Source: a virus | Lineage: Duplodnaviria; Heunggongvirae; Uroviricota; Caudoviricetes | Virus record (IMG/VR): IMGVR_UViG_3300025066_000017 | Direction: 5' to 3' (one strand) | DNA: 64,000 bases | Shown: positions 1 to 64,000 of the stretch, piece after piece | Layout of the letters: the number at the start of each line of letters is the position of its first letter | Numbering within the stretch: the first letter of the stretch is position 1 | The notes under the pieces: generated by a model | Database searches by the model: none | What the model was told of the DNA's origin: nothing | Seen by the model: the letters and a program-made list of their open reading frames with translations, nothing else | Made by a program: the position numbers and the translations under genes

Positions 1-121
1 CATTCTTCTAATTTAATAATTTTAGTCAAGACATACTGCAGATTTTACCACAATAAATCTTGTAAGGACTTGCCTACCAGGAAGGAAGAAAGACTATACT
101 GTCGAGATAAAGATATAAATA

Positions 122-676
122 TCAATCCCTTGAAATAGTCATACTAACCGTTCCTAATTCCTTATCTCCCCGATGTTTTTGGACATACTCTGCAAAGCAA
201 CCCTCTTTTGTTGCATCCCAAATCTCCTGATGCAACCTCTTCCTCCTTTCGCTCTCCATTGCCCAAGCAGTGAAAACCCAAAAAAACCAAAATACTGAGC
301 AAAATATATATCCTGCAGCGGCTATGATTGGCCCATAGGATACCGATATTTGTTTTGCCCCCCAGACCCTCGGTATATTCCCTAGCAATCTTTCTCTTCG
401 ATATTCCGCAAACGATTCCTCTTTCGCCTCATCCGACTCACATAGACGCCCTAGCCACAATATAAATGTCACGAGGCCAAAAAATACTGCGTTCAATACA
501 ATCAGGTTCCCTGCCCAATCCTGCTTAAACCAAGACAGTGATATCGCCAGTGCTAGAAACATCACATTTAGAAAATACGATAGAAAAAGCGCTCTCCTGC
601 CCCTCGGCGATAAAGAAACCTTAAATTTCCCTCGAGGCACCTCTTTGCGAAAAACTTCTTCGTTCTCAATGCTCAT
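122..676 (-). CDS. Integral membrane protein (about 4 predicted TM helices), translationally coupled downstream of the SPFH gene
   Basis: ORF overlaps the upstream SPFH ORF by 4 nt. Hydrophobic segments LFLSYFLNVMFLALAISL, LIVLNAVFFGLVTFILWLG and IIAAAGYIFCSVFWFFWVFTAWA are present. No recognisable catalytic motif. Confidence 0.5.
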   Translation of the reverse strand: MSIENEEVFRKEVPRGKFKVSLSPRGRRALFLSYFLNVMFLALAISLSWFKQDWAGNLIVLNAVFFGLVTFILWLGRLCESDEAKEESFAEYRRERLLGNIPRVWGAKQISVSYGPIIAAAGYIFCSVFWFFWVFTAWAMESERRKRLHQEIWDATKEGCFAEYVQKHRGDKELGTVSMTISRD

Positions 677-1644
677 CGTATTCTTTTCCCGCCCACACTT
701 GTTGCGGGGCTTTTCCGCAATCTCTTTTTCGACTTTCTGCGCTTTCGCCTCGTTGTCCGACTCAAATCAAAAGTAGGAAGTAATCCCCGACTATTTCCTC
801 CTGTAATAATTACCTTGTCCCCAGGAGCCACTCTCTTGTAGAGAATTTCATTATTATCTAGCTCACGCAGCCGTAAATATTTGTTCGTCAGGGCTGCCCC
901 GATAATCTTAATTCTCTCCGATTGTGCCTTTGCCTCCAAAGCAATAACCTGACGACGCAAAAGAGCAATTCGCTTTCTGTTCTGCATTTTCAATAATTCT
1001 ATCGCTTGTCGAGCTTTTTCCTCTTTGAGCTTGATCTCCTTCTCTCTCCGGCGCTCAACCGCTCTTGTAATCACATCAGGATAATCAAAATTAGAAGCTC
1101 TCACAAAAGGAACTTCCATAGGAGTCCCCTTCAAAGCAATTCTCAACTTGTTATGTATTGCTTTTTGTATCGCCGCACGAGATTCTCTGATCTGCACAGT
1201 TTGATAACTGGAGACAACCTCTCTCGCGATAGATTTCGCTGTTGGCTTTACATATGTATTGTATAATTCTTCAAACGTAAGAACATTCTTTTTGTTCGTA
1301 CCTTTTCTATTAAACACTGCCATGAGTTCTCTGCCACTCTTTGCTTTTAGACGCGCTCTGATTTTTAAAGAGAACTTGAAATTTAAATCATCTGCGCAAA
1401 GAATATTCAACTTAATTGCTCTCATTACCTCCTTGAATTCAACAAGAACAAGCTTGTCCCATTGATACATATTGTGCTTTCCGGGTTGCAAGATTTTACC
1501 CGTTAAACCCGACCGCGTCATCACCATGCCCAGATAACCCGGAGGTACCATTTGGCTACACTTGCACCCAGAGGCTGTAAAGCTCAAAAGGAACAAAAAA
1601 ACCAAGCTCCACTTCATGAATTTTATATTTTCTTTTCTCTTCAT
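673..1644 (-). CDS. SPFH/band-7 (prohibitin/HflKC/flotillin-like) domain lipoprotein
   Basis: N-terminal signal with lipobox-like FTASGC; true start is probably at MKWSLVFLFLL. The C-terminal half has the SPFH coiled-coil region (EKEIKLKEEKARQAIELL...ALEAKAQSERIKIIGAAL...LRLRELDNNEILYKRVAPGDKVIITGG), resembling the ...LRYLEtL...vilp end of band-7 proteins. Confidence 0.65.
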   Translation of the reverse strand: MKRKENIKFMKWSLVFLFLLSFTASGCKCSQMVPPGYLGMVMTRSGLTGKILQPGKHNMYQWDKLVLVEFKEVMRAIKLNILCADDLNFKFSLKIRARLKAKSGRELMAVFNRKGTNKKNVLTFEELYNTYVKPTAKSIAREVVSSYQTVQIRESRAAIQKAIHNKLRIALKGTPMEVPFVRASNFDYPDVITRAVERRREKEIKLKEEKARQAIELLKMQNRKRIALLRRQVIALEAKAQSERIKIIGAALTNKYLRLRELDNNEILYKRVAPGDKVIITGGNSRGLLPTFDLSRTTRRKRRKSKKRLRKSPATSVGGKRIR

Positions 1645-1673
1645 CTTGCCTATCTCCCTAAAGATTTTAAATC

Positions 1674-2102
1674 TTATTTTTGTTTTTTTCTGCGATTAGC
1701 TTCCTTTAAGATTCGTTTGACCTCCTTGTCCACTTCGCTTGTTGGCTTATCCATCTTTCTGAGTAGTGGATCCTTTCTCTTAACCGCATCCTTCTTTAGT
1801 TCCGGAAGAGGAATCTCTTGGGGAGCCGACTGATTCTGTTTGTAAGTCCCATCTTCTTCCACCGAAGGACCAGGATCAACAGGTCTTATCTGCAACATCC
1901 CTATCAAGGCAACACAACCAATAAAGATACCAACTCCCAACAGCCAAGCTCTATGCCTCGATCGTAGACGTGATACTTCATCCATCTCCGTATCAAATGC
2001 AATGAGTATGTTTTTTATGCCGTATGCAGACATAATAACCATAACAATCACCACCAACATTGTTATGAAACCTTCTATATTATTCATAAAACTATCAAGC
2101 AT
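1674..2102 (-). CDS. Small membrane protein with two TM segments and a Lys/Arg-rich C-terminal tail
   Basis: Hydrophobic stretches ITMLVVIVMVIMSAYGI and AWLLGVGIFIGCVALIGML, followed by a charged tail KRILKEANRRKKQK. Function unknown. Confidence 0.45.
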   Translation of the reverse strand: MLDSFMNNIEGFITMLVVIVMVIMSAYGIKNILIAFDTEMDEVSRLRSRHRAWLLGVGIFIGCVALIGMLQIRPVDPGPSVEEDGTYKQNQSAPQEIPLPELKKDAVKRKDPLLRKMDKPTSEVDKEVKRILKEANRRKKQK

Positions 2103-2170
2103 CTACCTTTCTCCTGTTTATCTAAAATCAACACCCATATAAACACAAAACTATAAATAATCAGAACTTT

Positions 2171-2524
2171 CTATTTTTCTGGGTGACCTTTTTTACACAC
2201 ATGGTCCAGAAACTGTTCAACCTCCTTATCCGTCTTTAAGAACGTACCCAATTTTTCTTTTTCTTCAGGCAAATCACATTCTTCTAAATCATCTGGTAAA
2301 ACACCAAACACCTGACGATCAAAAGCAACGCAATTGAATTCTCCTGACACAGAGACAAGAAAGGTGCCATCTTCCATATAACCTTCGATAGTAACTCGAC
2401 GGTTACTTGTTTTTAAGAGATAGAGAATATCTGGTGGATAATCTGCAATCATCTGGATGATCTTTTTTGGACGCGTTGAAACCCAAACCCAAAAAAGATC
2501 ATCCATTTCACGAACTTTAACCAT
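2171..2524 (-). CDS. Hypothetical protein
   Basis: 117-aa ORF colinear with neighbouring minus-strand genes. Composition is coding-like. No motif recognised. Confidence 0.4.
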   Translation of the reverse strand: MVKVREMDDLFWVWVSTRPKKIIQMIADYPPDILYLLKTSNRRVTIEGYMEDGTFLVSVSGEFNCVAFDRQVFGVLPDDLEECDLPEEKEKLGTFLKTDKEVEQFLDHVCKKGHPEK

Positions 2525-2541
2525 CTTTTAACATCCTTTTT

Positions 2542-3213
2542 TTACCAATACGCAAGTGGATTCTTATGGTCTGGATAATTTTCAGATAACCAAGTTTTCA
2601 ACTCTTTATCCTCTCTATTCCGCGCAACCCATATCTTCTCACCCGAATCAACAATCGTATTCTTCGATGTTTCAGGCATCCTATGTATCTCTACCCCTGC
2701 AGGTTCCCCCGGAATTCCTCTATCCATAACACGCAAAAAAGAACGATCCATCCGCAATTCTTCTTCTACACTTTCATCGTCATAGTCTGGATAACATCTT
2801 TCCGATCCATACCTCTGGCTGAGAGATATGTGCGCGGATCTATCGTAAAAAGCTGCTTTGTAGAATATCATGGCTCTCCTTCGTCCATGTTCATCTAATA
2901 AATACGACCAATAAGAATTACCTTCCATTGCTTCCTTTGACCAACCATCCGGAAATTCCACCTCAATAAATAAATCATCAGAACGATCACTGAAAACAAA
3001 CCCCAAACTCTCGAAATGTTTTCTCGAGCTACCATAGAGATGTTTCTTGGGCAATGTCTGCATTCTTGCCTGTTGTCTTTGTCCTCGTGACTCTTGTGCC
3101 TCTATTCCTCCCTCTGTTGTCACGGCTATAATGTTTTCCACATCCTCCCCGGTTCTAGCTCCTGCTAATAAAAAATGCAAAGCTTGCGGAGTTACTTCTT
3201 TTTTCATCTTCAT
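2542..3213 (-). CDS. Hypothetical protein
   Basis: 223-aa ORF with tight spacing to its neighbours. No motif recognised. Confidence 0.45.
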   Translation of the reverse strand: MKMKKEVTPQALHFLLAGARTGEDVENIIAVTTEGGIEAQESRGQRQQARMQTLPKKHLYGSSRKHFESLGFVFSDRSDDLFIEVEFPDGWSKEAMEGNSYWSYLLDEHGRRRAMIFYKAAFYDRSAHISLSQRYGSERCYPDYDDESVEEELRMDRSFLRVMDRGIPGEPAGVEIHRMPETSKNTIVDSGEKIWVARNREDKELKTWLSENYPDHKNPLAYW

Positions 3214-3264
3214 TTTTCTATATCCTTATGTTCACTATTGGAAAAGACCACATAGATTAATGGC

Positions 3265-3687
3265 TTACTTCTCACCTTCCTTAAACCATTCACCTTCTCT
3301 GTGCCATTCACCCCCAGCCCAACCACTAGCCCTACCACCATCCCAAATAGTGGAAACTCCATGACAGCGGCATGGCTTTGTCTTCTCTTTCAACATCCTC
3401 CCAACCCAACCACACTTTTTACACTTACCTGTAACGATATCTGATGGAGGTCTGTAACCTGGGGATGGCCCTATAGATAACATGCTAGGACCATATCCCC
3501 CCGCCCAATCTCCACGCATAACCCCCACTGCATCACCTGTCCCCAACAACTCTGCAACATCATGAGCCAACGCCAACTCCTGTTCAAAGGAACGATTGTG
3601 GTCTTCTTCCAGGAAATCCATCTCTTGCTCCATTGCTTGGCGCATGGTCTCTTCGGTTAGCGACTCTATCTCATCCAGTTTTCCCAT
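3265..3687 (-). CDS. Hypothetical protein with a C-terminal Zn-ribbon-like CxxC...CxC motif
   Basis: Acidic N-terminus, followed by GKCKKCGWVGRMLKEKTKPCRCHG. Confidence 0.45.
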   Translation of the reverse strand: MGKLDEIESLTEETMRQAMEQEMDFLEEDHNRSFEQELALAHDVAELLGTGDAVGVMRGDWAGGYGPSMLSIGPSPGYRPPSDIVTGKCKKCGWVGRMLKEKTKPCRCHGVSTIWDGGRASGWAGGEWHREGEWFKEGEK

Positions 3688-3689
3688 AA

Positions 3690-4541
3690 CTACCTCATAC
3701 TCCTCCTTCTACCAGGAGGGTCCGGAACCAAACCAGAAAAAATCGAATATTTATATTCTGGAAAATTTCTCTCCAACCAATCATTCACGTCTTGGTATCT
3801 AAACCACTCTCCATGAGACCGACAAAATGCAAGATCATCATGTACCTTCTTCTCCGACCAACCCCTGGCCATATGAGGAAACATGAACAATAAACTAAGC
3901 TTCGCAGGACTATTGGTGCGCAAACTCGATAATCGGGACTTCATGCCTCGAGACCTTCCTATTTTGATACGCCCTATACCCTCCGCAAGAACAAAATACA
4001 CCTGCGAACCATAGCACCGTCCCAAAACTCTTGTTTCTGAAGTAATATCAAGAGAACTACGATAAGATTGATCATAAAACCAACGCCCTCCAATATTCAC
4101 AACTGCTGGTTTGGGATGTCTATATTGGCTTCGCACTACATACTCAACCCCATAGCCACAACTGCTCCTCGGACAAGCAACACAGCACCATGTGTATATG
4201 TGTTGTTTGCTTGCAACCATCAATGTTGAATGTCCGTGCATATCCTTTCTTATTGGACAAGCACATCCACCACAAGCTCTGATTGTTGGAGATGTATGGA
4301 GACTCGGTATCTCTGGTACCCAAGTCTCATCGTTTCCTAAACTGTCCTTAACAGTGAAGCTTTCCCCGGGATTCAATAAAGGAGGAATATCTACATACTC
4401 CCCACGATGATTGATCTTGAAAAAACCCAAAGGATTTTCCTCGATTGATTCCGTTTTTATTTTTGGTTCAACCGGAACAATCTCTTCTACCTCAACCATA
4501 TCTATATTCTCAACCCAGACATCTTGGACATAACCGCACAT
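3690..4541 (-). CDS. T5orf172 (MUG113, GIY-YIG superfamily)-like domain protein with Cys-rich N-terminal domain; paralog A
   Basis: C-terminal ...VYFVLAEGIGRIKIGRSRGMKSRLSSLRTNSPAKLSLLFMFPHMARGWSEKKVHDDLAFCRSHGEWFRYQDVNDWLE matches the T5orf172 pattern (IKIG.T.N...R...L......L....F......E..LH..F...R..GEWF). The N-terminal half is Cys-rich (CGGCACP...CCVACPRSSCGYG). Likely start at the internal Met (MVEVEE, about 4499), which removes the 40-nt overlap with the upstream gene. Confidence 0.6.
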   Translation of the reverse strand: MCGYVQDVWVENIDMVEVEEIVPVEPKIKTESIEENPLGFFKINHRGEYVDIPPLLNPGESFTVKDSLGNDETWVPEIPSLHTSPTIRACGGCACPIRKDMHGHSTLMVASKQHIYTWCCVACPRSSCGYGVEYVVRSQYRHPKPAVVNIGGRWFYDQSYRSSLDITSETRVLGRCYGSQVYFVLAEGIGRIKIGRSRGMKSRLSSLRTNSPAKLSLLFMFPHMARGWSEKKVHDDLAFCRSHGEWFRYQDVNDWLERNFPEYKYSIFSGLVPDPPGRRRSMR

Positions 4542-5275
4542 TGAAACTCAGGAAATGTATCCAGTAACCATTCAAATGCAGCATTACTTTCAAACCACTC
4601 ACCATGACTACGATGAACAACCAACTCTTTGTGGATCTTCTTTTCTGTCCATCCCCGCATCCCCTCCATGAAAGAAAAAACGAGGAACAATGGTGTCGGT
4701 GAGTCACCTCGTAAAGAACCCAAGCGTTGATACAATCTAGAACTTCTGCCTATTTTCACTCTCTCGCACTCTTTCGATAAAATAAAGTAAACATGCTCCC
4801 CATGTAGGGATTTACAAAGGAGCCTTTCTCTATCCCTTAGAATCCCATCTCGAAACATACGAGAACTAAGCTTCTCTTCCTTTCCCCAAACATAAAAATT
4901 CTTTTCCTCTCCAGAACAAACATACGACCTACAAGCTGTACTGCAGCGCATCCAGTATTGGTTCCTATGCACAAACCACAGAACTCTGCTTTCTATGGCC
5001 TGCTCCCACAACAATGCTGTGCAACTAGGACATCTATCCGGAACAGGATCCCCGCTGTAAACAGGTGCGTCTGCAATAATCTCATGCTTTCCTATTTTGA
5101 TAACACCTCCCACAGGTATTATCTCTTCTGTCTGCGGAAAGCTAATAGTATCCACATGTGCGATGCTTTTATCTGAAGTTCCTCCCAAGTCTCTAGATAA
5201 ACGATGTGGTGCACAACCTATTCGCGACTCTCGAGAAAGATGGCGACGAACTATCCCATTGAATAAGTAACTCAA
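4502..5275 (-). CDS. T5orf172 (GIY-YIG superfamily)-like domain protein with Cys-rich N-terminal domain; paralog B
   Basis: C-terminus ...VYFILSKECERVKIGRSSRLYQRLGSLRGDSPTPLFLVFSFMEGMRGWTEKKIHKELVVHRSHGEWFESNAAFEWL is colinear with the downstream paralog. N-terminal Cys cluster CPSCTALLW...CSTACRSYVCSGEE. Confidence 0.6.
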   Translation of the reverse strand: MSYLFNGIVRRHLSRESRIGCAPHRLSRDLGGTSDKSIAHVDTISFPQTEEIIPVGGVIKIGKHEIIADAPVYSGDPVPDRCPSCTALLWEQAIESRVLWFVHRNQYWMRCSTACRSYVCSGEEKNFYVWGKEEKLSSRMFRDGILRDRERLLCKSLHGEHVYFILSKECERVKIGRSSRLYQRLGSLRGDSPTPLFLVFSFMEGMRGWTEKKIHKELVVHRSHGEWFESNAAFEWLLDTFPEFQCAVMSKMSGLRI

Positions 5276-5577
5276 GACCCCGATGCTTCTAAATTGGTAA
5301 ACGTCCTCTCCAAGATTTCAAAAGACCTCCAAATCTCCAACTCATCCTCAGTTAAAGGCTTTAGTTTTTCGGCAGGAAAAGATAGATCCATGATTCTCCG
5401 GTGTGCCCACACTAAAACTTCTCCCCCCTCCTCGCTAACACATACATCAAAGCCAGGATTTACTTCGTCTTTCCATGCCGACCTTAAAGCATGTATTACC
5501 TGCACCGGAGAAGTTGTAACATTCACAAACTCAGGAACTTTTTTAGCCGTAAGTCTAATCTCCATCTCTTTCTCCAC
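5272..5577 (-). CDS. Hypothetical protein
   Basis: 101-aa ORF. The palindromic motif lies 7 nt upstream of its start, at 5584-5602. Confidence 0.4.
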   Translation of the reverse strand: MEKEMEIRLTAKKVPEFVNVTTSPVQVIHALRSAWKDEVNPGFDVCVSEEGGEVLVWAHRRIMDLSFPAEKLKPLTEDELEIWRSFEILERTFTNLEASGS

Positions 5578-5583
5578 TTATAA

Positions 5584-5602
5584 ATCTTTAGAGTCTAAAG
5601 AT
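5584..5602. promoter_or_regulatory. Conserved palindrome ATCTTTAGA(G)TCTAAAGAT, copy 1
   Basis: Exact 9-1-9 palindrome. Lies 7 nt upstream of the start of gene 5272-5577 and downstream of gene 5604-6341. Confidence 0.7.
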
Positions 5603-5603
5603 T

Positions 5604-6341
5604 TTACAAATTCAGTTTCGAGTAAATATTCTCCAAGTCATCCGCAATGTACCCACTCGCTTCGTCATCTTCTTCGCGTAAATCTGTAACTCGGGAATCC
5701 AACAACTCACGTAACAAATCGCGCTCTCGTCCCGTTAGCAGATCAAACTGAAGTTCTTTGATAGAACCAATCATTAATCGAGAATAGGAAAACCACAGCT
5801 TTTTCTCTGATTGAGTTAGCTCCCTAAAGTGTCGAGTATCCTCTAACTCTTCCCCTAATGCTTCCTGATAAGCTTCCACCCAATTATTCTGCAGTAGACG
5901 AGCTATTCGATACTTCTGAGACTCAATAATGAAATCCAAACGATCGGGATTCTCCAATACAAATCTGTGATCCTTTGGAAAATTCTCTCGAGGAGGCATA
6001 TCCGACAAAGGATGATTGCCTCGCTCATCCACAAGCCCACAAACATCACATTCATGAACAGTGCTTGCATGAACAGTGCTTGCAGGTCTTAAATTTATAT
6101 CGTGTCTCGTGCAAAGCATTGCTCCACGAGGGCACTCTCTACAAGGATAGGGAGATTGGACCGAACTATACCTCTTCGGATCAGACGTCTCTCCGGTATT
6201 ACCATCATCCACATGCCGCAGAAGCTCAGATTTCCCACCCCCACCACAACTACTACACACCCCCGTCATAATAACGTTATCTGATGTCCGTTTCTCAAAG
6301 CCACACTCGCACTTGAAAATATTACTCACAGAAACCTCCAC
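5604..6341 (-). CDS. Hypothetical Cys-rich protein (Zn-ribbon-like N-terminus)
   Basis: FKCECGF...CSSCGGGG...CRECPRGAMLCTRHD...CDVCG. Contains an in-frame 15-nt tandem duplication (HASTVHASTVH). C-terminal half is acidic and helical. Confidence 0.45.
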   Translation of the reverse strand: MEVSVSNIFKCECGFEKRTSDNVIMTGVCSSCGGGGKSELLRHVDDGNTGETSDPKRYSSVQSPYPCRECPRGAMLCTRHDINLRPASTVHASTVHECDVCGLVDERGNHPLSDMPPRENFPKDHRFVLENPDRLDFIIESQKYRIARLLQNNWVEAYQEALGEELEDTRHFRELTQSEKKLWFSYSRLMIGSIKELQFDLLTGRERDLLRELLDSRVTDLREEDDEASGYIADDLENIYSKLNL

Positions 6342-6550
6342 TACTCACTTACTTGGCGTTCAATGGAATAAATCACACTGTCATCCCTTCTCTCTCCACT
6401 CGGAACACCACACTCCATTGAACAAGAATGACCACCCCCTCCCGTCGCCCAATCTCGTCGCAAACCTTCTCGAATTTTCTCCGCACGCTCTGCTGGAGTC
6501 AAGGCATACCAAGGCTCTAATAACTCTTCCATAATCATTCTTCTGCTCAT
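6341..6550 (-). CDS. Hypothetical small protein
   Basis: 69-aa ORF with a 1-nt start/stop overlap with the downstream gene. Confidence 0.35.
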   Translation of the reverse strand: MSRRMIMEELLEPWYALTPAERAEKIREGLRRDWATGGGGHSCSMECGVPSGERRDDSVIYSIERQVSE

Positions 6551-6558
6551 CTACTCAC

Positions 6559-7020
6559 CTATCCTGGCCAAAGTTCACTTACACGAACACTGAAGTTGTC
6601 CTTGTCCAATTCTACCGTCGTAAAATCATTTCCAAATGGATACCCTTCTCCACCTTCCTTTAAACCCCGCAACCATTCCATGAACTCAGCCTTCCCACCA
6701 GGATTCTCAAAGCGAAAAAAGACTGTATCTCCTTCTCTCACATGTTCTTCTGCTAAGCTCTCCTGAACATCCAAAAGAAGATCCGGATCACGAGATCCAA
6801 TTGCCAACAAAAGCTTTCGCCGATACTCCAATCGATGCACAACATTATCTAAATGAAAATATTCCCTCGTATCCATCGAAAGTTTTAAACAGTTAGTCAC
6901 ATCCTCAAGTGTGTCTATACCTTCTTGCAGTGCCTCTTCTACATCCTCGAGAACACTCTCACCCTCCAGTAATGAAGAAACTAATCTTTGCAACTCTTCA
7001 AAATTCTCCTTCACAACCAA
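6559..7020 (-). CDS. Hypothetical acidic protein
   Basis: 153-aa ORF with coding-like composition. No motif recognised. Confidence 0.45.
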   Translation of the reverse strand: MVVKENFEELQRLVSSLLEGESVLEDVEEALQEGIDTLEDVTNCLKLSMDTREYFHLDNVVHRLEYRRKLLLAIGSRDPDLLLDVQESLAEEHVREGDTVFFRFENPGGKAEFMEWLRGLKEGGEGYPFGNDFTTVELDKDNFSVRVSELWPG

Positions 7021-7066
7021 ACTCCTTTTAACTTATCCAGATCAATAATTAATATCAAAAAAACAA

Positions 7067-7441
7067 CTACTTCATAAAAGAAACTACTATCCAGAAAAGA
7101 ACCGCAATAATAGACCAAAACAATCTCAAAAGAAGAGAAACACCGGTTCCATCCAACCATCCGCCATAAGTTACGTACATTTTTGCTTTTGGCACATTTA
7201 GAGAATCTAACCACAAATACAAAACCCAACCCGAAAACACCAGATTTACAGTCACTAATGTTGTCTTAGCATTTACCCCTCCAAACTTTGCTAAGGAAAC
7301 AAGGCCCATGAGTGACAAAACAACACCACCACCCAATAATCCGAAAAAAGCTCTTATCGAAAGATTCCTCCCCGTCCAGCCCCAGTACACCATTCCAACA
7401 CCCAACACTAAAACAATACAAGACATCGTCTGATGTTCCAT
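7067..7441 (-). CDS. Small integral membrane protein (3-4 TM), holin-like by topology only
   Basis: Almost entirely hydrophobic: IVLVLGVGMVYWGW, FFGLLGGGVVLSLMGLVSLA, LVFSGWVLYLWL, LLLRLFWSIIAVLFWIVVSF. No adjacent lysin was recognised. Confidence 0.45.
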   Translation of the reverse strand: MEHQTMSCIVLVLGVGMVYWGWTGRNLSIRAFFGLLGGGVVLSLMGLVSLAKFGGVNAKTTLVTVNLVFSGWVLYLWLDSLNVPKAKMYVTYGGWLDGTGVSLLLRLFWSIIAVLFWIVVSFMK

Positions 7442-7443
7442 CC

Positions 7444-7665
7444 CTACTTACCCCTATCTTCTTTAAAGAAAGACATTTTTTTCCTTCTTGACCACACCAA
7501 CCATGGCTTCTTACTTAAAGCGTAGTTTGAAAAGTCATGATCATCCGTTATCTCGCAAACCAACTGCAATGGGCACTGTGGAAGAGTTGTTTCAATAGTC
7601 GGAAGCTCCACCTCCACTATGAAAAGACCTGTGTTTGCCCCCAAAAACTCATCCAACTCCCACAA
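7444..7665 (-). CDS. Hypothetical small protein
   Basis: 73-aa ORF with a 2-nt gap to the downstream gene. Confidence 0.3.
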   Translation of the reverse strand: MWELDEFLGANTGLFIVEVELPTIETTLPQCPLQLVCEITDDHDFSNYALSKKPWLVWSRRKKMSFFKEDRGK

Positions 7666-7745
7666 AAACTCTTCACCGTCTTCGTTGATGCTCCTAAAGC
7701 CGTAACGAACCTTCTCTCTATCTCAACACCCATATCCCACCACCC

Positions 7746-8066
7746 CTATCCGTAACGTTGTTCATCTAAAAGATCTTCAAAACAGTCAACCAAACTATCT
7801 AATCCAGCAGTCCACGCTTCTTTTACTTTTCTATGCCCACCCGAACCAAACATCGCAGTCAGTCCCATACTCTCTCTCAAGGACCCAAATAACTCCTGCA
7901 ACGCAATCATCTTCTCATCTACTACACGATCCCACTCCTCCCCAAAATTCTCTCGAATCTCTCCCCACAACACACCCACATGAAAAATGAATGCACCATC
8001 CTTATCTGGCTCACCCAATAAAGATAAAATTTGTTCAAGACTATTTTCCAAACTCACCGTATCCAT
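7746..8066 (-). CDS. Hypothetical protein (first gene of the minus-strand accessory operon)
   Basis: 106-aa ORF. The palindromic motif (variant) lies upstream at 8125-8143. Confidence 0.4.
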   Translation of the reverse strand: MDTVSLENSLEQILSLLGEPDKDGAFIFHVGVLWGEIRENFGEEWDRVVDEKMIALQELFGSLRESMGLTAMFGSGGHRKVKEAWTAGLDSLVDCFEDLLDEQRYG

Positions 8067-9912
8067 ACAAATTCTCCTTTTGTCTTTTTCAAATCAGTAA
8101 AAACACAACTCTTTCATTAACTTCTAAATAAAAAAACTTTAGAGTCTAAAGATTCAACCCAAAAACCAACAAGAGCAGGAACACTCCTCCCAAAAAACAA
8201 TAATCCCCACCGATCTCTAAAAGATCACATCACCCCAAACACTAAAACATCTACCCTCAAACACCACTGCCACAAACAACTAAAGCTAAAATAACCACCC
8301 ACTAAAGCCCCGTTTTATCAAACACCCCTAAAGACCCATGGTTTTATTAACTTGACGCTTCTCATATCCCCAATCTAGAGTCGTCCTCATTGTTGTTATG
8401 TTTGGTAGATGCTTCCCAAAAAAAATCAGCACCCCTCGGATAGGGCGACCCCGGCTTAAACGAAAAAAGCCACCCTAGAGTATGGCAGCTTCTTTCTAGT
8501 TGCTTGTACAAAACCTAACCGAGTAAAGAAAGGAAGCACAAACTACCCGAACAAGATTAGAGTAAGGAGATCGACAAGAAATGTCAAATGTTTTCTTCAA
8601 CTCTGCAAACTCCCTTGCAGAGCCACTTCTCTCTTGCAATGAGAAAGAAATGATGAAGAATACAAATCTCTACAACACTTCTCGCAAAAATCCTCTCCCG
8701 GATGAGAAGGACCCTACCGTTCGATTTGGACCGAATGTATTTCATTGCGACTCTAACCTTGAACAACAATACCACCTAATCCCCACTACCCCCCACCAAT
8801 CATGCAATGACAACGACTCCACCCGCGTGGCCAAAATTGGAGTCAACTATCCAATTGCACATTTCTCTACGATTCTCCAAAAGCAACACTTCATTGGCGA
8901 AGCGCTGCGGAAAATTATACGGCAATTGCATAATGGGCAACTGAGAGGCCCACCCCTCCGATTCTGCAGTACCTCCTACAAAATGACCCTTGCCCCCCGA
9001 GGTCCAGAGACAACAAACAGTTATTCTCCAACAGGCAACACCACACCGTCACCCACATCACATAAACTTTTGTCCTCCAGAAGAAAACCAAACCACGGTG
9101 CGAACAAAAGTAACACCAATACCTCTTCTAGAGCGTTATGTGATCGCATGACACCGAACAACCACCCTGCTTGTGGACGAACGTATCTGCAGACGCCCTC
9201 TGGTAAAAAAAACTGCACACTTATGGGGAAACCACAACTCTGCAAAGAGTTGCTACATAGATAAGGGAACAAGTAACAAAGTGGCTCTTTTTTCGATTAC
9301 ACACGAGAATGATAACGAACTAGACACAAAACAAGTTCGCCCTCATACCTCACCATCCCTAAAAAGACACCCACTCTGATTGTCAGTCTTTGAGTTTCTT
9401 TGGTCATTTCTTCTCCGATAGGTCGTGAAACTCCTCCGGGAGTTACCCCCCAAATCCTATCCTACAAGCTCCTGACAACACCTCTTCAAAACTTATCGAA
9501 CTATCCCGATAGCACAGCACCCGATCTGTACCTCTTTTTTTGCACTGCACCACGAACAGATCAACACCCCCTTTGGCCTTGTATTGGTTGTACCAATCAA
9601 CCCATACGCCTAGCTGAAATCAAGAAGAGAAAACACAACACTAAAACTAGTTTCTCACATAAGTCAGAATCACCTTAAGTCATCCTTAACTTAAATTATC
9701 CCTGCCTTATTTCTTAACTAGTTCTAATCTCCCCTCCCATCAATTCTCTTCTTCTGATTAATTATTCTAATTTAAAATTTAGTGTTTTTTATCAGTTCTG
9801 CTCGGCCTCTCGCTTCGCTCTCTCTATTTCACGCCAAAAAGGGGGGAGTGCGTCTTCTGGATTCCTTGCATTTCGACCTTTTTAGTATTTTTAGACCGGG
9901 CTCAATCAGACC
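8067..9912. other. About 1.8 kb non-coding, strongly A+C-skewed (G-poor) tract between the divergent minus-strand (122-8066) and plus-strand (9913-15291) gene blocks
   Basis: No convincing ORF. Track ORFs here (8581-9264 and others) have non-protein-like N/S/T/P/H composition. The plus strand is nearly devoid of G over long stretches, for example 8160-8340. Contains degenerate half-sites of the palindrome (tctagagtc at about 8376; tctaaaagatc at about 8216) and the AT-rich leader of the + operon. Confidence 0.5.
8125..8143. promoter_or_regulatory. Palindrome variant AACTTTAGAGTCTAAAGAT, copy 2
   Basis: Upstream of the first minus-strand gene (7746-8066), at the edge of the non-coding tract. 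Confidence 0.65.
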
Positions 9913-10479
9913 ATGATGATAAATCGAAAACAAAGAGACGATGATACTATCACCCACATCCTGGCTATTAGTTTCAAGAGAGACAGTGAAACAGAAAGAA
10001 ACTTAAACATGATCCTCCAAGATGGTCCGTACAAAGACTGGGGGGATATGTTTATGAATTTGGCAGAGCTTGCCTTTTTCATTATCGACCGTAGAAAAAA
10101 TGGATATAAATTCTACCTAAGAGAGATTGGTCCCAATCAACCCTTTGTGGAGATACGCCAGCTTCCTGGTCCAGATCCCGATATAGAAAATCTCTTTAGA
10201 CAAGAAGAAGAGACTGATATAAAATTGCTCGACTTTGTTTATAAAGATGATGTGGGTAGAGAGAAATCTCTTTTATCGTTATCCAAGGATGATGAAGACA
10301 ATCCTGTGAATGAGCCTATGCCGGATGGACTATCTCAAGACATAGGTTCACCCGAGAATCTTCTTCTTCAGATCGATCCAGAAACGTTGCTAGGTATGAA
10401 GATATCGTTAGATCTTTCCTGGTATGAAAGAATCTGGTTCAGTTTTCGGCTCATGGTAAAAATAATCTTTAGACTCTAA
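9913..10479 (+). CDS. Hypothetical protein
   Basis: 188-aa ORF, first gene of the plus-strand block. Its stop codon lies inside a palindromic motif copy (10465-10483). Confidence 0.45.
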   Translation: MMINRKQRDDDTITHILAISFKRDSETERNLNMILQDGPYKDWGDMFMNLAELAFFIIDRRKNGYKFYLREIGPNQPFVEIRQLPGPDPDIENLFRQEEETDIKLLDFVYKDDVGREKSLLSLSKDDEDNPVNEPMPDGLSQDIGSPENLLLQIDPETLLGMKISLDLSWYERIWFSFRLMVKIIFRL

Positions 10480-10483
10480 AGAT
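10465..10483. promoter_or_regulatory. Palindrome ATCTTTAGACTCTAAAGAT, copy 3
   Basis: Overlaps the stop of gene 9913-10479. Lies 28 nt upstream of the ATG at 10512. Confidence 0.7.
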
Positions 10484-10511
10484 TATAAAATTCAACATTG
10501 GAGTATGTTCT

Positions 10512-10889
10512 ATGAAACTGATAATGGGTAAAGATTCCATCCAGAAAATGGATGATTGCGTAAAGCTGACAACCCTCAAGAATCATGCGGACTTCATTGG
10601 CACTTCCTGTGCAGTAATGGAGTTCATTGTTCTTCGTCAAGAAGAAGGGTGTCGGCTATGCATTCAAACTCCTCGTGGAGACATCTTGCCTGTGGAGGGA
10701 CTTCCTAAAAATTTATCTTGGAAAAAATCTGGGAAGAGAGAAAGAACTCTTTCAGTTTTTGATAATGTTATCGAGGTTTCTTTTGGCGAAAGTTCTTGTC
10801 TTGAGGTTGAACCAGTTCCGACAAAAACAAGTTGGTGGGTTTATGTTACTAATTGGCTTAGGAAAATATTTAGCCTCAAGAGCAAATAA
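10512..10889 (+). CDS. Hypothetical protein
   Basis: 125-aa ORF. GGAG Shine-Dalgarno-like sequence 8 nt upstream. Preceded by the palindrome. Confidence 0.4.
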   Translation: MKLIMGKDSIQKMDDCVKLTTLKNHADFIGTSCAVMEFIVLRQEEGCRLCIQTPRGDILPVEGLPKNLSWKKSGKRERTLSVFDNVIEVSFGESSCLEVEPVPTKTSWWVYVTNWLRKIFSLKSK

Positions 10890-10904
10890 CAACAGAGTAC
10901 ACAC

Positions 10905-11552
10905 ATGGAACAGCGGCCCTTATTTGCAAACCTTCCTATAATCCCTGCAACAGAGGGCATAGCCTACTATCACAAACACGCCGTATTTAGCTCGTGCGGG
11001 GCATATAGGTGGGTTTTGTTGCGTCGATGGGATAGCGCTATCGGTCGCCTACCCAGAGTCCTCTGGATAGCTCTCAACCCGTCCACTGCTAGTGGCGAAG
11101 AAGATGATCCAACGCTCAGACAAATAGTGAGCTTTTCGAAGCGTGAAGGCTTTGGAAGTCTTATGCTTTGCAATCTATTTGCTTTTTGCTCAACAGACCC
11201 AAAGGCCCTCAATGAAGATGCCATTGATTGTATAGGCGATCTATGTGACGCCTATCTCTATTCATCTGCCGCTTTATGTGATGCTGTGATCGTGGCGTGG
11301 GGAACAAATGTGGAAGGTTATGAAGAAAGGGCAAAGGCTATTGTCTCGCGCTTAAGCAAAACACAGAAAGTGTATTGTCTTGGGAAAACAAAGGATGGAT
11401 TCCCAAAGCATCCACTCTATCTACCCAAAGATGCCCCGCTTAGAATCTTTGCGAGACCAAAAGCAAAATGCCTATCCGCTACTGTTGAATCGGTAGGTAG
11501 AAAATACATACAGAAAATTTCTAGAAGGATACGTTATTCCATACGCAAGTAG
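10905..11552 (+). CDS. DUF1643 family protein
   Basis: AVFSSCGAYRWVLLRRWD...VLWIALNPSTASGEEDDPTLRQIVSFSKREGFGSLMLCNLFAF...DPKAL...VIVAWG...YCLGKTKDGFPKHPLYLPKD matches the hallmark DUF1643 blocks (YRY.L.R.W, MLNPSTAD...DPT, NLFA.R.TDP, AWG, GLTK.G.P.HPLY). Confidence 0.7.
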   Translation: MEQRPLFANLPIIPATEGIAYYHKHAVFSSCGAYRWVLLRRWDSAIGRLPRVLWIALNPSTASGEEDDPTLRQIVSFSKREGFGSLMLCNLFAFCSTDPKALNEDAIDCIGDLCDAYLYSSAALCDAVIVAWGTNVEGYEERAKAIVSRLSKTQKVYCLGKTKDGFPKHPLYLPKDAPLRIFARPKAKCLSATVESVGRKYIQKISRRIRYSIRK

Positions 11553-11563
11553 GAGAAAAGAGA

Positions 11564-11779
11564 ATGAGTTGTTTTCGGTGTGGTTATCATACTTGCAGAT
11601 GCGACGGTCGAAAATCTGTTCCGCCTGAAAAGCACAAAGACTTCACCAAGAATAATCCAAAAAATGAACCAGTCGGAAACTTCACGGGTAGATGCTATCA
11701 TTGTGGGTCTTCTGATTTGTGGACCGACAACCTAGCCTATGGCTGCAACTTTTGTGGTAAATTTCTAGGTGGAAATTAA
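11564..11779 (+). CDS. Small Cys-rich (Zn-ribbon-like) protein
   Basis: CFRCGYHTCRCDG...CYHCGSSDLW...CNFCGKF. Confidence 0.4.
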   Translation: MSCFRCGYHTCRCDGRKSVPPEKHKDFTKNNPKNEPVGNFTGRCYHCGSSDLWTDNLAYGCNFCGKFLGGN

Positions 11780-11782
11780 ATA

Positions 11783-12283
11783 ATGTCTCATTTTCGTTAT
11801 TGGATACTTACTCCCGACAACAAAGTAATAGAAACAACTCGAAAAAAACATCGTGATTGGTGGGCAAAGAACTTCGATGTAGAAGAATCCATAGCTGATA
11901 CTGGTGGTCGCGCTGATAAATGCCCATCTATCATTAAAAAAACTTGTTTTCTCGACGGAATAGTTCGAGTTTCCTCAGTTTTTCTAATGATCGAACATTG
12001 TTCTTATATGGGTGACGTAGTTATCAATGGCGAAAAGAGAGGGGCTCTTTTTGAAACTATGATTTTTGTAGATGCGGACAGTCCTTTTTATGCCACTCTC
12101 AATGAACATCAATGGAGATCTCACACTGTTGGAGAGTCTCTTGGAAACCATAATAAAGCATGTGATTTCGTTATTGCATATATAGAGGCACATGAGATTA
12201 GTAACGGAAACTTGTTTCCCAAAATAGAGGGTAAAGATGTTGTCTACTTACCCAAAAAAGAAAACACGGAGATAGAGCAGTGA
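11783..12283 (+). CDS. Hypothetical protein
   Basis: 166-aa ORF tightly packed with its neighbours (4-nt gap upstream; overlaps the start of the next ORF). Confidence 0.45.
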   Translation: MSHFRYWILTPDNKVIETTRKKHRDWWAKNFDVEESIADTGGRADKCPSIIKKTCFLDGIVRVSSVFLMIEHCSYMGDVVINGEKRGALFETMIFVDADSPFYATLNEHQWRSHTVGESLGNHNKACDFVIAYIEAHEISNGNLFPKIEGKDVVYLPKKENTEIEQ

Positions 12284-12765
12284 GCACCCGGATGCGAAAT
12301 GTTTCTTTGGGCTTCACAGAAGATGGATATTCATTATCAGGCAAGATATTCAAGGATCATTTCCATAACATACTTTTAGGCTTACATGCTATTGCGCGAT
12401 CATTTAAAGATGAAGATTGTGAGAAGAGTCTTTTTGGTAAAAAAACTTATTGCTTGCCATGCCCAACAACAAAAGAACAATGGGAGAAAATATTAGAAGT
12501 ATCAGAAAATGTTGCAACAGAGTGCGCAGGGATTATTTTATTTGTATCTGGAATAAGTGGAATTGATTGCTATGTCTTCTTAGACAAAGACTCAATAAGA
12601 GAATGTTTAGATGCCTCGGTATTTGAATCTCTTCATCATAACAATACGGAAACTGTATTTTTAGATCATCATAGAATTATCCCCAACACCATGTGCCCGT
12701 CTTGTAAACATAAATTTCATAGTGATAATCCAATAGATTTTGTTTCTATTCTTTTATCTTCTTAA
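12280..12765 (+). CDS. Hypothetical protein
   Basis: 161-aa ORF with a 4-nt overlap with the upstream gene. Confidence 0.45.
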   Translation: MSTRMRNVSLGFTEDGYSLSGKIFKDHFHNILLGLHAIARSFKDEDCEKSLFGKKTYCLPCPTTKEQWEKILEVSENVATECAGIILFVSGISGIDCYVFLDKDSIRECLDASVFESLHHNNTETVFLDHHRIIPNTMCPSCKHKFHSDNPIDFVSILLSS

Positions 12766-13059
12766 TTATCGCCTCTCATCCATATCCATCTCGCTCTCCT
12801 CTTCAATCTCAATTATCCCCTCCTCACTCTCTTCTGTAGGTAAACAAAAAAAGGTCGCCAACATCCTCCCTTGTCTTAACCTTAGTGAAATCAAGTCTTC
12901 CTTCTCCAATCCCATCTCTTCTGCTCTTACCCAAATTCTAGAAACCGCGTTACGTCGGCTTTCTCGTTTTCTTTTCCTCTGTTGGCGTCTATATCTCTTT
13001 CTTTCTGCAGGGCTTTGGTTTTGCTGTATCCATTCCCAGGTTTCGTTTCTTTTGGCCAT
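12766..13059 (-). CDS. Possible small protein with basic N-terminus and acidic C-terminus (lone minus-strand ORF in plus block)
   Basis: 97-aa ORF: RKRYRRQQRKRKRESRRN ... EESEEGIIEIEEESEMDMDERR. It is more protein-like than the overlapping plus-strand low-complexity ORF 12740-13099, but neither is certain. Confidence 0.3.
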   Translation of the reverse strand: MAKRNETWEWIQQNQSPAERKRYRRQQRKRKRESRRNAVSRIWVRAEEMGLEKEDLISLRLRQGRMLATFFCLPTEESEEGIIEIEEESEMDMDERR

Positions 13060-13091
13060 TTCAAAACTCCGAAAAAAAAATGAAGACGTAA

Positions 13092-13110
13092 ATCTTTAGA
13101 CTCTAAAGAT
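13092..13110. promoter_or_regulatory. Palindrome copy 4
   Basis: Lies between gene 12280-12765 (and the minus ORF 12766-13059) and the gene at 13270. Confidence 0.7.
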
Positions 13111-13269
13111 TTTGACAAAAACATCTTCTAAAAACAAGAGGAAATCAAAGGAAGAATGATGAAAGAAGAGACACAGGCGAAACAATCCCAATTTGAATGG
13201 ATTCAATTATCTTTCTAGATTTCAATCGAGAACTAGCCTAATTTTTTCTACTTACAGAGGAACTATCTC

Positions 13270-13755
13270 ATGAGAAAAGCTTTACCAGATCGAATTAGAA
13301 ACATCCTAAACCACCCCACCATCAGATTTGTTATTGATGCAATGGATGAAAATTTTGACAACGATCGCATCGGGGACTTATATCGTGAACTAAGCTCCAT
13401 TGCCAATGATGTCGAAGAGGAACTGGGAAAAAGAAGTCGTCGAAGAAGTCGAGTCAAAGAGGCATCTACGGCGACTGTTGACGTAATCGAAGATAATGAT
13501 AAAATTCTATCATCCCACGGAGTAGCAAGACTTCTACAAGTTAGCCCCTCCGCAGTCATTTCTTGGATTGACTCGGAAAAGCTTGATGGTTTTCGCACAA
13601 GTGGTGGCCACCGTCGCGTAAAAACAAGCAATCTTATCCTATTTCTCAAAGAACAAAACATGCCCATCCCCGCCGCTCTCATTGATACTGATGTCGACAT
13701 TAGCGTTGATACTCGTATCGACCTTAATGAGGATAAAGCACCACGACAACAATAA
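13270..13755 (+). CDS. DNA-binding protein with excisionase/MerR-type helix-turn-helix domain
   Basis: LSSHGVARLLQVSPSAVISWIDSEKLDGFRTSGGHRRVKTSNLILFL resembles the excisionase-family HTH (...lgvs..ti.r....g.lpa.k.Gr.wri....l..fl). Confidence 0.55.
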   Translation: MRKALPDRIRNILNHPTIRFVIDAMDENFDNDRIGDLYRELSSIANDVEEELGKRSRRRSRVKEASTATVDVIEDNDKILSSHGVARLLQVSPSAVISWIDSEKLDGFRTSGGHRRVKTSNLILFLKEQNMPIPAALIDTDVDISVDTRIDLNEDKAPRQQ

Positions 13756-13799
13756 TAAATTGCGCCTTATCCATAACAAAGAAGGAACTATGCACAATC

Positions 13800-14189
13800 A
13801 TGGAATCTCGCAACAAACCACGCACATGGAAAGAAAGAAAAGCGGTCATCGACCGCTGGGGATGGGGACTCTTCTCCTTTTTGGTAACAAACGGTCTAAC
13901 CGACATCAAACAAATACGATATATTCTACAAGCCCAAAAGGCCCTGTTGCGTGGTAGAGTGCAAAAAGCATTGGAGCTTATAGATCTGTGCTTGGATCTT
14001 ATGGAGCGAACTGCAGAGATATACGAACCCGCGATAGAAAAGCGACTTCGAGAATTGATCTTCGGCACATCATTCAAGGACGAGACTGAAGAACCTACTA
14101 CACCAAATGCAAAAAAGAGTGCTACGGGAGAAAATAATAATGGGGACTACGGAAATTTTCCCACCGGAATCGGTCGATATAACATGTGA
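13800..14189 (+). CDS. Hypothetical protein
   Basis: 129-aa ORF. Overlaps the next ORF in another frame. Start is uncertain. Confidence 0.35.
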   Translation: MESRNKPRTWKERKAVIDRWGWGLFSFLVTNGLTDIKQIRYILQAQKALLRGRVQKALELIDLCLDLMERTAEIYEPAIEKRLRELIFGTSFKDETEEPTTPNAKKSATGENNNGDYGNFPTGIGRYNM

Positions 14190-15291
14190 AGACTGCAAAG
14201 ACCACTATTGGTTTTCTAATAATATTGTCAAAGTCATTGCAGACACCACGGGGAGAGAGTTTGATATCCCCACCCCTCCCTTATTCGCAGTTCATATCTA
14301 CATAAAGAAAACGAGCCATCATCCTGCCTGCCCCCGATATATGGAATGGGTTGAAAAACTTACAAGCGAATGCTCATGTAAGACAGATGTATGGTCCGGA
14401 GAAGAAGTCAGAGAACTCTGCTATCTTATGGGTTGGAGTTTTTACGGGTCGATAGATGTTATAATGATACCTCGACATCATATCTCTTGTCCTCATTTTG
14501 AAACGTGGAAGACTAGATATTTATACTATAAAGAGCTATTGGTCGGTGTTGATATAAAACCACAAGCATCAGATACTTCTTTTACAGAAACGAAAGAAGA
14601 TTCCAAGAGAAGTGTAATGGTTAAAGCGCTTGATAAACTTATAGGAATAAGCGGACTCAACGCTAGGTTCTCTCCATGCCATCAAGAGAGAACATCCAGA
14701 AACTGGCTTGATCTCATTGGGGATGAGTTGGCAGAAGTTAGAGACCATCTGGATACGGATGGATCCTTTCTTGGTGATAAGGTCGACAATGAAATAGGTG
14801 ACTTGCTTTGGAATGTTGTTTGCTTCTGCAGACATCTTGCCGATGAATACCCAAACACTATCGAAAATGCTGTTCGCGATATACAAACAAAACTCATGAG
14901 ACGCAAACCCAATATCTTCGAGGGACATTCTTTGCCATCGTCCGATGACGAGCAAAGAATATGGAATAGAGAAAAGGGTGCAGAAAAGAAAGAACGATTC
15001 TCTTATATTCTGTCAGATATAGATTTTGGAAAAGAAATAATAGGCCCGGATGAGTCAACCAGAGTCTTTCCCGTTATTCTTCGAGAAGACTTCCCCACAA
15101 ACTGTCTAGTCATTGGGGACGCTACATTCTTGGATCTTTACCTAAACGGACTCCTTACAAAAGAAGCCTGCCTAAAAGAAATACATCTGCACTACAATGT
15201 AGAGGGAGTAACTACTCTTCCCGATACTATGAGCGAAGAACACCAAGAGAGATGGCTAGCTCTACTGAATCAGCTAGCTCTACTGGATTAA
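14107..15291 (+). CDS. MazG-like nucleotide pyrophosphohydrolase domain protein
   Basis: WLDLIGDELAEVRDHLD...NEIGDLLWNVVCFCRHLADEYPNTIENAVRDIQTKLMRRKP matches the all-alpha MazG NTP-PPase pattern (E.gE..ea.......e...ElgDvL..l..la...gid.e.a....l.K...R). The true start may be MGTTEIF at about 14140. Confidence 0.55.
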   Translation: MQKRVLREKIIMGTTEIFPPESVDITCEDCKDHYWFSNNIVKVIADTTGREFDIPTPPLFAVHIYIKKTSHHPACPRYMEWVEKLTSECSCKTDVWSGEEVRELCYLMGWSFYGSIDVIMIPRHHISCPHFETWKTRYLYYKELLVGVDIKPQASDTSFTETKEDSKRSVMVKALDKLIGISGLNARFSPCHQERTSRNWLDLIGDELAEVRDHLDTDGSFLGDKVDNEIGDLLWNVVCFCRHLADEYPNTIENAVRDIQTKLMRRKPNIFEGHSLPSSDDEQRIWNREKGAEKKERFSYILSDIDFGKEIIGPDESTRVFPVILREDFPTNCLVIGDATFLDLYLNGLLTKEACLKEIHLHYNVEGVTTLPDTMSEEHQERWLALLNQLALLD

Positions 15292-15872
15292 AAAATAGAC
15301 CCAACCACAACACCCTGCTCATCACTGTTAGCAAGGATGTACTGCAGGGCATCATAATTTAGTCTAAGCAATCGAAAAGCAGAGTAATCGCTTGTTATAT
15401 GAATCGCCATAAATCGAGGAAGATTTGTTCTTCTCCCTGTTGGAAGCCCCAAACGACGTCGAACATTGTTTAGATCTTGACGTATAGCCGTTTGCGACTC
15501 TTCAAATGTCAGATTTTGACGTCTAAGATTCCTCTCTTCGGGACGCTTGAACATGATGAACATTTGCTTGAGAAGTGGAAGCCTGGAGAACAAAGTCCCC
15601 ACTCGTCTTGCGAGTTGTGAGATGCACTGATAGGGACATGAGCAGGAACCAGACTCCTGCAAACAAACCATCGCAGGAACGCTTGGATTATCACGACGCC
15701 ATAAAATATCTTCGGGTTGCATATATTTCAACCCAATAAACATTGTGTGACCCGCAAATAAAAAATAAGGAATACTCGTATTTTCTGCGACCTGTATGCT
15801 TTCGACGGACTTTATTATTCTGTCGCTAGGAGGAACTCGACTCCCATCGAGATTAATATCTCTACCTTCCAT
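15288..15872 (-). CDS. Hypothetical protein (last gene of structural module, convergent with MazG-like gene)
   Basis: 194-aa ORF starting 3 nt after the stop of the beta-helix tailspike gene. Confidence 0.4.
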   Translation of the reverse strand: MEGRDINLDGSRVPPSDRIIKSVESIQVAENTSIPYFLFAGHTMFIGLKYMQPEDILWRRDNPSVPAMVCLQESGSCSCPYQCISQLARRVGTLFSRLPLLKQMFIMFKRPEERNLRRQNLTFEESQTAIRQDLNNVRRRLGLPTGRRTNLPRFMAIHITSDYSAFRLLRLNYDALQYILANSDEQGVVVGSIF

Positions 15873-15874
15873 TC

Positions 15875-18709
15875 CTATGTCCTGTGAGTGTTGTAGATAT
15901 ATAATAGGTTTTCATTACTATCATCACCAAGCCATATTTGAAAACCGGGAGACACTGCCAACTGGCCATGGTTTATATGTCCACCCGTGTTTTTTGTTCC
16001 ATTTGTGACGTCGTATGGTGTGTGTGTAGGGCTTCCCTCCACATGATTTCCAGAAACTTGATTTTCATGACAATTATTGAGGTCGAATCCTATAAATAAT
16101 GGATTTTTAGCGACATTACCAGTGATTGTGCAGTTTTTTGCGCCCAGGCCATTTGGTGAATTAAGTGAGAATATGGGATTACCTGCAAAGCCACGATAAC
16201 AACTTGCGGCATAATTATTAGAAATAACACAATTCAAAACGTCCGCAAAAACAAATCCTGCATGACATCGCTCGACGTGGTTTCCTGAACAAATAATGCC
16301 AGATCCTTTATTTACAACAATTCCATGATTCCCTAACGGTGTCCCGAAAATTCCAAAATATCTATTACTAGTTATCATGCTTCGCCTGGGTCCACTTGAC
16401 GAAGAAGATAGAAACTGAAATCCAATTAAAGATTGTTCACCCTCATTACCTGTAAACTCTAACCCCACTAAATTAGAAACTAAGACACAGGCAGGTTGTG
16501 CATTCGCCGAAACAGATAATTGTGGGGATGATGTAAACGAACAGTTTTTTATACTTCCATCTCCAACCCCACTTATCCATAACCTTGCCTTTGATGAAGC
16601 ACCTCCTCCTAAAGAAACTTCCAAACGACTATTTTCAAGATGAGACCATCGCCATTCACTGGCCATTATCCCCGCAATGGTCACTTCTCCTCGTATTTCT
16701 AAATCAGAGAAGACTGTTTTTAAGATAGATGTTGCTTTCAGTATATAATTATTTTTCGCCGCATCATTCAAAGTTGTTGATAATTTGCAAGTTCTCCACG
16801 AACAATTTGTTTGAATCCCAGAATTTAAACCTTCTCCTGCAACGCGAAAAATACATTTTTCAAAAAGACAATCTGTAATATCACCCAAATCTAATGTTGA
16901 AGTCGTTAGACCAAGATTTTGTCCACTGGTATCATTCCAGTAAAGTCCATCGAATATACAATTGATGAATCGTATATTCGAACAACCAACCATTTTAAAG
17001 ATCTTGCCCTTACCCGTAAACGTCAGGTTCCGAAATTCAATATCAGAGCAATTACTTAGATCAAAGATTATGTGTTCGCCTTGAGTGTCGTCTTGTGTTC
17101 CATAAGAAAGTGTTGTTTGAATTGCACTTTCTCCTTCAAAGATAAGTCCATGAGCACTACTTAATGTAAACAAAGATGTCTTGGGGAGTTCTGCATCAAA
17201 ATTGTGAATTCCGCGACGAAAACGAACAGTTCCACCTTTTCGGGTATTAGCAACATAATCAAGGAAGTACTTTTGTTCTGCAAAGGGTCCAAAGGTATCT
17301 GCAGGAAGCTGTGTGGTTGGATTGCCTGTAGCAGCATCTTTTGTGTCATTGGGGGAAATCGTAAGAGCTACAGACTTGTTGCCATCTAAACGACTCCGCA
17401 GAGTAGAAAAGCTTTGAGTGTTGTGGGCGTCAACCATAGCCTCCCAAACATCTTTATCCAGCGCATTTAAGCCCCTTTTGCCCGACGAAGGCGTGGGGTG
17501 CGCCAACCAGTTTATATTTCGTTGCTGGATGATTGTGACAGACGGATTCCCTGCAGGGAGTTCTTCCCATTTGGGAATATTGCTCTTACTTTGGATATAG
17601 ACGCGAGTAACGCCCCCGCCATCCGTCGCATCGTTACCCATAATTCGAACATAAAAGCCCGACCACGCCCCGCTTGTTATTTGGAAGGTGCATCCCATGA
17701 AGTCGTCTTGTCTGGCGACGTGCGCTTGTGATTGGGGGCTATTATCAATCAAGTCTTGGATATCAATATACTGCCAGTCTGGATCCACAGCATTTATTTT
17801 TGCCCCCATTGTAGGACCCAAGTTTGATGCGCCAACACCATGCTTGATTTGGCTAATAGCAGTCGCCAAAAAGTCCACCAAGCTGGCTATGTCTCTCATC
17901 CAGTGATCTGAAGTCGCATCCCCGATGACTTCATTCAACTCACCAAAGAGCATCGGTGGGACGAGTGGCTCAAATAAACGTAGTCGTTGGTCTGTGGTTT
18001 TCAAGGCGCGGATAATATCGTAACCACCCACCTGTGTCTTCACTTCACCGTAGCCAATGGACTGCATAAAGCGATGCTGACCAGTTGGTGTTGTCACTGA
18101 GATAAGATCATTTTTATCTTTTTCGGTACTGGCCACACCCTGCATAATCCGACCCAGGTTATCTGTTCGGAAAACACTATGAGGGACAACAAGCGTATCA
18201 TTATCAGAGAACCTCGCGGGAGTGTATCCAGCGTCACCCCTGTTCCCGATAGCATTCTGCTGTATTGGCTGCAATACCCTCCAAAACAAGGTTTTTCTTG
18301 TAAAAGTTTGGGCAATCGCAACCTCCTGACCATCTGGGACAGGATCAGGGTTATCTACTTGTGTGTCCCAGAAGACTCTTTGGTCTGGATCAGAGTTCGC
18401 GAAGAAAAATTCAATCTCTAACCAAAACTCCTGATTTGTTCCACCCAGGGTAATTTGTTGTGAGTTAGTTCCGTCCGGAGAAGTAATAAACCCACCTGTC
18501 TGATCGTAGGCAAAGCCATTGTAAATCTCGATACGACCAGTGTCTGCACTCTGTTGAGGCAGAACTTTTGTCCTAAACCCACTCAAAACACCTATTCCAA
18601 GCGACGACTGCACGAATCTTCGCAAGACCTCTCTTGGGTATTCATCCACCGCAAACAAGAAATCTTGAAGATTTACACCTTCTGCCGGGTGAAAAAGCGG
18701 AGTTTTCAT
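15875..18709 (-). CDS. Tail fibre/tailspike protein with right-handed parallel beta-helix (pectate-lyase-like) domain; candidate depolymerase
   Basis: C-terminal half is rich in parallel beta-helix (PbH1-type) repeats: NCSFTSSPQLSVSANAQ, IICSGNHVERCHAGFVFADVLNCVISNNYAASCYRGFAGN, CTITGNVAKNPLFIGFDLNNCHENQVSGNHVEG. ATG start 26 nt downstream of a palindrome copy. Confidence 0.6.
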   Translation of the reverse strand: MKTPLFHPAEGVNLQDFLFAVDEYPREVLRRFVQSSLGIGVLSGFRTKVLPQQSADTGRIEIYNGFAYDQTGGFITSPDGTNSQQITLGGTNQEFWLEIEFFFANSDPDQRVFWDTQVDNPDPVPDGQEVAIAQTFTRKTLFWRVLQPIQQNAIGNRGDAGYTPARFSDNDTLVVPHSVFRTDNLGRIMQGVASTEKDKNDLISVTTPTGQHRFMQSIGYGEVKTQVGGYDIIRALKTTDQRLRLFEPLVPPMLFGELNEVIGDATSDHWMRDIASLVDFLATAISQIKHGVGASNLGPTMGAKINAVDPDWQYIDIQDLIDNSPQSQAHVARQDDFMGCTFQITSGAWSGFYVRIMGNDATDGGGVTRVYIQSKSNIPKWEELPAGNPSVTIIQQRNINWLAHPTPSSGKRGLNALDKDVWEAMVDAHNTQSFSTLRSRLDGNKSVALTISPNDTKDAATGNPTTQLPADTFGPFAEQKYFLDYVANTRKGGTVRFRRGIHNFDAELPKTSLFTLSSAHGLIFEGESAIQTTLSYGTQDDTQGEHIIFDLSNCSDIEFRNLTFTGKGKIFKMVGCSNIRFINCIFDGLYWNDTSGQNLGLTTSTLDLGDITDCLFEKCIFRVAGEGLNSGIQTNCSWRTCKLSTTLNDAAKNNYILKATSILKTVFSDLEIRGEVTIAGIMASEWRWSHLENSRLEVSLGGGASSKARLWISGVGDGSIKNCSFTSSPQLSVSANAQPACVLVSNLVGLEFTGNEGEQSLIGFQFLSSSSSGPRRSMITSNRYFGIFGTPLGNHGIVVNKGSGIICSGNHVERCHAGFVFADVLNCVISNNYAASCYRGFAGNPIFSLNSPNGLGAKNCTITGNVAKNPLFIGFDLNNCHENQVSGNHVEGSPTHTPYDVTNGTKNTGGHINHGQLAVSPGFQIWLGDDSNENLLYIYNTHRT

Positions 18710-18735
18710 GATTTATAGCCTTGTTATAAGTAAAA

Positions 18736-18754
18736 ATCTTTAGACTCTAAAGAT
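18736..18754. promoter_or_regulatory. Palindrome copy 5
   Basis: 26 nt upstream of the ATG (18709) of the beta-helix tailspike gene. Flanked by A5/T5 runs, giving a 27-bp extended palindrome. Confidence 0.7.
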
Positions 18755-18791
18755 TTTTGTTTTACTGAGTAGAGAACATCAAACAGACATT

Positions 18792-21428
18792 CTAATTATT
18801 GCGAAAAGGCAACGCAGGTAAAGATATTTTTCTATCCTTATCATCATACAGGTCTATCTTTATCCCCGCAGCAACCACTTGATCAAGTAACCATATCAAT
18901 CGCATAAGGACTGAATTTCCATCTAAGAAGAACGTAAAGCTAAACCCATCTGATCTAGCAAGAGCATTTGCGAGTATTCCTGTTCGAATAATATTGACCC
19001 CTGTAACAGTCGTGCCGTCTATGTTTGAGACTGCAAACGGATTGTGACTGCCTTGTGGAGAGAATCCTCTATCGAAGACCATAAGCGCTCGAGTCGGCGT
19101 CTCAAGTTTTAAACTATCGTAGATGATAAGCTCTTCGGATTCTCTCGTATGGTCAAATAAAACATATCCCTCTTTGAGAGGGAGTCCTTCATCCACACCC
19201 AAGACACCAGTTAAAGCTTCTATGGGTACTTCTGTTTGGTAGGAAAATATTTTAGTGCCTGCTTGATGAATCCTCTGAATACCCGAAACATAAATAGTGT
19301 CTTGCGCACCACCAGTACCTTTACCCCAATAATAGAGAGAGGTTTTACCAAACCCTCCTTCCCCTGCTATCTTCATTTGCATGGGAAATCCAGGATTTGG
19401 ATTCGAAGCACTCACTATCCAGGCATTGACTTGAGCCGTCGTAGGCAAACCCGAAGCATCATTTACGTAGACATCCATAGGAGTAAAGACTTGTATCGCT
19501 CCTCCTGGTGGAGAAACAATGATTTGATTGAATGTCTTTTTTGCTTTACTGGGATCAAACACCGAAAAGATCGTCATGCTTGTGTTATAGATCCGCAAAT
19601 CATTCGCATCGTTTCGAGCGACGTTGGCTAAAGCAAGAGGATTAGAAGTACTGCTCTTTCTTATATGAACAGGACCCTGTCTCGAGTTATCCCAAAGGAA
19701 CGGACTTGGCCACGTTCCATCAGGTGAGGCTGGTGGGGGCCATGTGAAACGAGGAAGGTGCGCTGCGTCTGTCGCAAGTGCCCCACTCACACCTCCAATC
19801 CTATAGAAACGACGAAGTTGCTCCCCCGCACCCCTTGTTGTAGCAAGAGGTCTCGATAAGGTAAGGGTAACCTCTCCAGAAACAAGATCCACCAATTCTA
19901 CATACGTCTTCTTGTTTTTTATGTCTGTCGAGAAAGCTACTGATGCAGCGAGTGTGAGGATTGGAGATATTTTCTTTGTATCTCCTCCAACATACCAAGA
20001 GACGTTATTGACGGTCGCATTCCCCAAATATCCCGTGTCGTCAAATACTCGAAAAGTTAGACTGACCGTTCCCTCCGGAACATTGTCTAGCGGACGATCT
20101 ATATGGAAAACAAGAGACGCATTTGTAATCTCTGATGTCAAAACTCGTCTTTGATATGTCGTCTTCGTTACAAAAACCAATTCCTCCGTCAAACCTATAG
20201 GGTCTATAATAATCCATGGTCCGATTACATTTTCTTCTCTACAAATCGCTTTTATGGTTTGAATAGTTGGCGATACCACAGGACTAGCGATTTGTGTTAA
20301 TCCTCCTGTGACCTGATCTGTCTGGTACCACTGTATCTCTGTGCCCCTAATAAACCGAAGCCCCGCAGGAAGAGGCGATGCTAAACTCAGTGTTCTCGTC
20401 GTTGTGTTTACAGAATTAACAGTGACCTCGAGAAGTTTTTTGAACCTTTGTGACGGATCGATAATGAGCTTAAAAGGAGTACTTGGGAAAACATCCAGAC
20501 TCTCGTCTGCATAAAGTAAACTGGTGTCCGCTCCGCGAGCAGTCGATCGAAGGGTCGCTTTTTTTACAGGATAAGGAGGAAGATAGGCCCTGCCAGGGAT
20601 CGATGCAGGATTCTTATTAGAGCACTTTATCTTTACTGCAATCCTTCTCATCTGGGCGGTATAGATATCCCAACACCCACCCTGTAAAAATACGGGTGTT
20701 TTAGAGGAGTGGGCCTTTGTCAACGGGCTTTTTAGACGGAAACGGCGAAGACGATAGTCAATTCCAACAAAATCGATCGTTTCCTCATTAGCTGTTCCAG
20801 GCTCAAAAACAAGAGTTCCATATAGGGGCATTCTGTGAGTAACGGGGATGGTAGTATCAGACACTTGCCTAAGATGAGCAGAGCTTAATGTCACCGTCGC
20901 ACCCGAGTCTGCACCCTGTAAGACCATTCCCGAGACAAGAGATCCTCTCTGTCTTTCTGCAAAATGTACCTTCAAATCTCCGGTGTCGAGATATCTGAAC
21001 TTTGCCTTTATCTTCCCACCAACGCTATCAATTATCCACTCATCATGAATGAAAGTTCCTGCGGTTGCACTGTAGGTAGCGTATTCCAACTCTGGGGCCA
21101 AAGTGATGTATGTATCTCCGACAGCCCGTGTGGCTTCTAGCTGGAAGACCAAATTATCATATGGGCCAAGCGCGATCTCTAGCAGTTGCCAGAGAGGTCT
21201 TGGTATATTCTTATCGCTTGCCATAATGACCTGCAGACAAGATCTAAAGAAATCATCGTCTGTAAAGCCCAATGGAGGACGAACAACCCCGTAATTTCCT
21301 GCGATGGCGTCCAAATACTCCCCGACCGACCATCGGAGTTGCATCATTCGCTTAACCATCTGCAGATCAGAACGAATCAAATCATCAGGGACTAAACTAC
21401 CCGGAACAGTTACAAGATCGAGAGCCAT
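18792..21428 (-). CDS. Large tail fibre / structural protein
   Basis: 878-aa ORF co-transcribed (10-nt gap) with the upstream 617-aa gene. Ser/Thr/Gly/Val-rich beta composition typical of fibre proteins. Confidence 0.45.
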   Translation of the reverse strand: MALDLVTVPGSLVPDDLIRSDLQMVKRMMQLRWSVGEYLDAIAGNYGVVRPPLGFTDDDFFRSCLQVIMASDKNIPRPLWQLLEIALGPYDNLVFQLEATRAVGDTYITLAPELEYATYSATAGTFIHDEWIIDSVGGKIKAKFRYLDTGDLKVHFAERQRGSLVSGMVLQGADSGATVTLSSAHLRQVSDTTIPVTHRMPLYGTLVFEPGTANEETIDFVGIDYRLRRFRLKSPLTKAHSSKTPVFLQGGCWDIYTAQMRRIAVKIKCSNKNPASIPGRAYLPPYPVKKATLRSTARGADTSLLYADESLDVFPSTPFKLIIDPSQRFKKLLEVTVNSVNTTTRTLSLASPLPAGLRFIRGTEIQWYQTDQVTGGLTQIASPVVSPTIQTIKAICREENVIGPWIIIDPIGLTEELVFVTKTTYQRRVLTSEITNASLVFHIDRPLDNVPEGTVSLTFRVFDDTGYLGNATVNNVSWYVGGDTKKISPILTLAASVAFSTDIKNKKTYVELVDLVSGEVTLTLSRPLATTRGAGEQLRRFYRIGGVSGALATDAAHLPRFTWPPPASPDGTWPSPFLWDNSRQGPVHIRKSSTSNPLALANVARNDANDLRIYNTSMTIFSVFDPSKAKKTFNQIIVSPPGGAIQVFTPMDVYVNDASGLPTTAQVNAWIVSASNPNPGFPMQMKIAGEGGFGKTSLYYWGKGTGGAQDTIYVSGIQRIHQAGTKIFSYQTEVPIEALTGVLGVDEGLPLKEGYVLFDHTRESEELIIYDSLKLETPTRALMVFDRGFSPQGSHNPFAVSNIDGTTVTGVNIIRTGILANALARSDGFSFTFFLDGNSVLMRLIWLLDQVVAAGIKIDLYDDKDRKISLPALPFRNN

Positions 21429-21437
21429 GATTTTCCT

Positions 21438-23291
21438 CTATAGTTTTTCCCAGTCATCTTGAAGAAAGACACCACCAATTCGTTCGTCTTGATGGGATAT
21501 AGCAGTGATGATTTGTCGTAAGTTTGTGTCTGTTCCCAATGCCTCAATATCCAACATGTTTTGCCTAACGATGTCTACTTTTGAGAACTTCGCCCGGTAT
21601 TGAATCCAATGGTCTGGGTCCACAAAAGTACAAAATGTGTTTCCGTATTCATCGCGAAGGTTCTGGGTGCGAACACGATAGACTCCCCACCCAATGTGCG
21701 GAGATGTTTCCAATATGACAAAGGTTGGAAGCCCGTCACCCAGACGACTTACGGGATTTTCTGGGTCTGTTGGCTCCGGAAACCTTTGGGGAACAACACC
21801 AGTAACTCGAATATCAATGGCATTATCTTGAACTGGCTCAACTATGTAGTTTTCGGGAACCCTCAAGGCACCGGAGTTCTCAACTGGGGCAGTAAATTCC
21901 ACATAGAGAAGATTCTCTGCCAAACACAGAGCCTTTTTTACCCGAACACAATCAACAACTCTAAACCCGCAGATATCTTCAACAGAATTTCCTGCTAAAT
22001 CATCTCCCAACACTCTGAAATACACGAGACCATCAGCAGGCCACAGCGGCGATGTCGTGGGGCGGAAAATTGTCACATCGAATCCCCCGGATCCATCCGC
22101 AATAACCAATCCCGTAAAGTTGTTTAGGAATGTTGCTCCATTTTGCAGTACTTGAGTCCAGGGTCCTCCAACTGCGGTACCATGATAGACCTGTATAGTC
22201 GTTTGATCGACACCACTGTCTACATCGCTGATCTTAAATGTGTAAGCCGTGTCCCTCTTGGCTCGGCTGGTGTCGCTTGCAGTTAGACCCGTCCCACATT
22301 TTGGCTTTTGATTTGTTACGGTTGGAATAGTTTGATCGATTGTCTCCATTGTAAAAGTACATGTGTGGGTTGTTTTATTCCCATCCAAGTCTTTGACTAC
22401 AGTGACAATTGTCACAACATCAGCAGATTTCAAATACCCTGCAGGTACTGTAATGGAGACATCCCTATCAAGAACTGGATCCACACCATTCGTTACAGCG
22501 CAGGTGATGGTGGGCGACCAAGGCTCAAGCACACCATCTCTTATAAGAAGAGCCGACCCACCTTGCTGGGAGACAACTGCAAGGGTTATTCGAATGCTTG
22601 AATCGTCAATACCTGATCCACCTGCAGGATAAGGTAAGTCTTGTAATGTATATGTGATGTTTGTAGTAGAAACTAAAACGCCCGTAGACCCACAAGCAGG
22701 ACTTTGGTTAGCCACAACCGGGGGAGAGTACTCTTGACTCTTTATATACCAATAACCACTGCCGAAGTTCCCTGCCGCGCTTCCCTCTGATATAGACATG
22801 CCCGTATGAGGGCTCCCATCAAAACCATTTGGGAAAACCTGCAGGTAATCAATAGTGTCTGCTACAACACCATCTTTTGTTTGTATCTCATGCACCCCAA
22901 GTCTGTCTGCGTTTCCCCATGTACCATTTGCAACAATAACCACGTTTCCATACAGAGAGAAAAGACCTGTCACTCCTCGGGTCTTAGCTCGGTAATGATA
23001 GTCTTGCACCGCGGGTGGCCTATCTATATGGAAAAATGAATCTCTAACGACACCAGAAATATCCGCCCACGTTTGTCCAAAATCATCAGACCTTTCAACA
23101 ATAAATCCATCATGTAATGGAGTCAGAGCCGATACGGTCGGAGCTGTCATCGAAATACACACCGCAGAGGGGATATTCAATAGTTTTGTGTATCGATCGT
23201 CTGGCGCAGAGCAGATATAAATCTTTGGAATTGTAAGATCCAGACTGAATGGGAGCGTGAGAGAGTAACCACCAAATGAAAAAGACATCAC
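21438..23291 (-). CDS. Tail/fibre-associated structural protein (beta-rich, possible Ig-like repeats)
   Basis: 617-aa ORF. The palindrome copy at 23329-23347 lies about 40 nt upstream of the start. Confidence 0.45.
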   Translation of the reverse strand: MMSFSFGGYSLTLPFSLDLTIPKIYICSAPDDRYTKLLNIPSAVCISMTAPTVSALTPLHDGFIVERSDDFGQTWADISGVVRDSFFHIDRPPAVQDYHYRAKTRGVTGLFSLYGNVVIVANGTWGNADRLGVHEIQTKDGVVADTIDYLQVFPNGFDGSPHTGMSISEGSAAGNFGSGYWYIKSQEYSPPVVANQSPACGSTGVLVSTTNITYTLQDLPYPAGGSGIDDSSIRITLAVVSQQGGSALLIRDGVLEPWSPTITCAVTNGVDPVLDRDVSITVPAGYLKSADVVTIVTVVKDLDGNKTTHTCTFTMETIDQTIPTVTNQKPKCGTGLTASDTSRAKRDTAYTFKISDVDSGVDQTTIQVYHGTAVGGPWTQVLQNGATFLNNFTGLVIADGSGGFDVTIFRPTTSPLWPADGLVYFRVLGDDLAGNSVEDICGFRVVDCVRVKKALCLAENLLYVEFTAPVENSGALRVPENYIVEPVQDNAIDIRVTGVVPQRFPEPTDPENPVSRLGDGLPTFVILETSPHIGWGVYRVRTQNLRDEYGNTFCTFVDPDHWIQYRAKFSKVDIVRQNMLDIEALGTDTNLRQIITAISHQDERIGGVFLQDDWEKL

Positions 23292-23328
23292 AAACTCTTT
23301 ATCAAATAGACGAGGTGAATTATTCCAA

Positions 23329-23347
23329 ATCTTTAGACTCTAAAGAT
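23329..23347. promoter_or_regulatory. Palindrome copy 6
   Basis: About 38 nt upstream of the start of gene 21438-23291. Confidence 0.7.
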
Positions 23348-23422
23348 TTAAACGAAAAGAGGACCAGCAACCATGTGTTGCGGTCCTCTAGAGTATCACG
23401 TCTTTAATAAGAGTTGGCTACT

Positions 23423-24046
23423 TTAGGAGCTTTCTCTTTGTCCCGCGTGTCTTCTTTGAATGTTGAATTGACACACAACTCGAACATTCATCGCGGTGTT
23501 ACTTGCGGGTGGAGTGATTTTCACTGCCATGGCTTTTCCTGGAGGAAGGATGAGGAAACACTCCAGATCATATCGAGAAGCATCCTTGATATACATGGAA
23601 AATCCGTCGTCGCCATCGGTGAGGGTGCTTCCCTCTGCCCCAACATATCCAACGAGTTCACTTGGAATTCCCGCTTTCGGATCCATGTTCAGAGCAGACT
23701 TCGTTTCGAGAACAGTCGCTCCTGAAATCAGAGTTCCTTGTGTTGGGTTGTGGATGATTTCTGCCAAAGCACCATCACCACCAGGACCCCCCGTGGAGAG
23801 TCCGCAATTCACAGACAGTCCTTTTCGAGGAATAACGAGATTTCTATCAGAGTAACTATTTTTGAGATAGAAAACATTACTCGCGTTCGCGGTAGTAAGC
23901 GAAACGTCTGCGGTGGCAAAACAAAAACCCTCCGCATGCTCCGTGGCAAAAGCGAGGTCATCTCGTACCACTGCATCAGAATGCGCTCTCCCTCTGACAT
24001 CAACCTCTTGAATTTGTCCGCTGGGACCTTCTTGCTTCAAACCCAT
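23423..24046 (-). CDS. Hypothetical structural protein
   Basis: 207-aa ORF in the fibre region. Confidence 0.4.
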   Translation of the reverse strand: MGLKQEGPSGQIQEVDVRGRAHSDAVVRDDLAFATEHAEGFCFATADVSLTTANASNVFYLKNSYSDRNLVIPRKGLSVNCGLSTGGPGGDGALAEIIHNPTQGTLISGATVLETKSALNMDPKAGIPSELVGYVGAEGSTLTDGDDGFSMYIKDASRYDLECFLILPPGKAMAVKITPPASNTAMNVRVVCQFNIQRRHAGQRESS

Positions 24047-24059
24047 TGTCTATATTCTC

Positions 24060-24209
24060 CTATGAACTTTCTGGTAAAGATGGGTGATCGCCACTTTCTA
24101 TTGGCTCTCCTCCCGTTAAACGCTTCAAAGCTTCTGTCAGAGTATCTAGCTCTTGGAAGATTTCCTCAAGTAAACGACCCTCTGCTTCATAGTATTCTTG
24201 ATCAGTCAT
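24060..24209 (-). CDS. Candidate unannotated small ORF (50 aa, MTDQEYYEAEGRLLEEIFQELDTLTEALKRLTGGEPIESGDHPSLPESS)
   Basis: Hand translation of the 170-nt gap between 24046 and 24216. The ATG sits at 24207-24209 and a TAG stop at 24060-24062. It is shorter than the ORF-track cutoff. Composition is helical and acidic. Confidence 0.25.
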   Translation of the reverse strand: MTDQEYYEAEGRLLEEIFQELDTLTEALKRLTGGEPIESGDHPSLPESS

Positions 24210-24215
24210 TGGATT

Positions 24216-24851
24216 CTACCAGTCCTCACCACCATGGTATTTGATGATGAAATTAATCTCACGGAGTCTTTTTACCATTTCTTCTAACAGGGAAAGGTTT
24301 ACCTCTCTTTGCCTTTCAATTATCGGATCCTTCGGTGCTACCAGAGTTGTGAATGTAACATCTAGTCGTATTAGCGATATGCTCTGGAGGTGGTTGTCGG
24401 CGACGTTTGTTCCTATTCGCTCTACACCCAAAAGAAGCTCTTGGCCAGACTTGAAATTCAGTGCGCTAATGCTCTGCTCAAGCGCAAACTCTTTTCCAAC
24501 CACACCAGGAACAGATATCGTTTCACCCACTGGTGTATTTGTGGAGACAACCGACAATGCCACATCGTCTCTGTTGTCTCCTTCATTAATAACCCTTTGA
24601 TAAAAGGTTAGCGATACTACACCCGTCCCACTTCCATTTTGGCGAAATAATGCCTTAAGCTTTATGGGAACTGATGTATCCAGATCCGCAGGAATCACAA
24701 ATCCATGGGCATTTGTTCGTCTAACGACACCCGAATGAAAGACCCGCTCCAGAAAAGCAAAATTACTGGCCGCAGTCGATCGTGGAGGTGCCCCATCGGC
24801 GTTTCGACCAAGCATTGACCCGGCAAGTATTGTAAATGTCTGCTGGCCCAT
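24216..24851 (-). CDS. Hypothetical structural protein
   Basis: 211-aa ORF. Confidence 0.4.
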   Translation of the reverse strand: MGQQTFTILAGSMLGRNADGAPPRSTAASNFAFLERVFHSGVVRRTNAHGFVIPADLDTSVPIKLKALFRQNGSGTGVVSLTFYQRVINEGDNRDDVALSVVSTNTPVGETISVPGVVGKEFALEQSISALNFKSGQELLLGVERIGTNVADNHLQSISLIRLDVTFTTLVAPKDPIIERQREVNLSLLEEMVKRLREINFIIKYHGGEDW

Positions 24852-24911
24852 ATTTCCACGCCTTCCTAAAAAAAGTATATTCTTCTATATAGAAGAAAAG
24901 ATAATAACAGG

Positions 24912-25514
24912 CTAGCTTGGTGCGATGATCCACGCAAATTCAAATGTTGGATCCTCGGCCATCTGCGCAAATTCTATATAGCCTGATTCTGCATGAGTAA
25001 AAGCAAAAGTGTGCAAGAGGTCCCATATGCCTGGAGAACTCTCATAATAGAGAGAGTATACATCCTTAACTCGTTTCAATCTAAGTTGGGAAGATGTCGC
25101 AGTATTATCCTGGGATAGATATCCCCGTACCACCTCACCATGAGTAAAGAGACGCTGCTGAAAAAATAAATTCCCATCTGCTTTAAGTAGAGCAATTACA
25201 TCTACACCATTCAATGGGACTGCTCCGGGAGATGTTTCGCGCAAACTTCTCCACCCCAAATACACCGCTAATGATGCCTCTACTAAAGGTGAGATCGGAC
25301 CATAGCTGATTTTTACATCAAAATCTAATCCTGCAGGAATGCTAACTTTTCCCTTAGAATCCACAAAGAAAGCATCGCCTTCATTTTCAACACCTGAGAC
25401 AAATAGACCCGGCGATGGAGTCCCAGAAACGTAAGAAGCATTTCCAGCGCTCGTCACATTCCACATGTCCGAATCAATCGAACTTGATACAAAATCATCA
25501 TTTACTACTGGCAT
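24912..25514 (-). CDS. Hypothetical tail-fibre-associated protein (position analogous to fibre assembly protein)
   Basis: 200-aa ORF immediately downstream of the 990-aa fibre gene. Palindrome variant at 25530-25548 upstream. Confidence 0.4.
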   Translation of the reverse strand: MPVVNDDFVSSSIDSDMWNVTSAGNASYVSGTPSPGLFVSGVENEGDAFFVDSKGKVSIPAGLDFDVKISYGPISPLVEASLAVYLGWRSLRETSPGAVPLNGVDVIALLKADGNLFFQQRLFTHGEVVRGYLSQDNTATSSQLRLKRVKDVYSLYYESSPGIWDLLHTFAFTHAESGYIEFAQMAEDPTFEFAWIIAPS

Positions 25515-25529
25515 AGGATTCCTCTTAAA

Positions 25530-25548
25530 TTCTTTAGACTCTAAAGAT
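25530..25548. promoter_or_regulatory. Palindrome variant TTCTTTAGACTCTAAAGAT, copy 7
   Basis: Between the stop of the 990-aa fibre gene and the start of gene 24912-25514. Confidence 0.65.
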
Positions 25549-28520
25549 TATGGGCGCGGCATTAATCCAGGGAATGCCCAACCATCTCCCAAAATAAAAT
25601 TATTGCTTGTAGCGGAAATTGGGAGTTCTCGCAATGAAATAGTTCCCGCAACACTTCCCAGGTTCGTCGAAGCTATTGATGGGTATAATATCGGATGAAA
25701 ATATGGATTTCCAATAGGGTCATCTGATGGAGCCAATCGTAGCGAGGTCCATTCGACGCTCACCGATGCAGGGTTCCCTGTATTGTCTCTTAGCTCACAA
25801 AATACACCACAAAGCAAAGGAACAACAGGACCAATAAAAGTCGAAACAACAATCCAACTCGAGAGTCCCTCATCGAAATACAAATACTCCCAAGTCTGTC
25901 CCGTTCTCTTGACGCGAAGGCGAATCATGGCTCCTGTCTTCAATGCAAATCCTGGATCAGGGCTATGGGAACCTGAGAAATTATTATGCCCACCAGACAC
26001 GAGATGTCCTAGTGAAGTGCGAATTGTTGCCCCACCCACTAAACCAAGATTCCCTTCCAGTCTCTTATAGAATTTACAAACAGTCGACTTCTCACCCAAT
26101 AAGACCATACCAAAGTCTATATTTTGTGTGACAGGCATATAATCCAAAGCGTTTGTTAGCAACGTCGAAGCAAATGGCATGTTTAGGTAGCCAAGTAACT
26201 CTAGAACAAAGTCGCCTTCGTTTATCCCCACGCTCCTTATGGCGGTGTGCTTGAAGCTCTCGCCCTGAATCCCATCCCATCTGCCATAAGAAATACAAAA
26301 TCCATCCGCAACGCCCGAATTAGAGTCCTGTCCCACAGCGCCACTGTATACGTTTCGACAACGATCCAGACTCGCATTTGTTGTTTCAGTTCTAAATGGA
26401 AACCATCGAGGAAAATCAGACGCCGGGTAGATAGCCTGCATTTCAGTCCCGGGATTTTCCGCTGTAGGAGCATGTCCAAAGCTGCGGACAACGGATGCTG
26501 CAGGGTCTAGCAAATCATAAAAAAGTATAGACACCCAGGATCCACCGTCCCATCCAGAGACCACCTGCACCACCTCATCATCAGCACCTGTCCCCTGGTC
26601 TTGGCAGTATAGATTGTATCCCTTCCCTCCAAAATAATCTGGTGAAGTCCACGTATTGTAGGGGAGGTATGGGGCAGTTGATGCGTTATACGAAGCATCG
26701 CCAGAAAAATCTCTGTGATTTAATGCCCCAAGCAATCTTCCATTTTCATCGGGATTATTAGCCTGGGTCCACCATATGATCTTGTTATAGGAAAGACCCA
26801 CCTGAACCCAGCCTTCACTCGATCTTTTCCAAGGCGAGTAGGACGCGGGGTCCATAGTGAATAGTCTTCGCTCTATGGAGTCCGGAGAATTACTATCCGA
26901 AAGACTCAAAACTCCTGCAAAATACTGACCTTCTCCATACTGAGTCGTTGGAGCTTCTTGTATCCCATATGCAATGTGGACGTTATTGTCATCGAGCCTT
27001 CGTATGTTCACCCCATACGTAATGGCGGGAACGACAGTCTCCGTTGCAATATTCTTCAAACTTCCGACATAGGGGGTCGCCGTATTTGGCAGGCGACGAT
27101 GATCGTAATTCCCGGCAGGGACATAGGTTTCTTTACCGCTAATCCAATGTCGACTTCCCCAGGTCCCTCCCTCCCTGATAATTCTACCCGTTGCCGCATC
27201 GTATGTTGTCGCTAGTTTTCCTATCTGATCTGTTGCAAAGACCATGACTCGATCCCAGCGGAGGGAGAAAAGCCAAATTTCCCCTCGCATGGTTGCCGCG
27301 GATCCACCTGTCTTCTGTCCCTGTGTGTTGCGGGTCAGAACAATGTGTCCCTCTGCGGCATCCATCCATCCAGGAGACCAGTGCGGGAAGTCTTCTCTAT
27401 CCCAATCCTTCCACGTTCCTATATTTTTCCAACGCCGCCAGAGCAAAGGATTATTCGTTGCGTCTGCGTTGATTAGCGCGAGATGACAATTACCAAGATG
27501 GTCTCTCTCCCAATTGACAATGATTTCACTTGGGGCCTCTGACAAAAGACCTGCATCATAGACATTCGCAGGGTCATATGTCTCCAACCACCATGTAGCC
27601 CTTGCTTGCCCAGACCAGCTGCCACCATTCACTTCTACTCGGATGTCAGATAAACGATGTTCTCCAGACGCAACATAAGCTGCGGGGAACTCCGCATGGA
27701 TTCGAGGGACCAAATCAAAAGGCCAGCTTGCTGGGAAAGAGATCGGGGCACTGACAGGAGTCCATGATGCGTTTGTGTAATCCGCATCATTTGGGTCTAA
27801 GGAGAAATATCCACGATATTGACCATTTGTAAAATCGGCTTCTATCGCCACTGTTACTTCGTTGAAGCCTGCTGGTATAGGCTGTGAGCTTCTTACCGTT
27901 GCAACGCCTGCTGTTACATCTCCATGAATAATAGCCATGGGATGTGTTGTGGTATTCACCAACCCGACAAAGATATACTCATTGTCATCTAACACATTTT
28001 GCATCCCCAAAAGAATGCTGTTCTCGATTCCTGTACCTGCAATCTCTCCGGGCAGGAGCATTCTTCCCGACAAAGCCGCTTTTCCGCCCCCAGGTTGGGT
28101 GAAGATCATACTACCCTTGCGGTCATAGGTTTCGGCTACCGGACCTGTGTAGGTTGTATATAGACGTCTTCCAAAGGGAGCATGTGCTACAACATCAATC
28201 CCCCCTTCTGAGAAATCTGCACCAAGCCCCACCCACCGATTTGGGTCGGTGACCTTGTCGGAGAAATCATCGATCATTTCTCGAGGACCCCAGGTTTTAC
28301 CTTTTACTCCCGCCTCATAAAACCAACCATCTGCGCCATATCCACTAAACTCTGCAACACCCAAAGGATTTGCAAAATGACTCGCGGATAAAGGTGCGTG
28401 ACTTCTTGCTATAGGCAAAGTCGATAATCTGTGTATTGTTGGTAGAACCTGTAGAATTCGACCGTCTGTATCGGGCTGGGAAGTGACCACAGTATGAGTG
28501 AGGGGCTTAATAAGGGACAT
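25548..28520 (-). CDS. Tail fibre protein (gpH-like position after baseplate J/I block)
   Basis: 990 aa, Gly/Trp/Tyr/Asn-rich beta composition. Gene order spike-W-J-(I)-fibre matches P2-like baseplate-fibre logic. Confidence 0.5.
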   Translation of the reverse strand: MSLIKPLTHTVVTSQPDTDGRILQVLPTIHRLSTLPIARSHAPLSASHFANPLGVAEFSGYGADGWFYEAGVKGKTWGPREMIDDFSDKVTDPNRWVGLGADFSEGGIDVVAHAPFGRRLYTTYTGPVAETYDRKGSMIFTQPGGGKAALSGRMLLPGEIAGTGIENSILLGMQNVLDDNEYIFVGLVNTTTHPMAIIHGDVTAGVATVRSSQPIPAGFNEVTVAIEADFTNGQYRGYFSLDPNDADYTNASWTPVSAPISFPASWPFDLVPRIHAEFPAAYVASGEHRLSDIRVEVNGGSWSGQARATWWLETYDPANVYDAGLLSEAPSEIIVNWERDHLGNCHLALINADATNNPLLWRRWKNIGTWKDWDREDFPHWSPGWMDAAEGHIVLTRNTQGQKTGGSAATMRGEIWLFSLRWDRVMVFATDQIGKLATTYDAATGRIIREGGTWGSRHWISGKETYVPAGNYDHRRLPNTATPYVGSLKNIATETVVPAITYGVNIRRLDDNNVHIAYGIQEAPTTQYGEGQYFAGVLSLSDSNSPDSIERRLFTMDPASYSPWKRSSEGWVQVGLSYNKIIWWTQANNPDENGRLLGALNHRDFSGDASYNASTAPYLPYNTWTSPDYFGGKGYNLYCQDQGTGADDEVVQVVSGWDGGSWVSILFYDLLDPAASVVRSFGHAPTAENPGTEMQAIYPASDFPRWFPFRTETTNASLDRCRNVYSGAVGQDSNSGVADGFCISYGRWDGIQGESFKHTAIRSVGINEGDFVLELLGYLNMPFASTLLTNALDYMPVTQNIDFGMVLLGEKSTVCKFYKRLEGNLGLVGGATIRTSLGHLVSGGHNNFSGSHSPDPGFALKTGAMIRLRVKRTGQTWEYLYFDEGLSSWIVVSTFIGPVVPLLCGVFCELRDNTGNPASVSVEWTSLRLAPSDDPIGNPYFHPILYPSIASTNLGSVAGTISLRELPISATSNNFILGDGWAFPGLMPRP

Positions 28521-28608
28521 AGTCTTTGGATCCTAAGTTTTGTGTCTTTTTGGCTTCGACAAAGAAAACTATAGTGGATCTGAAGACAATAGAAAAAGAG
28601 AAAAAACT

Positions 28609-29049
28609 TTAAGGTTTCGAGTTTTTCTTTTTTGGAAGGAGCTTGGCAGGAGTTTTTAAAGGGAGGCTTGTGGGGATCATTCTCTTGGATACTTTTCTTA
28701 TTCCTTTTTCACAATGCTTGAGTTTTTTTCTCATTCCTTTGAGGATTTTTTTGATTTGTTGGGACATTTTACTTTTTAGAGGAATCTTGAATCGCTTTCT
28801 AACAAGATGACGTTTCTTGCGAGATCGCTTTCTTTTTTTTATGCGATTGAGAAACTTCTGCATCATTTTTTGATGCACGTTGAGCTTTTTTTTGCCCTTT
28901 GCATCGGGTTTACTTTGGGGTACGAACAAAAGCAGGGCGAGGAGACCCACGAGAAACCCGATAAAGCATTGTTGCAACACGATCAATCGCGGTCTTGAGG
29001 TCTCTGAGAGATGTGACGATTCCATTGACTTGGCCCTCCACTTTGGCAA
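28609..29049 (-). CDS. Possible highly basic Lys/Arg-rich protein with N-terminal TM segment (uncertain)
   Basis: KKRKRSRKKRHLVRKRFKIPLKSK.... The plus strand is T-rich here, so this may instead be an A-rich non-coding leader. Overlaps ORF 28910-29296 in another frame. Confidence 0.25.
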   Translation of the reverse strand: MPKWRAKSMESSHLSETSRPRLIVLQQCFIGFLVGLLALLLFVPQSKPDAKGKKKLNVHQKMMQKFLNRIKKRKRSRKKRHLVRKRFKIPLKSKMSQQIKKILKGMRKKLKHCEKGIRKVSKRMIPTSLPLKTPAKLLPKKKNSKP

Positions 29050-29296
29050 TTTCTACCTTATTGTTTTGAACATCAGAGAACTTCTTCAGAATCGCAGAAG
29101 TGACTTGCTCAAGCCGGGTAATATCTTTGCGAAAAACTTCCACCTCGCGCTTTAGTTTATCACTACCCGTATTCTCTTTGGTTTTGAGAACACTTACATC
29201 GGTATACAACTTTGCAGCGAATATAATGGTGGGGATTACCAGAGCTTGTAACCCCCACTGAATCCACTTCCCCCAGTTTTCATTAAGGCCACTCAT
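28910..29296 (-). CDS. Small membrane-anchored coiled-coil protein
   Basis: N-terminal TM WIQWGLQALVIPTIIFAAKLY, followed by a helical charged region. A 10-nt gap separates it from the J-like gene. Confidence 0.4.
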   Translation of the reverse strand: MSGLNENWGKWIQWGLQALVIPTIIFAAKLYTDVSVLKTKENTGSDKLKREVEVFRKDITRLEQVTSAILKKFSDVQNNKVEIAKVEGQVNGIVTSLRDLKTAIDRVATMLYRVSRGSPRPAFVRTPK

Positions 29297-29306
29297 GCTT
29301 CGACTC

Positions 29307-30971
29307 CTAAGATACTAAAATTTGCAAATTCTCCAGATCCGGCATTTCATCTTCAAGCATTACAATATCAGTTGTCGGAGCAAGCGCTTGCAAGTTATAC
29401 ATTCCCTCTACTGCCATCCCTCTTTCTATAATTTCGGCTCGAATAATATCGCTTCCTATCTGAAGCTCCGTATAATATCGCTCCACCGCATTTGCGACGA
29501 GTGGTGCCAATGTTGTTTCTGAGTACCCAGGCTTTGCTTGGATTGCTATACGAATTGGGTCTATTTTTCGAGGTCGTGGCATAGTAACAAGAACCTTCAC
29601 TCCCTCTGCGGCTATGCCTGGAAATACAGTTGGATCTGTGACATATCCATTGATATGCTTTTGAACAAGCTCAATCATCCCCGTATAGTGGGTATAAGAA
29701 GTTGCTCTTATCTTGTCACCCTTTGATAGTCCTGGATCTGCAATCTGAATATCTCCATTCATCTCGTTGAGAAAATAATCAGTTCCTAGTGTTATGGGTA
29801 TATAGCCAGCGGCACCCACGGCTTGTTTTTCTAAAATAAGCGATCCGGGAACAATCGCTATCTTGCCCAGCCTGAAGAAGCGTTGCCCGTCTTCGGCGCT
29901 CGTTGTTATTTGCTCATTCGTAATCTTTGCAGATGTTACAAAGTCAAAACCACCGGGCCACATATACAAATAAACAAAATCTCTGAGGGTGTTAGGCGAA
30001 AAGAACATACGCGATTTAGCAGATTGAACACGAAACTTCTTTCCCGAAGACATTGTGTACTCAATACCTAATATCAATTGCTCAATCGCAAGCTTTGTGG
30101 ATTTCGCGAGAGTTCGATGATAGGTTCTGGCCCTCGAGAGAAATTGAGCATCTGACTCCACATCTCTTCCACCTGATATGGGAGCGTCATTTCTTATCTT
30201 TGCTCCATCAAAAGGAGCCGAACCAACGAACTCTGTGACCCCATCTATGCCAGATGTTATATTTCCAACAATCCCCGGCGTGCTCGAGACTACCGCTATA
30301 GGATCACTCTCGTAGTTGCCTGCAGAAATCTCCCAATCCTGTGCAAAGGTAACACTGCGGGAGGGGAGAGACCCAGATGCGGGAGACCGCGCCTGTTGCC
30401 CCGCCGTTCCAGAAAGAGACGCACCCTGCACTAATGAAATCCTCTCACCTCTAGCGTGAGAGTGCTGCAGCGCATCAATTGTAAAGTTTCCCGTTACAGA
30501 ATCATTCGCGCTCACAGTTCTGTCTTCAACTGTGGACAGGCCCTCCCCAATCCGAATTGTATAGGGTGCTTGTGAAGATGGTGGAAATGGAAGACTTGAG
30601 ACGCCTTGGATGACTGTATTTCCCTTCGAAGCCCCCGTGGAAACAAATGTTGTAACAAGGCGTGTATTCTCTAGAACTATGTGCCCTGCTGCGCTCAACG
30701 ATCCTAGACGCACTTGGTTGTATTCTACCAAGCGTTCATCCAGAAGAGTACCCTTCACATTTGATAAATTCCACAGACGCAGAAGATCTATCATTTGCTT
30801 ATATTGTTCATCATCCTCCCAGGCCGCGGCTTCCAAAATGGTTCTTATCAGTGAGCCGATATTGAAATCCGTGAGACGAGGAGCAACTGTTCTAACGAAG
30901 TTGATCATCTCCTGTAGAATTTGCTCAAAGGTCCGAGGAGTGAATTGGGGAAGAGGCATCATAAACTCCAA
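29307..30971 (-). CDS. Baseplate protein, J-like (gp6/gpJ-like by position and size)
   Basis: 554-aa ORF directly after the gp25/GPW-like gene. The palindrome lies about 14 nt upstream of the start. Call rests on synteny only. Confidence 0.45.
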   Translation of the reverse strand: MEFMMPLPQFTPRTFEQILQEMINFVRTVAPRLTDFNIGSLIRTILEAAAWEDDEQYKQMIDLLRLWNLSNVKGTLLDERLVEYNQVRLGSLSAAGHIVLENTRLVTTFVSTGASKGNTVIQGVSSLPFPPSSQAPYTIRIGEGLSTVEDRTVSANDSVTGNFTIDALQHSHARGERISLVQGASLSGTAGQQARSPASGSLPSRSVTFAQDWEISAGNYESDPIAVVSSTPGIVGNITSGIDGVTEFVGSAPFDGAKIRNDAPISGGRDVESDAQFLSRARTYHRTLAKSTKLAIEQLILGIEYTMSSGKKFRVQSAKSRMFFSPNTLRDFVYLYMWPGGFDFVTSAKITNEQITTSAEDGQRFFRLGKIAIVPGSLILEKQAVGAAGYIPITLGTDYFLNEMNGDIQIADPGLSKGDKIRATSYTHYTGMIELVQKHINGYVTDPTVFPGIAAEGVKVLVTMPRPRKIDPIRIAIQAKPGYSETTLAPLVANAVERYYTELQIGSDIIRAEIIERGMAVEGMYNLQALAPTTDIVMLEDEMPDLENLQILVS

Positions 30972-30984
30972 AATGAAATAAAAA

Positions 30985-31003
30985 AACTTTAGACTCTAAA
31001 GAT
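30985..31003. promoter_or_regulatory. Palindrome variant AACTTTAGACTCTAAAGAT, copy 8
   Basis: 14 nt upstream of the start (30971) of the J-like gene. Confidence 0.65.
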
Positions 31004-31006
31004 TCT

Positions 31007-32824
31007 TTATTTTTTTATGTCTAGTGAAACACTGTCGTCCAAGTATATAGGGATGATTTGTCCCTGTATTTCGAGAATATCCCCGTCAACGAGTACATGC
31101 AATTTCTCGATTTTGTCAACGCGGGGATCTTGAACAAACGTGTTGTAAACTTGCAGATGAGCCTTCGCAGCCGTGTCTATCTCCAAACCCTCTCCCGCAT
31201 CCAATGCCAGCCCGTACCATGGATGCGCAACCAAATCTCCTGGCTTTCTTCGAACCTTTAGAATAGCTGCTTGTCGCAGATTCTCTAACCCCTCCACCAC
31301 ATCGATATCACCATTACTTGAAGCAACATCTCCGTTAGCTTCATTCATTCGTAAGTCACGACCATATCGGTAGACATCTATTTGGCTTCCATCCGGAGAG
31401 AACACCTGATTCTCTAAATCAACATTAGGTTGCGATGGTATTTTTATCGGGTCTCCCGGACGAAGAACTGATACTCCGTCACCTTGTTGGTGGATATAAG
31501 GAGGCTGCAAACCATTCAATAAAACAATCTCTTTCCATCGAGAAGAACTTCCCAAATAATGTTTGGCGATATTGTAGATTGTTGTTCTCGCTCGAGGAAC
31601 ATTTCTGATAATAGAACCACTCGGAATTCGATGACCACCCACAGAATTCCCAGATCCATTATCCACTATGCCATTGGGATATTGCTCTCTCGGATCCACG
31701 TTTGGATTATTGTACGCAGAGGCAAAATCATCGGCTTGTTGGTTTATATCAGAACCAGACTGTGCAACGCTTAGTGAAACATATAACTCACTCGCCATTC
31801 TCGCCATATGTCTAAATTGTATCGCAACATCATTATAGACATTCCCCACACCCTTTATGCTCTTGACGTCATCCAAAACACCTATTGCATTCAAGCATGT
31901 TCTGTGAACATTTTGTGCAATCCTGGCCGGAAACTCTGCCACACTCTTTACAGATTGAAGCGCCCCACGAACAACATCTGTAATCGCATTAACAGGAGAA
32001 AGAACAGTCGTGACAATGTTTTGTCCTAAATCTAGTGCCGAATTTGTTATGCGAGAAATAGAGTCTGTTACTGCTCCCAAAAGCTGCTCGAACTGTTTCA
32101 TCTTCTGGAAGAAGTATTGCAACCCTTTTGGTGTATTTGGCTTTGGAAGAAAGTCCTTGATGTTGAATGTGGCATGTAGTGGTGAAATTAATCTCAGGGT
32201 CAGGGCATAGGATATACGAAACTTGTCCTTCGGTACTGTTCGGCTGCGTCTGAAACGAAGCGGTTGGCACATATATACTTCGCCCATTCTCCAATTGGCA
32301 TACACCATGATTGTATAAGCCGCATGAGTTCTTGTTTTTTTCCTATCCCAATAATATCGAAACAAATTTTGTAAATCGATAATACGATCAAGACCTGTCC
32401 GCTCTTTTCTCGGAATACCTCGACTGCTTTGCTGCCTACCTGTCAAAGCCGCGACCGCATTTCCGATCTGCTCCGCTGACTTCTTTATGCCCAAAATGTC
32501 ATTGTTTTGACCTGTCGTGTAACTTCTTGTCGGCCTAAAACCAAAATTCCCAGAAAGCTGAACCATCTTGAAATATTGTCCACGCTCATCCAAATAGACA
32601 CCACCCTCCTGCATTGCCATAGCTTCCGCTGCGGCAGTCTCATCTAACTCCATTTGCATAGGAGGAATATCGAAACCAAAATATCTACTTTCGTCTGGAG
32701 TTCGCAAATCTAAGACATAGAAAGCATAGAGAGCAACAGGTTTCTTCTTATTGCTCGGCTGCGCTTGAATGTTTTGCAAATTGCGAAGCGAATCCGAGAA
32801 AACTATTTCAGTACTGGTGCTCAT
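31007..32824 (-). CDS. Baseplate wedge protein with C-terminal gp25/GPW-like domain fused to a ~480-aa N-terminal extension
   Basis: C-terminal DVVEGLENLRQAAILKVRRKPGDLVAHPWYGLALDAGEGLEIDTAAKAHLQVYNTFVQDPRVDKIEKLHVLVDGDILEIQGQI matches the GPW/gp25 pattern (vsGlenlrQai..RL.T..GE...hP.YG..l......p.d..t...i...v..al...EPRi.v..v.v). Confidence 0.6.
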   Translation of the reverse strand: MSTSTEIVFSDSLRNLQNIQAQPSNKKKPVALYAFYVLDLRTPDESRYFGFDIPPMQMELDETAAAEAMAMQEGGVYLDERGQYFKMVQLSGNFGFRPTRSYTTGQNNDILGIKKSAEQIGNAVAALTGRQQSSRGIPRKERTGLDRIIDLQNLFRYYWDRKKTRTHAAYTIMVYANWRMGEVYMCQPLRFRRSRTVPKDKFRISYALTLRLISPLHATFNIKDFLPKPNTPKGLQYFFQKMKQFEQLLGAVTDSISRITNSALDLGQNIVTTVLSPVNAITDVVRGALQSVKSVAEFPARIAQNVHRTCLNAIGVLDDVKSIKGVGNVYNDVAIQFRHMARMASELYVSLSVAQSGSDINQQADDFASAYNNPNVDPREQYPNGIVDNGSGNSVGGHRIPSGSIIRNVPRARTTIYNIAKHYLGSSSRWKEIVLLNGLQPPYIHQQGDGVSVLRPGDPIKIPSQPNVDLENQVFSPDGSQIDVYRYGRDLRMNEANGDVASSNGDIDVVEGLENLRQAAILKVRRKPGDLVAHPWYGLALDAGEGLEIDTAAKAHLQVYNTFVQDPRVDKIEKLHVLVDGDILEIQGQIIPIYLDDSVSLDIKK

Positions 32825-32834
32825 CTTTTAATTC

Positions 32835-33140
32835 CTATGGAACCGGTGGTTTGGGTATTGGGGGCAAGGATGACTGTGGATCAGGTAGTGTTGGTAAAGG
32901 ACAATTACAAAGCGCATATCGCTTGAGCAATTCTACACGTTTCTCGACACGAAGTTTAGCTGCCGCTGCCTGATCTAGTAAACGTTGTTTCGCTTCCAAC
33001 CCTCGTAAAGTTGCTCTTACTGCAGGCAACTCCGCAACACGCTTCGCAGCATTTTTCACGACATTGCTCAAAAAACCAGACACATCTGGCATTTCTTTTG
33101 GTTCTGGAATCTCACAGGAGGGATTGGGTATTCTGCTCAT
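32835..33140 (-). CDS. Hypothetical baseplate-module protein
   Basis: 101-aa ORF with a 4-nt overlap with the upstream gene. Confidence 0.4.
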   Translation of the reverse strand: MSRIPNPSCEIPEPKEMPDVSGFLSNVVKNAAKRVAELPAVRATLRGLEAKQRLLDQAAAAKLRVEKRVELLKRYALCNCPLPTLPDPQSSLPPIPKPPVP

Positions 33141-33820
33141 TTATCCTTATCCTTTCTAGGGCTAAAGGTCTTTGTATCAAACGAAAAGTTGATAGAATAA
33201 TGCGTCGGTTCTGAATTTTCATCGAAACGATCATCATCGTTATAAGTGAGCTTTTCTTTGACTTCTATCCCAAAGAAACCCAGACGAGATGCCTCTTCCA
33301 TAAGAAGCCTTATTTTTAGTAGTTGGTTCACAAAGACATCGGATGCAGTAAGGTTGTCTTTGATCGGTTCTTGTAAGACTGTAGCCAGTCGATGGACCAA
33401 AAAATGACGTTGTTCGTCTGAAATACTTGGAAGGTTGTCGTTTGTATCAGGAAGAACTGCGGGGAGATCTTCGACTCCCTCCCGGATGACATCCAGAGGA
33501 CAGTTCTCTTCCTCCGTTGTTGCAATTTTTGCCTTCAGGGCGATAAGAACATCTGCATCGACCTCTATTTCCTCTGGCACAAAAGTGATAGAAGCTTCGT
33601 TTAGACTTTTATTATCTATCTGAAGATCTAAACGTTTAAGATGCTTTATCCTTTTTCCATCAATAGAAACAACAACATCTCTACCAACAAGACCACGACC
33701 TGTAAATTCCCGGTTGCTCTGTATGGTAAGCTTACTCATCTCTTTATTCTCCATATAAAACTTTTGTTGAATTGGCCTGCGATATAACCAATGCTTCCAA
33801 TGCAGTAACAATCCCTTCAA
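33137..33820 (-). CDS. Hypothetical baseplate-module protein
   Basis: 227-aa ORF. The true start is probably the internal Met (MSKLTIQ..., about 33739), which avoids overlap with the spike gene. Confidence 0.45.
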   Translation of the reverse strand: MKGLLLHWKHWLYRRPIQQKFYMENKEMSKLTIQSNREFTGRGLVGRDVVVSIDGKRIKHLKRLDLQIDNKSLNEASITFVPEEIEVDADVLIALKAKIATTEEENCPLDVIREGVEDLPAVLPDTNDNLPSISDEQRHFLVHRLATVLQEPIKDNLTASDVFVNQLLKIRLLMEEASRLGFFGIEVKEKLTYNDDDRFDENSEPTHYSINFSFDTKTFSPRKDKDK

Positions 33821-34802
33821 AAGAAAGCTTGCTTCCAGTGGCGGGATCTGTGGCTTTAGCAGCAGCTTTAAACATAGCCAATAATGCCGAGACGAACGAG
33901 TCCATCAAAAGGGGATTAGGATCCCCCCCAGCGGTAGCTGTTATCTGTTCTGCTAGAATATGGTTCTCTTTTGCCAGAATACTTGTCGCGCCCCCAGGTG
34001 AAGAGATGGTAATGCCACTCCCACTGATCTCAACAAAAGACTCTCCGTTGTTTGCCGTCACTCCATCTTTATCAATGGTAAGAGTGACCCCATCCTTGTT
34101 TTGAATGGAGATATCCCCCTTTTCATCAATCAATACCAGGGCACCTTTTGAGTGCTTTAGGGAAAACTCTTCTCCCCTAAGTTGAAGATAATGACCTGCT
34201 CGATGCGTGAGTGTGAACTCACCATTTTTATCGATCTTCTGTTCTGTCCCATTTCTTCTAAGAACCCAACGGACCCCATCCTCCGTGGTTGCTGCGTCTT
34301 GCAGGTTATACGGTGATGGGTACCAATCTTGTACAAAAGGTTGCTCCTGGAGACCCCCTATAAAATTCACCAAAACCCAATCACCCGATAATGCTTCTAT
34401 ACCAGAGAAGTCGTGTGGGTTTCTGAATCTCTCCACTTCATCTGGTGTACTTCCTCTTGGAACATCTTCTGTCCAATCTGCAAACGTATTCTCATCCACT
34501 CCTTTCGTGGAGCATCTTCCCTTTGGAATAATTAAGCAATTAGGCAATGTGATCCCCATTGCTTGGTCGCCATGGATAACAAAAACAGTAGCTTCCAGAT
34601 AAGGAGCCTTTGCTCCCGAACCAGACTTGGCTTGCATTGACTGATACCAATGGTTCCCACCATCATCCGCAGGATGCACTGACAATATGATTCCTATCCA
34701 CGGTCCACTAACATGATTTACGCCAGAATGTTCTTCATGAAATCCCAAAATACCATACTGAATAGGATCCCCATTTTCATCAAAAAACATAATCTTCTCC
34801 AA
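33744..34802 (-). CDS. Baseplate central spike protein (P2 gpV / T4 gp5-like)
   Basis: C-terminal beta-helical repeat region TLTHRAGHYLQLRGEEFSLKHSKGALVLIDEKGDISIQNKDGVTLTIDKDGVTANNGESFVEISGSGITISSPGG is typical of gpV/gp5 spike proteins. Probable ATG start at 34790. Palindrome at 34805-34823 immediately upstream. Confidence 0.55.
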   Translation of the reverse strand: MEKIMFFDENGDPIQYGILGFHEEHSGVNHVSGPWIGIILSVHPADDGGNHWYQSMQAKSGSGAKAPYLEATVFVIHGDQAMGITLPNCLIIPKGRCSTKGVDENTFADWTEDVPRGSTPDEVERFRNPHDFSGIEALSGDWVLVNFIGGLQEQPFVQDWYPSPYNLQDAATTEDGVRWVLRRNGTEQKIDKNGEFTLTHRAGHYLQLRGEEFSLKHSKGALVLIDEKGDISIQNKDGVTLTIDKDGVTANNGESFVEISGSGITISSPGGATSILAKENHILAEQITATAGGDPNPLLMDSFVSALLAMFKAAAKATDPATGSKLSFEGIVTALEALVISQANSTKVLYGE

Positions 34803-34804
34803 AA

Positions 34805-34823
34805 ATCTTTAGACTCTAAAGAT
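34805..34823. promoter_or_regulatory. Palindrome copy 9
   Basis: About 15 nt upstream of the spike gene ATG (34790). Confidence 0.7.
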
Positions 34824-34825
34824 TT

Positions 34826-37174
34826 TTATTTAATTTTATTGATTTCTTCTTGTAGCGCTATGCCAGGATTCGGCAGTATTGTTTCTGCCCTTCTATAGGG
34901 ATCCCACATAGAACCAACCGTGTCTTCTTGATCTATCCAGGGAGGCTTCCCTGCTTTTGCCCGATCTTCCATCACAGGAATTCTCGGTTCGGATGGAATA
35001 GTTTCACCAAAGATGGCTCTTGCCTTTACTGCCTCACCCCTTGTGATGTATTGCAAGAAGACAAGATGACCAAGAGGATCAACACCCTTACTTTGAGCTT
35101 CTTCTATCCCTTTTTCTATTGTGGGAAGCACCGTAGAAATACTTCTAAACACTGTTCCTCCAGATTGTTCTGCAAGTAGAAGAACCTGAACAATATCTCC
35201 CTTCTTTCTTGGATTCCATACTTTCCTATCTACAAGAGGTTGTTCTTTCTTTTTTGTTCTTGCTACTGGAGTCGAACCATCTGATTGAAAGACTTTTACC
35301 GAATCTGGTGGGGCATAATCAAAACGAAGTTTTGGATTCTCCCACCCTGAAGGCTGCCCTCTGGTAACAGTTAATGTTGTCACCATGATACCAGGATGAT
35401 GCCACTCATGAGCAACACCCTCGATATAAAATGTCTCATTGCGCGGAGACAATATGTCTAAAGCCATTCCCGGTCTTGCTTTTGGCATCCCCGGAATTAC
35501 TATTTGTCCCGCCAAATAGTAAGGCTGGTGTTGATACCAAAGGTCATGAGCCATTATGGTGCGAACAAGAAAATCAAATGCAGCATTTGAATCCATCTTG
35601 GCATCACCTGTGAACATAAACTTTGTAGCAAGTTCATTCACACGTAATCCGTGACGTCTTATTGATTCATGAGTAAAGAGTGGGATCAATCCATCCAGCA
35701 GCAGTACGTATTTTTCATGCTGCATTGGCATCGCTGATTGACTAATTGTCCAAAAGTTAAATGTGTCGTTATCTGAGGTGCCTAGAGATTCCGAGATAAT
35801 ATCAGATGGTCGTATTTCAACTCTGTCTATATAGCGAGATCCCGAGAACCCCCCATAGGCTGATGTAACCCCTGCCAGTCTTTCTCCTAAATTGGATAAT
35901 CCCTCTGCACTAAAATCATTCCCCTGCTCTTGTTTCAAAAAAGACGACACGTCTCTAAAAATCTCATCCCCAAGACCATGTATTTGCAACCGAGGAACAC
36001 TCGCTGGTTGCTCGGGTGATGAAAAGAATATATTGCCATACCGTATATTTCGAGAAGCACCCTTCTTTTTACTAGGTAACTGAAAAACATTATCAACCCA
36101 AGAAAAAGGCTTTTCTCTTATAAAAAGCGTCGGAGTGTATGCAGGACCCTGCCCCCACTCGTCTTTTGCGAATTGCAGCGCTGGTAGCCTGGAGCGTGCC
36201 AGAGAGACAAACATCTCATTCATTATAGGATTCACATTCGACATCATCATTCGCCATACGGAGCCTGTCAGGTCTGTTGTAGGCGAGTTTTGAACCATCC
36301 CATCGACATAGGGATCCTCAACTCTTGAAAAGAAGTCCATCACGGATGACAGAGAATTAGAGGGAACCTCTCCTTTATGCTTCCTCTGTATGCTCTGCAG
36401 AATACTCCCTCGTTGCGGACCCGGCTGTCCTAAACGAACATTGTGAATACCTGCCTGCTCTTCCAATTTTAGACCCAGCTCCAAGAAGTCTTGGAGCCTA
36501 GCATCCCTATCCCCTCGAGTATCCAAGCCTGTTGGGTAATTGTCGGGCATTACAAACTGACCCGCATATCCTAAATATGTAAGAGCAATAGCTCGAGCCA
36601 GTGTCGTCGGAGTTCCAGATAGAGGTACGTGCTTTGTAAGTGTCGACAAACCCGGCATCATCGCACCAAATAATGTCTTAGGCCCCAGCATCTCGTTATA
36701 ATAAACGCTGCTTCTTTGAAATGCTTTAATAAAACCAGAACACGCAATCTCACAACGAACACTCGTTTCACCAGAATCCTTATCCACCACTACTGTTTTG
36801 CGAACAGAGTCAATAAATCCAAACAAAACTCTATCATTATCTTCAGGTGAGTTTGGTTGTCCTACTACACCAAACCCAATAGGTGAATCGTTTCCTGTAG
36901 AGAAATAAACAGAAATCCAATCATTTGCGAAGAAAATCTCCCACCATGGCAAAGTTGGCAATAGAGTTATCTGCGCTTTGCCAGAACCAAAACCATCTTC
37001 GGTCCCACATTTTACAACTGCAGATCCTACCGTATATCTCCCTGTTCCCAAGTTTCCACGATACCGAGGATGTACAGAATGTGTTGCTATAAAGACATCA
37101 CAAGTTGAATGATAGTTATGTATCTGAGAAACATAACGTGAAACTGCATTTTGGAGACTGCTTTGGATTGCCAT
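34826..37174 (-). CDS. Tail/baseplate hub-region protein (position of gpU/gpD-like functions)
   Basis: 782-aa ORF, translationally coupled to the tape measure gene (2-nt gap). Confidence 0.45.
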   Translation of the reverse strand: MAIQSSLQNAVSRYVSQIHNYHSTCDVFIATHSVHPRYRGNLGTGRYTVGSAVVKCGTEDGFGSGKAQITLLPTLPWWEIFFANDWISVYFSTGNDSPIGFGVVGQPNSPEDNDRVLFGFIDSVRKTVVVDKDSGETSVRCEIACSGFIKAFQRSSVYYNEMLGPKTLFGAMMPGLSTLTKHVPLSGTPTTLARAIALTYLGYAGQFVMPDNYPTGLDTRGDRDARLQDFLELGLKLEEQAGIHNVRLGQPGPQRGSILQSIQRKHKGEVPSNSLSSVMDFFSRVEDPYVDGMVQNSPTTDLTGSVWRMMMSNVNPIMNEMFVSLARSRLPALQFAKDEWGQGPAYTPTLFIREKPFSWVDNVFQLPSKKKGASRNIRYGNIFFSSPEQPASVPRLQIHGLGDEIFRDVSSFLKQEQGNDFSAEGLSNLGERLAGVTSAYGGFSGSRYIDRVEIRPSDIISESLGTSDNDTFNFWTISQSAMPMQHEKYVLLLDGLIPLFTHESIRRHGLRVNELATKFMFTGDAKMDSNAAFDFLVRTIMAHDLWYQHQPYYLAGQIVIPGMPKARPGMALDILSPRNETFYIEGVAHEWHHPGIMVTTLTVTRGQPSGWENPKLRFDYAPPDSVKVFQSDGSTPVARTKKKEQPLVDRKVWNPRKKGDIVQVLLLAEQSGGTVFRSISTVLPTIEKGIEEAQSKGVDPLGHLVFLQYITRGEAVKARAIFGETIPSEPRIPVMEDRAKAGKPPWIDQEDTVGSMWDPYRRAETILPNPGIALQEEINKIK

Positions 37175-37176
37175 CG

Positions 37177-39288
37177 TTATTTTTCTGCACCACCCTTTCT
37201 CACAACACCCACACCCTTTCCATAAACCTTTACATCGACCTGTTTATTCTTTTTTAGAGTTCTATATATGCTCGTTAATAATCGAAGCATTTTTTCTAAA
37301 CCTGTAGCACTTCCTTTGTCTATAGGCATACTGCCTATAGTGCCATACTTAGCTACTATCTTATGTGTATTTTGAGTAGTGTAAGGAAGTTGACTATAGG
37401 CTTCGGTTACCATTTTCTTCGATTTCTCCAGACCAAAACGTTGAAGCATATCCATTGCCCCTCCTCTTGAAAGTCCTCTGCTTATATCTACTTCTGTTCC
37501 GGACTTCTCATTGTACACATTAAGGAACGCTCCCCACCCATTGCTCATACCAGAGAACATATTGCTAGAACCACTATACGCTTTTGCAAAAGCACCAATC
37601 CCTTGCAAAAGCTTTGTCACCGATCCAGAAATCGCCTGTATGCCTGTTCGCACAGGCCCTGCAATGGCTCTCATTCCATCTCTAATTAGAGGAACGAGGG
37701 TTTTTATATCTTCGAACATTGGTCCCACCATGTGAAGCATCGATTGCTGGATGCTATCAATCGAGAACAATGTATCCAGCTGATTAGAACCAAGATTGGC
37801 CATTCGATCAAAACGTTTTGCCAAAATAGCTGGGAATCCTCCAAACTTCTTCATCGCTGCCCACGCTTCCCTTTCTGCCCTGGGTCGGCTCTCTGCTTTT
37901 TCTTTCTCCTTTATGTCTTGAATCTTTTGTCTCGCTTCTTCAGGCGAAAGCTTTCCTTGCTTCTGCTGCAGATAAACCTTGCTAAACTCTTCTGCCATAT
38001 GGATTGAACCCATCCCCATCCCTTTGAATGCAAGCTTACCCGCATCCGACAAACCTCCTTGCTTGTTTGACCCATACTCACTGCGAAGCTGCTCCATGAT
38101 TGCCATCATGTTGCCACCACCCGCCCCTTGTTCCTGACGCTTCAACACGTCAATGAGACCGGCTCCCTTGCCAAACCCAAAGGCCCTCATCGCAAAGGCT
38201 TGTTGGACTCCTGTGGCTCCCTGGATAGCGGAATGCGCCTGAGCCAAAGCCCCACCCGCAAAACGTCCCCTCATTCCTCCCAGTTGTAGTCGCGCCAACT
38301 CTTCGGCAAATCCCTTGTAGCCATCTTTACCAGGAGTAATCCGTATCTGCTGTTCAGATAGTTGATTAGCCGCCGCGAGAAACTCTCCGATCCTTGCGCG
38401 TTCGAGTCCGGTCTCAACTCCTAAAGCCAAGGATTCAGATATTGTTCGCATCATGGCGTCAGAACCTGCACCCCCTCTCAGGTTCTGGCGAGACATAATG
38501 CCTCCACCAAAAGCTAAGGATTCTTGACCCAATCCTCGCATTAGCTTTAGAGCATTTCTTCCTCCTCTTCTCCCTCCAGTAATTCCCTGTCTAGCCGCAT
38601 TTGCTTGAATCTGCGCAGCTTCCGCAGAGTTATATGCATAGTCCGCTCCGTGAGCATACTTTGCTTTTGGGCCTAAAACCGCGCTTCCTTCCATTCTTGC
38701 CCTGGTTTGCTTCTCATAAGATCCTATCGCTTCTCGGAAAGCAGAAACAAGAAATCCTAAAATACTACCCGCACCAAAGACACCCGCTTTTATTGCATTC
38801 CGGCTAGTCCATCCACCCGCAGTTTTAGCACCTCGGGCCATCCGACCACCAATGCCAACCTTACCCACACCAGGACCACGACCACCACCACCACCTGATT
38901 GATGTCGACGCTTGGATGCAGCATATCTCTCGTCTGCCTTCCTTGCTTTATCAGCACTGTCCATCAATTTGTTAAATTGTTGTTCCGCAGTCCTCGCTTC
39001 TTTTCCCAGAGCCTGAACAGTCTGTTGCATACCACGCAGACCCTGCTGCGCCTGTTGGCCTTGACGACGTACATTTTGCTTCATTCCCTTCCTTGAAGGA
39101 AACATCACTTGACCAAGAACTCCAGAATTACCACCACTACGATCCATATAGCTCATTGTGGTCTGCACAGTTCTCCTGGCAGAACGTAGAAAATTTTGTC
39201 TCGCCATCCTTTCCGACGCTGCGTCTAGCGTCAATATAAGAGGTACTTCAATTCCTTCTTTCGTAGCCATAACAAATCCTCGAATCAA
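37177..39288 (-). CDS. Tail tape measure protein
   Basis: 703 aa, Gly/Ala/Met/Gln-rich with long helical segments. Position is after the tube and chaperone genes and before the baseplate genes. Confidence 0.6.
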   Translation of the reverse strand: MIRGFVMATKEGIEVPLILTLDAASERMARQNFLRSARRTVQTTMSYMDRSGGNSGVLGQVMFPSRKGMKQNVRRQGQQAQQGLRGMQQTVQALGKEARTAEQQFNKLMDSADKARKADERYAASKRRHQSGGGGGRGPGVGKVGIGGRMARGAKTAGGWTSRNAIKAGVFGAGSILGFLVSAFREAIGSYEKQTRARMEGSAVLGPKAKYAHGADYAYNSAEAAQIQANAARQGITGGRRGGRNALKLMRGLGQESLAFGGGIMSRQNLRGGAGSDAMMRTISESLALGVETGLERARIGEFLAAANQLSEQQIRITPGKDGYKGFAEELARLQLGGMRGRFAGGALAQAHSAIQGATGVQQAFAMRAFGFGKGAGLIDVLKRQEQGAGGGNMMAIMEQLRSEYGSNKQGGLSDAGKLAFKGMGMGSIHMAEEFSKVYLQQKQGKLSPEEARQKIQDIKEKEKAESRPRAEREAWAAMKKFGGFPAILAKRFDRMANLGSNQLDTLFSIDSIQQSMLHMVGPMFEDIKTLVPLIRDGMRAIAGPVRTGIQAISGSVTKLLQGIGAFAKAYSGSSNMFSGMSNGWGAFLNVYNEKSGTEVDISRGLSRGGAMDMLQRFGLEKSKKMVTEAYSQLPYTTQNTHKIVAKYGTIGSMPIDKGSATGLEKMLRLLTSIYRTLKKNKQVDVKVYGKGVGVVRKGGAEK

Positions 39289-39292
39289 TAAA

Positions 39293-39311
39293 AACTTTAG
39301 AGTCTAAAGAT
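39293..39311. promoter_or_regulatory. Palindrome variant copy 10 (plus degenerate second copy TTCTTTAGACCCCAAAGAT at 39351-39369)
   Basis: Upstream of the tape measure gene start (39288), downstream of the nuclease gene. Confidence 0.65.
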
Positions 39312-39373
39312 TCAATCCGGAAATATGGAAGAAAGACTAACCAGAATGAATTCTTTAGACCCCAAAGATATAT

Positions 39374-39799
39374 TTAAGCATATTCTACTGCATGACCTTG
39401 ACCGATCATCCAGTAATTAACGTACTTATAGCCTTCACCATCTTCTAGGAAAACATGGATGATATATCTCCCATATTTCCCCGCTTTATCTTTTTCAGAC
39501 CTGATAATGACTTCCTTGCCTTCGATCAAGTCTTGTAAAGCCTCCTTTGCCAGAAGTCCCTTCTCTCTTTCCTCGCCGCGAAGTTCCCATGCATCAATAC
39601 CCGCCAAACGCACGGTCTGATCTCGAAGCCAAACACCAAACCCCAATGAAATATCAAGTTTGACCGTATCTCCATCATATACAGATGTACAAAGCGCTCT
39701 GTATACATAGAAATCATTTTGATCCGGTGGCGATGTTTCGGCATCTCTTTCCCTCTGTGGAAAAATTGTTTGAGATGCGTTTGGCAACAATCCTGACAT
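39374..39799 (-). CDS. Staphylococcal nuclease (SNase/thermonuclease)-like protein
   Basis: VYDGDTVKLDI...VRLAGIDAWELRGEE...KYGRYIIHVF matches the SNase motifs (DGDT...RL.GID.PE plus catalytic Arg/Glu spacing). Confidence 0.7.
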   Translation of the reverse strand: MSGLLPNASQTIFPQRERDAETSPPDQNDFYVYRALCTSVYDGDTVKLDISLGFGVWLRDQTVRLAGIDAWELRGEEREKGLLAKEALQDLIEGKEVIIRSEKDKAGKYGRYIIHVFLEDGEGYKYVNYWMIGQGHAVEYA

Positions 39800-39810
39800 T
39801 TTGTCTACTC

Positions 39811-40395
39811 CTATTTCACAGCACCGATTGAATTCATAAACTCATCGAATTGCTCGGGGGGGATATTCCCTATAGCCGCATTATACCTGTCGGAAACTCT
39901 ATCCACTGGCATGTCTCTGAAGTCCATGTCTTCCTCTAATTTCCCATGAGATCTTTCCAGTTCATAAAGCTCTGCTGCTTCTCCCGTATATCGATCTCGG
40001 GCTTTTGGAATATAGATGGCTTCTCCGGTTTCTTCGTATTGTTTTTGAGCTAAGTGTCGAACTCTGGCGTCAAATCTTTTTGTTGACTCATCTTCACCTT
40101 CATCCAAGTCTGGCTCTATTCCCATAGCAAACTGACGTTCCCACTTGTCAAAGAGAGGATCTCCCGTAAGCGAAAGTTCGTATCCAAGGTGTCGGAGCCG
40201 TACCTTACGAGCCAACTCTTCATCGAACATATAGAGGTCTTCTAAATACTCAACTATCAAATCAGCCTGCTGGCTCATCCCCCATGACGGGTGTGTTATC
40301 GGAAGTTGGTATTTCTTCGTCCACCAAATCCTCAAGAGCGTTAGATGGTTCGGCTCTGTGATGTTCCTGATCGCTATGGCTTCCGCCATCTCCAT
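39811..40395 (-). CDS. ORF overlapping the 3' end of the upstream gene in the +1 frame; candidate second half of a tail-assembly-chaperone frameshift pair
   Basis: 134-nt overlap with ORF 40262-41038. Its frame is +1 relative to that ORF, as verified by hand translation of the overlap. It sits between the tube and tape measure genes, the position of the G/GT (E/E') pair. Confidence 0.35.
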   Translation of the reverse strand: MEMAEAIAIRNITEPNHLTLLRIWWTKKYQLPITHPSWGMSQQADLIVEYLEDLYMFDEELARKVRLRHLGYELSLTGDPLFDKWERQFAMGIEPDLDEGEDESTKRFDARVRHLAQKQYEETGEAIYIPKARDRYTGEAAELYELERSHGKLEEDMDFRDMPVDRVSDRYNAAIGNIPPEQFDEFMNSIGAVK

Positions 40396-41038
40396 GCTCT
40401 GGTTCTCTGGAATTAAGGATGCTTGCGCGAAAGGGGTCTACCAAGGCGGCTTTCTCGTAGATTAAATCTATGAGTTCCATATGGTAGACATTACCTCCTA
40501 TTATCTGGTTGTTATACCAAGGGGGACATTGCGTGATGGTGTATAAAAGAAAGCACATCCTGTCCGCAAGCTCATCCACACCATCTGGAATTCCCCACCC
40601 CGGATTAGTTGGATCGTAGTAATACCCATTCAGCATCGAGCCTTTGCGAGATTGTATGAGCAGTTGAGTGAAGACATTAGGGCGAACCACAGTGAAAGAC
40701 CCCACATAATGAATTCCTTCTATGGTGACATTAAGCTCAAACTGCCGCTCTAATTGAACCTTTGAAACAATGCTTCGCTTTGAATGGTCCAGGGGATGAG
40801 GGTTGGCTGGTGGTAGCCCCGTTTGGGGATGTCCGTAGGGAGACGGTTGCGTGTTTTGGGGCGGATGCCCACCCCATGCACCAGGAGGTTGTTGCCCTTG
40901 TGGAGGATATGGTTGTTGCCCTTGTGGAGGATATGGTTGTTGCCCTTGTGGAGGATATGGTTGTTGTTGGTATTGTCCCTGTTGAGGGGGATACCCTCCA
41001 GGATACTGTCCGGGTTTTCCACTTTGGCCATGGTTCAT
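40262..41038 (-). CDS. Pro/Gln-rich repeat protein; candidate tail assembly chaperone (upstream partner of overlapping pair)
   Basis: N-terminal (PYPPQGQQ)x3 repeats arising from 27-nt tandem repeats at about 40886-40975. Globular C-terminal half. Confidence 0.4.
   Translation of the reverse strand: MNHGQSGKPGQYPGGYPPQQGQYQQQPYPPQGQQPYPPQGQQPYPPQGQQPPGAWGGHPPQNTQPSPYGHPQTGLPPANPHPLDHSKRSIVSKVQLERQFELNVTIEGIHYVGSFTVVRPNVFTQLLIQSRKGSMLNGYYYDPTNPGWGIPDGVDELADRMCFLLYTITQCPPWYNNQIIGGNVYHMELIDLIYEKAALVDPFRASILNSREPEHGDGGSHSDQEHHRAEPSNALEDLVDEEIPTSDNTPVMGDEPAG
40886..40975. repeat. 3 x 27-nt tandem repeat (ggaggatatggttgttgcccttgtgga), coding for PYPPQGQQ repeats
   Basis: Direct reading of sequence at 40861-40980. 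Confidence 0.8.
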
Positions 41039-41082
41039 TTTGGGATCTCCTGATCGACGAAAGAAAGATCTTCTCTTTCTTC

Positions 41083-41496
41083 TTAAATTGTGGACTCGTC
41101 AATGCAACGAGTTGCAACAAAGGCGACGTTCTCGGTAACAATACCTCGAGCCGCCATATCAAAGTTCTTTGTAGTAGCTTTCACACCAATGAAGTGATAA
41201 GCCGTCCTTCCTGTCGCAGATTCTTCGACGGAAGCGGTTAAAGCACCATTTGTCAGAATGTTTGTGTGAATTGGGAAGATGCCGAGGTTTTTCAGAGATT
41301 TCGTGAGGACACGAAACACATTGGCGTTGAGCGATGTTCGATATCCCACCTCGACATACTCGAGAACCTCAACAAAGTCTAGAACATCGACAGGCTCCAT
41401 GTCGACGCTTTCTTCACCAGAAACACCACCCGCATAGGCGACCTTCTGACCATTGATCTTGAAACGACTGCGAACGCCTGCAAATACTTCTGCCAT
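41083..41496 (-). CDS. Tail tube-like / tail-associated small beta protein
   Basis: 137-aa ORF with a strong Shine-Dalgarno sequence (aaggagaaaacaagATG). Lies in the sheath-tube-chaperone segment. Assignment is by size and position only. Confidence 0.4.
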   Translation of the reverse strand: MAEVFAGVRSRFKINGQKVAYAGGVSGEESVDMEPVDVLDFVEVLEYVEVGYRTSLNANVFRVLTKSLKNLGIFPIHTNILTNGALTASVEESATGRTAYHFIGVKATTKNFDMAARGIVTENVAFVATRCIDESTI

Positions 41497-41701
41497 CTTG
41501 TTTTCTCCTTGAAGAAAAAAACATATTCATAACAACCCATAAGGACCTACAAAAAAAGGATTGGTATGAATACGTATGTGGAGATGTCGGGGATAGTTTA
41601 GAGATGAATGGGGAGTCGCGAGAGACTCATGGAACCCATTCTTTGGGGGGAGGCGCAACCGAGAGGGATTCGTGGGAGATGATGTGCCCTAGAGAAGCAG
41701 C
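41497..41701 (+). ncRNA. GGA-rich purine island (candidate CsrA-binding RNA element, strand-specific to the plus strand)
   Basis: At least 8 GGA/GGGA motifs in about 170 nt on the plus strand: aaggac, aaagga, tggaga, ggggat, atggaac, ggggggagg, gagggatt, tgggaga. The complementary strand (the mRNA strand of neighbouring genes) carries only one GGA, the tube gene's Shine-Dalgarno. Lies directly adjacent to the csrA homolog. Transcription was not tested. Confidence 0.25.
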
Positions 41702-41890
41702 CTACTGGGAGGGGTCGTTTGGGTCTGTTGTGCTTTCTTGCTTTTGGAGAAGTTCTTCTCTGTAGATACTGACATCCTTTGGGGCCTTAACCCCAAGCCT
41801 CACGGTCTTTCTCGTTATGGCTTTGACTTCGATGACAATATCTCCATTGATAATGATTCTTTCTCCAACCTTCCTTGTCAACGTGAGCAT
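41702..41890 (-). CDS. csrA: CsrA/RsmA family RNA-binding translational regulator
   Basis: MLTLTRKVGERIIINGDIVIEVKAITRKTVRLGVKAPKDVSIYREELLQKQ aligns along the full length with E. coli CsrA [52 protein letters not shown]. Size 62 aa; aaggaagg Shine-Dalgarno. Confidence 0.85.
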   Translation of the reverse strand: MLTLTRKVGERIIINGDIVIEVKAITRKTVRLGVKAPKDVSIYREELLQKQESTTDPNDPSQ

Positions 41891-41919
41891 TTGCCTTCCT
41901 TGGCACTGGAGGATGTTAT

Positions 41920-42486
41920 CTATCCGAAAACTTGGACTTTGTGTCGCTTGTCGTCGGCAAGGGCTCCAGGATGGATGGTGATGTAGTTGGCGTTGGTCTC
42001 CGCGATATTGTTGAGGCGAATCAACGAATTTTCAAAAGTCCAAGTGGGAGTGGCCCCAAGGACGCCTTTGATGCAGAAGTCTTTGATCGCCGCAAGACCC
42101 ATACCCCAAGCTTTGATATAAATCTCGCTAGTGGTTGTATCTTTTTCGATAAAGACGATAACCAGTTTGGGTTCAAAGCCGCAGTCGATTTCGAGCGTAT
42201 CGGTGTGTCGGAGATCTTTGGTCACATTCGGAGAAGCGGATGTGTCCAAGACTTTCGTTACATCCGTGTGCGTGTTCACACCTACCACTAGGTCGCAGAC
42301 GAGTTCGAACTCAATCTTTTGTTCATGTTTTCCCATAATACTCGCGAGGAAGCGAGCATCGACTTCGGGTGTTCCGCCAGGACCATCTCCGTGATCGCGG
42401 AGATTTGCGAGAAAACTACTGTGTTCGCCACCATGCGGGACAAGACGTGTGTTTGCCATGAGAGACTCCTTGATATCGTGCAACAA
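41920..42486 (-). CDS. Tail tube protein (putative)
   Basis: 188-aa ORF directly downstream of the sheath gene. The palindrome lies between sheath and this gene. Confidence 0.5.
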   Translation of the reverse strand: MLHDIKESLMANTRLVPHGGEHSSFLANLRDHGDGPGGTPEVDARFLASIMGKHEQKIEFELVCDLVVGVNTHTDVTKVLDTSASPNVTKDLRHTDTLEIDCGFEPKLVIVFIEKDTTTSEIYIKAWGMGLAAIKDFCIKGVLGATPTWTFENSLIRLNNIAETNANYITIHPGALADDKRHKVQVFG

Positions 42487-42608
42487 TCGCCCGCATCAAA
42501 ATAACAGGCGGATTTGATCAAAAATGACCAACTCGCGAAGATCATTTCTAGATCTTCAATTATGCATTCAAGCTATGGGAAAAAAAGAATCCCGTCAAGA
42601 AATAACGA

Positions 42609-42627
42609 AATCTTTAGACTCTAAAGT
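42609..42627. promoter_or_regulatory. Palindrome variant ATCTTTAGACTCTAAAGTT, copy 11
   Basis: Between the sheath stop (42743) and tube start (42486). Confidence 0.65.
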
Positions 42628-42742
42628 TTTATTTTCCGCACCTGCAATGAAAATAAACTTTAATAAGCAAAGCCCCTATTAAAGTTCTAAGGAGAAAAAC
42701 TTAATAAGGGCTTTGTGCGAACAGATTCTAATATTTTGTTGG

Positions 42743-45613
42743 CTATGCGGACAATCTCGGAATCTGGAAATCAAAGTCGATGAGGATGTAGTTAATCCCT
42801 GTCTTTGGAAAGACAAGAACCTTGATCCACACAGTATCTCCCGTCTGCTTTACGCTAAGAGCATACCATGCATGAGTCCACTCATTGTTCTCGTCCAAAG
42901 AATCGACGATGATTCCGTTTTCGCGATCTTCATCCAAAAGATCGCCCATATACTCACGTATAGACGCGATGCCACCCGGAGCCACGTATCGAACACCTGG
43001 GCGCTGATTTCCGGATCCAACACCACCGAATCGATCTTCCATCTTGGTTCGATAGCGGCGTCGGATATAGTTTCGAATTTCAAAAACATTCAAATCCGTC
43101 AATGCAAGATTCGCATCTTGGACATGTGTACTGAATCCCCTGACAAACCTCCACCCTTTTCCGTGGGGTTCGCCGTAGAGAAGGCGACCATCCAACGCAT
43201 CTTTTATATCCAGAGGTTCTTGTGGGTCCCAATCGCCATAACGCTGGACAAGCTCACTGCCTTTGACAAACTTGAGAGTAATGGGTTCACCTAAGTCAGT
43301 ACCCATCATCGTCCCTGCCGCGGCAGCGGCAAGTGCCCATTCGTCCAAGAGCTTGGTTTCACCACCGCTGTTGCTGCGTCGTAACTGCTGTCCTGTCAAA
43401 GCCAAACGCGGTTCATTTGCTTCTCTCACGATGTCCAAAAGACCTTTTGGGAAAACCTTGTTTGCAAAGGTTCCTGCGCGAAGAGGCAATGCCATCCCCA
43501 TAAACCCAATGCGTTCACCCTTATTGTCCTCACAATCCAGGAGATGAGTCTTGAATAGGTTGTGGAGAGTAAAGATGTCGTCTGTAGCCCAATTCGGCTT
43601 ATCTTGCGAAGCTGCGAGAACTTCAACTCGAATATCTCTGTTTTTCAAGAGAGTATCCATGCCGTGTTCCCAAGAAATGGGATACCCAGGAAGAGTTGCT
43701 ACCGATGGTTTTTGAACGATGGATGTTCCAACTTCACCACCCGAGAAACGCCGAAACAAATCTTTATTGTCTTCAGGTTGCGCAGAGCCTATCATCGTGT
43801 TCCAGGCTGCAGAAACGGCTGTGGTGCCTGTAGAGCCAGGACCAACTGCCCGATCTGCAGTGAAGTGACCTATTGAGTTTGCGATAAGATCAAGCATAGA
43901 CTTCAGATTATCGCGAACAGGGAACCCAAGACTGGTGTTTCCCGGCCCTTGTATAAGCTGCGATCCACGAACAAACTCAACAACACTGTCAATAGCGTGT
44001 GCTTTTACCAGGGGATCCACTGTAAGAGTGTCTGTGCCTGTGTCGTTACCAGTGACACGAACAGTCTCTTCATTAGCATCACCCGGCTCAATACGAATCA
44101 GATATGTTACTCCACCAGCCGTCGTGGGGAAGTCGTCGGAAACTTCCAAAGACAGTGTGGTGTCGCCAGTGACAACGGCTGTATCTATGGCAGAGCGACG
44201 ATCTTGCCCATAATGGTCGGATAAAATCCCAAAGTCTAAATCTTTGGTGAGATAGCCGGAACTCACACCATGGCCAATCGTCGAGAAAATTCCGGCTATC
44301 CCATCAAGTTTCTTCTCCAGATCCCCTAGCGTGGGGTATAAGGTCAAATCTAGCGAAATAATTGTGGTAACACCACCACCATCTCGTTTTTGAATCTTGA
44401 GCGATGTGGCCGCGCCATCGGTTCCGCCTATTTCCATATAGACATCAGTAATAGCAAAGACCTTCCACTTCAGTCCGGTGAGGTCTGTTCCCGATGGCAA
44501 TCCAAGTCCGGGACGCATCAAAGAAATAGTAGTAGCCGTGTTGGTGAGAATTTTAAAGCACTTACCCAGAACCGGGGCTTGGGCGGGAACAAGACTACTT
44601 ACTTCAGTAACAATGAGCCATCTGTTGGGCATCAGTGCGGCAGGCACTGTGGTCATCCCACTCCCACCATCCAGGGATGTATTGGTGGCCACCCCTGTTG
44701 CTGTTCCTTCTACTGCACCATTATCTACAGCCTGTGGTATCACCCAGTTTGCAGGGATATTCCATGTTCCTAGTGGGCCACCACCTGTTGGGTCAAATTT
44801 GACATGGAATGGTGTCTTTCTCAATCCACCATAAGGAGTCTTGGCAACCTGAACGCGCTTCGATTTTTTTGTCTGAAGCTCGTAGCTTTGGCTAAGGGGT
44901 TGTCGTCCGTGCTCAATCTCGTTGTCATTTCCATCTGTACCCCAAGGAATAGCCGTCAGTTTCGCTTGAGGAGTAAGAATACGAATAGTAGAAGTGCTAT
45001 CAGGCAGTACATCCCAATCTTGATCATCACGTAATTCCAGCTTCGCTCTACTTGTTGTGAGATCAGTGGAGGCTTGAATAAAACGCTGCTGTCCTTTGCC
45101 CGTCCCACCCAAAACCTCGGCAACAAGATTATTTAGCTCTCCCGTCGCGAAACTGAATGTGGGAGTACTGATGTTTACAAATGCTGGTGTAATCGGATCA
45201 GTTGTATCATCACGCTTTGCCGCATAAGCAGCGGATACTTGCACTGTCGGAAAAGTGAGAGCCTTTACTTGCGATTGCTCAGGATCTCGAACAACCCAGT
45301 ATTCTGCCTGCGTTGTTCTGTTCGGTTTGTAGATGTAAACAACATCAGCACCGCCTTCTACTCTTGTATCCTTTGAAGGATCCATGAGAATCTTGACAAG
45401 ATTCGATGCATCTGATTGACCAAACACGGAATGCGCCGTCTTTGACTCAACAAAGACATGCGTTACACCCGGTTGCCCCCCAGGAGCTTCTGCTATTCCT
45501 CCCGCCACTCGGGTTTCATCAACCCCCGGCTGCACCATACCAGATAAATCAACGTAGACTTCCGCGCCGGGATGTCGAATAACTTTGTTATGAAACAGAA
45601 CTCGATCTGACAT
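42743..45613 (-). CDS. Contractile tail sheath protein
   Basis: 956 aa. N-terminal RHPGAEVYVD / PGVTHVFVE resemble the conserved P-G-V-Y-V-E sheath N-terminal motif. Followed by tube-sized genes and the tape measure gene. Confidence 0.6.
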   Translation of the reverse strand: MSDRVLFHNKVIRHPGAEVYVDLSGMVQPGVDETRVAGGIAEAPGGQPGVTHVFVESKTAHSVFGQSDASNLVKILMDPSKDTRVEGGADVVYIYKPNRTTQAEYWVVRDPEQSQVKALTFPTVQVSAAYAAKRDDTTDPITPAFVNISTPTFSFATGELNNLVAEVLGGTGKGQQRFIQASTDLTTSRAKLELRDDQDWDVLPDSTSTIRILTPQAKLTAIPWGTDGNDNEIEHGRQPLSQSYELQTKKSKRVQVAKTPYGGLRKTPFHVKFDPTGGGPLGTWNIPANWVIPQAVDNGAVEGTATGVATNTSLDGGSGMTTVPAALMPNRWLIVTEVSSLVPAQAPVLGKCFKILTNTATTISLMRPGLGLPSGTDLTGLKWKVFAITDVYMEIGGTDGAATSLKIQKRDGGGVTTIISLDLTLYPTLGDLEKKLDGIAGIFSTIGHGVSSGYLTKDLDFGILSDHYGQDRRSAIDTAVVTGDTTLSLEVSDDFPTTAGGVTYLIRIEPGDANEETVRVTGNDTGTDTLTVDPLVKAHAIDSVVEFVRGSQLIQGPGNTSLGFPVRDNLKSMLDLIANSIGHFTADRAVGPGSTGTTAVSAAWNTMIGSAQPEDNKDLFRRFSGGEVGTSIVQKPSVATLPGYPISWEHGMDTLLKNRDIRVEVLAASQDKPNWATDDIFTLHNLFKTHLLDCEDNKGERIGFMGMALPLRAGTFANKVFPKGLLDIVREANEPRLALTGQQLRRSNSGGETKLLDEWALAAAAAGTMMGTDLGEPITLKFVKGSELVQRYGDWDPQEPLDIKDALDGRLLYGEPHGKGWRFVRGFSTHVQDANLALTDLNVFEIRNYIRRRYRTKMEDRFGGVGSGNQRPGVRYVAPGGIASIREYMGDLLDEDRENGIIVDSLDENNEWTHAWYALSVKQTGDTVWIKVLVFPKTGINYILIDFDFQIPRLSA

Positions 45614-45813
45614 TGCATTTCCCTATCTTATAGAACTTCTTCGCGAAAGCTGAGGGCACTCTTATAGTTGATGTGAGACTACACAAAAGCCACTTCGCTT
45701 TCAATTTATCAGATTCTTGTGCATAAAAGTAATTTACATAAAAAAATACACTCCCCCATAGAGACTTTCCTTCTCTCCCAATTTATTTGCAGCGTTTTGG
45801 GGGTTGTCGAAAA

Positions 45814-45832
45814 ATCTTTAGACTCTAAAGAT
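45814..45832. promoter_or_regulatory. Palindrome copy 12
   Basis: About 200 nt upstream of the sheath ATG (45613), downstream of gene 45905-46840. Confidence 0.7.
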
Positions 45833-45904
45833 TTTCTTTGAGAAAAAAGCAACTCTCTTTAGAGAAATGTACAAAATCGATCTTATCAAAATACAGAGAT
45901 AATG

Positions 45905-46840
45905 CTACTTCACAGTTGTATCTGGATCGATAGGGGCAGGCGCCTGGGCTTCTGCAGTAAAGTTTAGATCGTGGATTTCAATCGTCCCATCTGGTCTTCT
46001 CGTCGCCAAATCCATATCAAAAATAAATTTAGCAATTGTTGCCTCTACTTCTACATCAACATCAAAGTGGAGGAAATTTAAGACCATTTTTTGTTCATAC
46101 GCCGTTATGTTCCCTGTTGGCATTGTCACCATTCTTGGCTTTACACCAGAAGAAGACAAGTGAAGGTCTTGTACAGAGTTTCGCTCCAAAAGATTTCGAA
46201 ATCTGCGAAAGATACTTTTTAGAACAGAGTGGTAGATGAGAGTTTTTTCATAGTTTCCTGTAATGAATGATATCGTAATCGTGTGAGTGTCTCCCACCGC
46301 ACGACCCAAAAGCCTTTGCTTGTCGATATCCCAAATGGGTTGCGGGTCTTCAAAGGAAACAAACTGCTCATCACCCATAGATCCCGACTCGCGCTGCTGC
46401 CACAAGTTCTTTTCTCGCGGAGCAAATTGACGAACCTTGTCTCCGGCCTCTCCCATACCTTTTGTGTTTGGTCCTGGATTCCCCTCACTTACATATGTGA
46501 CTCCATAGAAATCATAAAAAGCATCGTCATAATCATCGTTCCCAGGCGAAGGGTAGGGCATACGTCGATTGTCTGTCGCAATATCATTGAGAGGGGATGC
46601 TTCCGAAGACTCATCCTCACCATCCACTTCAACAACAATAAAAGGTAGACTCGGAGCTTTCTGAGGCCACCCCATTACAACGCTAATGTTTTCATCCCCT
46701 TCTATCATACGTTTGTATCTTTCCTGACGTTCAGGAGGAAGTTGTCGAAGCTTATTATTGAGCATGACCGTTAGATTTTGCGCATAATACATCCACGCAT
46801 ATTCAACAAATTGCAAAATTGTAAACTGGGGCATACTCAT
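45905..46840 (-). CDS. Virion protein (head-tail joining region)
   Basis: 311-aa ORF with a 4-nt overlap with the upstream gene. Last gene before the sheath promoter region. Confidence 0.4.
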   Translation of the reverse strand: MSMPQFTILQFVEYAWMYYAQNLTVMLNNKLRQLPPERQERYKRMIEGDENISVVMGWPQKAPSLPFIVVEVDGEDESSEASPLNDIATDNRRMPYPSPGNDDYDDAFYDFYGVTYVSEGNPGPNTKGMGEAGDKVRQFAPREKNLWQQRESGSMGDEQFVSFEDPQPIWDIDKQRLLGRAVGDTHTITISFITGNYEKTLIYHSVLKSIFRRFRNLLERNSVQDLHLSSSGVKPRMVTMPTGNITAYEQKMVLNFLHFDVDVEVEATIAKFIFDMDLATRRPDGTIEIHDLNFTAEAQAPAPIDPDTTVK

Positions 46841-47289
46841 AGTTTTTCACCACCAATCTCAGGAATGTTCCCAGAACCAAAGTTTCCACTTTTGGTATAG
46901 GCGTATCTGCGAAGAGTCAAAAGAACAGCCTCTTTTGCTTGTTCCTCAGCCTCGCGTCGAATGTTATCATCTATTTGGTCTTCGTTGTCGAAGGAATCAT
47001 CGACAAATGTACCCAAACCCGTTAGATCGGAGATCTGCTGTTCTTGGGAATCAGGACCAGAAGTTAAACCCGTCAAGTTGTTCAAAATGCCTTCTGAAGG
47101 GTCTAAAAAGAAATTATCAACATCAAATGTTTCATTTGCCTGGACGAGGTCCTCTTGCTCTTCTCGTTCCTCTATTTCACTTATTTCACTTAAGGCTTCA
47201 GGTAGATTATCAAGAAATAAATTCCATTTCTCCAAAGCCGTGCGAAGAGCACGAGAGAGCATATTATTTCGATTTACAACATTGCTCAT
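46837..47289 (-). CDS. Acidic virion protein (head completion/connector region)
   Basis: 150-aa ORF. Confidence 0.4.
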   Translation of the reverse strand: MSNVVNRNNMLSRALRTALEKWNLFLDNLPEALSEISEIEEREEQEDLVQANETFDVDNFFLDPSEGILNNLTGLTSGPDSQEQQISDLTGLGTFVDDSFDNEDQIDDNIRREAEEQAKEAVLLTLRRYAYTKSGNFGSGNIPEIGGEKL

Positions 47290-47293
47290 CTTC

Positions 47294-48109
47294 TTATCTA
47301 CTCGGCTCTACAGAAGGAAGCGTCATAAAAGCATCCTTGTTGCTATGGTTGCCTCTTGTCGCATTGCTTACACGATCTTGCCAAGGTGGACGAATTTGTT
47401 TTTTCTTGGGATTTACTTGCAAGGCTATCTTTCTCATTAGCGCAGATGGTCCGATTAATTTCATTCCATCAAAATTTTGTGTTGGTGTCGCCCAACATAT
47501 GTATTCGGGGTACGCCTTGTATTTAATTGTGTATTTTTTACCCACTGCTGGACCCGCAACCCATTCAATATATCGTCCCTTTAGCACATAGCAGGCAGGC
47601 TCATAATAAACTCCGTCCTCATCCTCTACCCAAATAGCCTTTTCTTCCCCCGCCTCCCACTCTAAAACATCTGAATTGTCGGGTGTATCGTCGTATCGAA
47701 TAGAGTAAGTAGACTTTTTCCCCCGAACCAAAACCATAGGCTGAACAGGAACTGGTATTCTTATTGTAATACGATCAAAATCACTAATGTCTCTTGGGTG
47801 CGTTCCCATGGATAAGAACATGTCACCCTGTTGAACCCATCCAATATCTTGCAGGTCTTTTCTAAAGGAAACATTTGATATAATTCCTCGTAATTCAGCG
47901 GCCCCTCTCCAAAGATATCCAAAACCACTGCATCTATCGCATGTTGGATCTGAATGTCCTACCGCACCTTCTTTTGGACTCAACATCATACATGGACACG
48001 GCACTCCGATCTCATGAACAAAAGGTGTGCTTCTAGCACCATGAAATCCCTCCATTCCCTCGAAATCAAAATCAGTAGCAAATCCACCTGTATCCATCAC
48101 ATGTGTCAT
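47294..48109 (-). CDS. Virion protein with Cys cluster (CPCMM...CDRCSGFG)
   Basis: 271-aa ORF. Confidence 0.4.
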   Translation of the reverse strand: MTHVMDTGGFATDFDFEGMEGFHGARSTPFVHEIGVPCPCMMLSPKEGAVGHSDPTCDRCSGFGYLWRGAAELRGIISNVSFRKDLQDIGWVQQGDMFLSMGTHPRDISDFDRITIRIPVPVQPMVLVRGKKSTYSIRYDDTPDNSDVLEWEAGEEKAIWVEDEDGVYYEPACYVLKGRYIEWVAGPAVGKKYTIKYKAYPEYICWATPTQNFDGMKLIGPSALMRKIALQVNPKKKQIRPPWQDRVSNATRGNHSNKDAFMTLPSVEPSR

Positions 48110-48141
48110 TATGAAGTTTCCTCAAAACAATATAGATAAAG

Positions 48142-49476
48142 CTAAATGCTCTTTATCTGTAGACTGTTCTGATTCTGTCTTTGTTTCATCATATTTGTAA
48201 ACTTATAAAGATCTTGAGAATCCCAAGCAAAATCCATAGAAAGCATATTTTCAACCATATACTGAAGAGCATATGTCAATGTCAGTGCTAAAAATGGAGC
48301 AGAATTATTTAAGAACGCACTCTCACTGCCAACATCTTCTAACTTGTCGGGTATGTAGGGATTATCAATAGATTTAAAAGTAAAAATGCCTTGATCCAAC
48401 ATATCCTCTCTACCCAAATCGGGCACTACCTCTTTCAATAAAAAACTGTGAAGATATTCAATCATTTTCATATTGAGTCTGTCGCCCATTGACTCATGGG
48501 CAATTCGATAAATACCCCCATTTAAACAATATTTGTAAAATGTTGGCCCCACGACTGTCATCCAAAACGATCCTGCCAACCATGGCTCATAACCCTCATC
48601 ACTCCCTGGCTTTCTACCCAGTATCTCCACTCCCGCAAACCATGCTGCACTGTAGCTGCTTGGGGGTGTCATTGTGCTAAATGGCATATAAGCCCAAGTG
48701 TACTGAGCTAAATAAGCGGATCCTAAAGATACCTCTGCTGGTGTGATTTGAAGTGATTGTATTTTCTCGCTTGCCCAAATTGAGATCTGCTCTCCTGCTA
48801 TCCCAAGCTCTTTTGTATCTCGTTCTAGTGTCTCCAAAAATGCCAATGTCAGTATTTTTAAAGCACTCTTATGATTCTTTTTTTCAATATTTCCCATTTT
48901 TGGGATATGCAATAATAAGTTTTCTTGAATTATTTGGCGGAACCTTTCACTACCCAAATCCTCTGAGAAAGAAGAAGTAATCATACTCGATATCAAAGAA
49001 GGGTTTTGCACTAATAGATCTACGGGTTTCTCATCTTCTCCTTCATCTAATATTGATGAAGCAAATGGTGTACCTCTTCCAATACTCTCGGCACTTAGTC
49101 GGCTCGATTCGTACTCTGAAAACAACCGAAGAGCATCGTCTTCATCATATTGACTACCTAACGCCGACAACTCAGACCCATCCATCCCTGTATCACCCAG
49201 AGCCATTTGGCTACTGTCATCGTCTTCTTGTGGCCTTATCTGTAATGCTCCCTCTTCTTGTCCACCTGATTCATTATCCACCGGCACCCATTCGCCCGGA
49301 GCCACTTTCTTGAAATCCCCATCAGTCCAATGATGGACTTCTCCTATTGCAGCCTCGTCTTTTCCAAACGATCCTCCTACCGGAGAGAAGGGATTGCCTT
49401 GTCCTGTTGTAGAACTACTTCCACTTTCCTGTGATGTTTGAATGGTCGAATTTTGTTCCGGTTGCGGTGGTAGCAT
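48142..49476 (-). CDS. Candidate major capsid protein with acidic N-terminal (delta/scaffold-like) domain
   Basis: 444 aa. The first ~140 aa are acidic and low-complexity (QEDDDSSQ, YDEDDALRLF), followed by a ~300-aa globular domain. Order portal-(small protein)-this gene resembles the HK97-type portal-protease-capsid arrangement. Fold not verifiable by eye. Confidence 0.35.
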   Translation of the reverse strand: MLPPQPEQNSTIQTSQESGSSSTTGQGNPFSPVGGSFGKDEAAIGEVHHWTDGDFKKVAPGEWVPVDNESGGQEEGALQIRPQEDDDSSQMALGDTGMDGSELSALGSQYDEDDALRLFSEYESSRLSAESIGRGTPFASSILDEGEDEKPVDLLVQNPSLISSMITSSFSEDLGSERFRQIIQENLLLHIPKMGNIEKKNHKSALKILTLAFLETLERDTKELGIAGEQISIWASEKIQSLQITPAEVSLGSAYLAQYTWAYMPFSTMTPPSSYSAAWFAGVEILGRKPGSDEGYEPWLAGSFWMTVVGPTFYKYCLNGGIYRIAHESMGDRLNMKMIEYLHSFLLKEVVPDLGREDMLDQGIFTFKSIDNPYIPDKLEDVGSESAFLNNSAPFLALTLTYALQYMVENMLSMDFAWDSQDLYKFTNMMKQRQNQNSLQIKSI

Positions 49477-49558
49477 GGATGTCTCACTATATTTTTTTCA
49501 AAACAATGCCGAGAAACAAACCCATAATACCTACTGTTTTTTTCAATTAGCAAGCAAT

Positions 49559-50014
49559 TTAGATTTCTTTCACACAAAGAGATTTGGACGCACCAGGAAA
49601 AGCAAGGGGAAGCTCAAACTTCTGTGTCGCAAAATATCTTTCCCAAAGAAACTGAAAAACTTTCTCTTCAAACGAAGAAAGTGTCACTAACTTTGGAAGA
49701 ACCCCCTCGGGGCTTATTTCTATAATCGGCTTATTGTCATGCCTGTTGATTATCAACTTCGTTGTCTTTAATTTCTCGTCGCGAAATAATGCTTGGATCA
49801 ATAAGTTTGCAAATGTCCCCGGATGTATATCCGTATTCATCTTCCAATACGGTGCCTTCTCTCGAGGGTGAATTCGAAAGTAAACTTCTCCCTTGAAAAC
49901 AAAGTCAACACACCCCACCTCCTCCATAACCTCCTCAGTGCTTTCTAAGGATGACCAAATATCCGAAGGTTTACTAGGTAATATATAGAGGTCCCGTGAC
50001 TTTCGTTTAATCAT
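49559..50014 (-). CDS. Hypothetical head-module protein (position of prohead protease/scaffold)
   Basis: Track ORF 49559-50149. Trimmed here to the internal Met MIKRKSRD, which lies just downstream of the portal stop. Confidence 0.35.
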   Translation of the reverse strand: MIKRKSRDLYILPSKPSDIWSSLESTEEVMEEVGCVDFVFKGEVYFRIHPREKAPYWKMNTDIHPGTFANLLIQALFRDEKLKTTKLIINRHDNKPIIEISPEGVLPKLVTLSSFEEKVFQFLWERYFATQKFELPLAFPGASKSLCVKEI

Positions 50015-50021
50015 ATTTTTT

Positions 50022-53000
50022 TCACATTTGATTTGGATCGTTTGGATCTGGCACACCACCCAAAGGAGGAATTTTGTTTCTATCCGGATTAGTCTGCATA
50101 TAAAGCGGAACTGGCTTGGCTTGACCATACCCTGGAATTTCATTCTCACCCGCAGTCATATACGCCATTTGCTCCTCACTGGGATCGGGCAACATCTGCC
50201 CCTCTTCTTCCAATAAGGTTCTCGCCTGAATCCAAGCAGGGTTCAAAATCACATTGCCATCCGGACGAGGAGGAAGACCCTCAGATGCACGACCTTCATT
50301 AAGTGTCATAAACGCGCTCATCTTCATATTAAGAAGCTCCACGCGCTCTCTCTCAGACAACTCATCCAAACCAACAAAATCGAAATACAACCTCGAATCC
50401 AATGGGTCCACTATGTACTTCGTGATTTGTTTCGATATAAAACGAAGCAGAGGCCGAAGCCCTTTGTCTCGAGAGTGCTTTATTTTCCACTCGTGCTTAC
50501 TCTCAAACACAGGTGCCCCACCACTCCCACCACCACTTGTTAAATCAAAACCAACCTCAGATGGATCAATCAAGTAAGACGCGCAAACCTGACGAATCAA
50601 ATACTCCAGCCAGGACTGGAATTCCATCTCCCGATTCGTATGCTGCAGGTCGATGTATTCCATCTGTTCCGCCTGCAATATAGGGGTTCTGAACGAGTTT
50701 GAAATGACAATCCCGTTCGCGGCAAAAGCGTGTAGATCTGTGTTGATAGAAACATCAAACATGTCAACGAAATCAGTTGTTATCTCAATTTCTGAGATAG
50801 GAGAGAAGTGATACTCAAGAAGCCAGTTGGGTGGAGTAATATTTACTTTCTCAAGAAATCGAAGAATGCGGGGGAGACTACACCCATCATCGCCTCGAAT
50901 TATCGCATTAAGGTCCAACCTTTCTCGCAGGGTTAGTAATTCGTAATTAGCCTCTTTGTTCTTTTTTTGTATTTTTCTGGCGAAGAAATAAGTTGTTCGC
51001 GGAGAAACCCGGCTATGTTTATTCGCCTCGTTGGGGTTTACTAAATCATCGGGCTGCTTGTGGTCTTGAAGGAATCCAATGTTTTCATAAAAGTAGTCTT
51101 TGTCTTTTATGCGAAGAAGCGACTCTTTCTCTTCGTAATACCGAAGAGGGCCATCTATGACAATTTTTTGTTTTCCTTCCGACAGATTTGTTCGGATTCC
51201 AACTGAACTAAGAAGCCACTTCACTTCCTGACGCAAACTATCATTTGTGATCGTGATTGCGACAAAACGTCCATCTCCTATGTGACCATCGGCAGAGAAG
51301 AGTCCTCGGAGAAAAGCAAATTTCAATTCATTGGGAAGGGTATACACAAACGGAGGGACGTTTTTCCCTTCAGAGGAAAACTGGAATCCGACTTCTTTTA
51401 ACCATCTGGCAAAATTGACGTTATTTAAAACAATTTGAAGTCGCTCAGACGCAACACTCTTGAAACCATATCGTTCTTTGATCTTTTCCTGTTCTTCGGG
51501 AGTAATGTGGATATCTTTCAAACGTGCTGCAGGATCAAAGTCTTTGAGTATGGAAAGATGTCGTTCTCGTATCTCTCTTTCTTTTTCATGGTGATAGAAA
51601 CAAAGCATTCCTTTATCACTAAAGTACCCATCACCAACAGCCCATCCTAGGACTTCCATGAGATCGGGTGTGACTTGTTTTCCGTTGCAGTGTGGAATAT
51701 TGTCCGGGTTTTGTGGGGATTGTTTGTTTACAAGAACATAATCCCCTTCTTGAAGATCTTCGAGTCGTTTCCAAACAGGAAGACCATCTCCACCACCTAA
51801 AACTCTAAACTTATGATCTGGTGATGATTTGATCTCCAATCCACACGCCAGTTTTAGACGACAAAGTTGTTTTTGCTCCTTTGTGCGATAGACCAGACCA
51901 GAAGCCCATTCTTTTCCTGTCCAGATTGTCGCTTCTTTTTCTTCCGTGCCTTCAATATAGTTTTCAAGAGAAACCATCCCTTCTTCTCTTGTCCAGATTG
52001 TCGTATCTCCATGAAGACAGTTTTCCACACCTGCGATCATGGCATACCAAGCTCTTCTAAAGCTTTCCATTTGGGCCTCGGAAATCTCGTCGCCCTTAAT
52101 GTTGATCAATCCCTTCGGCGCGGAGTTGGAGAGAATCACTCCACCACAGGACCACTGGTGCGAGGAATCCTTGATTCTCACATCGTACATTGGGCGCATC
52201 TCTTCCATGTCTTCGATAGAAGAAACACGAATCCATTGGTAGGAGAGTTCCTCCAGGAAATCCCAACAATCCAGTTTCTGACAGATTTCAATTATTTCAT
52301 CTCTAGAACATAACTCTTGGCTAGAATCATCCGCAAAATTGGCAAGTTTTAGCAAAAGTGTTCTTTCCTCGAAGAATAAAGAACTTATATCGCAATGCTC
52401 CTCTAAATGCTTTGCCATTCTTTTTAATAGAGGCTTGGGTATATTTTTGTTTCTTATGTAGATCAGAGATTCGGGCAATTCTATGGGGGCTACTTCTAAG
52501 CTACGAGCAACAAAATCACCTTCTTGTATCTCCGCGATTGGCCTCATGAGTATCTCGCCGCTATCCGTCAGTGCGAGGAACTTATGGTCGGGTGATGTGT
52601 GTATCTCAAATCCATCATCAAGTGTTGTTCGAATGGTTTCTTTTTGCCCCGTAGAGACAACATCAAAAGGAACCCACCTCGATCCATTCCAAACATTTCC
52701 GATGGGTGAAAATTCGACATCTGGATTTACTGGGAGATCTTTGATGTAGAAAACACCTTCGTCAGTAAAAACTCTTGTGTCCTCTCCCACACAACCCTGC
52801 TTAAAGAAAGCTCGATTATAAATCTCGCCCCAAAGCATCCCCAGGACAGCGTTGAGGGCTTTCTCTAGTTCACTGGTTCCGTATCCATTGTTCCAGATAT
52901 TGGTTTCAGGGTTTCTCACACAGAATGCAAGATCATTGTATGAAAAGATATTTTCGATGCGGCCATGAAGGAGTTGTATAGAAAAGACCTGATCAGATGT

Positions 53001-53888
53001 CATGCCTCCAAACTCTTCTCCATATACTTTTTTCCATCTCTCCTGGAAGCCATCTGTAAATTGTTCACGCTGCAGTCTGTTGGGACCGCTTCCTCGGAAA
53101 CCTTCAAATGTGGCTGCGAGTCTAATTGTTGCGGCATCTACTGCTCTGAACTCATAGGGGCGACCATATGTGTCTGGAGTGATTTCGGCGCATGCCTGAT
53201 CTAGCGTAAGTGAGTCTGTGGTGAATTTTCTAAGAAAAGTCTCAAAGTCATCTCGTGGGTAGGGAGAGTATGGGTTGGGTCCAAATCCACACGCCATAAT
53301 CATTTGCTCGAGTCTTCGAATCTGTTCCTTTTCTTCATCAGATGGTTGATGTCCATCGTCCTTGAATCGGATTTGAAATCCGACCTGCTTGTTTTCTCTA
53401 TAGGGTTGGGCGAAGGCTGCGACTTGGTTGACTCGTGTCGTGATAATGGAAGCGATGATAGGCACCTGCTTCACAATGGCGCGTAGGGCGTCAAAGGACA
53501 CCGAGAAGCGACGTTCTCTATATCCGGCAGAGTACATGAGTGTCAGAGGGTCGAAGAATCGCGTGCGTGGCCCTCTCGCAGGAACCATTCCACTGGGAAG
53601 AGACTTGTATGCGTCCGGGCCTTGTCTATACATACTGGGAGACATTTGGGTTGATGGAGTGATAATACTGCTTTGTTGTTCTGCGGCATTGTGAGTAGCC
53701 AGAACATTCCCTGTTCCTACAGGGACTCCATTATTTTTTACCTCACTCCCTTTTGCTCCATGCACTCCACCATGATAATGATCTTGAAAAAAAGCATTCG
53801 GTGAAGAAGATACAGTTTGCTCCTGCATCATCAACATCGAATCTTCTTGACCCATAGCTCTGTTTTTCAACCAACTATTTATACTCAT
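50022..53888 (-). CDS. Portal-like protein precursor containing two inteins (extein about 624 aa)
   Basis: Two Cys-initiated Hint segments. Each has a ...SPDHKF(L/R)... block and ends in (G)I(V/L)(I/L)SN followed by Ser. No Walker A motif in the exteins, which argues against terminase. Position upstream of the head genes. Confidence 0.55.
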   Translation of the reverse strand: MSINSWLKNRAMGQEDSMLMMQEQTVSSSPNAFFQDHYHGGVHGAKGSEVKNNGVPVGTGNVLATHNAAEQQSSIITPSTQMSPSMYRQGPDAYKSLPSGMVPARGPRTRFFDPLTLMYSAGYRERRFSVSFDALRAIVKQVPIIASIITTRVNQVAAFAQPYRENKQVGFQIRFKDDGHQPSDEEKEQIRRLEQMIMACGFGPNPYSPYPRDDFETFLRKFTTDSLTLDQACAEITPDTYGRPYEFRAVDAATIRLAATFEGFRGSGPNRLQREQFTDGFQERWKKVYGEEFGGMTSDQVFSIQLLHGRIENIFSYNDLAFCVRNPETNIWNNGYGTSELEKALNAVLGMLWGEIYNRAFFKQGCVGEDTRVFTDEGVFYIKDLPVNPDVEFSPIGNVWNGSRWVPFDVVSTGQKETIRTTLDDGFEIHTSPDHKFLALTDSGEILMRPIAEIQEGDFVARSLEVAPIELPESLIYIRNKNIPKPLLKRMAKHLEEHCDISSLFFEERTLLLKLANFADDSSQELCSRDEIIEICQKLDCWDFLEELSYQWIRVSSIEDMEEMRPMYDVRIKDSSHQWSCGGVILSNSAPKGLINIKGDEISEAQMESFRRAWYAMIAGVENCLHGDTTIWTREEGMVSLENYIEGTEEKEATIWTGKEWASGLVYRTKEQKQLCRLKLACGLEIKSSPDHKFRVLGGGDGLPVWKRLEDLQEGDYVLVNKQSPQNPDNIPHCNGKQVTPDLMEVLGWAVGDGYFSDKGMLCFYHHEKEREIRERHLSILKDFDPAARLKDIHITPEEQEKIKERYGFKSVASERLQIVLNNVNFARWLKEVGFQFSSEGKNVPPFVYTLPNELKFAFLRGLFSADGHIGDGRFVAITITNDSLRQEVKWLLSSVGIRTNLSEGKQKIVIDGPLRYYEEKESLLRIKDKDYFYENIGFLQDHKQPDDLVNPNEANKHSRVSPRTTYFFARKIQKKNKEANYELLTLRERLDLNAIIRGDDGCSLPRILRFLEKVNITPPNWLLEYHFSPISEIEITTDFVDMFDVSINTDLHAFAANGIVISNSFRTPILQAEQMEYIDLQHTNREMEFQSWLEYLIRQVCASYLIDPSEVGFDLTSGGGSGGAPVFESKHEWKIKHSRDKGLRPLLRFISKQITKYIVDPLDSRLYFDFVGLDELSERERVELLNMKMSAFMTLNEGRASEGLPPRPDGNVILNPAWIQARTLLEEEGQMLPDPSEEQMAYMTAGENEIPGYGQAKPVPLYMQTNPDRNKIPPLGGVPDPNDPNQM
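50697..52019 (-). mobile_element. Intein 2 with LAGLIDADG homing endonuclease (about 441 aa: CLHGDTTIW ... ANGIVISN | S)
   Basis: aa 624-1064 of the same ORF. Two LAGLIDADG-type motifs (LGWAVGDGYF, LRGLFSADGHIGDG) lie between the Hint halves. Confidence 0.55.
52125..52793 (-). mobile_element. Intein 1 (mini-intein, about 223 aa: CVGEDTRVF ... MYDVRIKDSSHQWSCGGVILSN | S)
   Basis: Coordinates computed from aa 366-588 of ORF 50022-53888. N-terminal splicing block C-x-G-x-T, TSPDHKFLAL block and C-terminal block ending SN+S. Confidence 0.5.
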
Positions 53889-53938
53889 TATATAAAAACT
53901 CGCCTATAGGTTATGTAGAAGATAAACCATCTTTGAAA

Positions 53939-53957
53939 ATCTTTAGACTCTAAAGAT
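53939..53957. promoter_or_regulatory. Palindrome copy 13
   Basis: About 50 nt upstream of the portal ATG (53888). Confidence 0.7.
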
Positions 53958-54019
53958 TTTGTACAAACTTTATTGTTTTTTTAGCAGTGTTGTAAAGAAT
54001 AAGTTTTGGGAAGAGAGAA

Positions 54020-55528
54020 TTATTGGGCAGGATAAATGGGAGGATTTGTTTCGGATGGAAGCGGTTGACTGTCATCGCTTGGGGTGGGAGAGGCGTTGGC
54101 AACACCCGTTGCTTCTCTTGAAAAATCAAACTCTCTTTCAACCGCGGCTTCTTGCGGCGAAAGCCTGCGTTCCCCTCCGTCTCCCTGTCCCATGCCCTTG
54201 TCCATTTTGAATACGAGAGGAGGAAATTCGTTCTCTCCGTCTTTTTCTTTCTCTTCTTGTAACTGCGACTTGTGTACGATTGTGAGGGGTTGCATGGACA
54301 AATCCTTGTCTTCTTCGGGTTCTTCTAAAAGTTCCTCTGCCGTGTTTGATTTTAGCAGATCCGAATCAGGAAATCCTTTTGCTTGCCAAAGCCTTTGGTT
54401 AATGACGTCCCAATTTATTATTTGAAAAAAATCCTCCACATATGCTTCTTTGTCGGGTCCATACTCAGCGAGGTAGGCGTGCTCCCATAGATCTATTCCT
54501 ATGAGAGGGATATCACCAGGAATACTTGGGTTGTCTGGACCCACATCATACATAATTTGTGGATTGCCATGATTTCTCAAGGTATACATCGCCAACCTAT
54601 CCGTGGCCCCACGGTATACCAACCACAACCATCCCGATCCCACTAAACGATTCGCTTCTCGTTTAGCACTAGCAATCATTTCCTCCATGCTACCAAATAA
54701 ATCTTTTATCGCATTTCTTAAAAGATCGGAGATAGATGCTCTAGATGTGTTTTTCTCCTCTTCTTCTTCAGTTCTCTCTTGAGGTTGTATAGAAGCCCAA
54801 AGGAATGAATGATTAATATCTCCACCCAAATAGTGAATGAGTTTATCTACCAATCCCGGTGGCATCTGAGAAAGAGATATCATAATAGACAGAGGAGAAA
54901 GCCCCTCCCATGCAGTTCCTTTGAGAGTTTCCTCAAACATCTCTACATATTTTCTATGAAGTACTTCATAGTGATGTCGTAGACTGCTCTCCTTAAACAC
55001 AGGACCAAATGCATCATAGGCATAAGGAAAGGCAGGCATAGAGATTTCAGAATTATCCGATGACTTCCGAAGCAATTGGAAAGATTTCCCCATCTCTTCT
55101 TCTTCCATCATTTGCTCTTGCATCATCTCTTCTTCAGGATCAACACCAATACCGTGCGATGCCGCCACATCGTCTTCTAGTTGAGCGAGCCTTTGCTGCT
55201 TTGCTCCCTCAATAATAGCCTCGTGGGCTTCGTATTCCTCGTCTTGTCTTTGCCGAAAAGTATAGGCAACTTCTGCTATGTCATCTTGCGGCCACCCATC
55301 CATCTTCATCTGACGCAAAATCTCTACATGCTCTGGCCAAAGGCGATGGAAAATTCCACCCAAAGCTTCAAGCTTCTCTGTTAGAGGATGTATTCGATAT
55401 CTTGGAGCATCCCAAAGGTGCGCCTCAATAGGATGAATCCCCCATCCTGGTGGTGGTTCTCCTCCGAGAGCATTCACTAAACCTTCTTGCTGCTCTTCGT
55501 TTCCACCATTGGGTTTCATTGGACACAT
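54020..55528 (-). CDS. Fe/Mn superoxide dismutase domain protein with N- and C-terminal extensions
   Basis: Complete SOD signature set: PAFPYAYDAFGP...HHYEVLHRKYV (N-terminal helix with His ligand), LGGDINHSFLW (GG.xNHS.FW, His ligand), GSGWLWLV, and IDLWEHAYL...INWDVIN (D-x-W-E-H ligands). Flanked by an ~150-aa N-terminal and ~80-aa acidic C-terminal extension. Confidence 0.8.
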   Translation of the reverse strand: MCPMKPNGGNEEQQEGLVNALGGEPPPGWGIHPIEAHLWDAPRYRIHPLTEKLEALGGIFHRLWPEHVEILRQMKMDGWPQDDIAEVAYTFRQRQDEEYEAHEAIIEGAKQQRLAQLEDDVAASHGIGVDPEEEMMQEQMMEEEEMGKSFQLLRKSSDNSEISMPAFPYAYDAFGPVFKESSLRHHYEVLHRKYVEMFEETLKGTAWEGLSPLSIMISLSQMPPGLVDKLIHYLGGDINHSFLWASIQPQERTEEEEEKNTSRASISDLLRNAIKDLFGSMEEMIASAKREANRLVGSGWLWLVYRGATDRLAMYTLRNHGNPQIMYDVGPDNPSIPGDIPLIGIDLWEHAYLAEYGPDKEAYVEDFFQIINWDVINQRLWQAKGFPDSDLLKSNTAEELLEEPEEDKDLSMQPLTIVHKSQLQEEKEKDGENEFPPLVFKMDKGMGQGDGGERRLSPQEAAVEREFDFSREATGVANASPTPSDDSQPLPSETNPPIYPAQ

Positions 55529-55571
55529 CCTCTAACAAAAAATAGAAATTTATTTCTCTTTCGAGAAGTAA

Positions 55572-56120
55572 TTACTTGCTATCAACAGACTCCGGAACAG
55601 GAACCTCTGGCAATACAGGCACTGCCACCAGATCTAAAGCCTCCACAATGACCGAATCCGAAGCGCTACCATCTTCGGAAACCACCCGAATTTCTTGACT
55701 TATAGGAATTGTTTCGACCATTGGGTTATCAAACCCAGCGCCGAAGTCTTCTTCTGTGATGGGGCTCTGATTCGCAGTTCCATTCTCAACGACCGAAACC
55801 GCTCCATCATCTCCAACCTCAATCCTCCCCACCGGCTGTGTCTTCCCAAATGAATAAACAAGATTATCTTCGCCTTGCTTCTCAGGAAGAGCAAAGTCTC
55901 CCAAACGAGCCCTTTGTCTGCGTATTTCTCTGTTTTGTCTTCGCATCTGACGGGCTATCCGAGAATCCACTGGAGGACTATCTGGAGCCGCGTTCGGATC
56001 TATATTGGGAGCGTTCTCTTTTTTCTTCTGTTCCTCTTCAAAACTCTCCAGACGTGGCGGTCTAATCGCCATCGATCTTGGAACACTCATCGTCATGCTG
56101 TCACGCTCAGATCGTCGCAT
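55572..56120 (-). CDS. Hypothetical virion-module protein
   Basis: 182-aa ORF co-transcribed with the SOD gene (43-nt gap, no palindrome between them). Palindrome at 56152-56170 about 30 nt upstream. Confidence 0.4.
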   Translation of the reverse strand: MRRSERDSMTMSVPRSMAIRPPRLESFEEEQKKKENAPNIDPNAAPDSPPVDSRIARQMRRQNREIRRQRARLGDFALPEKQGEDNLVYSFGKTQPVGRIEVGDDGAVSVVENGTANQSPITEEDFGAGFDNPMVETIPISQEIRVVSEDGSASDSVIVEALDLVAVPVLPEVPVPESVDSK

Positions 56121-56151
56121 TTCTATAATCTCCTTCGATAGTTCTAATGAA

Positions 56152-56170
56152 ATCTTTAGAGTCTAAAGAT
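56152..56170. promoter_or_regulatory. Palindrome copy 14
   Basis: About 30 nt upstream of the start of gene 55572-56120. Confidence 0.7.
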
Positions 56171-56241
56171 TTTTCCTTTGCTTCTGTGTAAGTGTAAACG
56201 GTATTGCAAAAAAAGAAACATATTTCTTTGCAATAAAATAT

Positions 56242-57753
56242 CTATACCACACTCAAAGAAATACCATAGTAGTGTCGTTTCAACTGGTGCTCCAATAATT
56301 CAAGTCTTTCTTTATAGTCTTTAATCGTCGCAGAATACACACCATAACTAGCCGAAGATGTAAATGTAACTGACTGCGAGACACCACCCTTTGAAAAAGA
56401 TTGACCCGCAATACCACCACGAAAAGCTTGACCTAAAACAGGCAGCGCCTTTACAGCCGCTCTCATTCCAATGCAATCCAAGATGGGTGTCGGTGTTTCC
56501 CTGCTTTCTATTCCAGCCCAGTATCGAAGTCTCCAGAAAGAAGGAATCTCAACAGATCCTCGCAACGACCCTATATGAATGAGACCAAGATAAGAGAACG
56601 CGGTGCTGTGATTAAAGGGCATAATCTGCAAAAAATTGTGTGCATCAAAGTGAACCCAAGACAAGTTTATATCAATAACCCGTGTCCCCCCCACAGCGCC
56701 TATAAGATAGTCGAACTTGATAGGGTGACAATAGGGCAAGCGAAGGCGCAACCAGTGCGCCCCAGACGCGGGGAAATAAGATATAGGCTTGGACTTCAAG
56801 TCATAGTCGAAGTTCTGGGGTATTGCTGGAAGAGGTTGGGAGCCACTTGTGGTACTGGATTGTAATGTTGTCAGATCATCATCCGTAACAACCAAAGAAG
56901 GTTCAATGGGTGTCTTGAGAAGTTCCTTCTCCATCCAGTCACACTCTGCATCAATCCACTCTCGCAAAGTCTTTCTCTGGAACTTCTTTTTGTCAATAAT
57001 GAGATTCTCTGTGGCGTCTACTGCAGGCACAAGCCTTGGATTCACTCGAACAGTAATAAAGCTCTGCTGGTCTTGTGCTAATAGAACGTACTCCTTATTA
57101 AGTCCTCCCGGTAAGCTTGTATCAATTGGGATAGTTGTCCCACCCCAAGATAATGAAGGCATGGGAGGAGTTTGACCATCATAAACGAGATTTAAACGAT
57201 GCATCCCCATTGGATGATTTTTCGAAACCTCACTAACCACCACACCTGCAATTGCCGAAGGCTGCGTTCGACACATTCTATCATCATTGCTCTGTCTAGT
57301 CGCTCCCTCCAACCACCTCCTCTCAAAGGCTTCCGTTGTCATTAAACAAACGCGAAAAGTTTCGGAACCCTTCTCTAAGACAGACGTATCGTGCGTTACC
57401 TTTATAAAATAACTCCCCCTCCGCAGCATCGGAAACGGCTTTGTCGCAGAATAGACAATCTCCCGAATGTCCCACGTCAGTTGTTGTCCACCATTAGGCA
57501 CCTGACCCGCAAAAGTAAATGTTTTTCGGGACTGCACAATCTCCTCTAAATCTCCTCGACGCTTCTTCCAAAGAGATACCGTTATAGCTTCCCCAACATT
57601 TGTTGCGTCATTTGGAGTAGGTATAATATTGACTGTCAGTGTCTCGCGACCATCTTCATTTCGACAGAACTCATGCACTCCATCAAAAGGCAAGGTCGAA
57701 CCTGTGTCTATCGGGGGTGGTTCTATATATACTTGCAGATCTGTAAGGGCCAT
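56242..57753 (-). CDS. Hypothetical virion structural protein
   Basis: 503-aa ORF. Palindrome at 57777-57795 upstream. Confidence 0.45.
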   Translation of the reverse strand: MALTDLQVYIEPPPIDTGSTLPFDGVHEFCRNEDGRETLTVNIIPTPNDATNVGEAITVSLWKKRRGDLEEIVQSRKTFTFAGQVPNGGQQLTWDIREIVYSATKPFPMLRRGSYFIKVTHDTSVLEKGSETFRVCLMTTEAFERRWLEGATRQSNDDRMCRTQPSAIAGVVVSEVSKNHPMGMHRLNLVYDGQTPPMPSLSWGGTTIPIDTSLPGGLNKEYVLLAQDQQSFITVRVNPRLVPAVDATENLIIDKKKFQRKTLREWIDAECDWMEKELLKTPIEPSLVVTDDDLTTLQSSTTSGSQPLPAIPQNFDYDLKSKPISYFPASGAHWLRLRLPYCHPIKFDYLIGAVGGTRVIDINLSWVHFDAHNFLQIMPFNHSTAFSYLGLIHIGSLRGSVEIPSFWRLRYWAGIESRETPTPILDCIGMRAAVKALPVLGQAFRGGIAGQSFSKGGVSQSVTFTSSASYGVYSATIKDYKERLELLEHQLKRHYYGISLSVV

Positions 57754-57776
57754 TATCCTGCCACCTCTTTGAGGAA

Positions 57777-57795
57777 ATCTTTAGACTCTAAAGAT
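57777..57795. promoter_or_regulatory. Palindrome copy 15
   Basis: About 24 nt upstream of the ATG of gene 56242-57753, downstream of the giant ORF stop (57848). Confidence 0.7.
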
Positions 57796-57847
57796 TCTGT
57801 TTTTACAGATGACAGAATAACGGCTTATTCTCTTTGTGCAAAACTAT

Positions 57848-60800
57848 TTATTTATGTATCGGAACAAAACAAAGAGGACCAGTAGACTTTTCTATTGAAA
57901 CATTTTCTTGCTCAAAAGAAACACCAATGGATTTTAGAAATCCATCCATTCCACCATCTCCCCAACCGTTCGACTCTTCTCCGGAGTTTGAAATAAAATC
58001 TACCACTTCTTGTTCTGGTCCAGGATCTGATATCCCATGGTCATCAGGACTCCCCGGCTGATAATACTCGTCTCCTCGAGTAAACTGCCAAACACCCACA
58101 CCTTCTTCCGGCGTCTCTTGCTGCATAGGCGATGGTTGCGGAGGCTCTGGCTCTGCAGGGGCTGGTCCTTCTATAAAGACAGGCTGGCCTCCCATTTGTC
58201 GATAATGACCAATATCACCCTGCTCACCAACCTCTTGGCCTCCAGGCATAGGATCTCCCATAGCCTTCTCCATCGGTGTTATCACGAGAGGACCTTTAGC
58301 GCCCAATACAGAATCTGGATCTTTATCATCATTATCTATGGAAACACTTTTGTTAGAAAGATCATCTTCTTCAATGTTTTCTTCATTGCCAGATACATTC
58401 ACACCATACTCTGCCAAATCATCCACCATGTCCCCGCCTAGCCAGTTTGCAAAATCGGGCATTTCTGCTTGAGAGTCGGAAACTTCTGCTTGAGAGTCGG
58501 AAATTTCTTTGATTCTCTGAGTTTCTTGTTTGCGTGACTCCTCGAGACTGGCCGCTTGGTCTGGGGGCAACATATTGTGTTCAATTTGAGCATCCTGAAT
58601 CAGCTTGCCCAATTTTTGCCGTTTTTCTTCTGGATCGTCGATCTTTCCAAGAATTGTGTGCCATGCAAATGGCATAGTATCAGGCTCTCGAAGAAGATCT
58701 TCTGCCTTCCAACTTCCTTTTCCTAGATGTCTTAGTACTTTCTTTACACCATGCCTTGCCTTGGTTTGTGATAGTTCTTTTTGTGTTTCCTCTTCCTCCT
58801 TTTTCTCCCGTTCGACTCTTTCTCCATCTGCTATTGCAGTTTCTGTGTACTCTTCATCCCCAGTTCGATCAGTCAAGCCTAAGACTTTCTCAACTATGCC
58901 TTGTTTCTTTTTTTGTTTCTTTTCTTTTTCGACTCTTTCTCCATCTGCTATTGCAGTTTCTGTGTACTCTTCATCCCCAGTTCGATCAGTCAAGCCTAAG
59001 ACTCTCTCAACTATGCCTTGTTTCTTTTTTTGTTTCTTTTTTTGTTTCTTTTCTTTTTCGACTCTTTCTCCATCTGCTATTGCAGTTTCTGTGTACTCTT
59101 CATCCCCAGTTCGATCAGTCAAGCCTAAGGCTCTCTCACCCCAGCTCTGCTTCTTCTTCTTTTGAGTCGGAGCAACTTCTTCTTCTGCGGAAACATCTTC
59201 GTTTCTCATTCCTGTATCCTCTGCTTGTTCTTCGGGCAACTCTGGAAGATCTGGCAACTCTTCACCAGTAAATAATTCCGGGAAACGTTGTTGTAGTTCG
59301 CTCTGATAATGAGAAGCTGCCTTGTATTGTGGATCTATATCACGTCCAAACTGTTGTGCCTGTCGCACAAAATCTTGCGCAATTCCTTTTGGATGCCAAT
59401 TACCCATATCGTAATTATCATCCAAATATTCTTGCAGACGATGTCCCGAAGAACCTTCCTTATGCAAACCCTTTAGACGAGACTCTAGATTTCGAACCAT
59501 TGTTCCGTATGCAGATCTGTATGCGTCTTTTCCTAATGTCCTTTGTAATCTTTTACCATGATCCCTAAAAATCGATTTATTCTTATCTAAAAGATCAAAC
59601 GCCTCACTATGAGTTCCTTGAGCAGCCTCGAAGATTTCTGGATTCTCTCCCATTCCTGCCAATGCATTTTGTATTGGATGAGAATGGTCGTTTACAACGC
59701 GGAAAGATGGTGGCGTTTTTTCTTTGGGAGCCTCTCCCGCGTTCTCATCAAAAAGATTAGAATCCGGAGTCTGGTTAGAGTCGGGAGTCTGATTCTCTTG
59801 ATTCAGTTTTTCTCCTGTTCTTTGGCTTCGATAAGATCTGTTCCCAGTTATTAACTCAGATGCATCCGATATAAAGGCGGTTGCATCATCAAATAAACCA
59901 CCTTCTCCCGAAGCCTTTGCTTCTTTCATCCTTTTACGAGACTCTCTTCTTGAAGATTCTTTCAAGAGCTTTCGTATATTTGATGGGTAGTCACCGTGTA
60001 GAGCATCTTCACCAAATGCACTTATCAATGGACCAAAAAGCGACCTACCCAAACGCACAACTTCTTCCTCTTGATCTGGACCTATATCTTGTCCCAATAG
60101 ATGGGACAGGGCTTCTGCGTGCTCTTGGTTGTAAGCTTGATCAAAAGCTTTCATTGTAGAACCATGAAAAAGTCTATCAGACAATCTACGTAGCCATGGT
60201 GAGTCTTCTGATTGCTCTCTAAACTCGTCCATATACCCTTTTAGCTTTTGGCTATGTCGGAGGAACTTTCTGGCTCTATTAAGCGTTGCACTATTGTTTT
60301 TCTTTTTCTTTGCTTGTTTTGCCTGGGGTTGAATTTGAAGGGCACCCTTCGTTCCCGGAGCATTGCTTTCTGTGCTTTCTATGGGTTGGCTCGGAGAAGC
60401 ATCATCTTCTTGATAGTCTTCTTCTTGATAATCATCTTCTTGTTGATCATCTTCTTGATAATCATCTTCTTGTTGATCATCTTCTTGTTGATCATCTTCT
60501 TGATAATCTTCTTCTTGATAATCATCTTCTTGTTGATCATCTTCTTGATAATCATCTTCTTGTTGATCATCTTCTTGTTGATCATCTTCTTGATAATCTT
60601 CTTCTTGATAATCTTCTTCTTGATAATCTTCTGTATCTATATCCGAAGACTCTGCTCTAGGCTCACTCTTCGCAGAGTCAACTTGAACACCTTCATCAGT
60701 ATCCTCGCTCTGGGTTTCCTGCGTGTCTTTATCAAACTCCGCAGTCCCCTCTCTCTCCTCTCTCGAAGATAAGAACTCGTCATCTCTCTCTCGTCGAGAA

Positions 60801-63800
60801 CGACTTTGTTTACGATATTCACTCAAACGAGAGCGATTTTGCTCTAGATGGGCATCTAGAGCAAAATCGTCATCGCCCCCTACTCCAGGACCTTCTCCTA
60901 GTTGTTTGAATATTTCTTCTAGTTGAGAACGGTGCTCTTCATCACCAACGCCAGAGAGATGATCAAAGATTCGATCTTCTGTTTGTCTAAAGGCCGGATC
61001 ATGCTCGGCTCGTAAATTTTCTAATCGTGAGAGGTGATGCTTGAACTTTTCTCCTCTGCTCATGTATCGAGTTTCTTCAGGCTCGCTACCTAAGTCTGCA
61101 CTTCCCCCTAAACTCTCTCCAGTTAAGACAGAGAATATCGGGCTCTGCATATAGTTTTGTAGAATTTGACCGTGCTTTTCCAATTCCTCTCTAAGAGAAG
61201 CCGGTGCTGTGTTCGGAAGAAGCTGCTGCAATAGGTGTGTCGTATGTTCCTTTTCGCGAATATTCTTCACATGCTCGATAGCACTATCTACCAAGTGTTG
61301 TTCATTTGCCGCCGACAATTCTTGCATAACAGGATGATCGTCCGAGAGCCCTGGTGTGGACGCTTCATGCGAGAGCCCTGGTGTGGGCGCTTCATGTTTT
61401 TTAATATCCTCTATAGTTTGGGACAGATCCTTGAAAGCAAACTCTTGTTTTCCTGTGTCTTTGTTGTCCTCTTTTTGATCTAACTGGTCCTTAGCAGATG
61501 ATTCTTCACCTACTTCATTTTGTTGAGCATTATGTCCACGTTTATATGTTTCGGGATTTCTTCTTAATGTGCTTTTGAATTTACGAAGCTTTGTTCGAAG
61601 TTGCCCCATATCCGAATGATATTTCTCTAGTTCTTCGGGGCTAGGAGCTTCTTCTGATTCAGACCATTCGTTCGCACGATCCTCTAAATCAGAAAGACCA
61701 TCTCTTATATCTCTTGGAAAATGATCTGTTGCAATAGGACTTCCATCCGAATGACGTAACCCTTCCTTTAGAAACTTAAATTTCTCCAGGTTCATATCCC
61801 TTTGAATAGACCTATCTTCATCATTACCTATATGTCGTTCTGGTGAATCTATCTCAACATCTTCATATGACTTTGTTTCTGCTCCCTTTCTTCTAGGAAC
61901 TCTTGAAGCTTTTCCTCTAAGTTTAGATTCATTTCCATTATTGTCGCTTGCTTCATTGCCTATCAGTTTTTCGTCTTCAAAAACATCTTCTTCAATAGCA
62001 CCTTCGGAGGTATCTTCATCAAATCCTTCAGTATCCTCTTCTCCCGAATCTAGACCCAAGGCATCTTTTATAGCAAATTTGGTGTCTTGCCATTGCTTCC
62101 ATCTTGACTCCTTAGCCTCTGGGGAGTCTGTTGGCATGGATTGGACTTCTTCAAGTTGCTCCACTAGATCTTTATGCTCTGGGGCGTCTCCCAACGCCTC
62201 TGAGATGCTATTCGCCAGAGAAGTTATTGACTCGTGAGACTCGTCAGAGAGAACATCTTCAGTCTCTGGCTTCTCTGCGGGGAGAAGATTTTCCTTTATA
62301 TCCTCATCTGAAAGTTTCTCTGCAGATGCACCTGGATTGTAGAATCCTCTAAACTGTCTTGTTTCATTCTCGTTCCAATCTTTAGAGTCTAAAGATTCTT
62401 CACCATAAGAAGACGGTTGCTCTGCCGCTTGTAATATTTCTTTTATATCCTCCAAGTTTCTTGCTTCCATCGGATAAGAAGGTTCTTCTTCTTTCATCGA
62501 TGGAGACGATGCTTCCGTTTCTGGAGCAGATATTCTTTCTGTGGGGCTTGGAGTGTCTGTTGACGTCTCTTCGTCATCGCCCCAAGGATCCCCATCAAAA
62601 GGACTTTCGGATCCTGGACGACTAGAGACCTGTGTGTCTTCTTCGGGACGACTAGAGACCTGTGTGTCTTCTTCGGGACGTCTAGAGACCTGTGTGTCTT
62701 CTTCGGGACGTCTAGAGACCTGTGTATCTTCTTCTGGACGACTAGAGACCTGTGTGTCTTCTTCTGGACGACTAGAGACCTGTGTGTCTTCCTCTCTTGC
62801 TTTTATTTGAGGAGTTGGCGCGGTTCCTAGATTTGTTGGATTTGAAGATCCTGATAAACTATTCTGTGTTCTTATCATCAAGGCATTGTAATCTTTTTTT
62901 ATTTGATTAATTTCTTCTTGCGAAGCTCCTCTCTTCTCTGCTTCTTCTGTTTCTCTACGTAATGCTTGATGAAGGTCGCCCAAGATCTGAGTTTGATGAC
63001 TCACGTTATCCGAAGGAGCTTCATCTCGGTATAACCTATTATTCGATGGTTGCTCTCTTCTATCCTGTAATCTCTGTTTATTCCCATGCGCTTCTTTTAT
63101 TCTGCGCTTTAGCTCATTGCGCTGCTCAGTTGAAAAATCATCGGGATGCTCTAAATCTGTTTCTTCAAGAAGTCCATCTCTGAGATGTGACATCTCTTCA
63201 TGACTCATTTGTCCAGACTCGAGAAGAGATGCAATTTCTTTTGTTTCTGGAGCAGAAGCAAGAGCAGGATCCTTAGAATCTTCTCCTAATGGACTCTCCA
63301 TTACACCTGTATCCGCAAACGCAGAATTGTCCATCATATCCGTATCGGCAAACGCTCTAGGAGAAACGTCTTGTTCTTTTTGATCGACTAGGTTCCCTGG
63401 CATTCCATCATCAAAAAGCTTCGCATCATTCTCACTGAATCCTGCATTTTCTAAAACATCTGGATTTAGCTTCTTAAACTGATCCCATATTTTTTTATAT
63501 TCACCCATCTGTACCCGTTCAAATTGAGACAGACCTCCCTTCTCTTCCACAATCCTCTTGAATTCAGAAGCCACCCTTTCTACATTATCAAGGATTTCAC
63601 CTTGCTCCTCATCGAGACCCCCTTCACGAAGCCTCTCAAAATGAGAACTATCCATATCAAGAAAAGATTTCTCTTCTCCATCCAGCTTATCTACTGGATG
63701 GAAAAAATCATGCATTTGCGCTTCTTGTAAGTCTCTTTCGAGTTTAGCACCCGACGATCTTTTTGGTAGCGACCCATGATCAACAAAAGGCTGAAATTGT

Positions 63801-63988
63801 TGCGGCGTTGAGCTAGAGTCGAATGAAGGTTGTGCTTGATTTCCTCTTCCCACCGGAGCCAATTGACCAATCTGAGCATGCTCCCCGGTATTTGATAAAT
63901 CTTGTATACCAGAAACATCCGACATACGATCACTCAATCCAGGAATTTTACTTTGCGCGACGTTCCAAATTTGTTTCGCTTCATCCAA
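57848..63988 (-). CDS. Giant hyper-acidic repeat-containing protein (>2046 aa; N-terminus beyond window edge)
   Basis: Continuous ORF to the window end. Very high Glu/Asp/Gln content. Three internal tandem-repeat arrays encode EEDTQVSSRP x6, (E/D)DYQEED / DDQQEDD runs, and (LGLTDRTGDEEYTETAIADGERVEKEKKQKKKQ) x3. Confidence 0.55.
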   Translation of the reverse strand: MDEAKQIWNVAQSKIPGLSDRMSDVSGIQDLSNTGEHAQIGQLAPVGRGNQAQPSFDSSSTPQQFQPFVDHGSLPKRSSGAKLERDLQEAQMHDFFHPVDKLDGEEKSFLDMDSSHFERLREGGLDEEQGEILDNVERVASEFKRIVEEKGGLSQFERVQMGEYKKIWDQFKKLNPDVLENAGFSENDAKLFDDGMPGNLVDQKEQDVSPRAFADTDMMDNSAFADTGVMESPLGEDSKDPALASAPETKEIASLLESGQMSHEEMSHLRDGLLEETDLEHPDDFSTEQRNELKRRIKEAHGNKQRLQDRREQPSNNRLYRDEAPSDNVSHQTQILGDLHQALRRETEEAEKRGASQEEINQIKKDYNALMIRTQNSLSGSSNPTNLGTAPTPQIKAREEDTQVSSRPEEDTQVSSRPEEDTQVSRRPEEDTQVSRRPEEDTQVSSRPEEDTQVSSRPGSESPFDGDPWGDDEETSTDTPSPTERISAPETEASSPSMKEEEPSYPMEARNLEDIKEILQAAEQPSSYGEESLDSKDWNENETRQFRGFYNPGASAEKLSDEDIKENLLPAEKPETEDVLSDESHESITSLANSISEALGDAPEHKDLVEQLEEVQSMPTDSPEAKESRWKQWQDTKFAIKDALGLDSGEEDTEGFDEDTSEGAIEEDVFEDEKLIGNEASDNNGNESKLRGKASRVPRRKGAETKSYEDVEIDSPERHIGNDEDRSIQRDMNLEKFKFLKEGLRHSDGSPIATDHFPRDIRDGLSDLEDRANEWSESEEAPSPEELEKYHSDMGQLRTKLRKFKSTLRRNPETYKRGHNAQQNEVGEESSAKDQLDQKEDNKDTGKQEFAFKDLSQTIEDIKKHEAPTPGLSHEASTPGLSDDHPVMQELSAANEQHLVDSAIEHVKNIREKEHTTHLLQQLLPNTAPASLREELEKHGQILQNYMQSPIFSVLTGESLGGSADLGSEPEETRYMSRGEKFKHHLSRLENLRAEHDPAFRQTEDRIFDHLSGVGDEEHRSQLEEIFKQLGEGPGVGGDDDFALDAHLEQNRSRLSEYRKQSRSRRERDDEFLSSREEREGTAEFDKDTQETQSEDTDEGVQVDSAKSEPRAESSDIDTEDYQEEDYQEEDYQEDDQQEDDQQEDDYQEDDQQEDDYQEEDYQEDDQQEDDQQEDDYQEDDQQEDDYQEEDYQEDDASPSQPIESTESNAPGTKGALQIQPQAKQAKKKKNNSATLNRARKFLRHSQKLKGYMDEFREQSEDSPWLRRLSDRLFHGSTMKAFDQAYNQEHAEALSHLLGQDIGPDQEEEVVRLGRSLFGPLISAFGEDALHGDYPSNIRKLLKESSRRESRKRMKEAKASGEGGLFDDATAFISDASELITGNRSYRSQRTGEKLNQENQTPDSNQTPDSNLFDENAGEAPKEKTPPSFRVVNDHSHPIQNALAGMGENPEIFEAAQGTHSEAFDLLDKNKSIFRDHGKRLQRTLGKDAYRSAYGTMVRNLESRLKGLHKEGSSGHRLQEYLDDNYDMGNWHPKGIAQDFVRQAQQFGRDIDPQYKAASHYQSELQQRFPELFTGEELPDLPELPEEQAEDTGMRNEDVSAEEEVAPTQKKKKQSWGERALGLTDRTGDEEYTETAIADGERVEKEKKQKKKQKKKQGIVERVLGLTDRTGDEEYTETAIADGERVEKEKKQKKKQGIVEKVLGLTDRTGDEEYTETAIADGERVEREKKEEEETQKELSQTKARHGVKKVLRHLGKGSWKAEDLLREPDTMPFAWHTILGKIDDPEEKRQKLGKLIQDAQIEHNMLPPDQAASLEESRKQETQRIKEISDSQAEVSDSQAEMPDFANWLGGDMVDDLAEYGVNVSGNEENIEEDDLSNKSVSIDNDDKDPDSVLGAKGPLVITPMEKAMGDPMPGGQEVGEQGDIGHYRQMGGQPVFIEGPAPAEPEPPQPSPMQQETPEEGVGVWQFTRGDEYYQPGSPDDHGISDPGPEQEVVDFISNSGEESNGWGDGGMDGFLKSIGVSFEQENVSIEKSTGPLCFVPIHK
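58786..59165. repeat. 3 x ~117-129-nt tandem repeats within giant ORF
   Basis: Unit ttcgactctttctccatctgctattgcagtttctgtgtactcttcatccccagttcgatcagtcaagcctaag..., starting at about 58811, 58928 and 59057. Confidence 0.8.
60401..60650. repeat. Array of ~30-nt repeats (tcttcttgataatcatcttcttgttgatca), coding acidic DYQEED/DQQEDD runs
   Basis: Direct reading of 60400-60650. Confidence 0.75.
62378..62396. promoter_or_regulatory. Palindrome copy 16, located inside the giant acidic ORF
   Basis: The only copy embedded in a long reading frame (translates in frame as ...SLDSKDW...). The other 15 are intergenic or overlap a stop codon. Confidence 0.6.
62616..62795. repeat. 6 x 30-nt perfect/near-perfect tandem repeat (ggacg[a/t]ctagagacctgtgt[g/a]tcttcttc[g/t]), coding EEDTQVS(S/R)RP
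   Basis: Copies begin at 62616, 62646, 62676, 62706, 62736 and 62766. Confidence 0.85.
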
Positions 63989-64000
63989 CTGCTCTTGCTC

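Follow-up and report, generated by a model that had tools for sequence, protein, structure and literature searches.

The giant gene and its neighbourhood

At one end of the window (the whole 64,000-nucleotide stretch of phage DNA analysed here) lies part of a giant gene, which at ~10 kb takes up ~8% of the ~129-kb contig of an uncultured marine myovirus whose neck and tail genes are Phi812-like (Table 1). It is the first gene of a long operon, and is followed, after a spacing of 94 nt that includes one copy of a palindrome discussed below, by the gene for a head-tail adaptor (neck) protein and then by portal, sheath, tube and baseplate genes. The identity of the adaptor comes from a profile of 18 homologues that matches the Phi812 adaptor chain 8q01_b (E=3.8e-6), and is supported by synteny with tail-terminator-like, sheath and Phi812-type tube genes; the C-terminus of the adaptor family resembles tail-fibre PHROG 772. 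The genes immediately upstream of the giant gene are on the opposite strand, in a divergent block that includes genes for a pentapeptide-repeat protein, GmrSD_N, a SET domain and a two-component system, and that has the look of a group of regulatory and anti-defence genes. A first-pass annotation had put the giant gene at the head of the structural module, which is right for the neck, portal and tail operon; no homologue of the relatives' major capsid protein family was found within the window.

Table 1. Features of the giant gene and its surroundings (positions in the window)
Feature	Position	Strand	Remarks
Giant gene, C-terminal 2,050 codons plus stop	57848..64000	-	ORF open to window edge
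Patch hypervariable between two lineages	63380..63880	-	nucleotide divergence 16-49% per 100 nt
30-nt array, 5.9 copies, 96% match	62616-62791	-	EEDTQVS(S/R)RP x6; TRF
Intragenic palindrome, exact	62378-62396		ATCTTTAGA[C/G]TCTAAAGAT; inside giant gene
Minor tandem duplication, 2 x 27 nt	61343-61396	-	TRF
Acidic array, 15.5 x 15 nt	60401-60632	-	45-nt super-period, 77 aa; TRF
GALQIQPQ motif in giant gene	60323..60346	-	siblings GPLQIRPG, GALQIRPQ
Small duplication, 18 nt	59757-59791	-	TRF
Array of 129-nt (43-aa) unit, 2.7-3 copies	58811-59184	-	...LGLTDRTGDEEYTETAIADGERVEKEKKQKKKQ...; TRF
Small duplication, 21 nt	58463-58508	-	TRF
Intergenic palindrome, giant stop to adaptor gene	57777..57795		23 nt upstream of adaptor ATG
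Head-tail adaptor (neck) protein, 503 aa	56242..57753	-	directly downstream of giant gene
444-aa ORF beside portal gene	48142..49476	-	acidic, disordered N-terminus with GNPFSPV and GALQIRPQ

The stop codon of the giant ORF, on the minus strand, is at 57848-57850, and the frame is open from there to base 64000, just as the annotation had it; the TTG at 63988 that had been listed as its start is simply the first start-like codon past the window edge. The annotation had suggested looking for the true start beyond 64000, and other assemblies supply it. A complete gene of 3,298 codons' worth of protein (3,298 aa) is present in L003 (10-9906), which belongs to the same lineage as the window and has an identical giant sequence apart from the 129-nt array, and another, of 3,435 aa, in L006 (10001-20308), which represents a second lineage (lineage B). 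Both have the same ATG, with an in-frame TGA 21 nt upstream of it, and this ATG lies ~3.7 kb beyond the window edge.

Could such an ORF be a product of repeat misassembly, or of non-functional low-complexity DNA? Several contigs do break inside its tandem arrays, and copy numbers differ even between otherwise identical assemblies. Against this, independent assemblies, made from different samples and representing two lineages, have the frame unbroken for 9.9-10.3 kb, the indels between assemblies are all multiples of 3, and dN/dS between the two lineages (which are closely related, and are the only two in the comparison) is 0.32. Artefact or decay is largely refuted by these observations and is highly improbable; the giant, acidic, internally repetitive gene that had been annotated is a genuine, lineage-restricted one. 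The two lineages differ most in the hypervariable patch, where the 250-codon bin covering it has a dS of 0.70 and a dN/dS of 0.25, and the helical hydrophobic pattern is retained despite the divergence; the patch is probably recombinant.

A polyanion with little predicted fold

The full-length product in L003 (~369 kDa) has a net charge of -298 and a pI of 4.6, and is made up of 19.5% Asp plus Glu, 8% Gln, 9.5% Ser and 7.5% Pro, with one Cys; it is a polyanion of ~370 kDa, with low hydrophobicity almost throughout. When its 60-aa windows are placed on a charge-hydropathy plot, 98% of them count as disordered, compared with 0-40% for the large structural proteins of the window by the same measure. 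Two AF2 runs over all 2,050 window residues gave helices and coil with a mean pLDDT of ~45 and no confident domain, though these were single-sequence runs made without an alignment, so that a low confidence was to be expected and is no proof of disorder. No Pfam, PHROG, NCBIfam or PDB match was obtained, and no homologues were found in large protein collections. The protein is predicted to consist of short helical islands joined by long, disordered, repeat-built linkers.

Three of the helical modules, of ~85 aa each, are diverged copies of one another (mutual matches with E = 1e-5 to 2e-4). From these and the perfect arrays, it seems probable that the gene grew by serial internal duplication, and that array copy numbers are still changing.

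Tandem arrays

Three arrays had been annotated, and all are real, but the one given as ~8x30 nt is built from a 15-nt unit, and the unit given as ~120 nt is of 129 nt (Table 1; arrays were located with TRF). The acidic array encodes (E/D)(E/D)D(Y/Q)Q, is ~60% Asp/Glu, and contains the run EEDYQEEDYQEDDQQEDD singled out in the annotation. That such arrays are hotspots for length variation is borne out by the assemblies, whose copy numbers differ, always in frame. The 10-aa unit of the 30-nt array occurs 6 or 9 times (9 in lineage B); the acidic array measures 77 aa, 57 aa (in lineage B) or at least 42 aa; the 43-aa unit is present in three copies in the window, one in L003 and two in lineage B; and two more arrays past the window edge have 2, 3 or 5 copies and 2 or 3 copies. 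The exact numbers, including those of the window, are uncertain when derived from short reads, since the breaks of three contigs fall within the giant gene, namely the start of L001/L002 in the 30-nt array, the end of L005 in the acidic array and, outside the arrays, the start of L004, 640 nt ahead of the stop codon.

The palindrome inside the gene

A 19-bp palindrome is found, with up to 3 mismatches, 17 times in the window (10 times exactly), where 0.05 matches would be expected by chance. The annotation was correct in describing the copy within the giant gene as exact and as the only one deep inside a gene in the window. The sole stop-free frame reads this copy as SLDSKD, and as an RNA hairpin it would be weak (about -8 kcal/mol). 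Two meanings had been suggested for it, an internal promoter or start giving a C-terminal product, or the fusion point of two ancestral genes. An exact 19-mer of this kind cannot be chance, and the copy is kept in lineage B (L006:15867), where without it the distance between successive copies would be 10.5 kb (from 9846 to 20363), compared with 1.6-8.1 kb for other gaps in the window, so the spacing itself may be under selection. A distant relative (L007) has the same palindrome motif, with two copies intragenic. The intergenic copies, however, are flanked by an A-run and a T-run, and are followed 14-31 nt downstream by a GGAG-type ribosome-binding site and a start codon, none of which accompanies the intragenic copy, from which it is ~80 codons to the next in-frame ATG. 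This speaks against an internal promoter. An ancestral boundary fares no better: the palindrome lies in predicted coil and not at a domain boundary, it sits within a 400-nt stretch in which the two lineages do not differ at all and not at a mosaic breakpoint, and no relative encodes either half separately. We regard both meanings as very unlikely.

What might the giant protein do?

In all seven relatives with an adaptor at least 45% identical to that of the window, the 10 kb preceding the adaptor gene contain a gene with an InPase domain, and in five of the seven it is directly adjacent. Four of the seven InPase genes encode multidomain proteins of >1,100 aa, at least two of which also have recorded phosphatase or kinase domains, and in L011 separate kinase and ddrB-ParB genes occur in the same stretch upstream of the adaptor. 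Iyer et al. 2017 (PMC5512222) predict, for the domains of such polyvalent proteins, that they are packaged into the capsid and then injected.

A second line of evidence comes from the 444-aa ORF beside the portal gene, to which the searches made assigned no identity. Two motifs of the giant protein, NPF[AS]P and LQI[RQ]P, both occur within the first 85 residues of this ORF, and neither is present in any ORF unrelated to the giant when the upstream ORFs of the relatives (~188,000 residues) are scanned. The siblings of the GALQIQPQ motif in the window are GPLQIRPG at residue 460 of the L003 protein and GALQIRPQ at residue 76 of the 444-aa ORF. This ORF also supplies 5 of the 10 best short matches to the giant, though it makes up 2.7% of the residues searched. 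The conservation of the motifs is seen in two closely related lineages, not over real evolutionary distance.

The explanation that we favour, tentatively and in the knowledge that it may well be wrong, is that the giant protein is polyanionic cargo, packaged in the head and ejected; the annotation had likened it to ejected internal head proteins. At the same place relatives have genes for large proteins whose packaging and injection are predicted, and the giant would be the positional counterpart of their InPase-containing polyvalent effectors; its place as first gene of the operon, with adaptor, portal, sheath, tube and baseplate genes after it, argues for a late, virion-related context; and the two rare motifs that it has in common with a portal-adjacent product of the head module lend indirect support to an internal or ejected protein. 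The protein would be made late and loaded into the prohead, perhaps by way of GNPF(A/S)PV and G(A/P)LQI(R/Q)P, which might serve in capsid targeting or be cut by the prohead protease. It would travel in the head together with the DNA and, being unfolded, could at infection be threaded into the host, whole or in fragments, by way of the portal and tail channel. Once inside the cell, and here we speculate, the dense acidic arrays might resemble nucleic acid as polyanions and so tie up host proteins that bind DNA or RNA; such mimicry, which the annotation had also raised for DNA, is a conjecture from charge alone. The positional argument is one of guilt by association, as the giant protein lacks the polyvalent domains (the best InPase score was -4.0 bits, where shuffled sequences reach 2.4), and the argument from synteny is weakened by the missing capsid gene in the window and by the rearrangement of the structural module relative to that of the relatives. 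A net charge as negative as this would be electrostatically unfavourable beside packaged DNA, and the partner in the motif comparison itself has no assigned identity.

The extreme local acidity of the 77-aa array, the disorder predicted throughout, and the position of the gene at the junction with the divergent block would also suit an effector that acts within the cell and is never packaged, such as a DNA or RNA mimic, a decoy for nucleic-acid-binding proteins of the host, or a scaffold for a condensate (a virus factory, for example). We consider this rather unlikely, given that the gene is co-oriented and contiguous with the neck, portal and tail genes, and that the protein has no similarity to known DNA-mimic families in the libraries searched; known DNA mimics, unlike it, are small, rigid and expressed early.

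Adjacency to the adaptor gene, together with the tail-fibre-like C-terminus of the adaptor family, might instead indicate an external appendage at the neck or capsid surface, in the form of a long, charged, disordered 'brush' or fibre that would prevent virions from adhering to particles or to one another, or would be the first part to touch the host surface, with its length tuned by changes in repeat copy number. Stretches rich in Pro, Gln, Ser and Thr, a single Cys and highly variable tandem repeats, all of which the giant protein has, are typical of exposed, linker-like proteins. The usual domains of phage fibres and decoration proteins are absent, however, with no Ig-like, beta-helix, collagen or coiled-coil trimerisation domain found; nothing comparable to the giant occupies this position at any of 58 loci of relatives, and its positional counterparts are enzymes predicted to be internal. 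An appendage is therefore, in our estimation, unlikely.

An assembly factor, namely a giant scaffold or core-like protein for prohead or neck that is then degraded or expelled in the way of acidic scaffolding proteins and the prohead core of T4, would fit the acidic, helical and disordered character of the protein, and the motifs that it has in common with the acidic N-terminal region of the 444-aa ORF could be protease sites. Known scaffolds are some tenfold smaller, no capsid protein gene neighbours that of the giant, and relatives build similar necks and tails without such a protein, so we view this as decidedly doubtful, even though SPN3US and T4 have internal head proteins processed by protease (PMC7411985, PMC9958956).

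Comparison with known systems

In size, the giant protein resembles the virion RNA polymerase of phage N4, gp50 (~3,500 aa), which is injected and uses as promoters DNA hairpins whose loop is of 3 nt; the genome studied here is likewise studded with a conserved, hairpin-forming palindrome upstream of genes, but these copies are genome-wide and not confined to early genes. A polymerase of this kind was rejected, as no polymerase or PHROG match was obtained, and a protein of this composition could not form the folded core of a polymerase.

T7 Ocr, ArdA and acidic D/E-repeat tails are similarly dense in Asp and Glu, a density that in the giant protein is reached locally and in a regular 5-residue repeat. 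Known DNA mimics are folded proteins of ~100-170 aa, made early, with their carboxylates on a rigid surface, as in Ocr and ArdA, whereas the giant protein has >3,000 aa (it is ~20 times larger), is predicted to be disordered, lies in a late operon and matches none of their families.

Head-internal, ejected proteins (those of T4, the SPN3US/phiKZ 'E protein' bolus and P1 Dar) are, like the giant, encoded in late or structural modules, but are not homologous to it. The classical internal proteins of T4 are small and basic, and the giant is huge and polyanionic. The loading proposed here would parallel the capsid-targeting sequence of T4 and processing by prohead proteases (PMC7411985, PMC5694885 and PMC9958956; see also PMC5512222).

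The polyvalent proteins of relatives differ from the giant in having an InPase domain together with phosphatase, kinase or ddrB-ParB domains, where the giant has no recognisable enzymatic or binding domain; phmmer found no similarity between them, and the giant is ~2-3 times larger and far more disordered (fraction of disordered windows 0.98, against 0.45-0.75). Nevertheless, polyvalent proteins are, like it, very large single polypeptides of tailed phages encoded among virion genes (PMC5512222), and those of the relatives occupy the same position upstream of the adaptor gene and contain charged, low-complexity linkers.

The complete gene and its two lineages

The reading frame for the giant acidic protein lies on the minus strand and stays open to the edge of the window (see table). 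The first-pass annotation had rightly described it as an uninterrupted frame, but its strand, full length and repeat periods needed correction, and the TTG at 63988 that had been taken as a start is simply the first start-like codon past the window edge. The true start, sought in sequence beyond base 64000, was found in two contigs from other assemblies. One (L003, 84 kb), reached through a public-assembly look-up of the adjacent 503-aa protein, matches the window exactly save for the 129-nt array and carries the complete gene, encoding 3298 aa; the other (L006, 129 kb), recovered from metagenomes with the giant's N-terminus as query, represents a second lineage and encodes a protein of 3435 aa. 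The start is well defined, with an in-frame TGA 21 nt upstream of the ATG and with the preceding genes on the opposite strand, and the gene accounts for about 8% of the phage genome. A scan upstream of the start codon revealed no sigma-70 promoter and no terminator, and scanning the window for Rfam families and tRNAs was equally negative.

Two lineages account for all of the available contigs: A comprises the window, L003 and L005, and B comprises L006, L001 and L002. Independent assemblies of different samples keep the frame unbroken for about 10 kb, and the length differences between assemblies are all multiples of three; the stops or frameshifts of which the first-pass annotation had warned did not appear in these assemblies. 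Between the lineages, dN/dS (Nei-Gojobori) is 0.32 overall. It is 0.25, with dS up to 0.70, in a patch that diverges far more than its flanks. Such divergence points to recombination with an unsampled version of the gene that is more distant still; the patch retains a helical module's hydrophobic pattern. Intact frame, in-frame length changes and dN/dS thus agree that the gene is real, and we consider it very improbable that the giant is an artefact.

Features of the giant gene and its neighbourhood (window coordinates)
Feature	Coordinates	Strand	Remarks
Giant gene, part within the window	57848-64000	-	Stop codon 57848-57850; frame open to base 64000; 2050 codons
Divergent patch in giant gene	63380-63880	-	About 500 nt; 16-49% divergent between lineages, flanks 0-6%
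Array in giant gene	62616-62791	-	5.9 x 30 nt, 96% match; encodes EEDTQVS(S/R)RP
Intragenic palindrome	62378-62396		Exact copy
Array in giant gene	60401-60632	-	15.5 x 15 nt, 45-nt super-period; 77-aa run of (E/D)(E/D)D(Y/Q)Q
Array in giant gene	58811-59184	-	129-nt (43-aa) unit, about 3 copies
Head-tail adaptor gene	56242-57753	-	503 aa; directly downstream of giant; profile match to Phi812
SOD-domain protein gene	54020-55528	-	502 aa; between adaptor and portal; Fe/Mn superoxide dismutase N- and C-terminal domains, acidic disordered extensions
Portal gene	50022-53888	-	1288 aa; intein-splicing and LAGLIDADG domains
Portal segment absent from lineage B (L002)	52126-52794		Exactly 669 bp (223 codons); overlaps intein-splicing match
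444-aa ORF	48142-49476	-	Next to portal; N-terminal c. 160 aa acidic and disordered, C-terminal domain hydrophobic

A repeat-rich polyanion predicted to be disordered

The giant (c. 369 kDa, pI 4.6) has a net charge of -298 and a single cysteine. Its N-terminal third is rich in P, Q, S and T and its C-terminal two thirds are acidic, hydrophobic residues making up about 20% all along the chain. In a charge-hydropathy plot 98% of its 60-aa windows lie on the disordered side, as against 0-40% for the large structural proteins of the window. Two AlphaFold runs spanning all 2050 residues encoded in the window (mean pLDDT 44.6 and 44.7) produced helices and coil only, with no confident domain; being single-sequence runs without an alignment, they are weak evidence on disorder, though in accord with the composition.

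Tandem Repeats Finder, with which the arrays were delimited in the window, recovered all three of the arrays noticed in the first pass (the one described as 8 x 30 nt proving to be 15.5 x 15 nt) and three further small duplications. The expectation that such arrays would be hotspots of length variation was borne out, as copy number differs among assemblies in at least five of them: the 10-aa unit is present in 6 or 9 copies, the 43-aa unit in 3, 1 or 2, a 19-aa unit in 2, 3 or 5 and a 30-aa unit in 2 or 3, while the acidic array spans 77, 57 or at least 42 aa. Three contig breaks fall inside the gene, two of them within arrays, so assembly collapse may lie behind part of this variation.

On a larger scale, there is statistical support for three diverged helical modules of about 85 aa (residues 572-660, 737-829 and 1109-1195 of the L003 protein), the first two of which close with GNPFAPV. 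Two further hand-picked candidates for this module were detected only if put into the model, and were rejected. The presence of perfect arrays alongside old, diverged modules suggests that the gene grew through serial internal duplication.

A recurrent palindrome

A perfect 19-bp palindrome, ATCTTTAGA[C/G]TCTAAAGAT, has 17 matches in the window at up to three mismatches (0.05 expected), spread from 5584 to 62396; most genes, on either strand, have it ahead of their ribosome-binding site. The first-pass annotation was right to place one copy inside the giant gene. The other copies are intergenic or overlap just a stop codon, and are flanked by a 5' A-run and a 3' T-run, with a GGAG-type ribosome-binding site and start codon 14-31 nt downstream. 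Corresponding RNA hairpins are weak (-7 to -10 kcal/mol), and the palindrome may serve to bind a factor, to terminate transcription weakly in both directions or to form a processing hairpin. Its core occurs six times, twice inside genes, in one distant relative (L007:3141-18881; 45% adaptor identity), and among the loci up to L017 no other distant relative has it, which points to a conserved signal of a subclade.

The intragenic copy is conserved in lineage B. It had been suggested to mark an internal promoter for a shorter C-terminal product, or a boundary between ancestrally separate genes. The first suggestion is disfavoured by the lack of the A-run and T-run flanks and of any ribosome-binding site or start codon downstream (the next in-frame ATG is some 80 codons further on), and the second finds no support, since the copy sits in predicted coil, within a 400-nt block that is identical between the lineages. 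A role as a recombination breakpoint was likewise rejected, the drop in divergence lying more than 100 nt from the copy, which is itself inside this invariant block. Without the intragenic copy there would be a gap of 10.5 kb between palindromes, the other gaps in the window being 1.6-8.1 kb; a need for the palindrome to recur every few kilobases may therefore explain its presence within a gene.

An orphan protein

No relatives of the giant were found in the collections searched, and it is an orphan, and an unusual one. Word-indexed searches with the 2050-aa product and with a 346-aa non-repetitive piece found no homologue in 5.8 billion protein clusters, a result to be read in the light of the fact that such searches missed even the giant itself, which that collection may lack. 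An exhaustive phmmer (HMMER) search with the C-terminal 815 aa found no homologue among 1.84 billion representatives. There was no relative among GenBank phages at the DNA or protein level, and no part of the 3298-aa protein matched Pfam, PHROGs, NCBIfam or PDB sequences; for the N-terminal 1250 aa, the searches comprised the domain libraries, PDB and the related loci. Nor did phmmer detect similarity to the giant in 928 upstream ORFs of the 58 loci that encode adaptor homologues, where no ORF resembles it in size or composition. A search of the literature for comparable giant acidic disordered phage proteins found nothing relevant.

The position beside the neck gene

The giant is the first gene of an operon that includes adaptor, portal, sheath, tube and baseplate genes, and the phage is contractile-tailed, with sheath, baseplate J, baseplate wedge and Phi812-type tube all encoded. 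Homologues of the adaptor were found in the 58 other loci at 25-53% identity, and a profile of 18 homologues matches the Phi812 adaptor/neck chain 8q01_b (E=3.8e-6). No paralogy was detected between the 503-aa and 444-aa neighbours, and a search of GTDB genomes with the adaptor profile for host identification returned nothing.

What stands upstream of the adaptor in relatives is informative. In all seven with at least 45% adaptor identity there is a gene for an InPase (PF18823) within 10 kb upstream, and in five of the seven it directly adjoins the adaptor gene. InPase-containing proteins are encoded beside the adaptor in, among others, L008:6419-9988, L011:1-10010, L025:765-6197, L014:9005-9973 and L020:1749-2867. 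Four of the seven encode multidomain InPase proteins of 1189-1811 aa, at least two of which have recorded dual-specificity/tyrosine phosphatase or Ser/Thr kinase domains; in one locus (L011) this stretch also holds a kinase gene and a ddrB-ParB gene, each separate. 'Polyvalent proteins', of which InPase and ddrB-ParB are signature domains, are predicted to be capsid-packaged and injected (Iyer et al., 2017; PMC5512222). The giant itself has no InPase, the best score of a clade-specific HMM being -4.0 bits, compared with up to 2.4 in shuffled sequences; this disposed of a degenerate InPase suspected by eye in its C-terminus (GPLVITP...FIEGP). InPase is also absent from the other 42 proteins of the window and from the 10 kb upstream in L006. 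Judged by gene order, then, the giant holds the InPase position without being an InPase, and is a lineage-specific occupant of a site otherwise given over to predicted virion-delivered effectors.

Several further observations concern this neighbourhood. Relatives have zeta-toxin-like and PP2C genes a short way downstream of the adaptor, which together with the InPase genes look like a variable effector cassette adjoining the neck gene. In L007, L015 and L017 a homologue of the 271-aa gene directly follows the adaptor; in the window (47294-57753) a block comprising a 182-aa ORF, the SOD-domain protein, the portal, a 122-aa ORF and the 444-aa ORF, in that order and ahead of the neck/tail genes, is inserted between the two. 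The SOD-domain protein may be another virion-carried enzyme. The segment missing from the lineage B portal gene suggests, from its overlap with the intein-splicing match, a presence/absence polymorphism of a mini-intein, accompanied by a second, endonuclease-bearing insertion. More than 27 relatives encode an SU10-type major capsid protein upstream of the adaptor; it has no homologue anywhere in the 64-kb window.

Just past the window edge, a block divergent from the giant gene (L006:1-9900) contains several unusual genes, for a PAS-HisKA-HATPase histidine kinase and for receiver-domain, SET-domain, pentapeptide-repeat and GmrSD_N-domain proteins; the pentapeptide-repeat fold can mimic DNA. 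Accessory genes elsewhere in the window (673-1644, 3690-5275, 10905-11552 and 14107-15291) encode SPFH/Band 7, two adjoining T5orf172/MUG113, DUF1643 and MazG-domain proteins.

Shared motifs and possible roles

The 444-aa ORF has no matches in PDB, PHROGs or Pfam, and none in IMG/VR outside the same phage. It shares two short motifs with the giant: GNPF(A/S)PV, at residues 651 and 820 of the giant and residue 27 of the ORF (GNPFSPV), and G(A/P)LQI(R/Q)P, at residues 460 and 2549 of the giant (the latter at window 60323-60346) and residue 76 of the ORF (GALQIRPQ). In the ORFs of the related loci, some 188 000 residues in total, NPF[AS]P and LQI[RQ]P were found nowhere else, and the 444-aa ORF provided five of the ten best short matches to the giant, though making up 2.7% of the search space. 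By analogy to the capsid-targeting sequences of T4 and the protease-processed ejection proteins of SPN3US (PMC7411985, PMC5694885 and PMC9958956), the shared motifs could be capsid-targeting or prohead-protease sites.

The reading that we rank above its rivals, tentative as it is, is that the giant is a late-expressed polyanionic cargo, packaged in the head and ejected, in place of the polyvalent effectors of relatives. Next comes the unlikely proposition of a decoy or condensate protein acting purely inside the cell, followed by that of a disordered appendage on the outside of the virion. The ejected-cargo reading may be extended, at the price of becoming doubtful, to a polyanionic disordered thread of more than 3000 residues that is packaged beside the DNA and injected as a nucleic-acid-like decoy or shield, a protein 'pseudo-genome' replacing enzymatic polyvalent effectors. 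Loading of such a thread would depend on the short motifs that it has in common with a further head protein, and the hyper-mutable repeat arrays would tune its length.

Whatever its role, this is a protein with no detected fold, domain or relatives that nevertheless remains intact under purifying selection while its length shifts by in-frame gain and loss of repeats. If it is packaged and injected, phages deliver very large unfolded polyanions as well as enzymes, and the giant would represent both an anti-defence or host-takeover agent of a new class and a natural example of the targeting of disordered cargo to capsids. If it is external or purely intracellular, it is still among the largest disordered proteins of bacterial viruses and a clear case of gene growth by repeat expansion. 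Since repeat-rich giant genes of this sort break short-read assemblies, they are probably under-counted in viromes.

Comparison with known classes

The first-pass annotation had raised the possibility of a DNA mimic. Known mimics of the Ocr/ArdA type have a small rigid fold that presents carboxylates at B-DNA-like spacing, whereas the giant (3298-3435 aa) is predicted to be disordered and has no sequence or profile similarity to them (Pfam, NCBIfam, PHROG and PDB sequences); it thus departs from the known mimic families in every respect open to comparison. DNA mimicry is a reasonable guess for the action of a delivered polyanion.

A giant assembly factor is also doubtful. Scaffolding proteins are of about 100-400 aa and are encoded beside the major capsid protein gene, whereas the giant exceeds 3000 aa and is encoded beside the adaptor gene; its size and the absence of a capsid protein homologue from the window led us to reject it as a member of that class. 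Nor does it fit a tape measure protein, whose gene is expected between the tail tube/chaperone genes and the baseplate genes: sheath, tube and baseplate are encoded 12-30 kb downstream of the giant, and a separate 782-aa protein in the tube/baseplate region matches PHROG 1015 ('tail protein with lysin activity'). An N4-like virion RNA polymerase, in which a profile should detect a T7-like polymerase core, was rejected in view of the composition, disordered throughout, and because PHROG and Pfam searches gave no match at a threshold as loose as E<=1.

The remaining comparisons are with proteins that travel, or are predicted to travel, inside the head. For head-internal proteins such as those of T4 (the internal proteins) and SPN3US (the E proteins), a shared targeting or prohead-protease motif would be expected; the two rare motifs that the giant has in common with the 444-aa ORF could be of this kind. 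Polyvalent proteins combine at least two recognizable effector or enzymatic domains in each polypeptide, whereas none was detected in the giant; like them, it is encoded among virion genes by a portal/terminase phage, in what is the InPase/polyvalent position in seven of seven close relatives.
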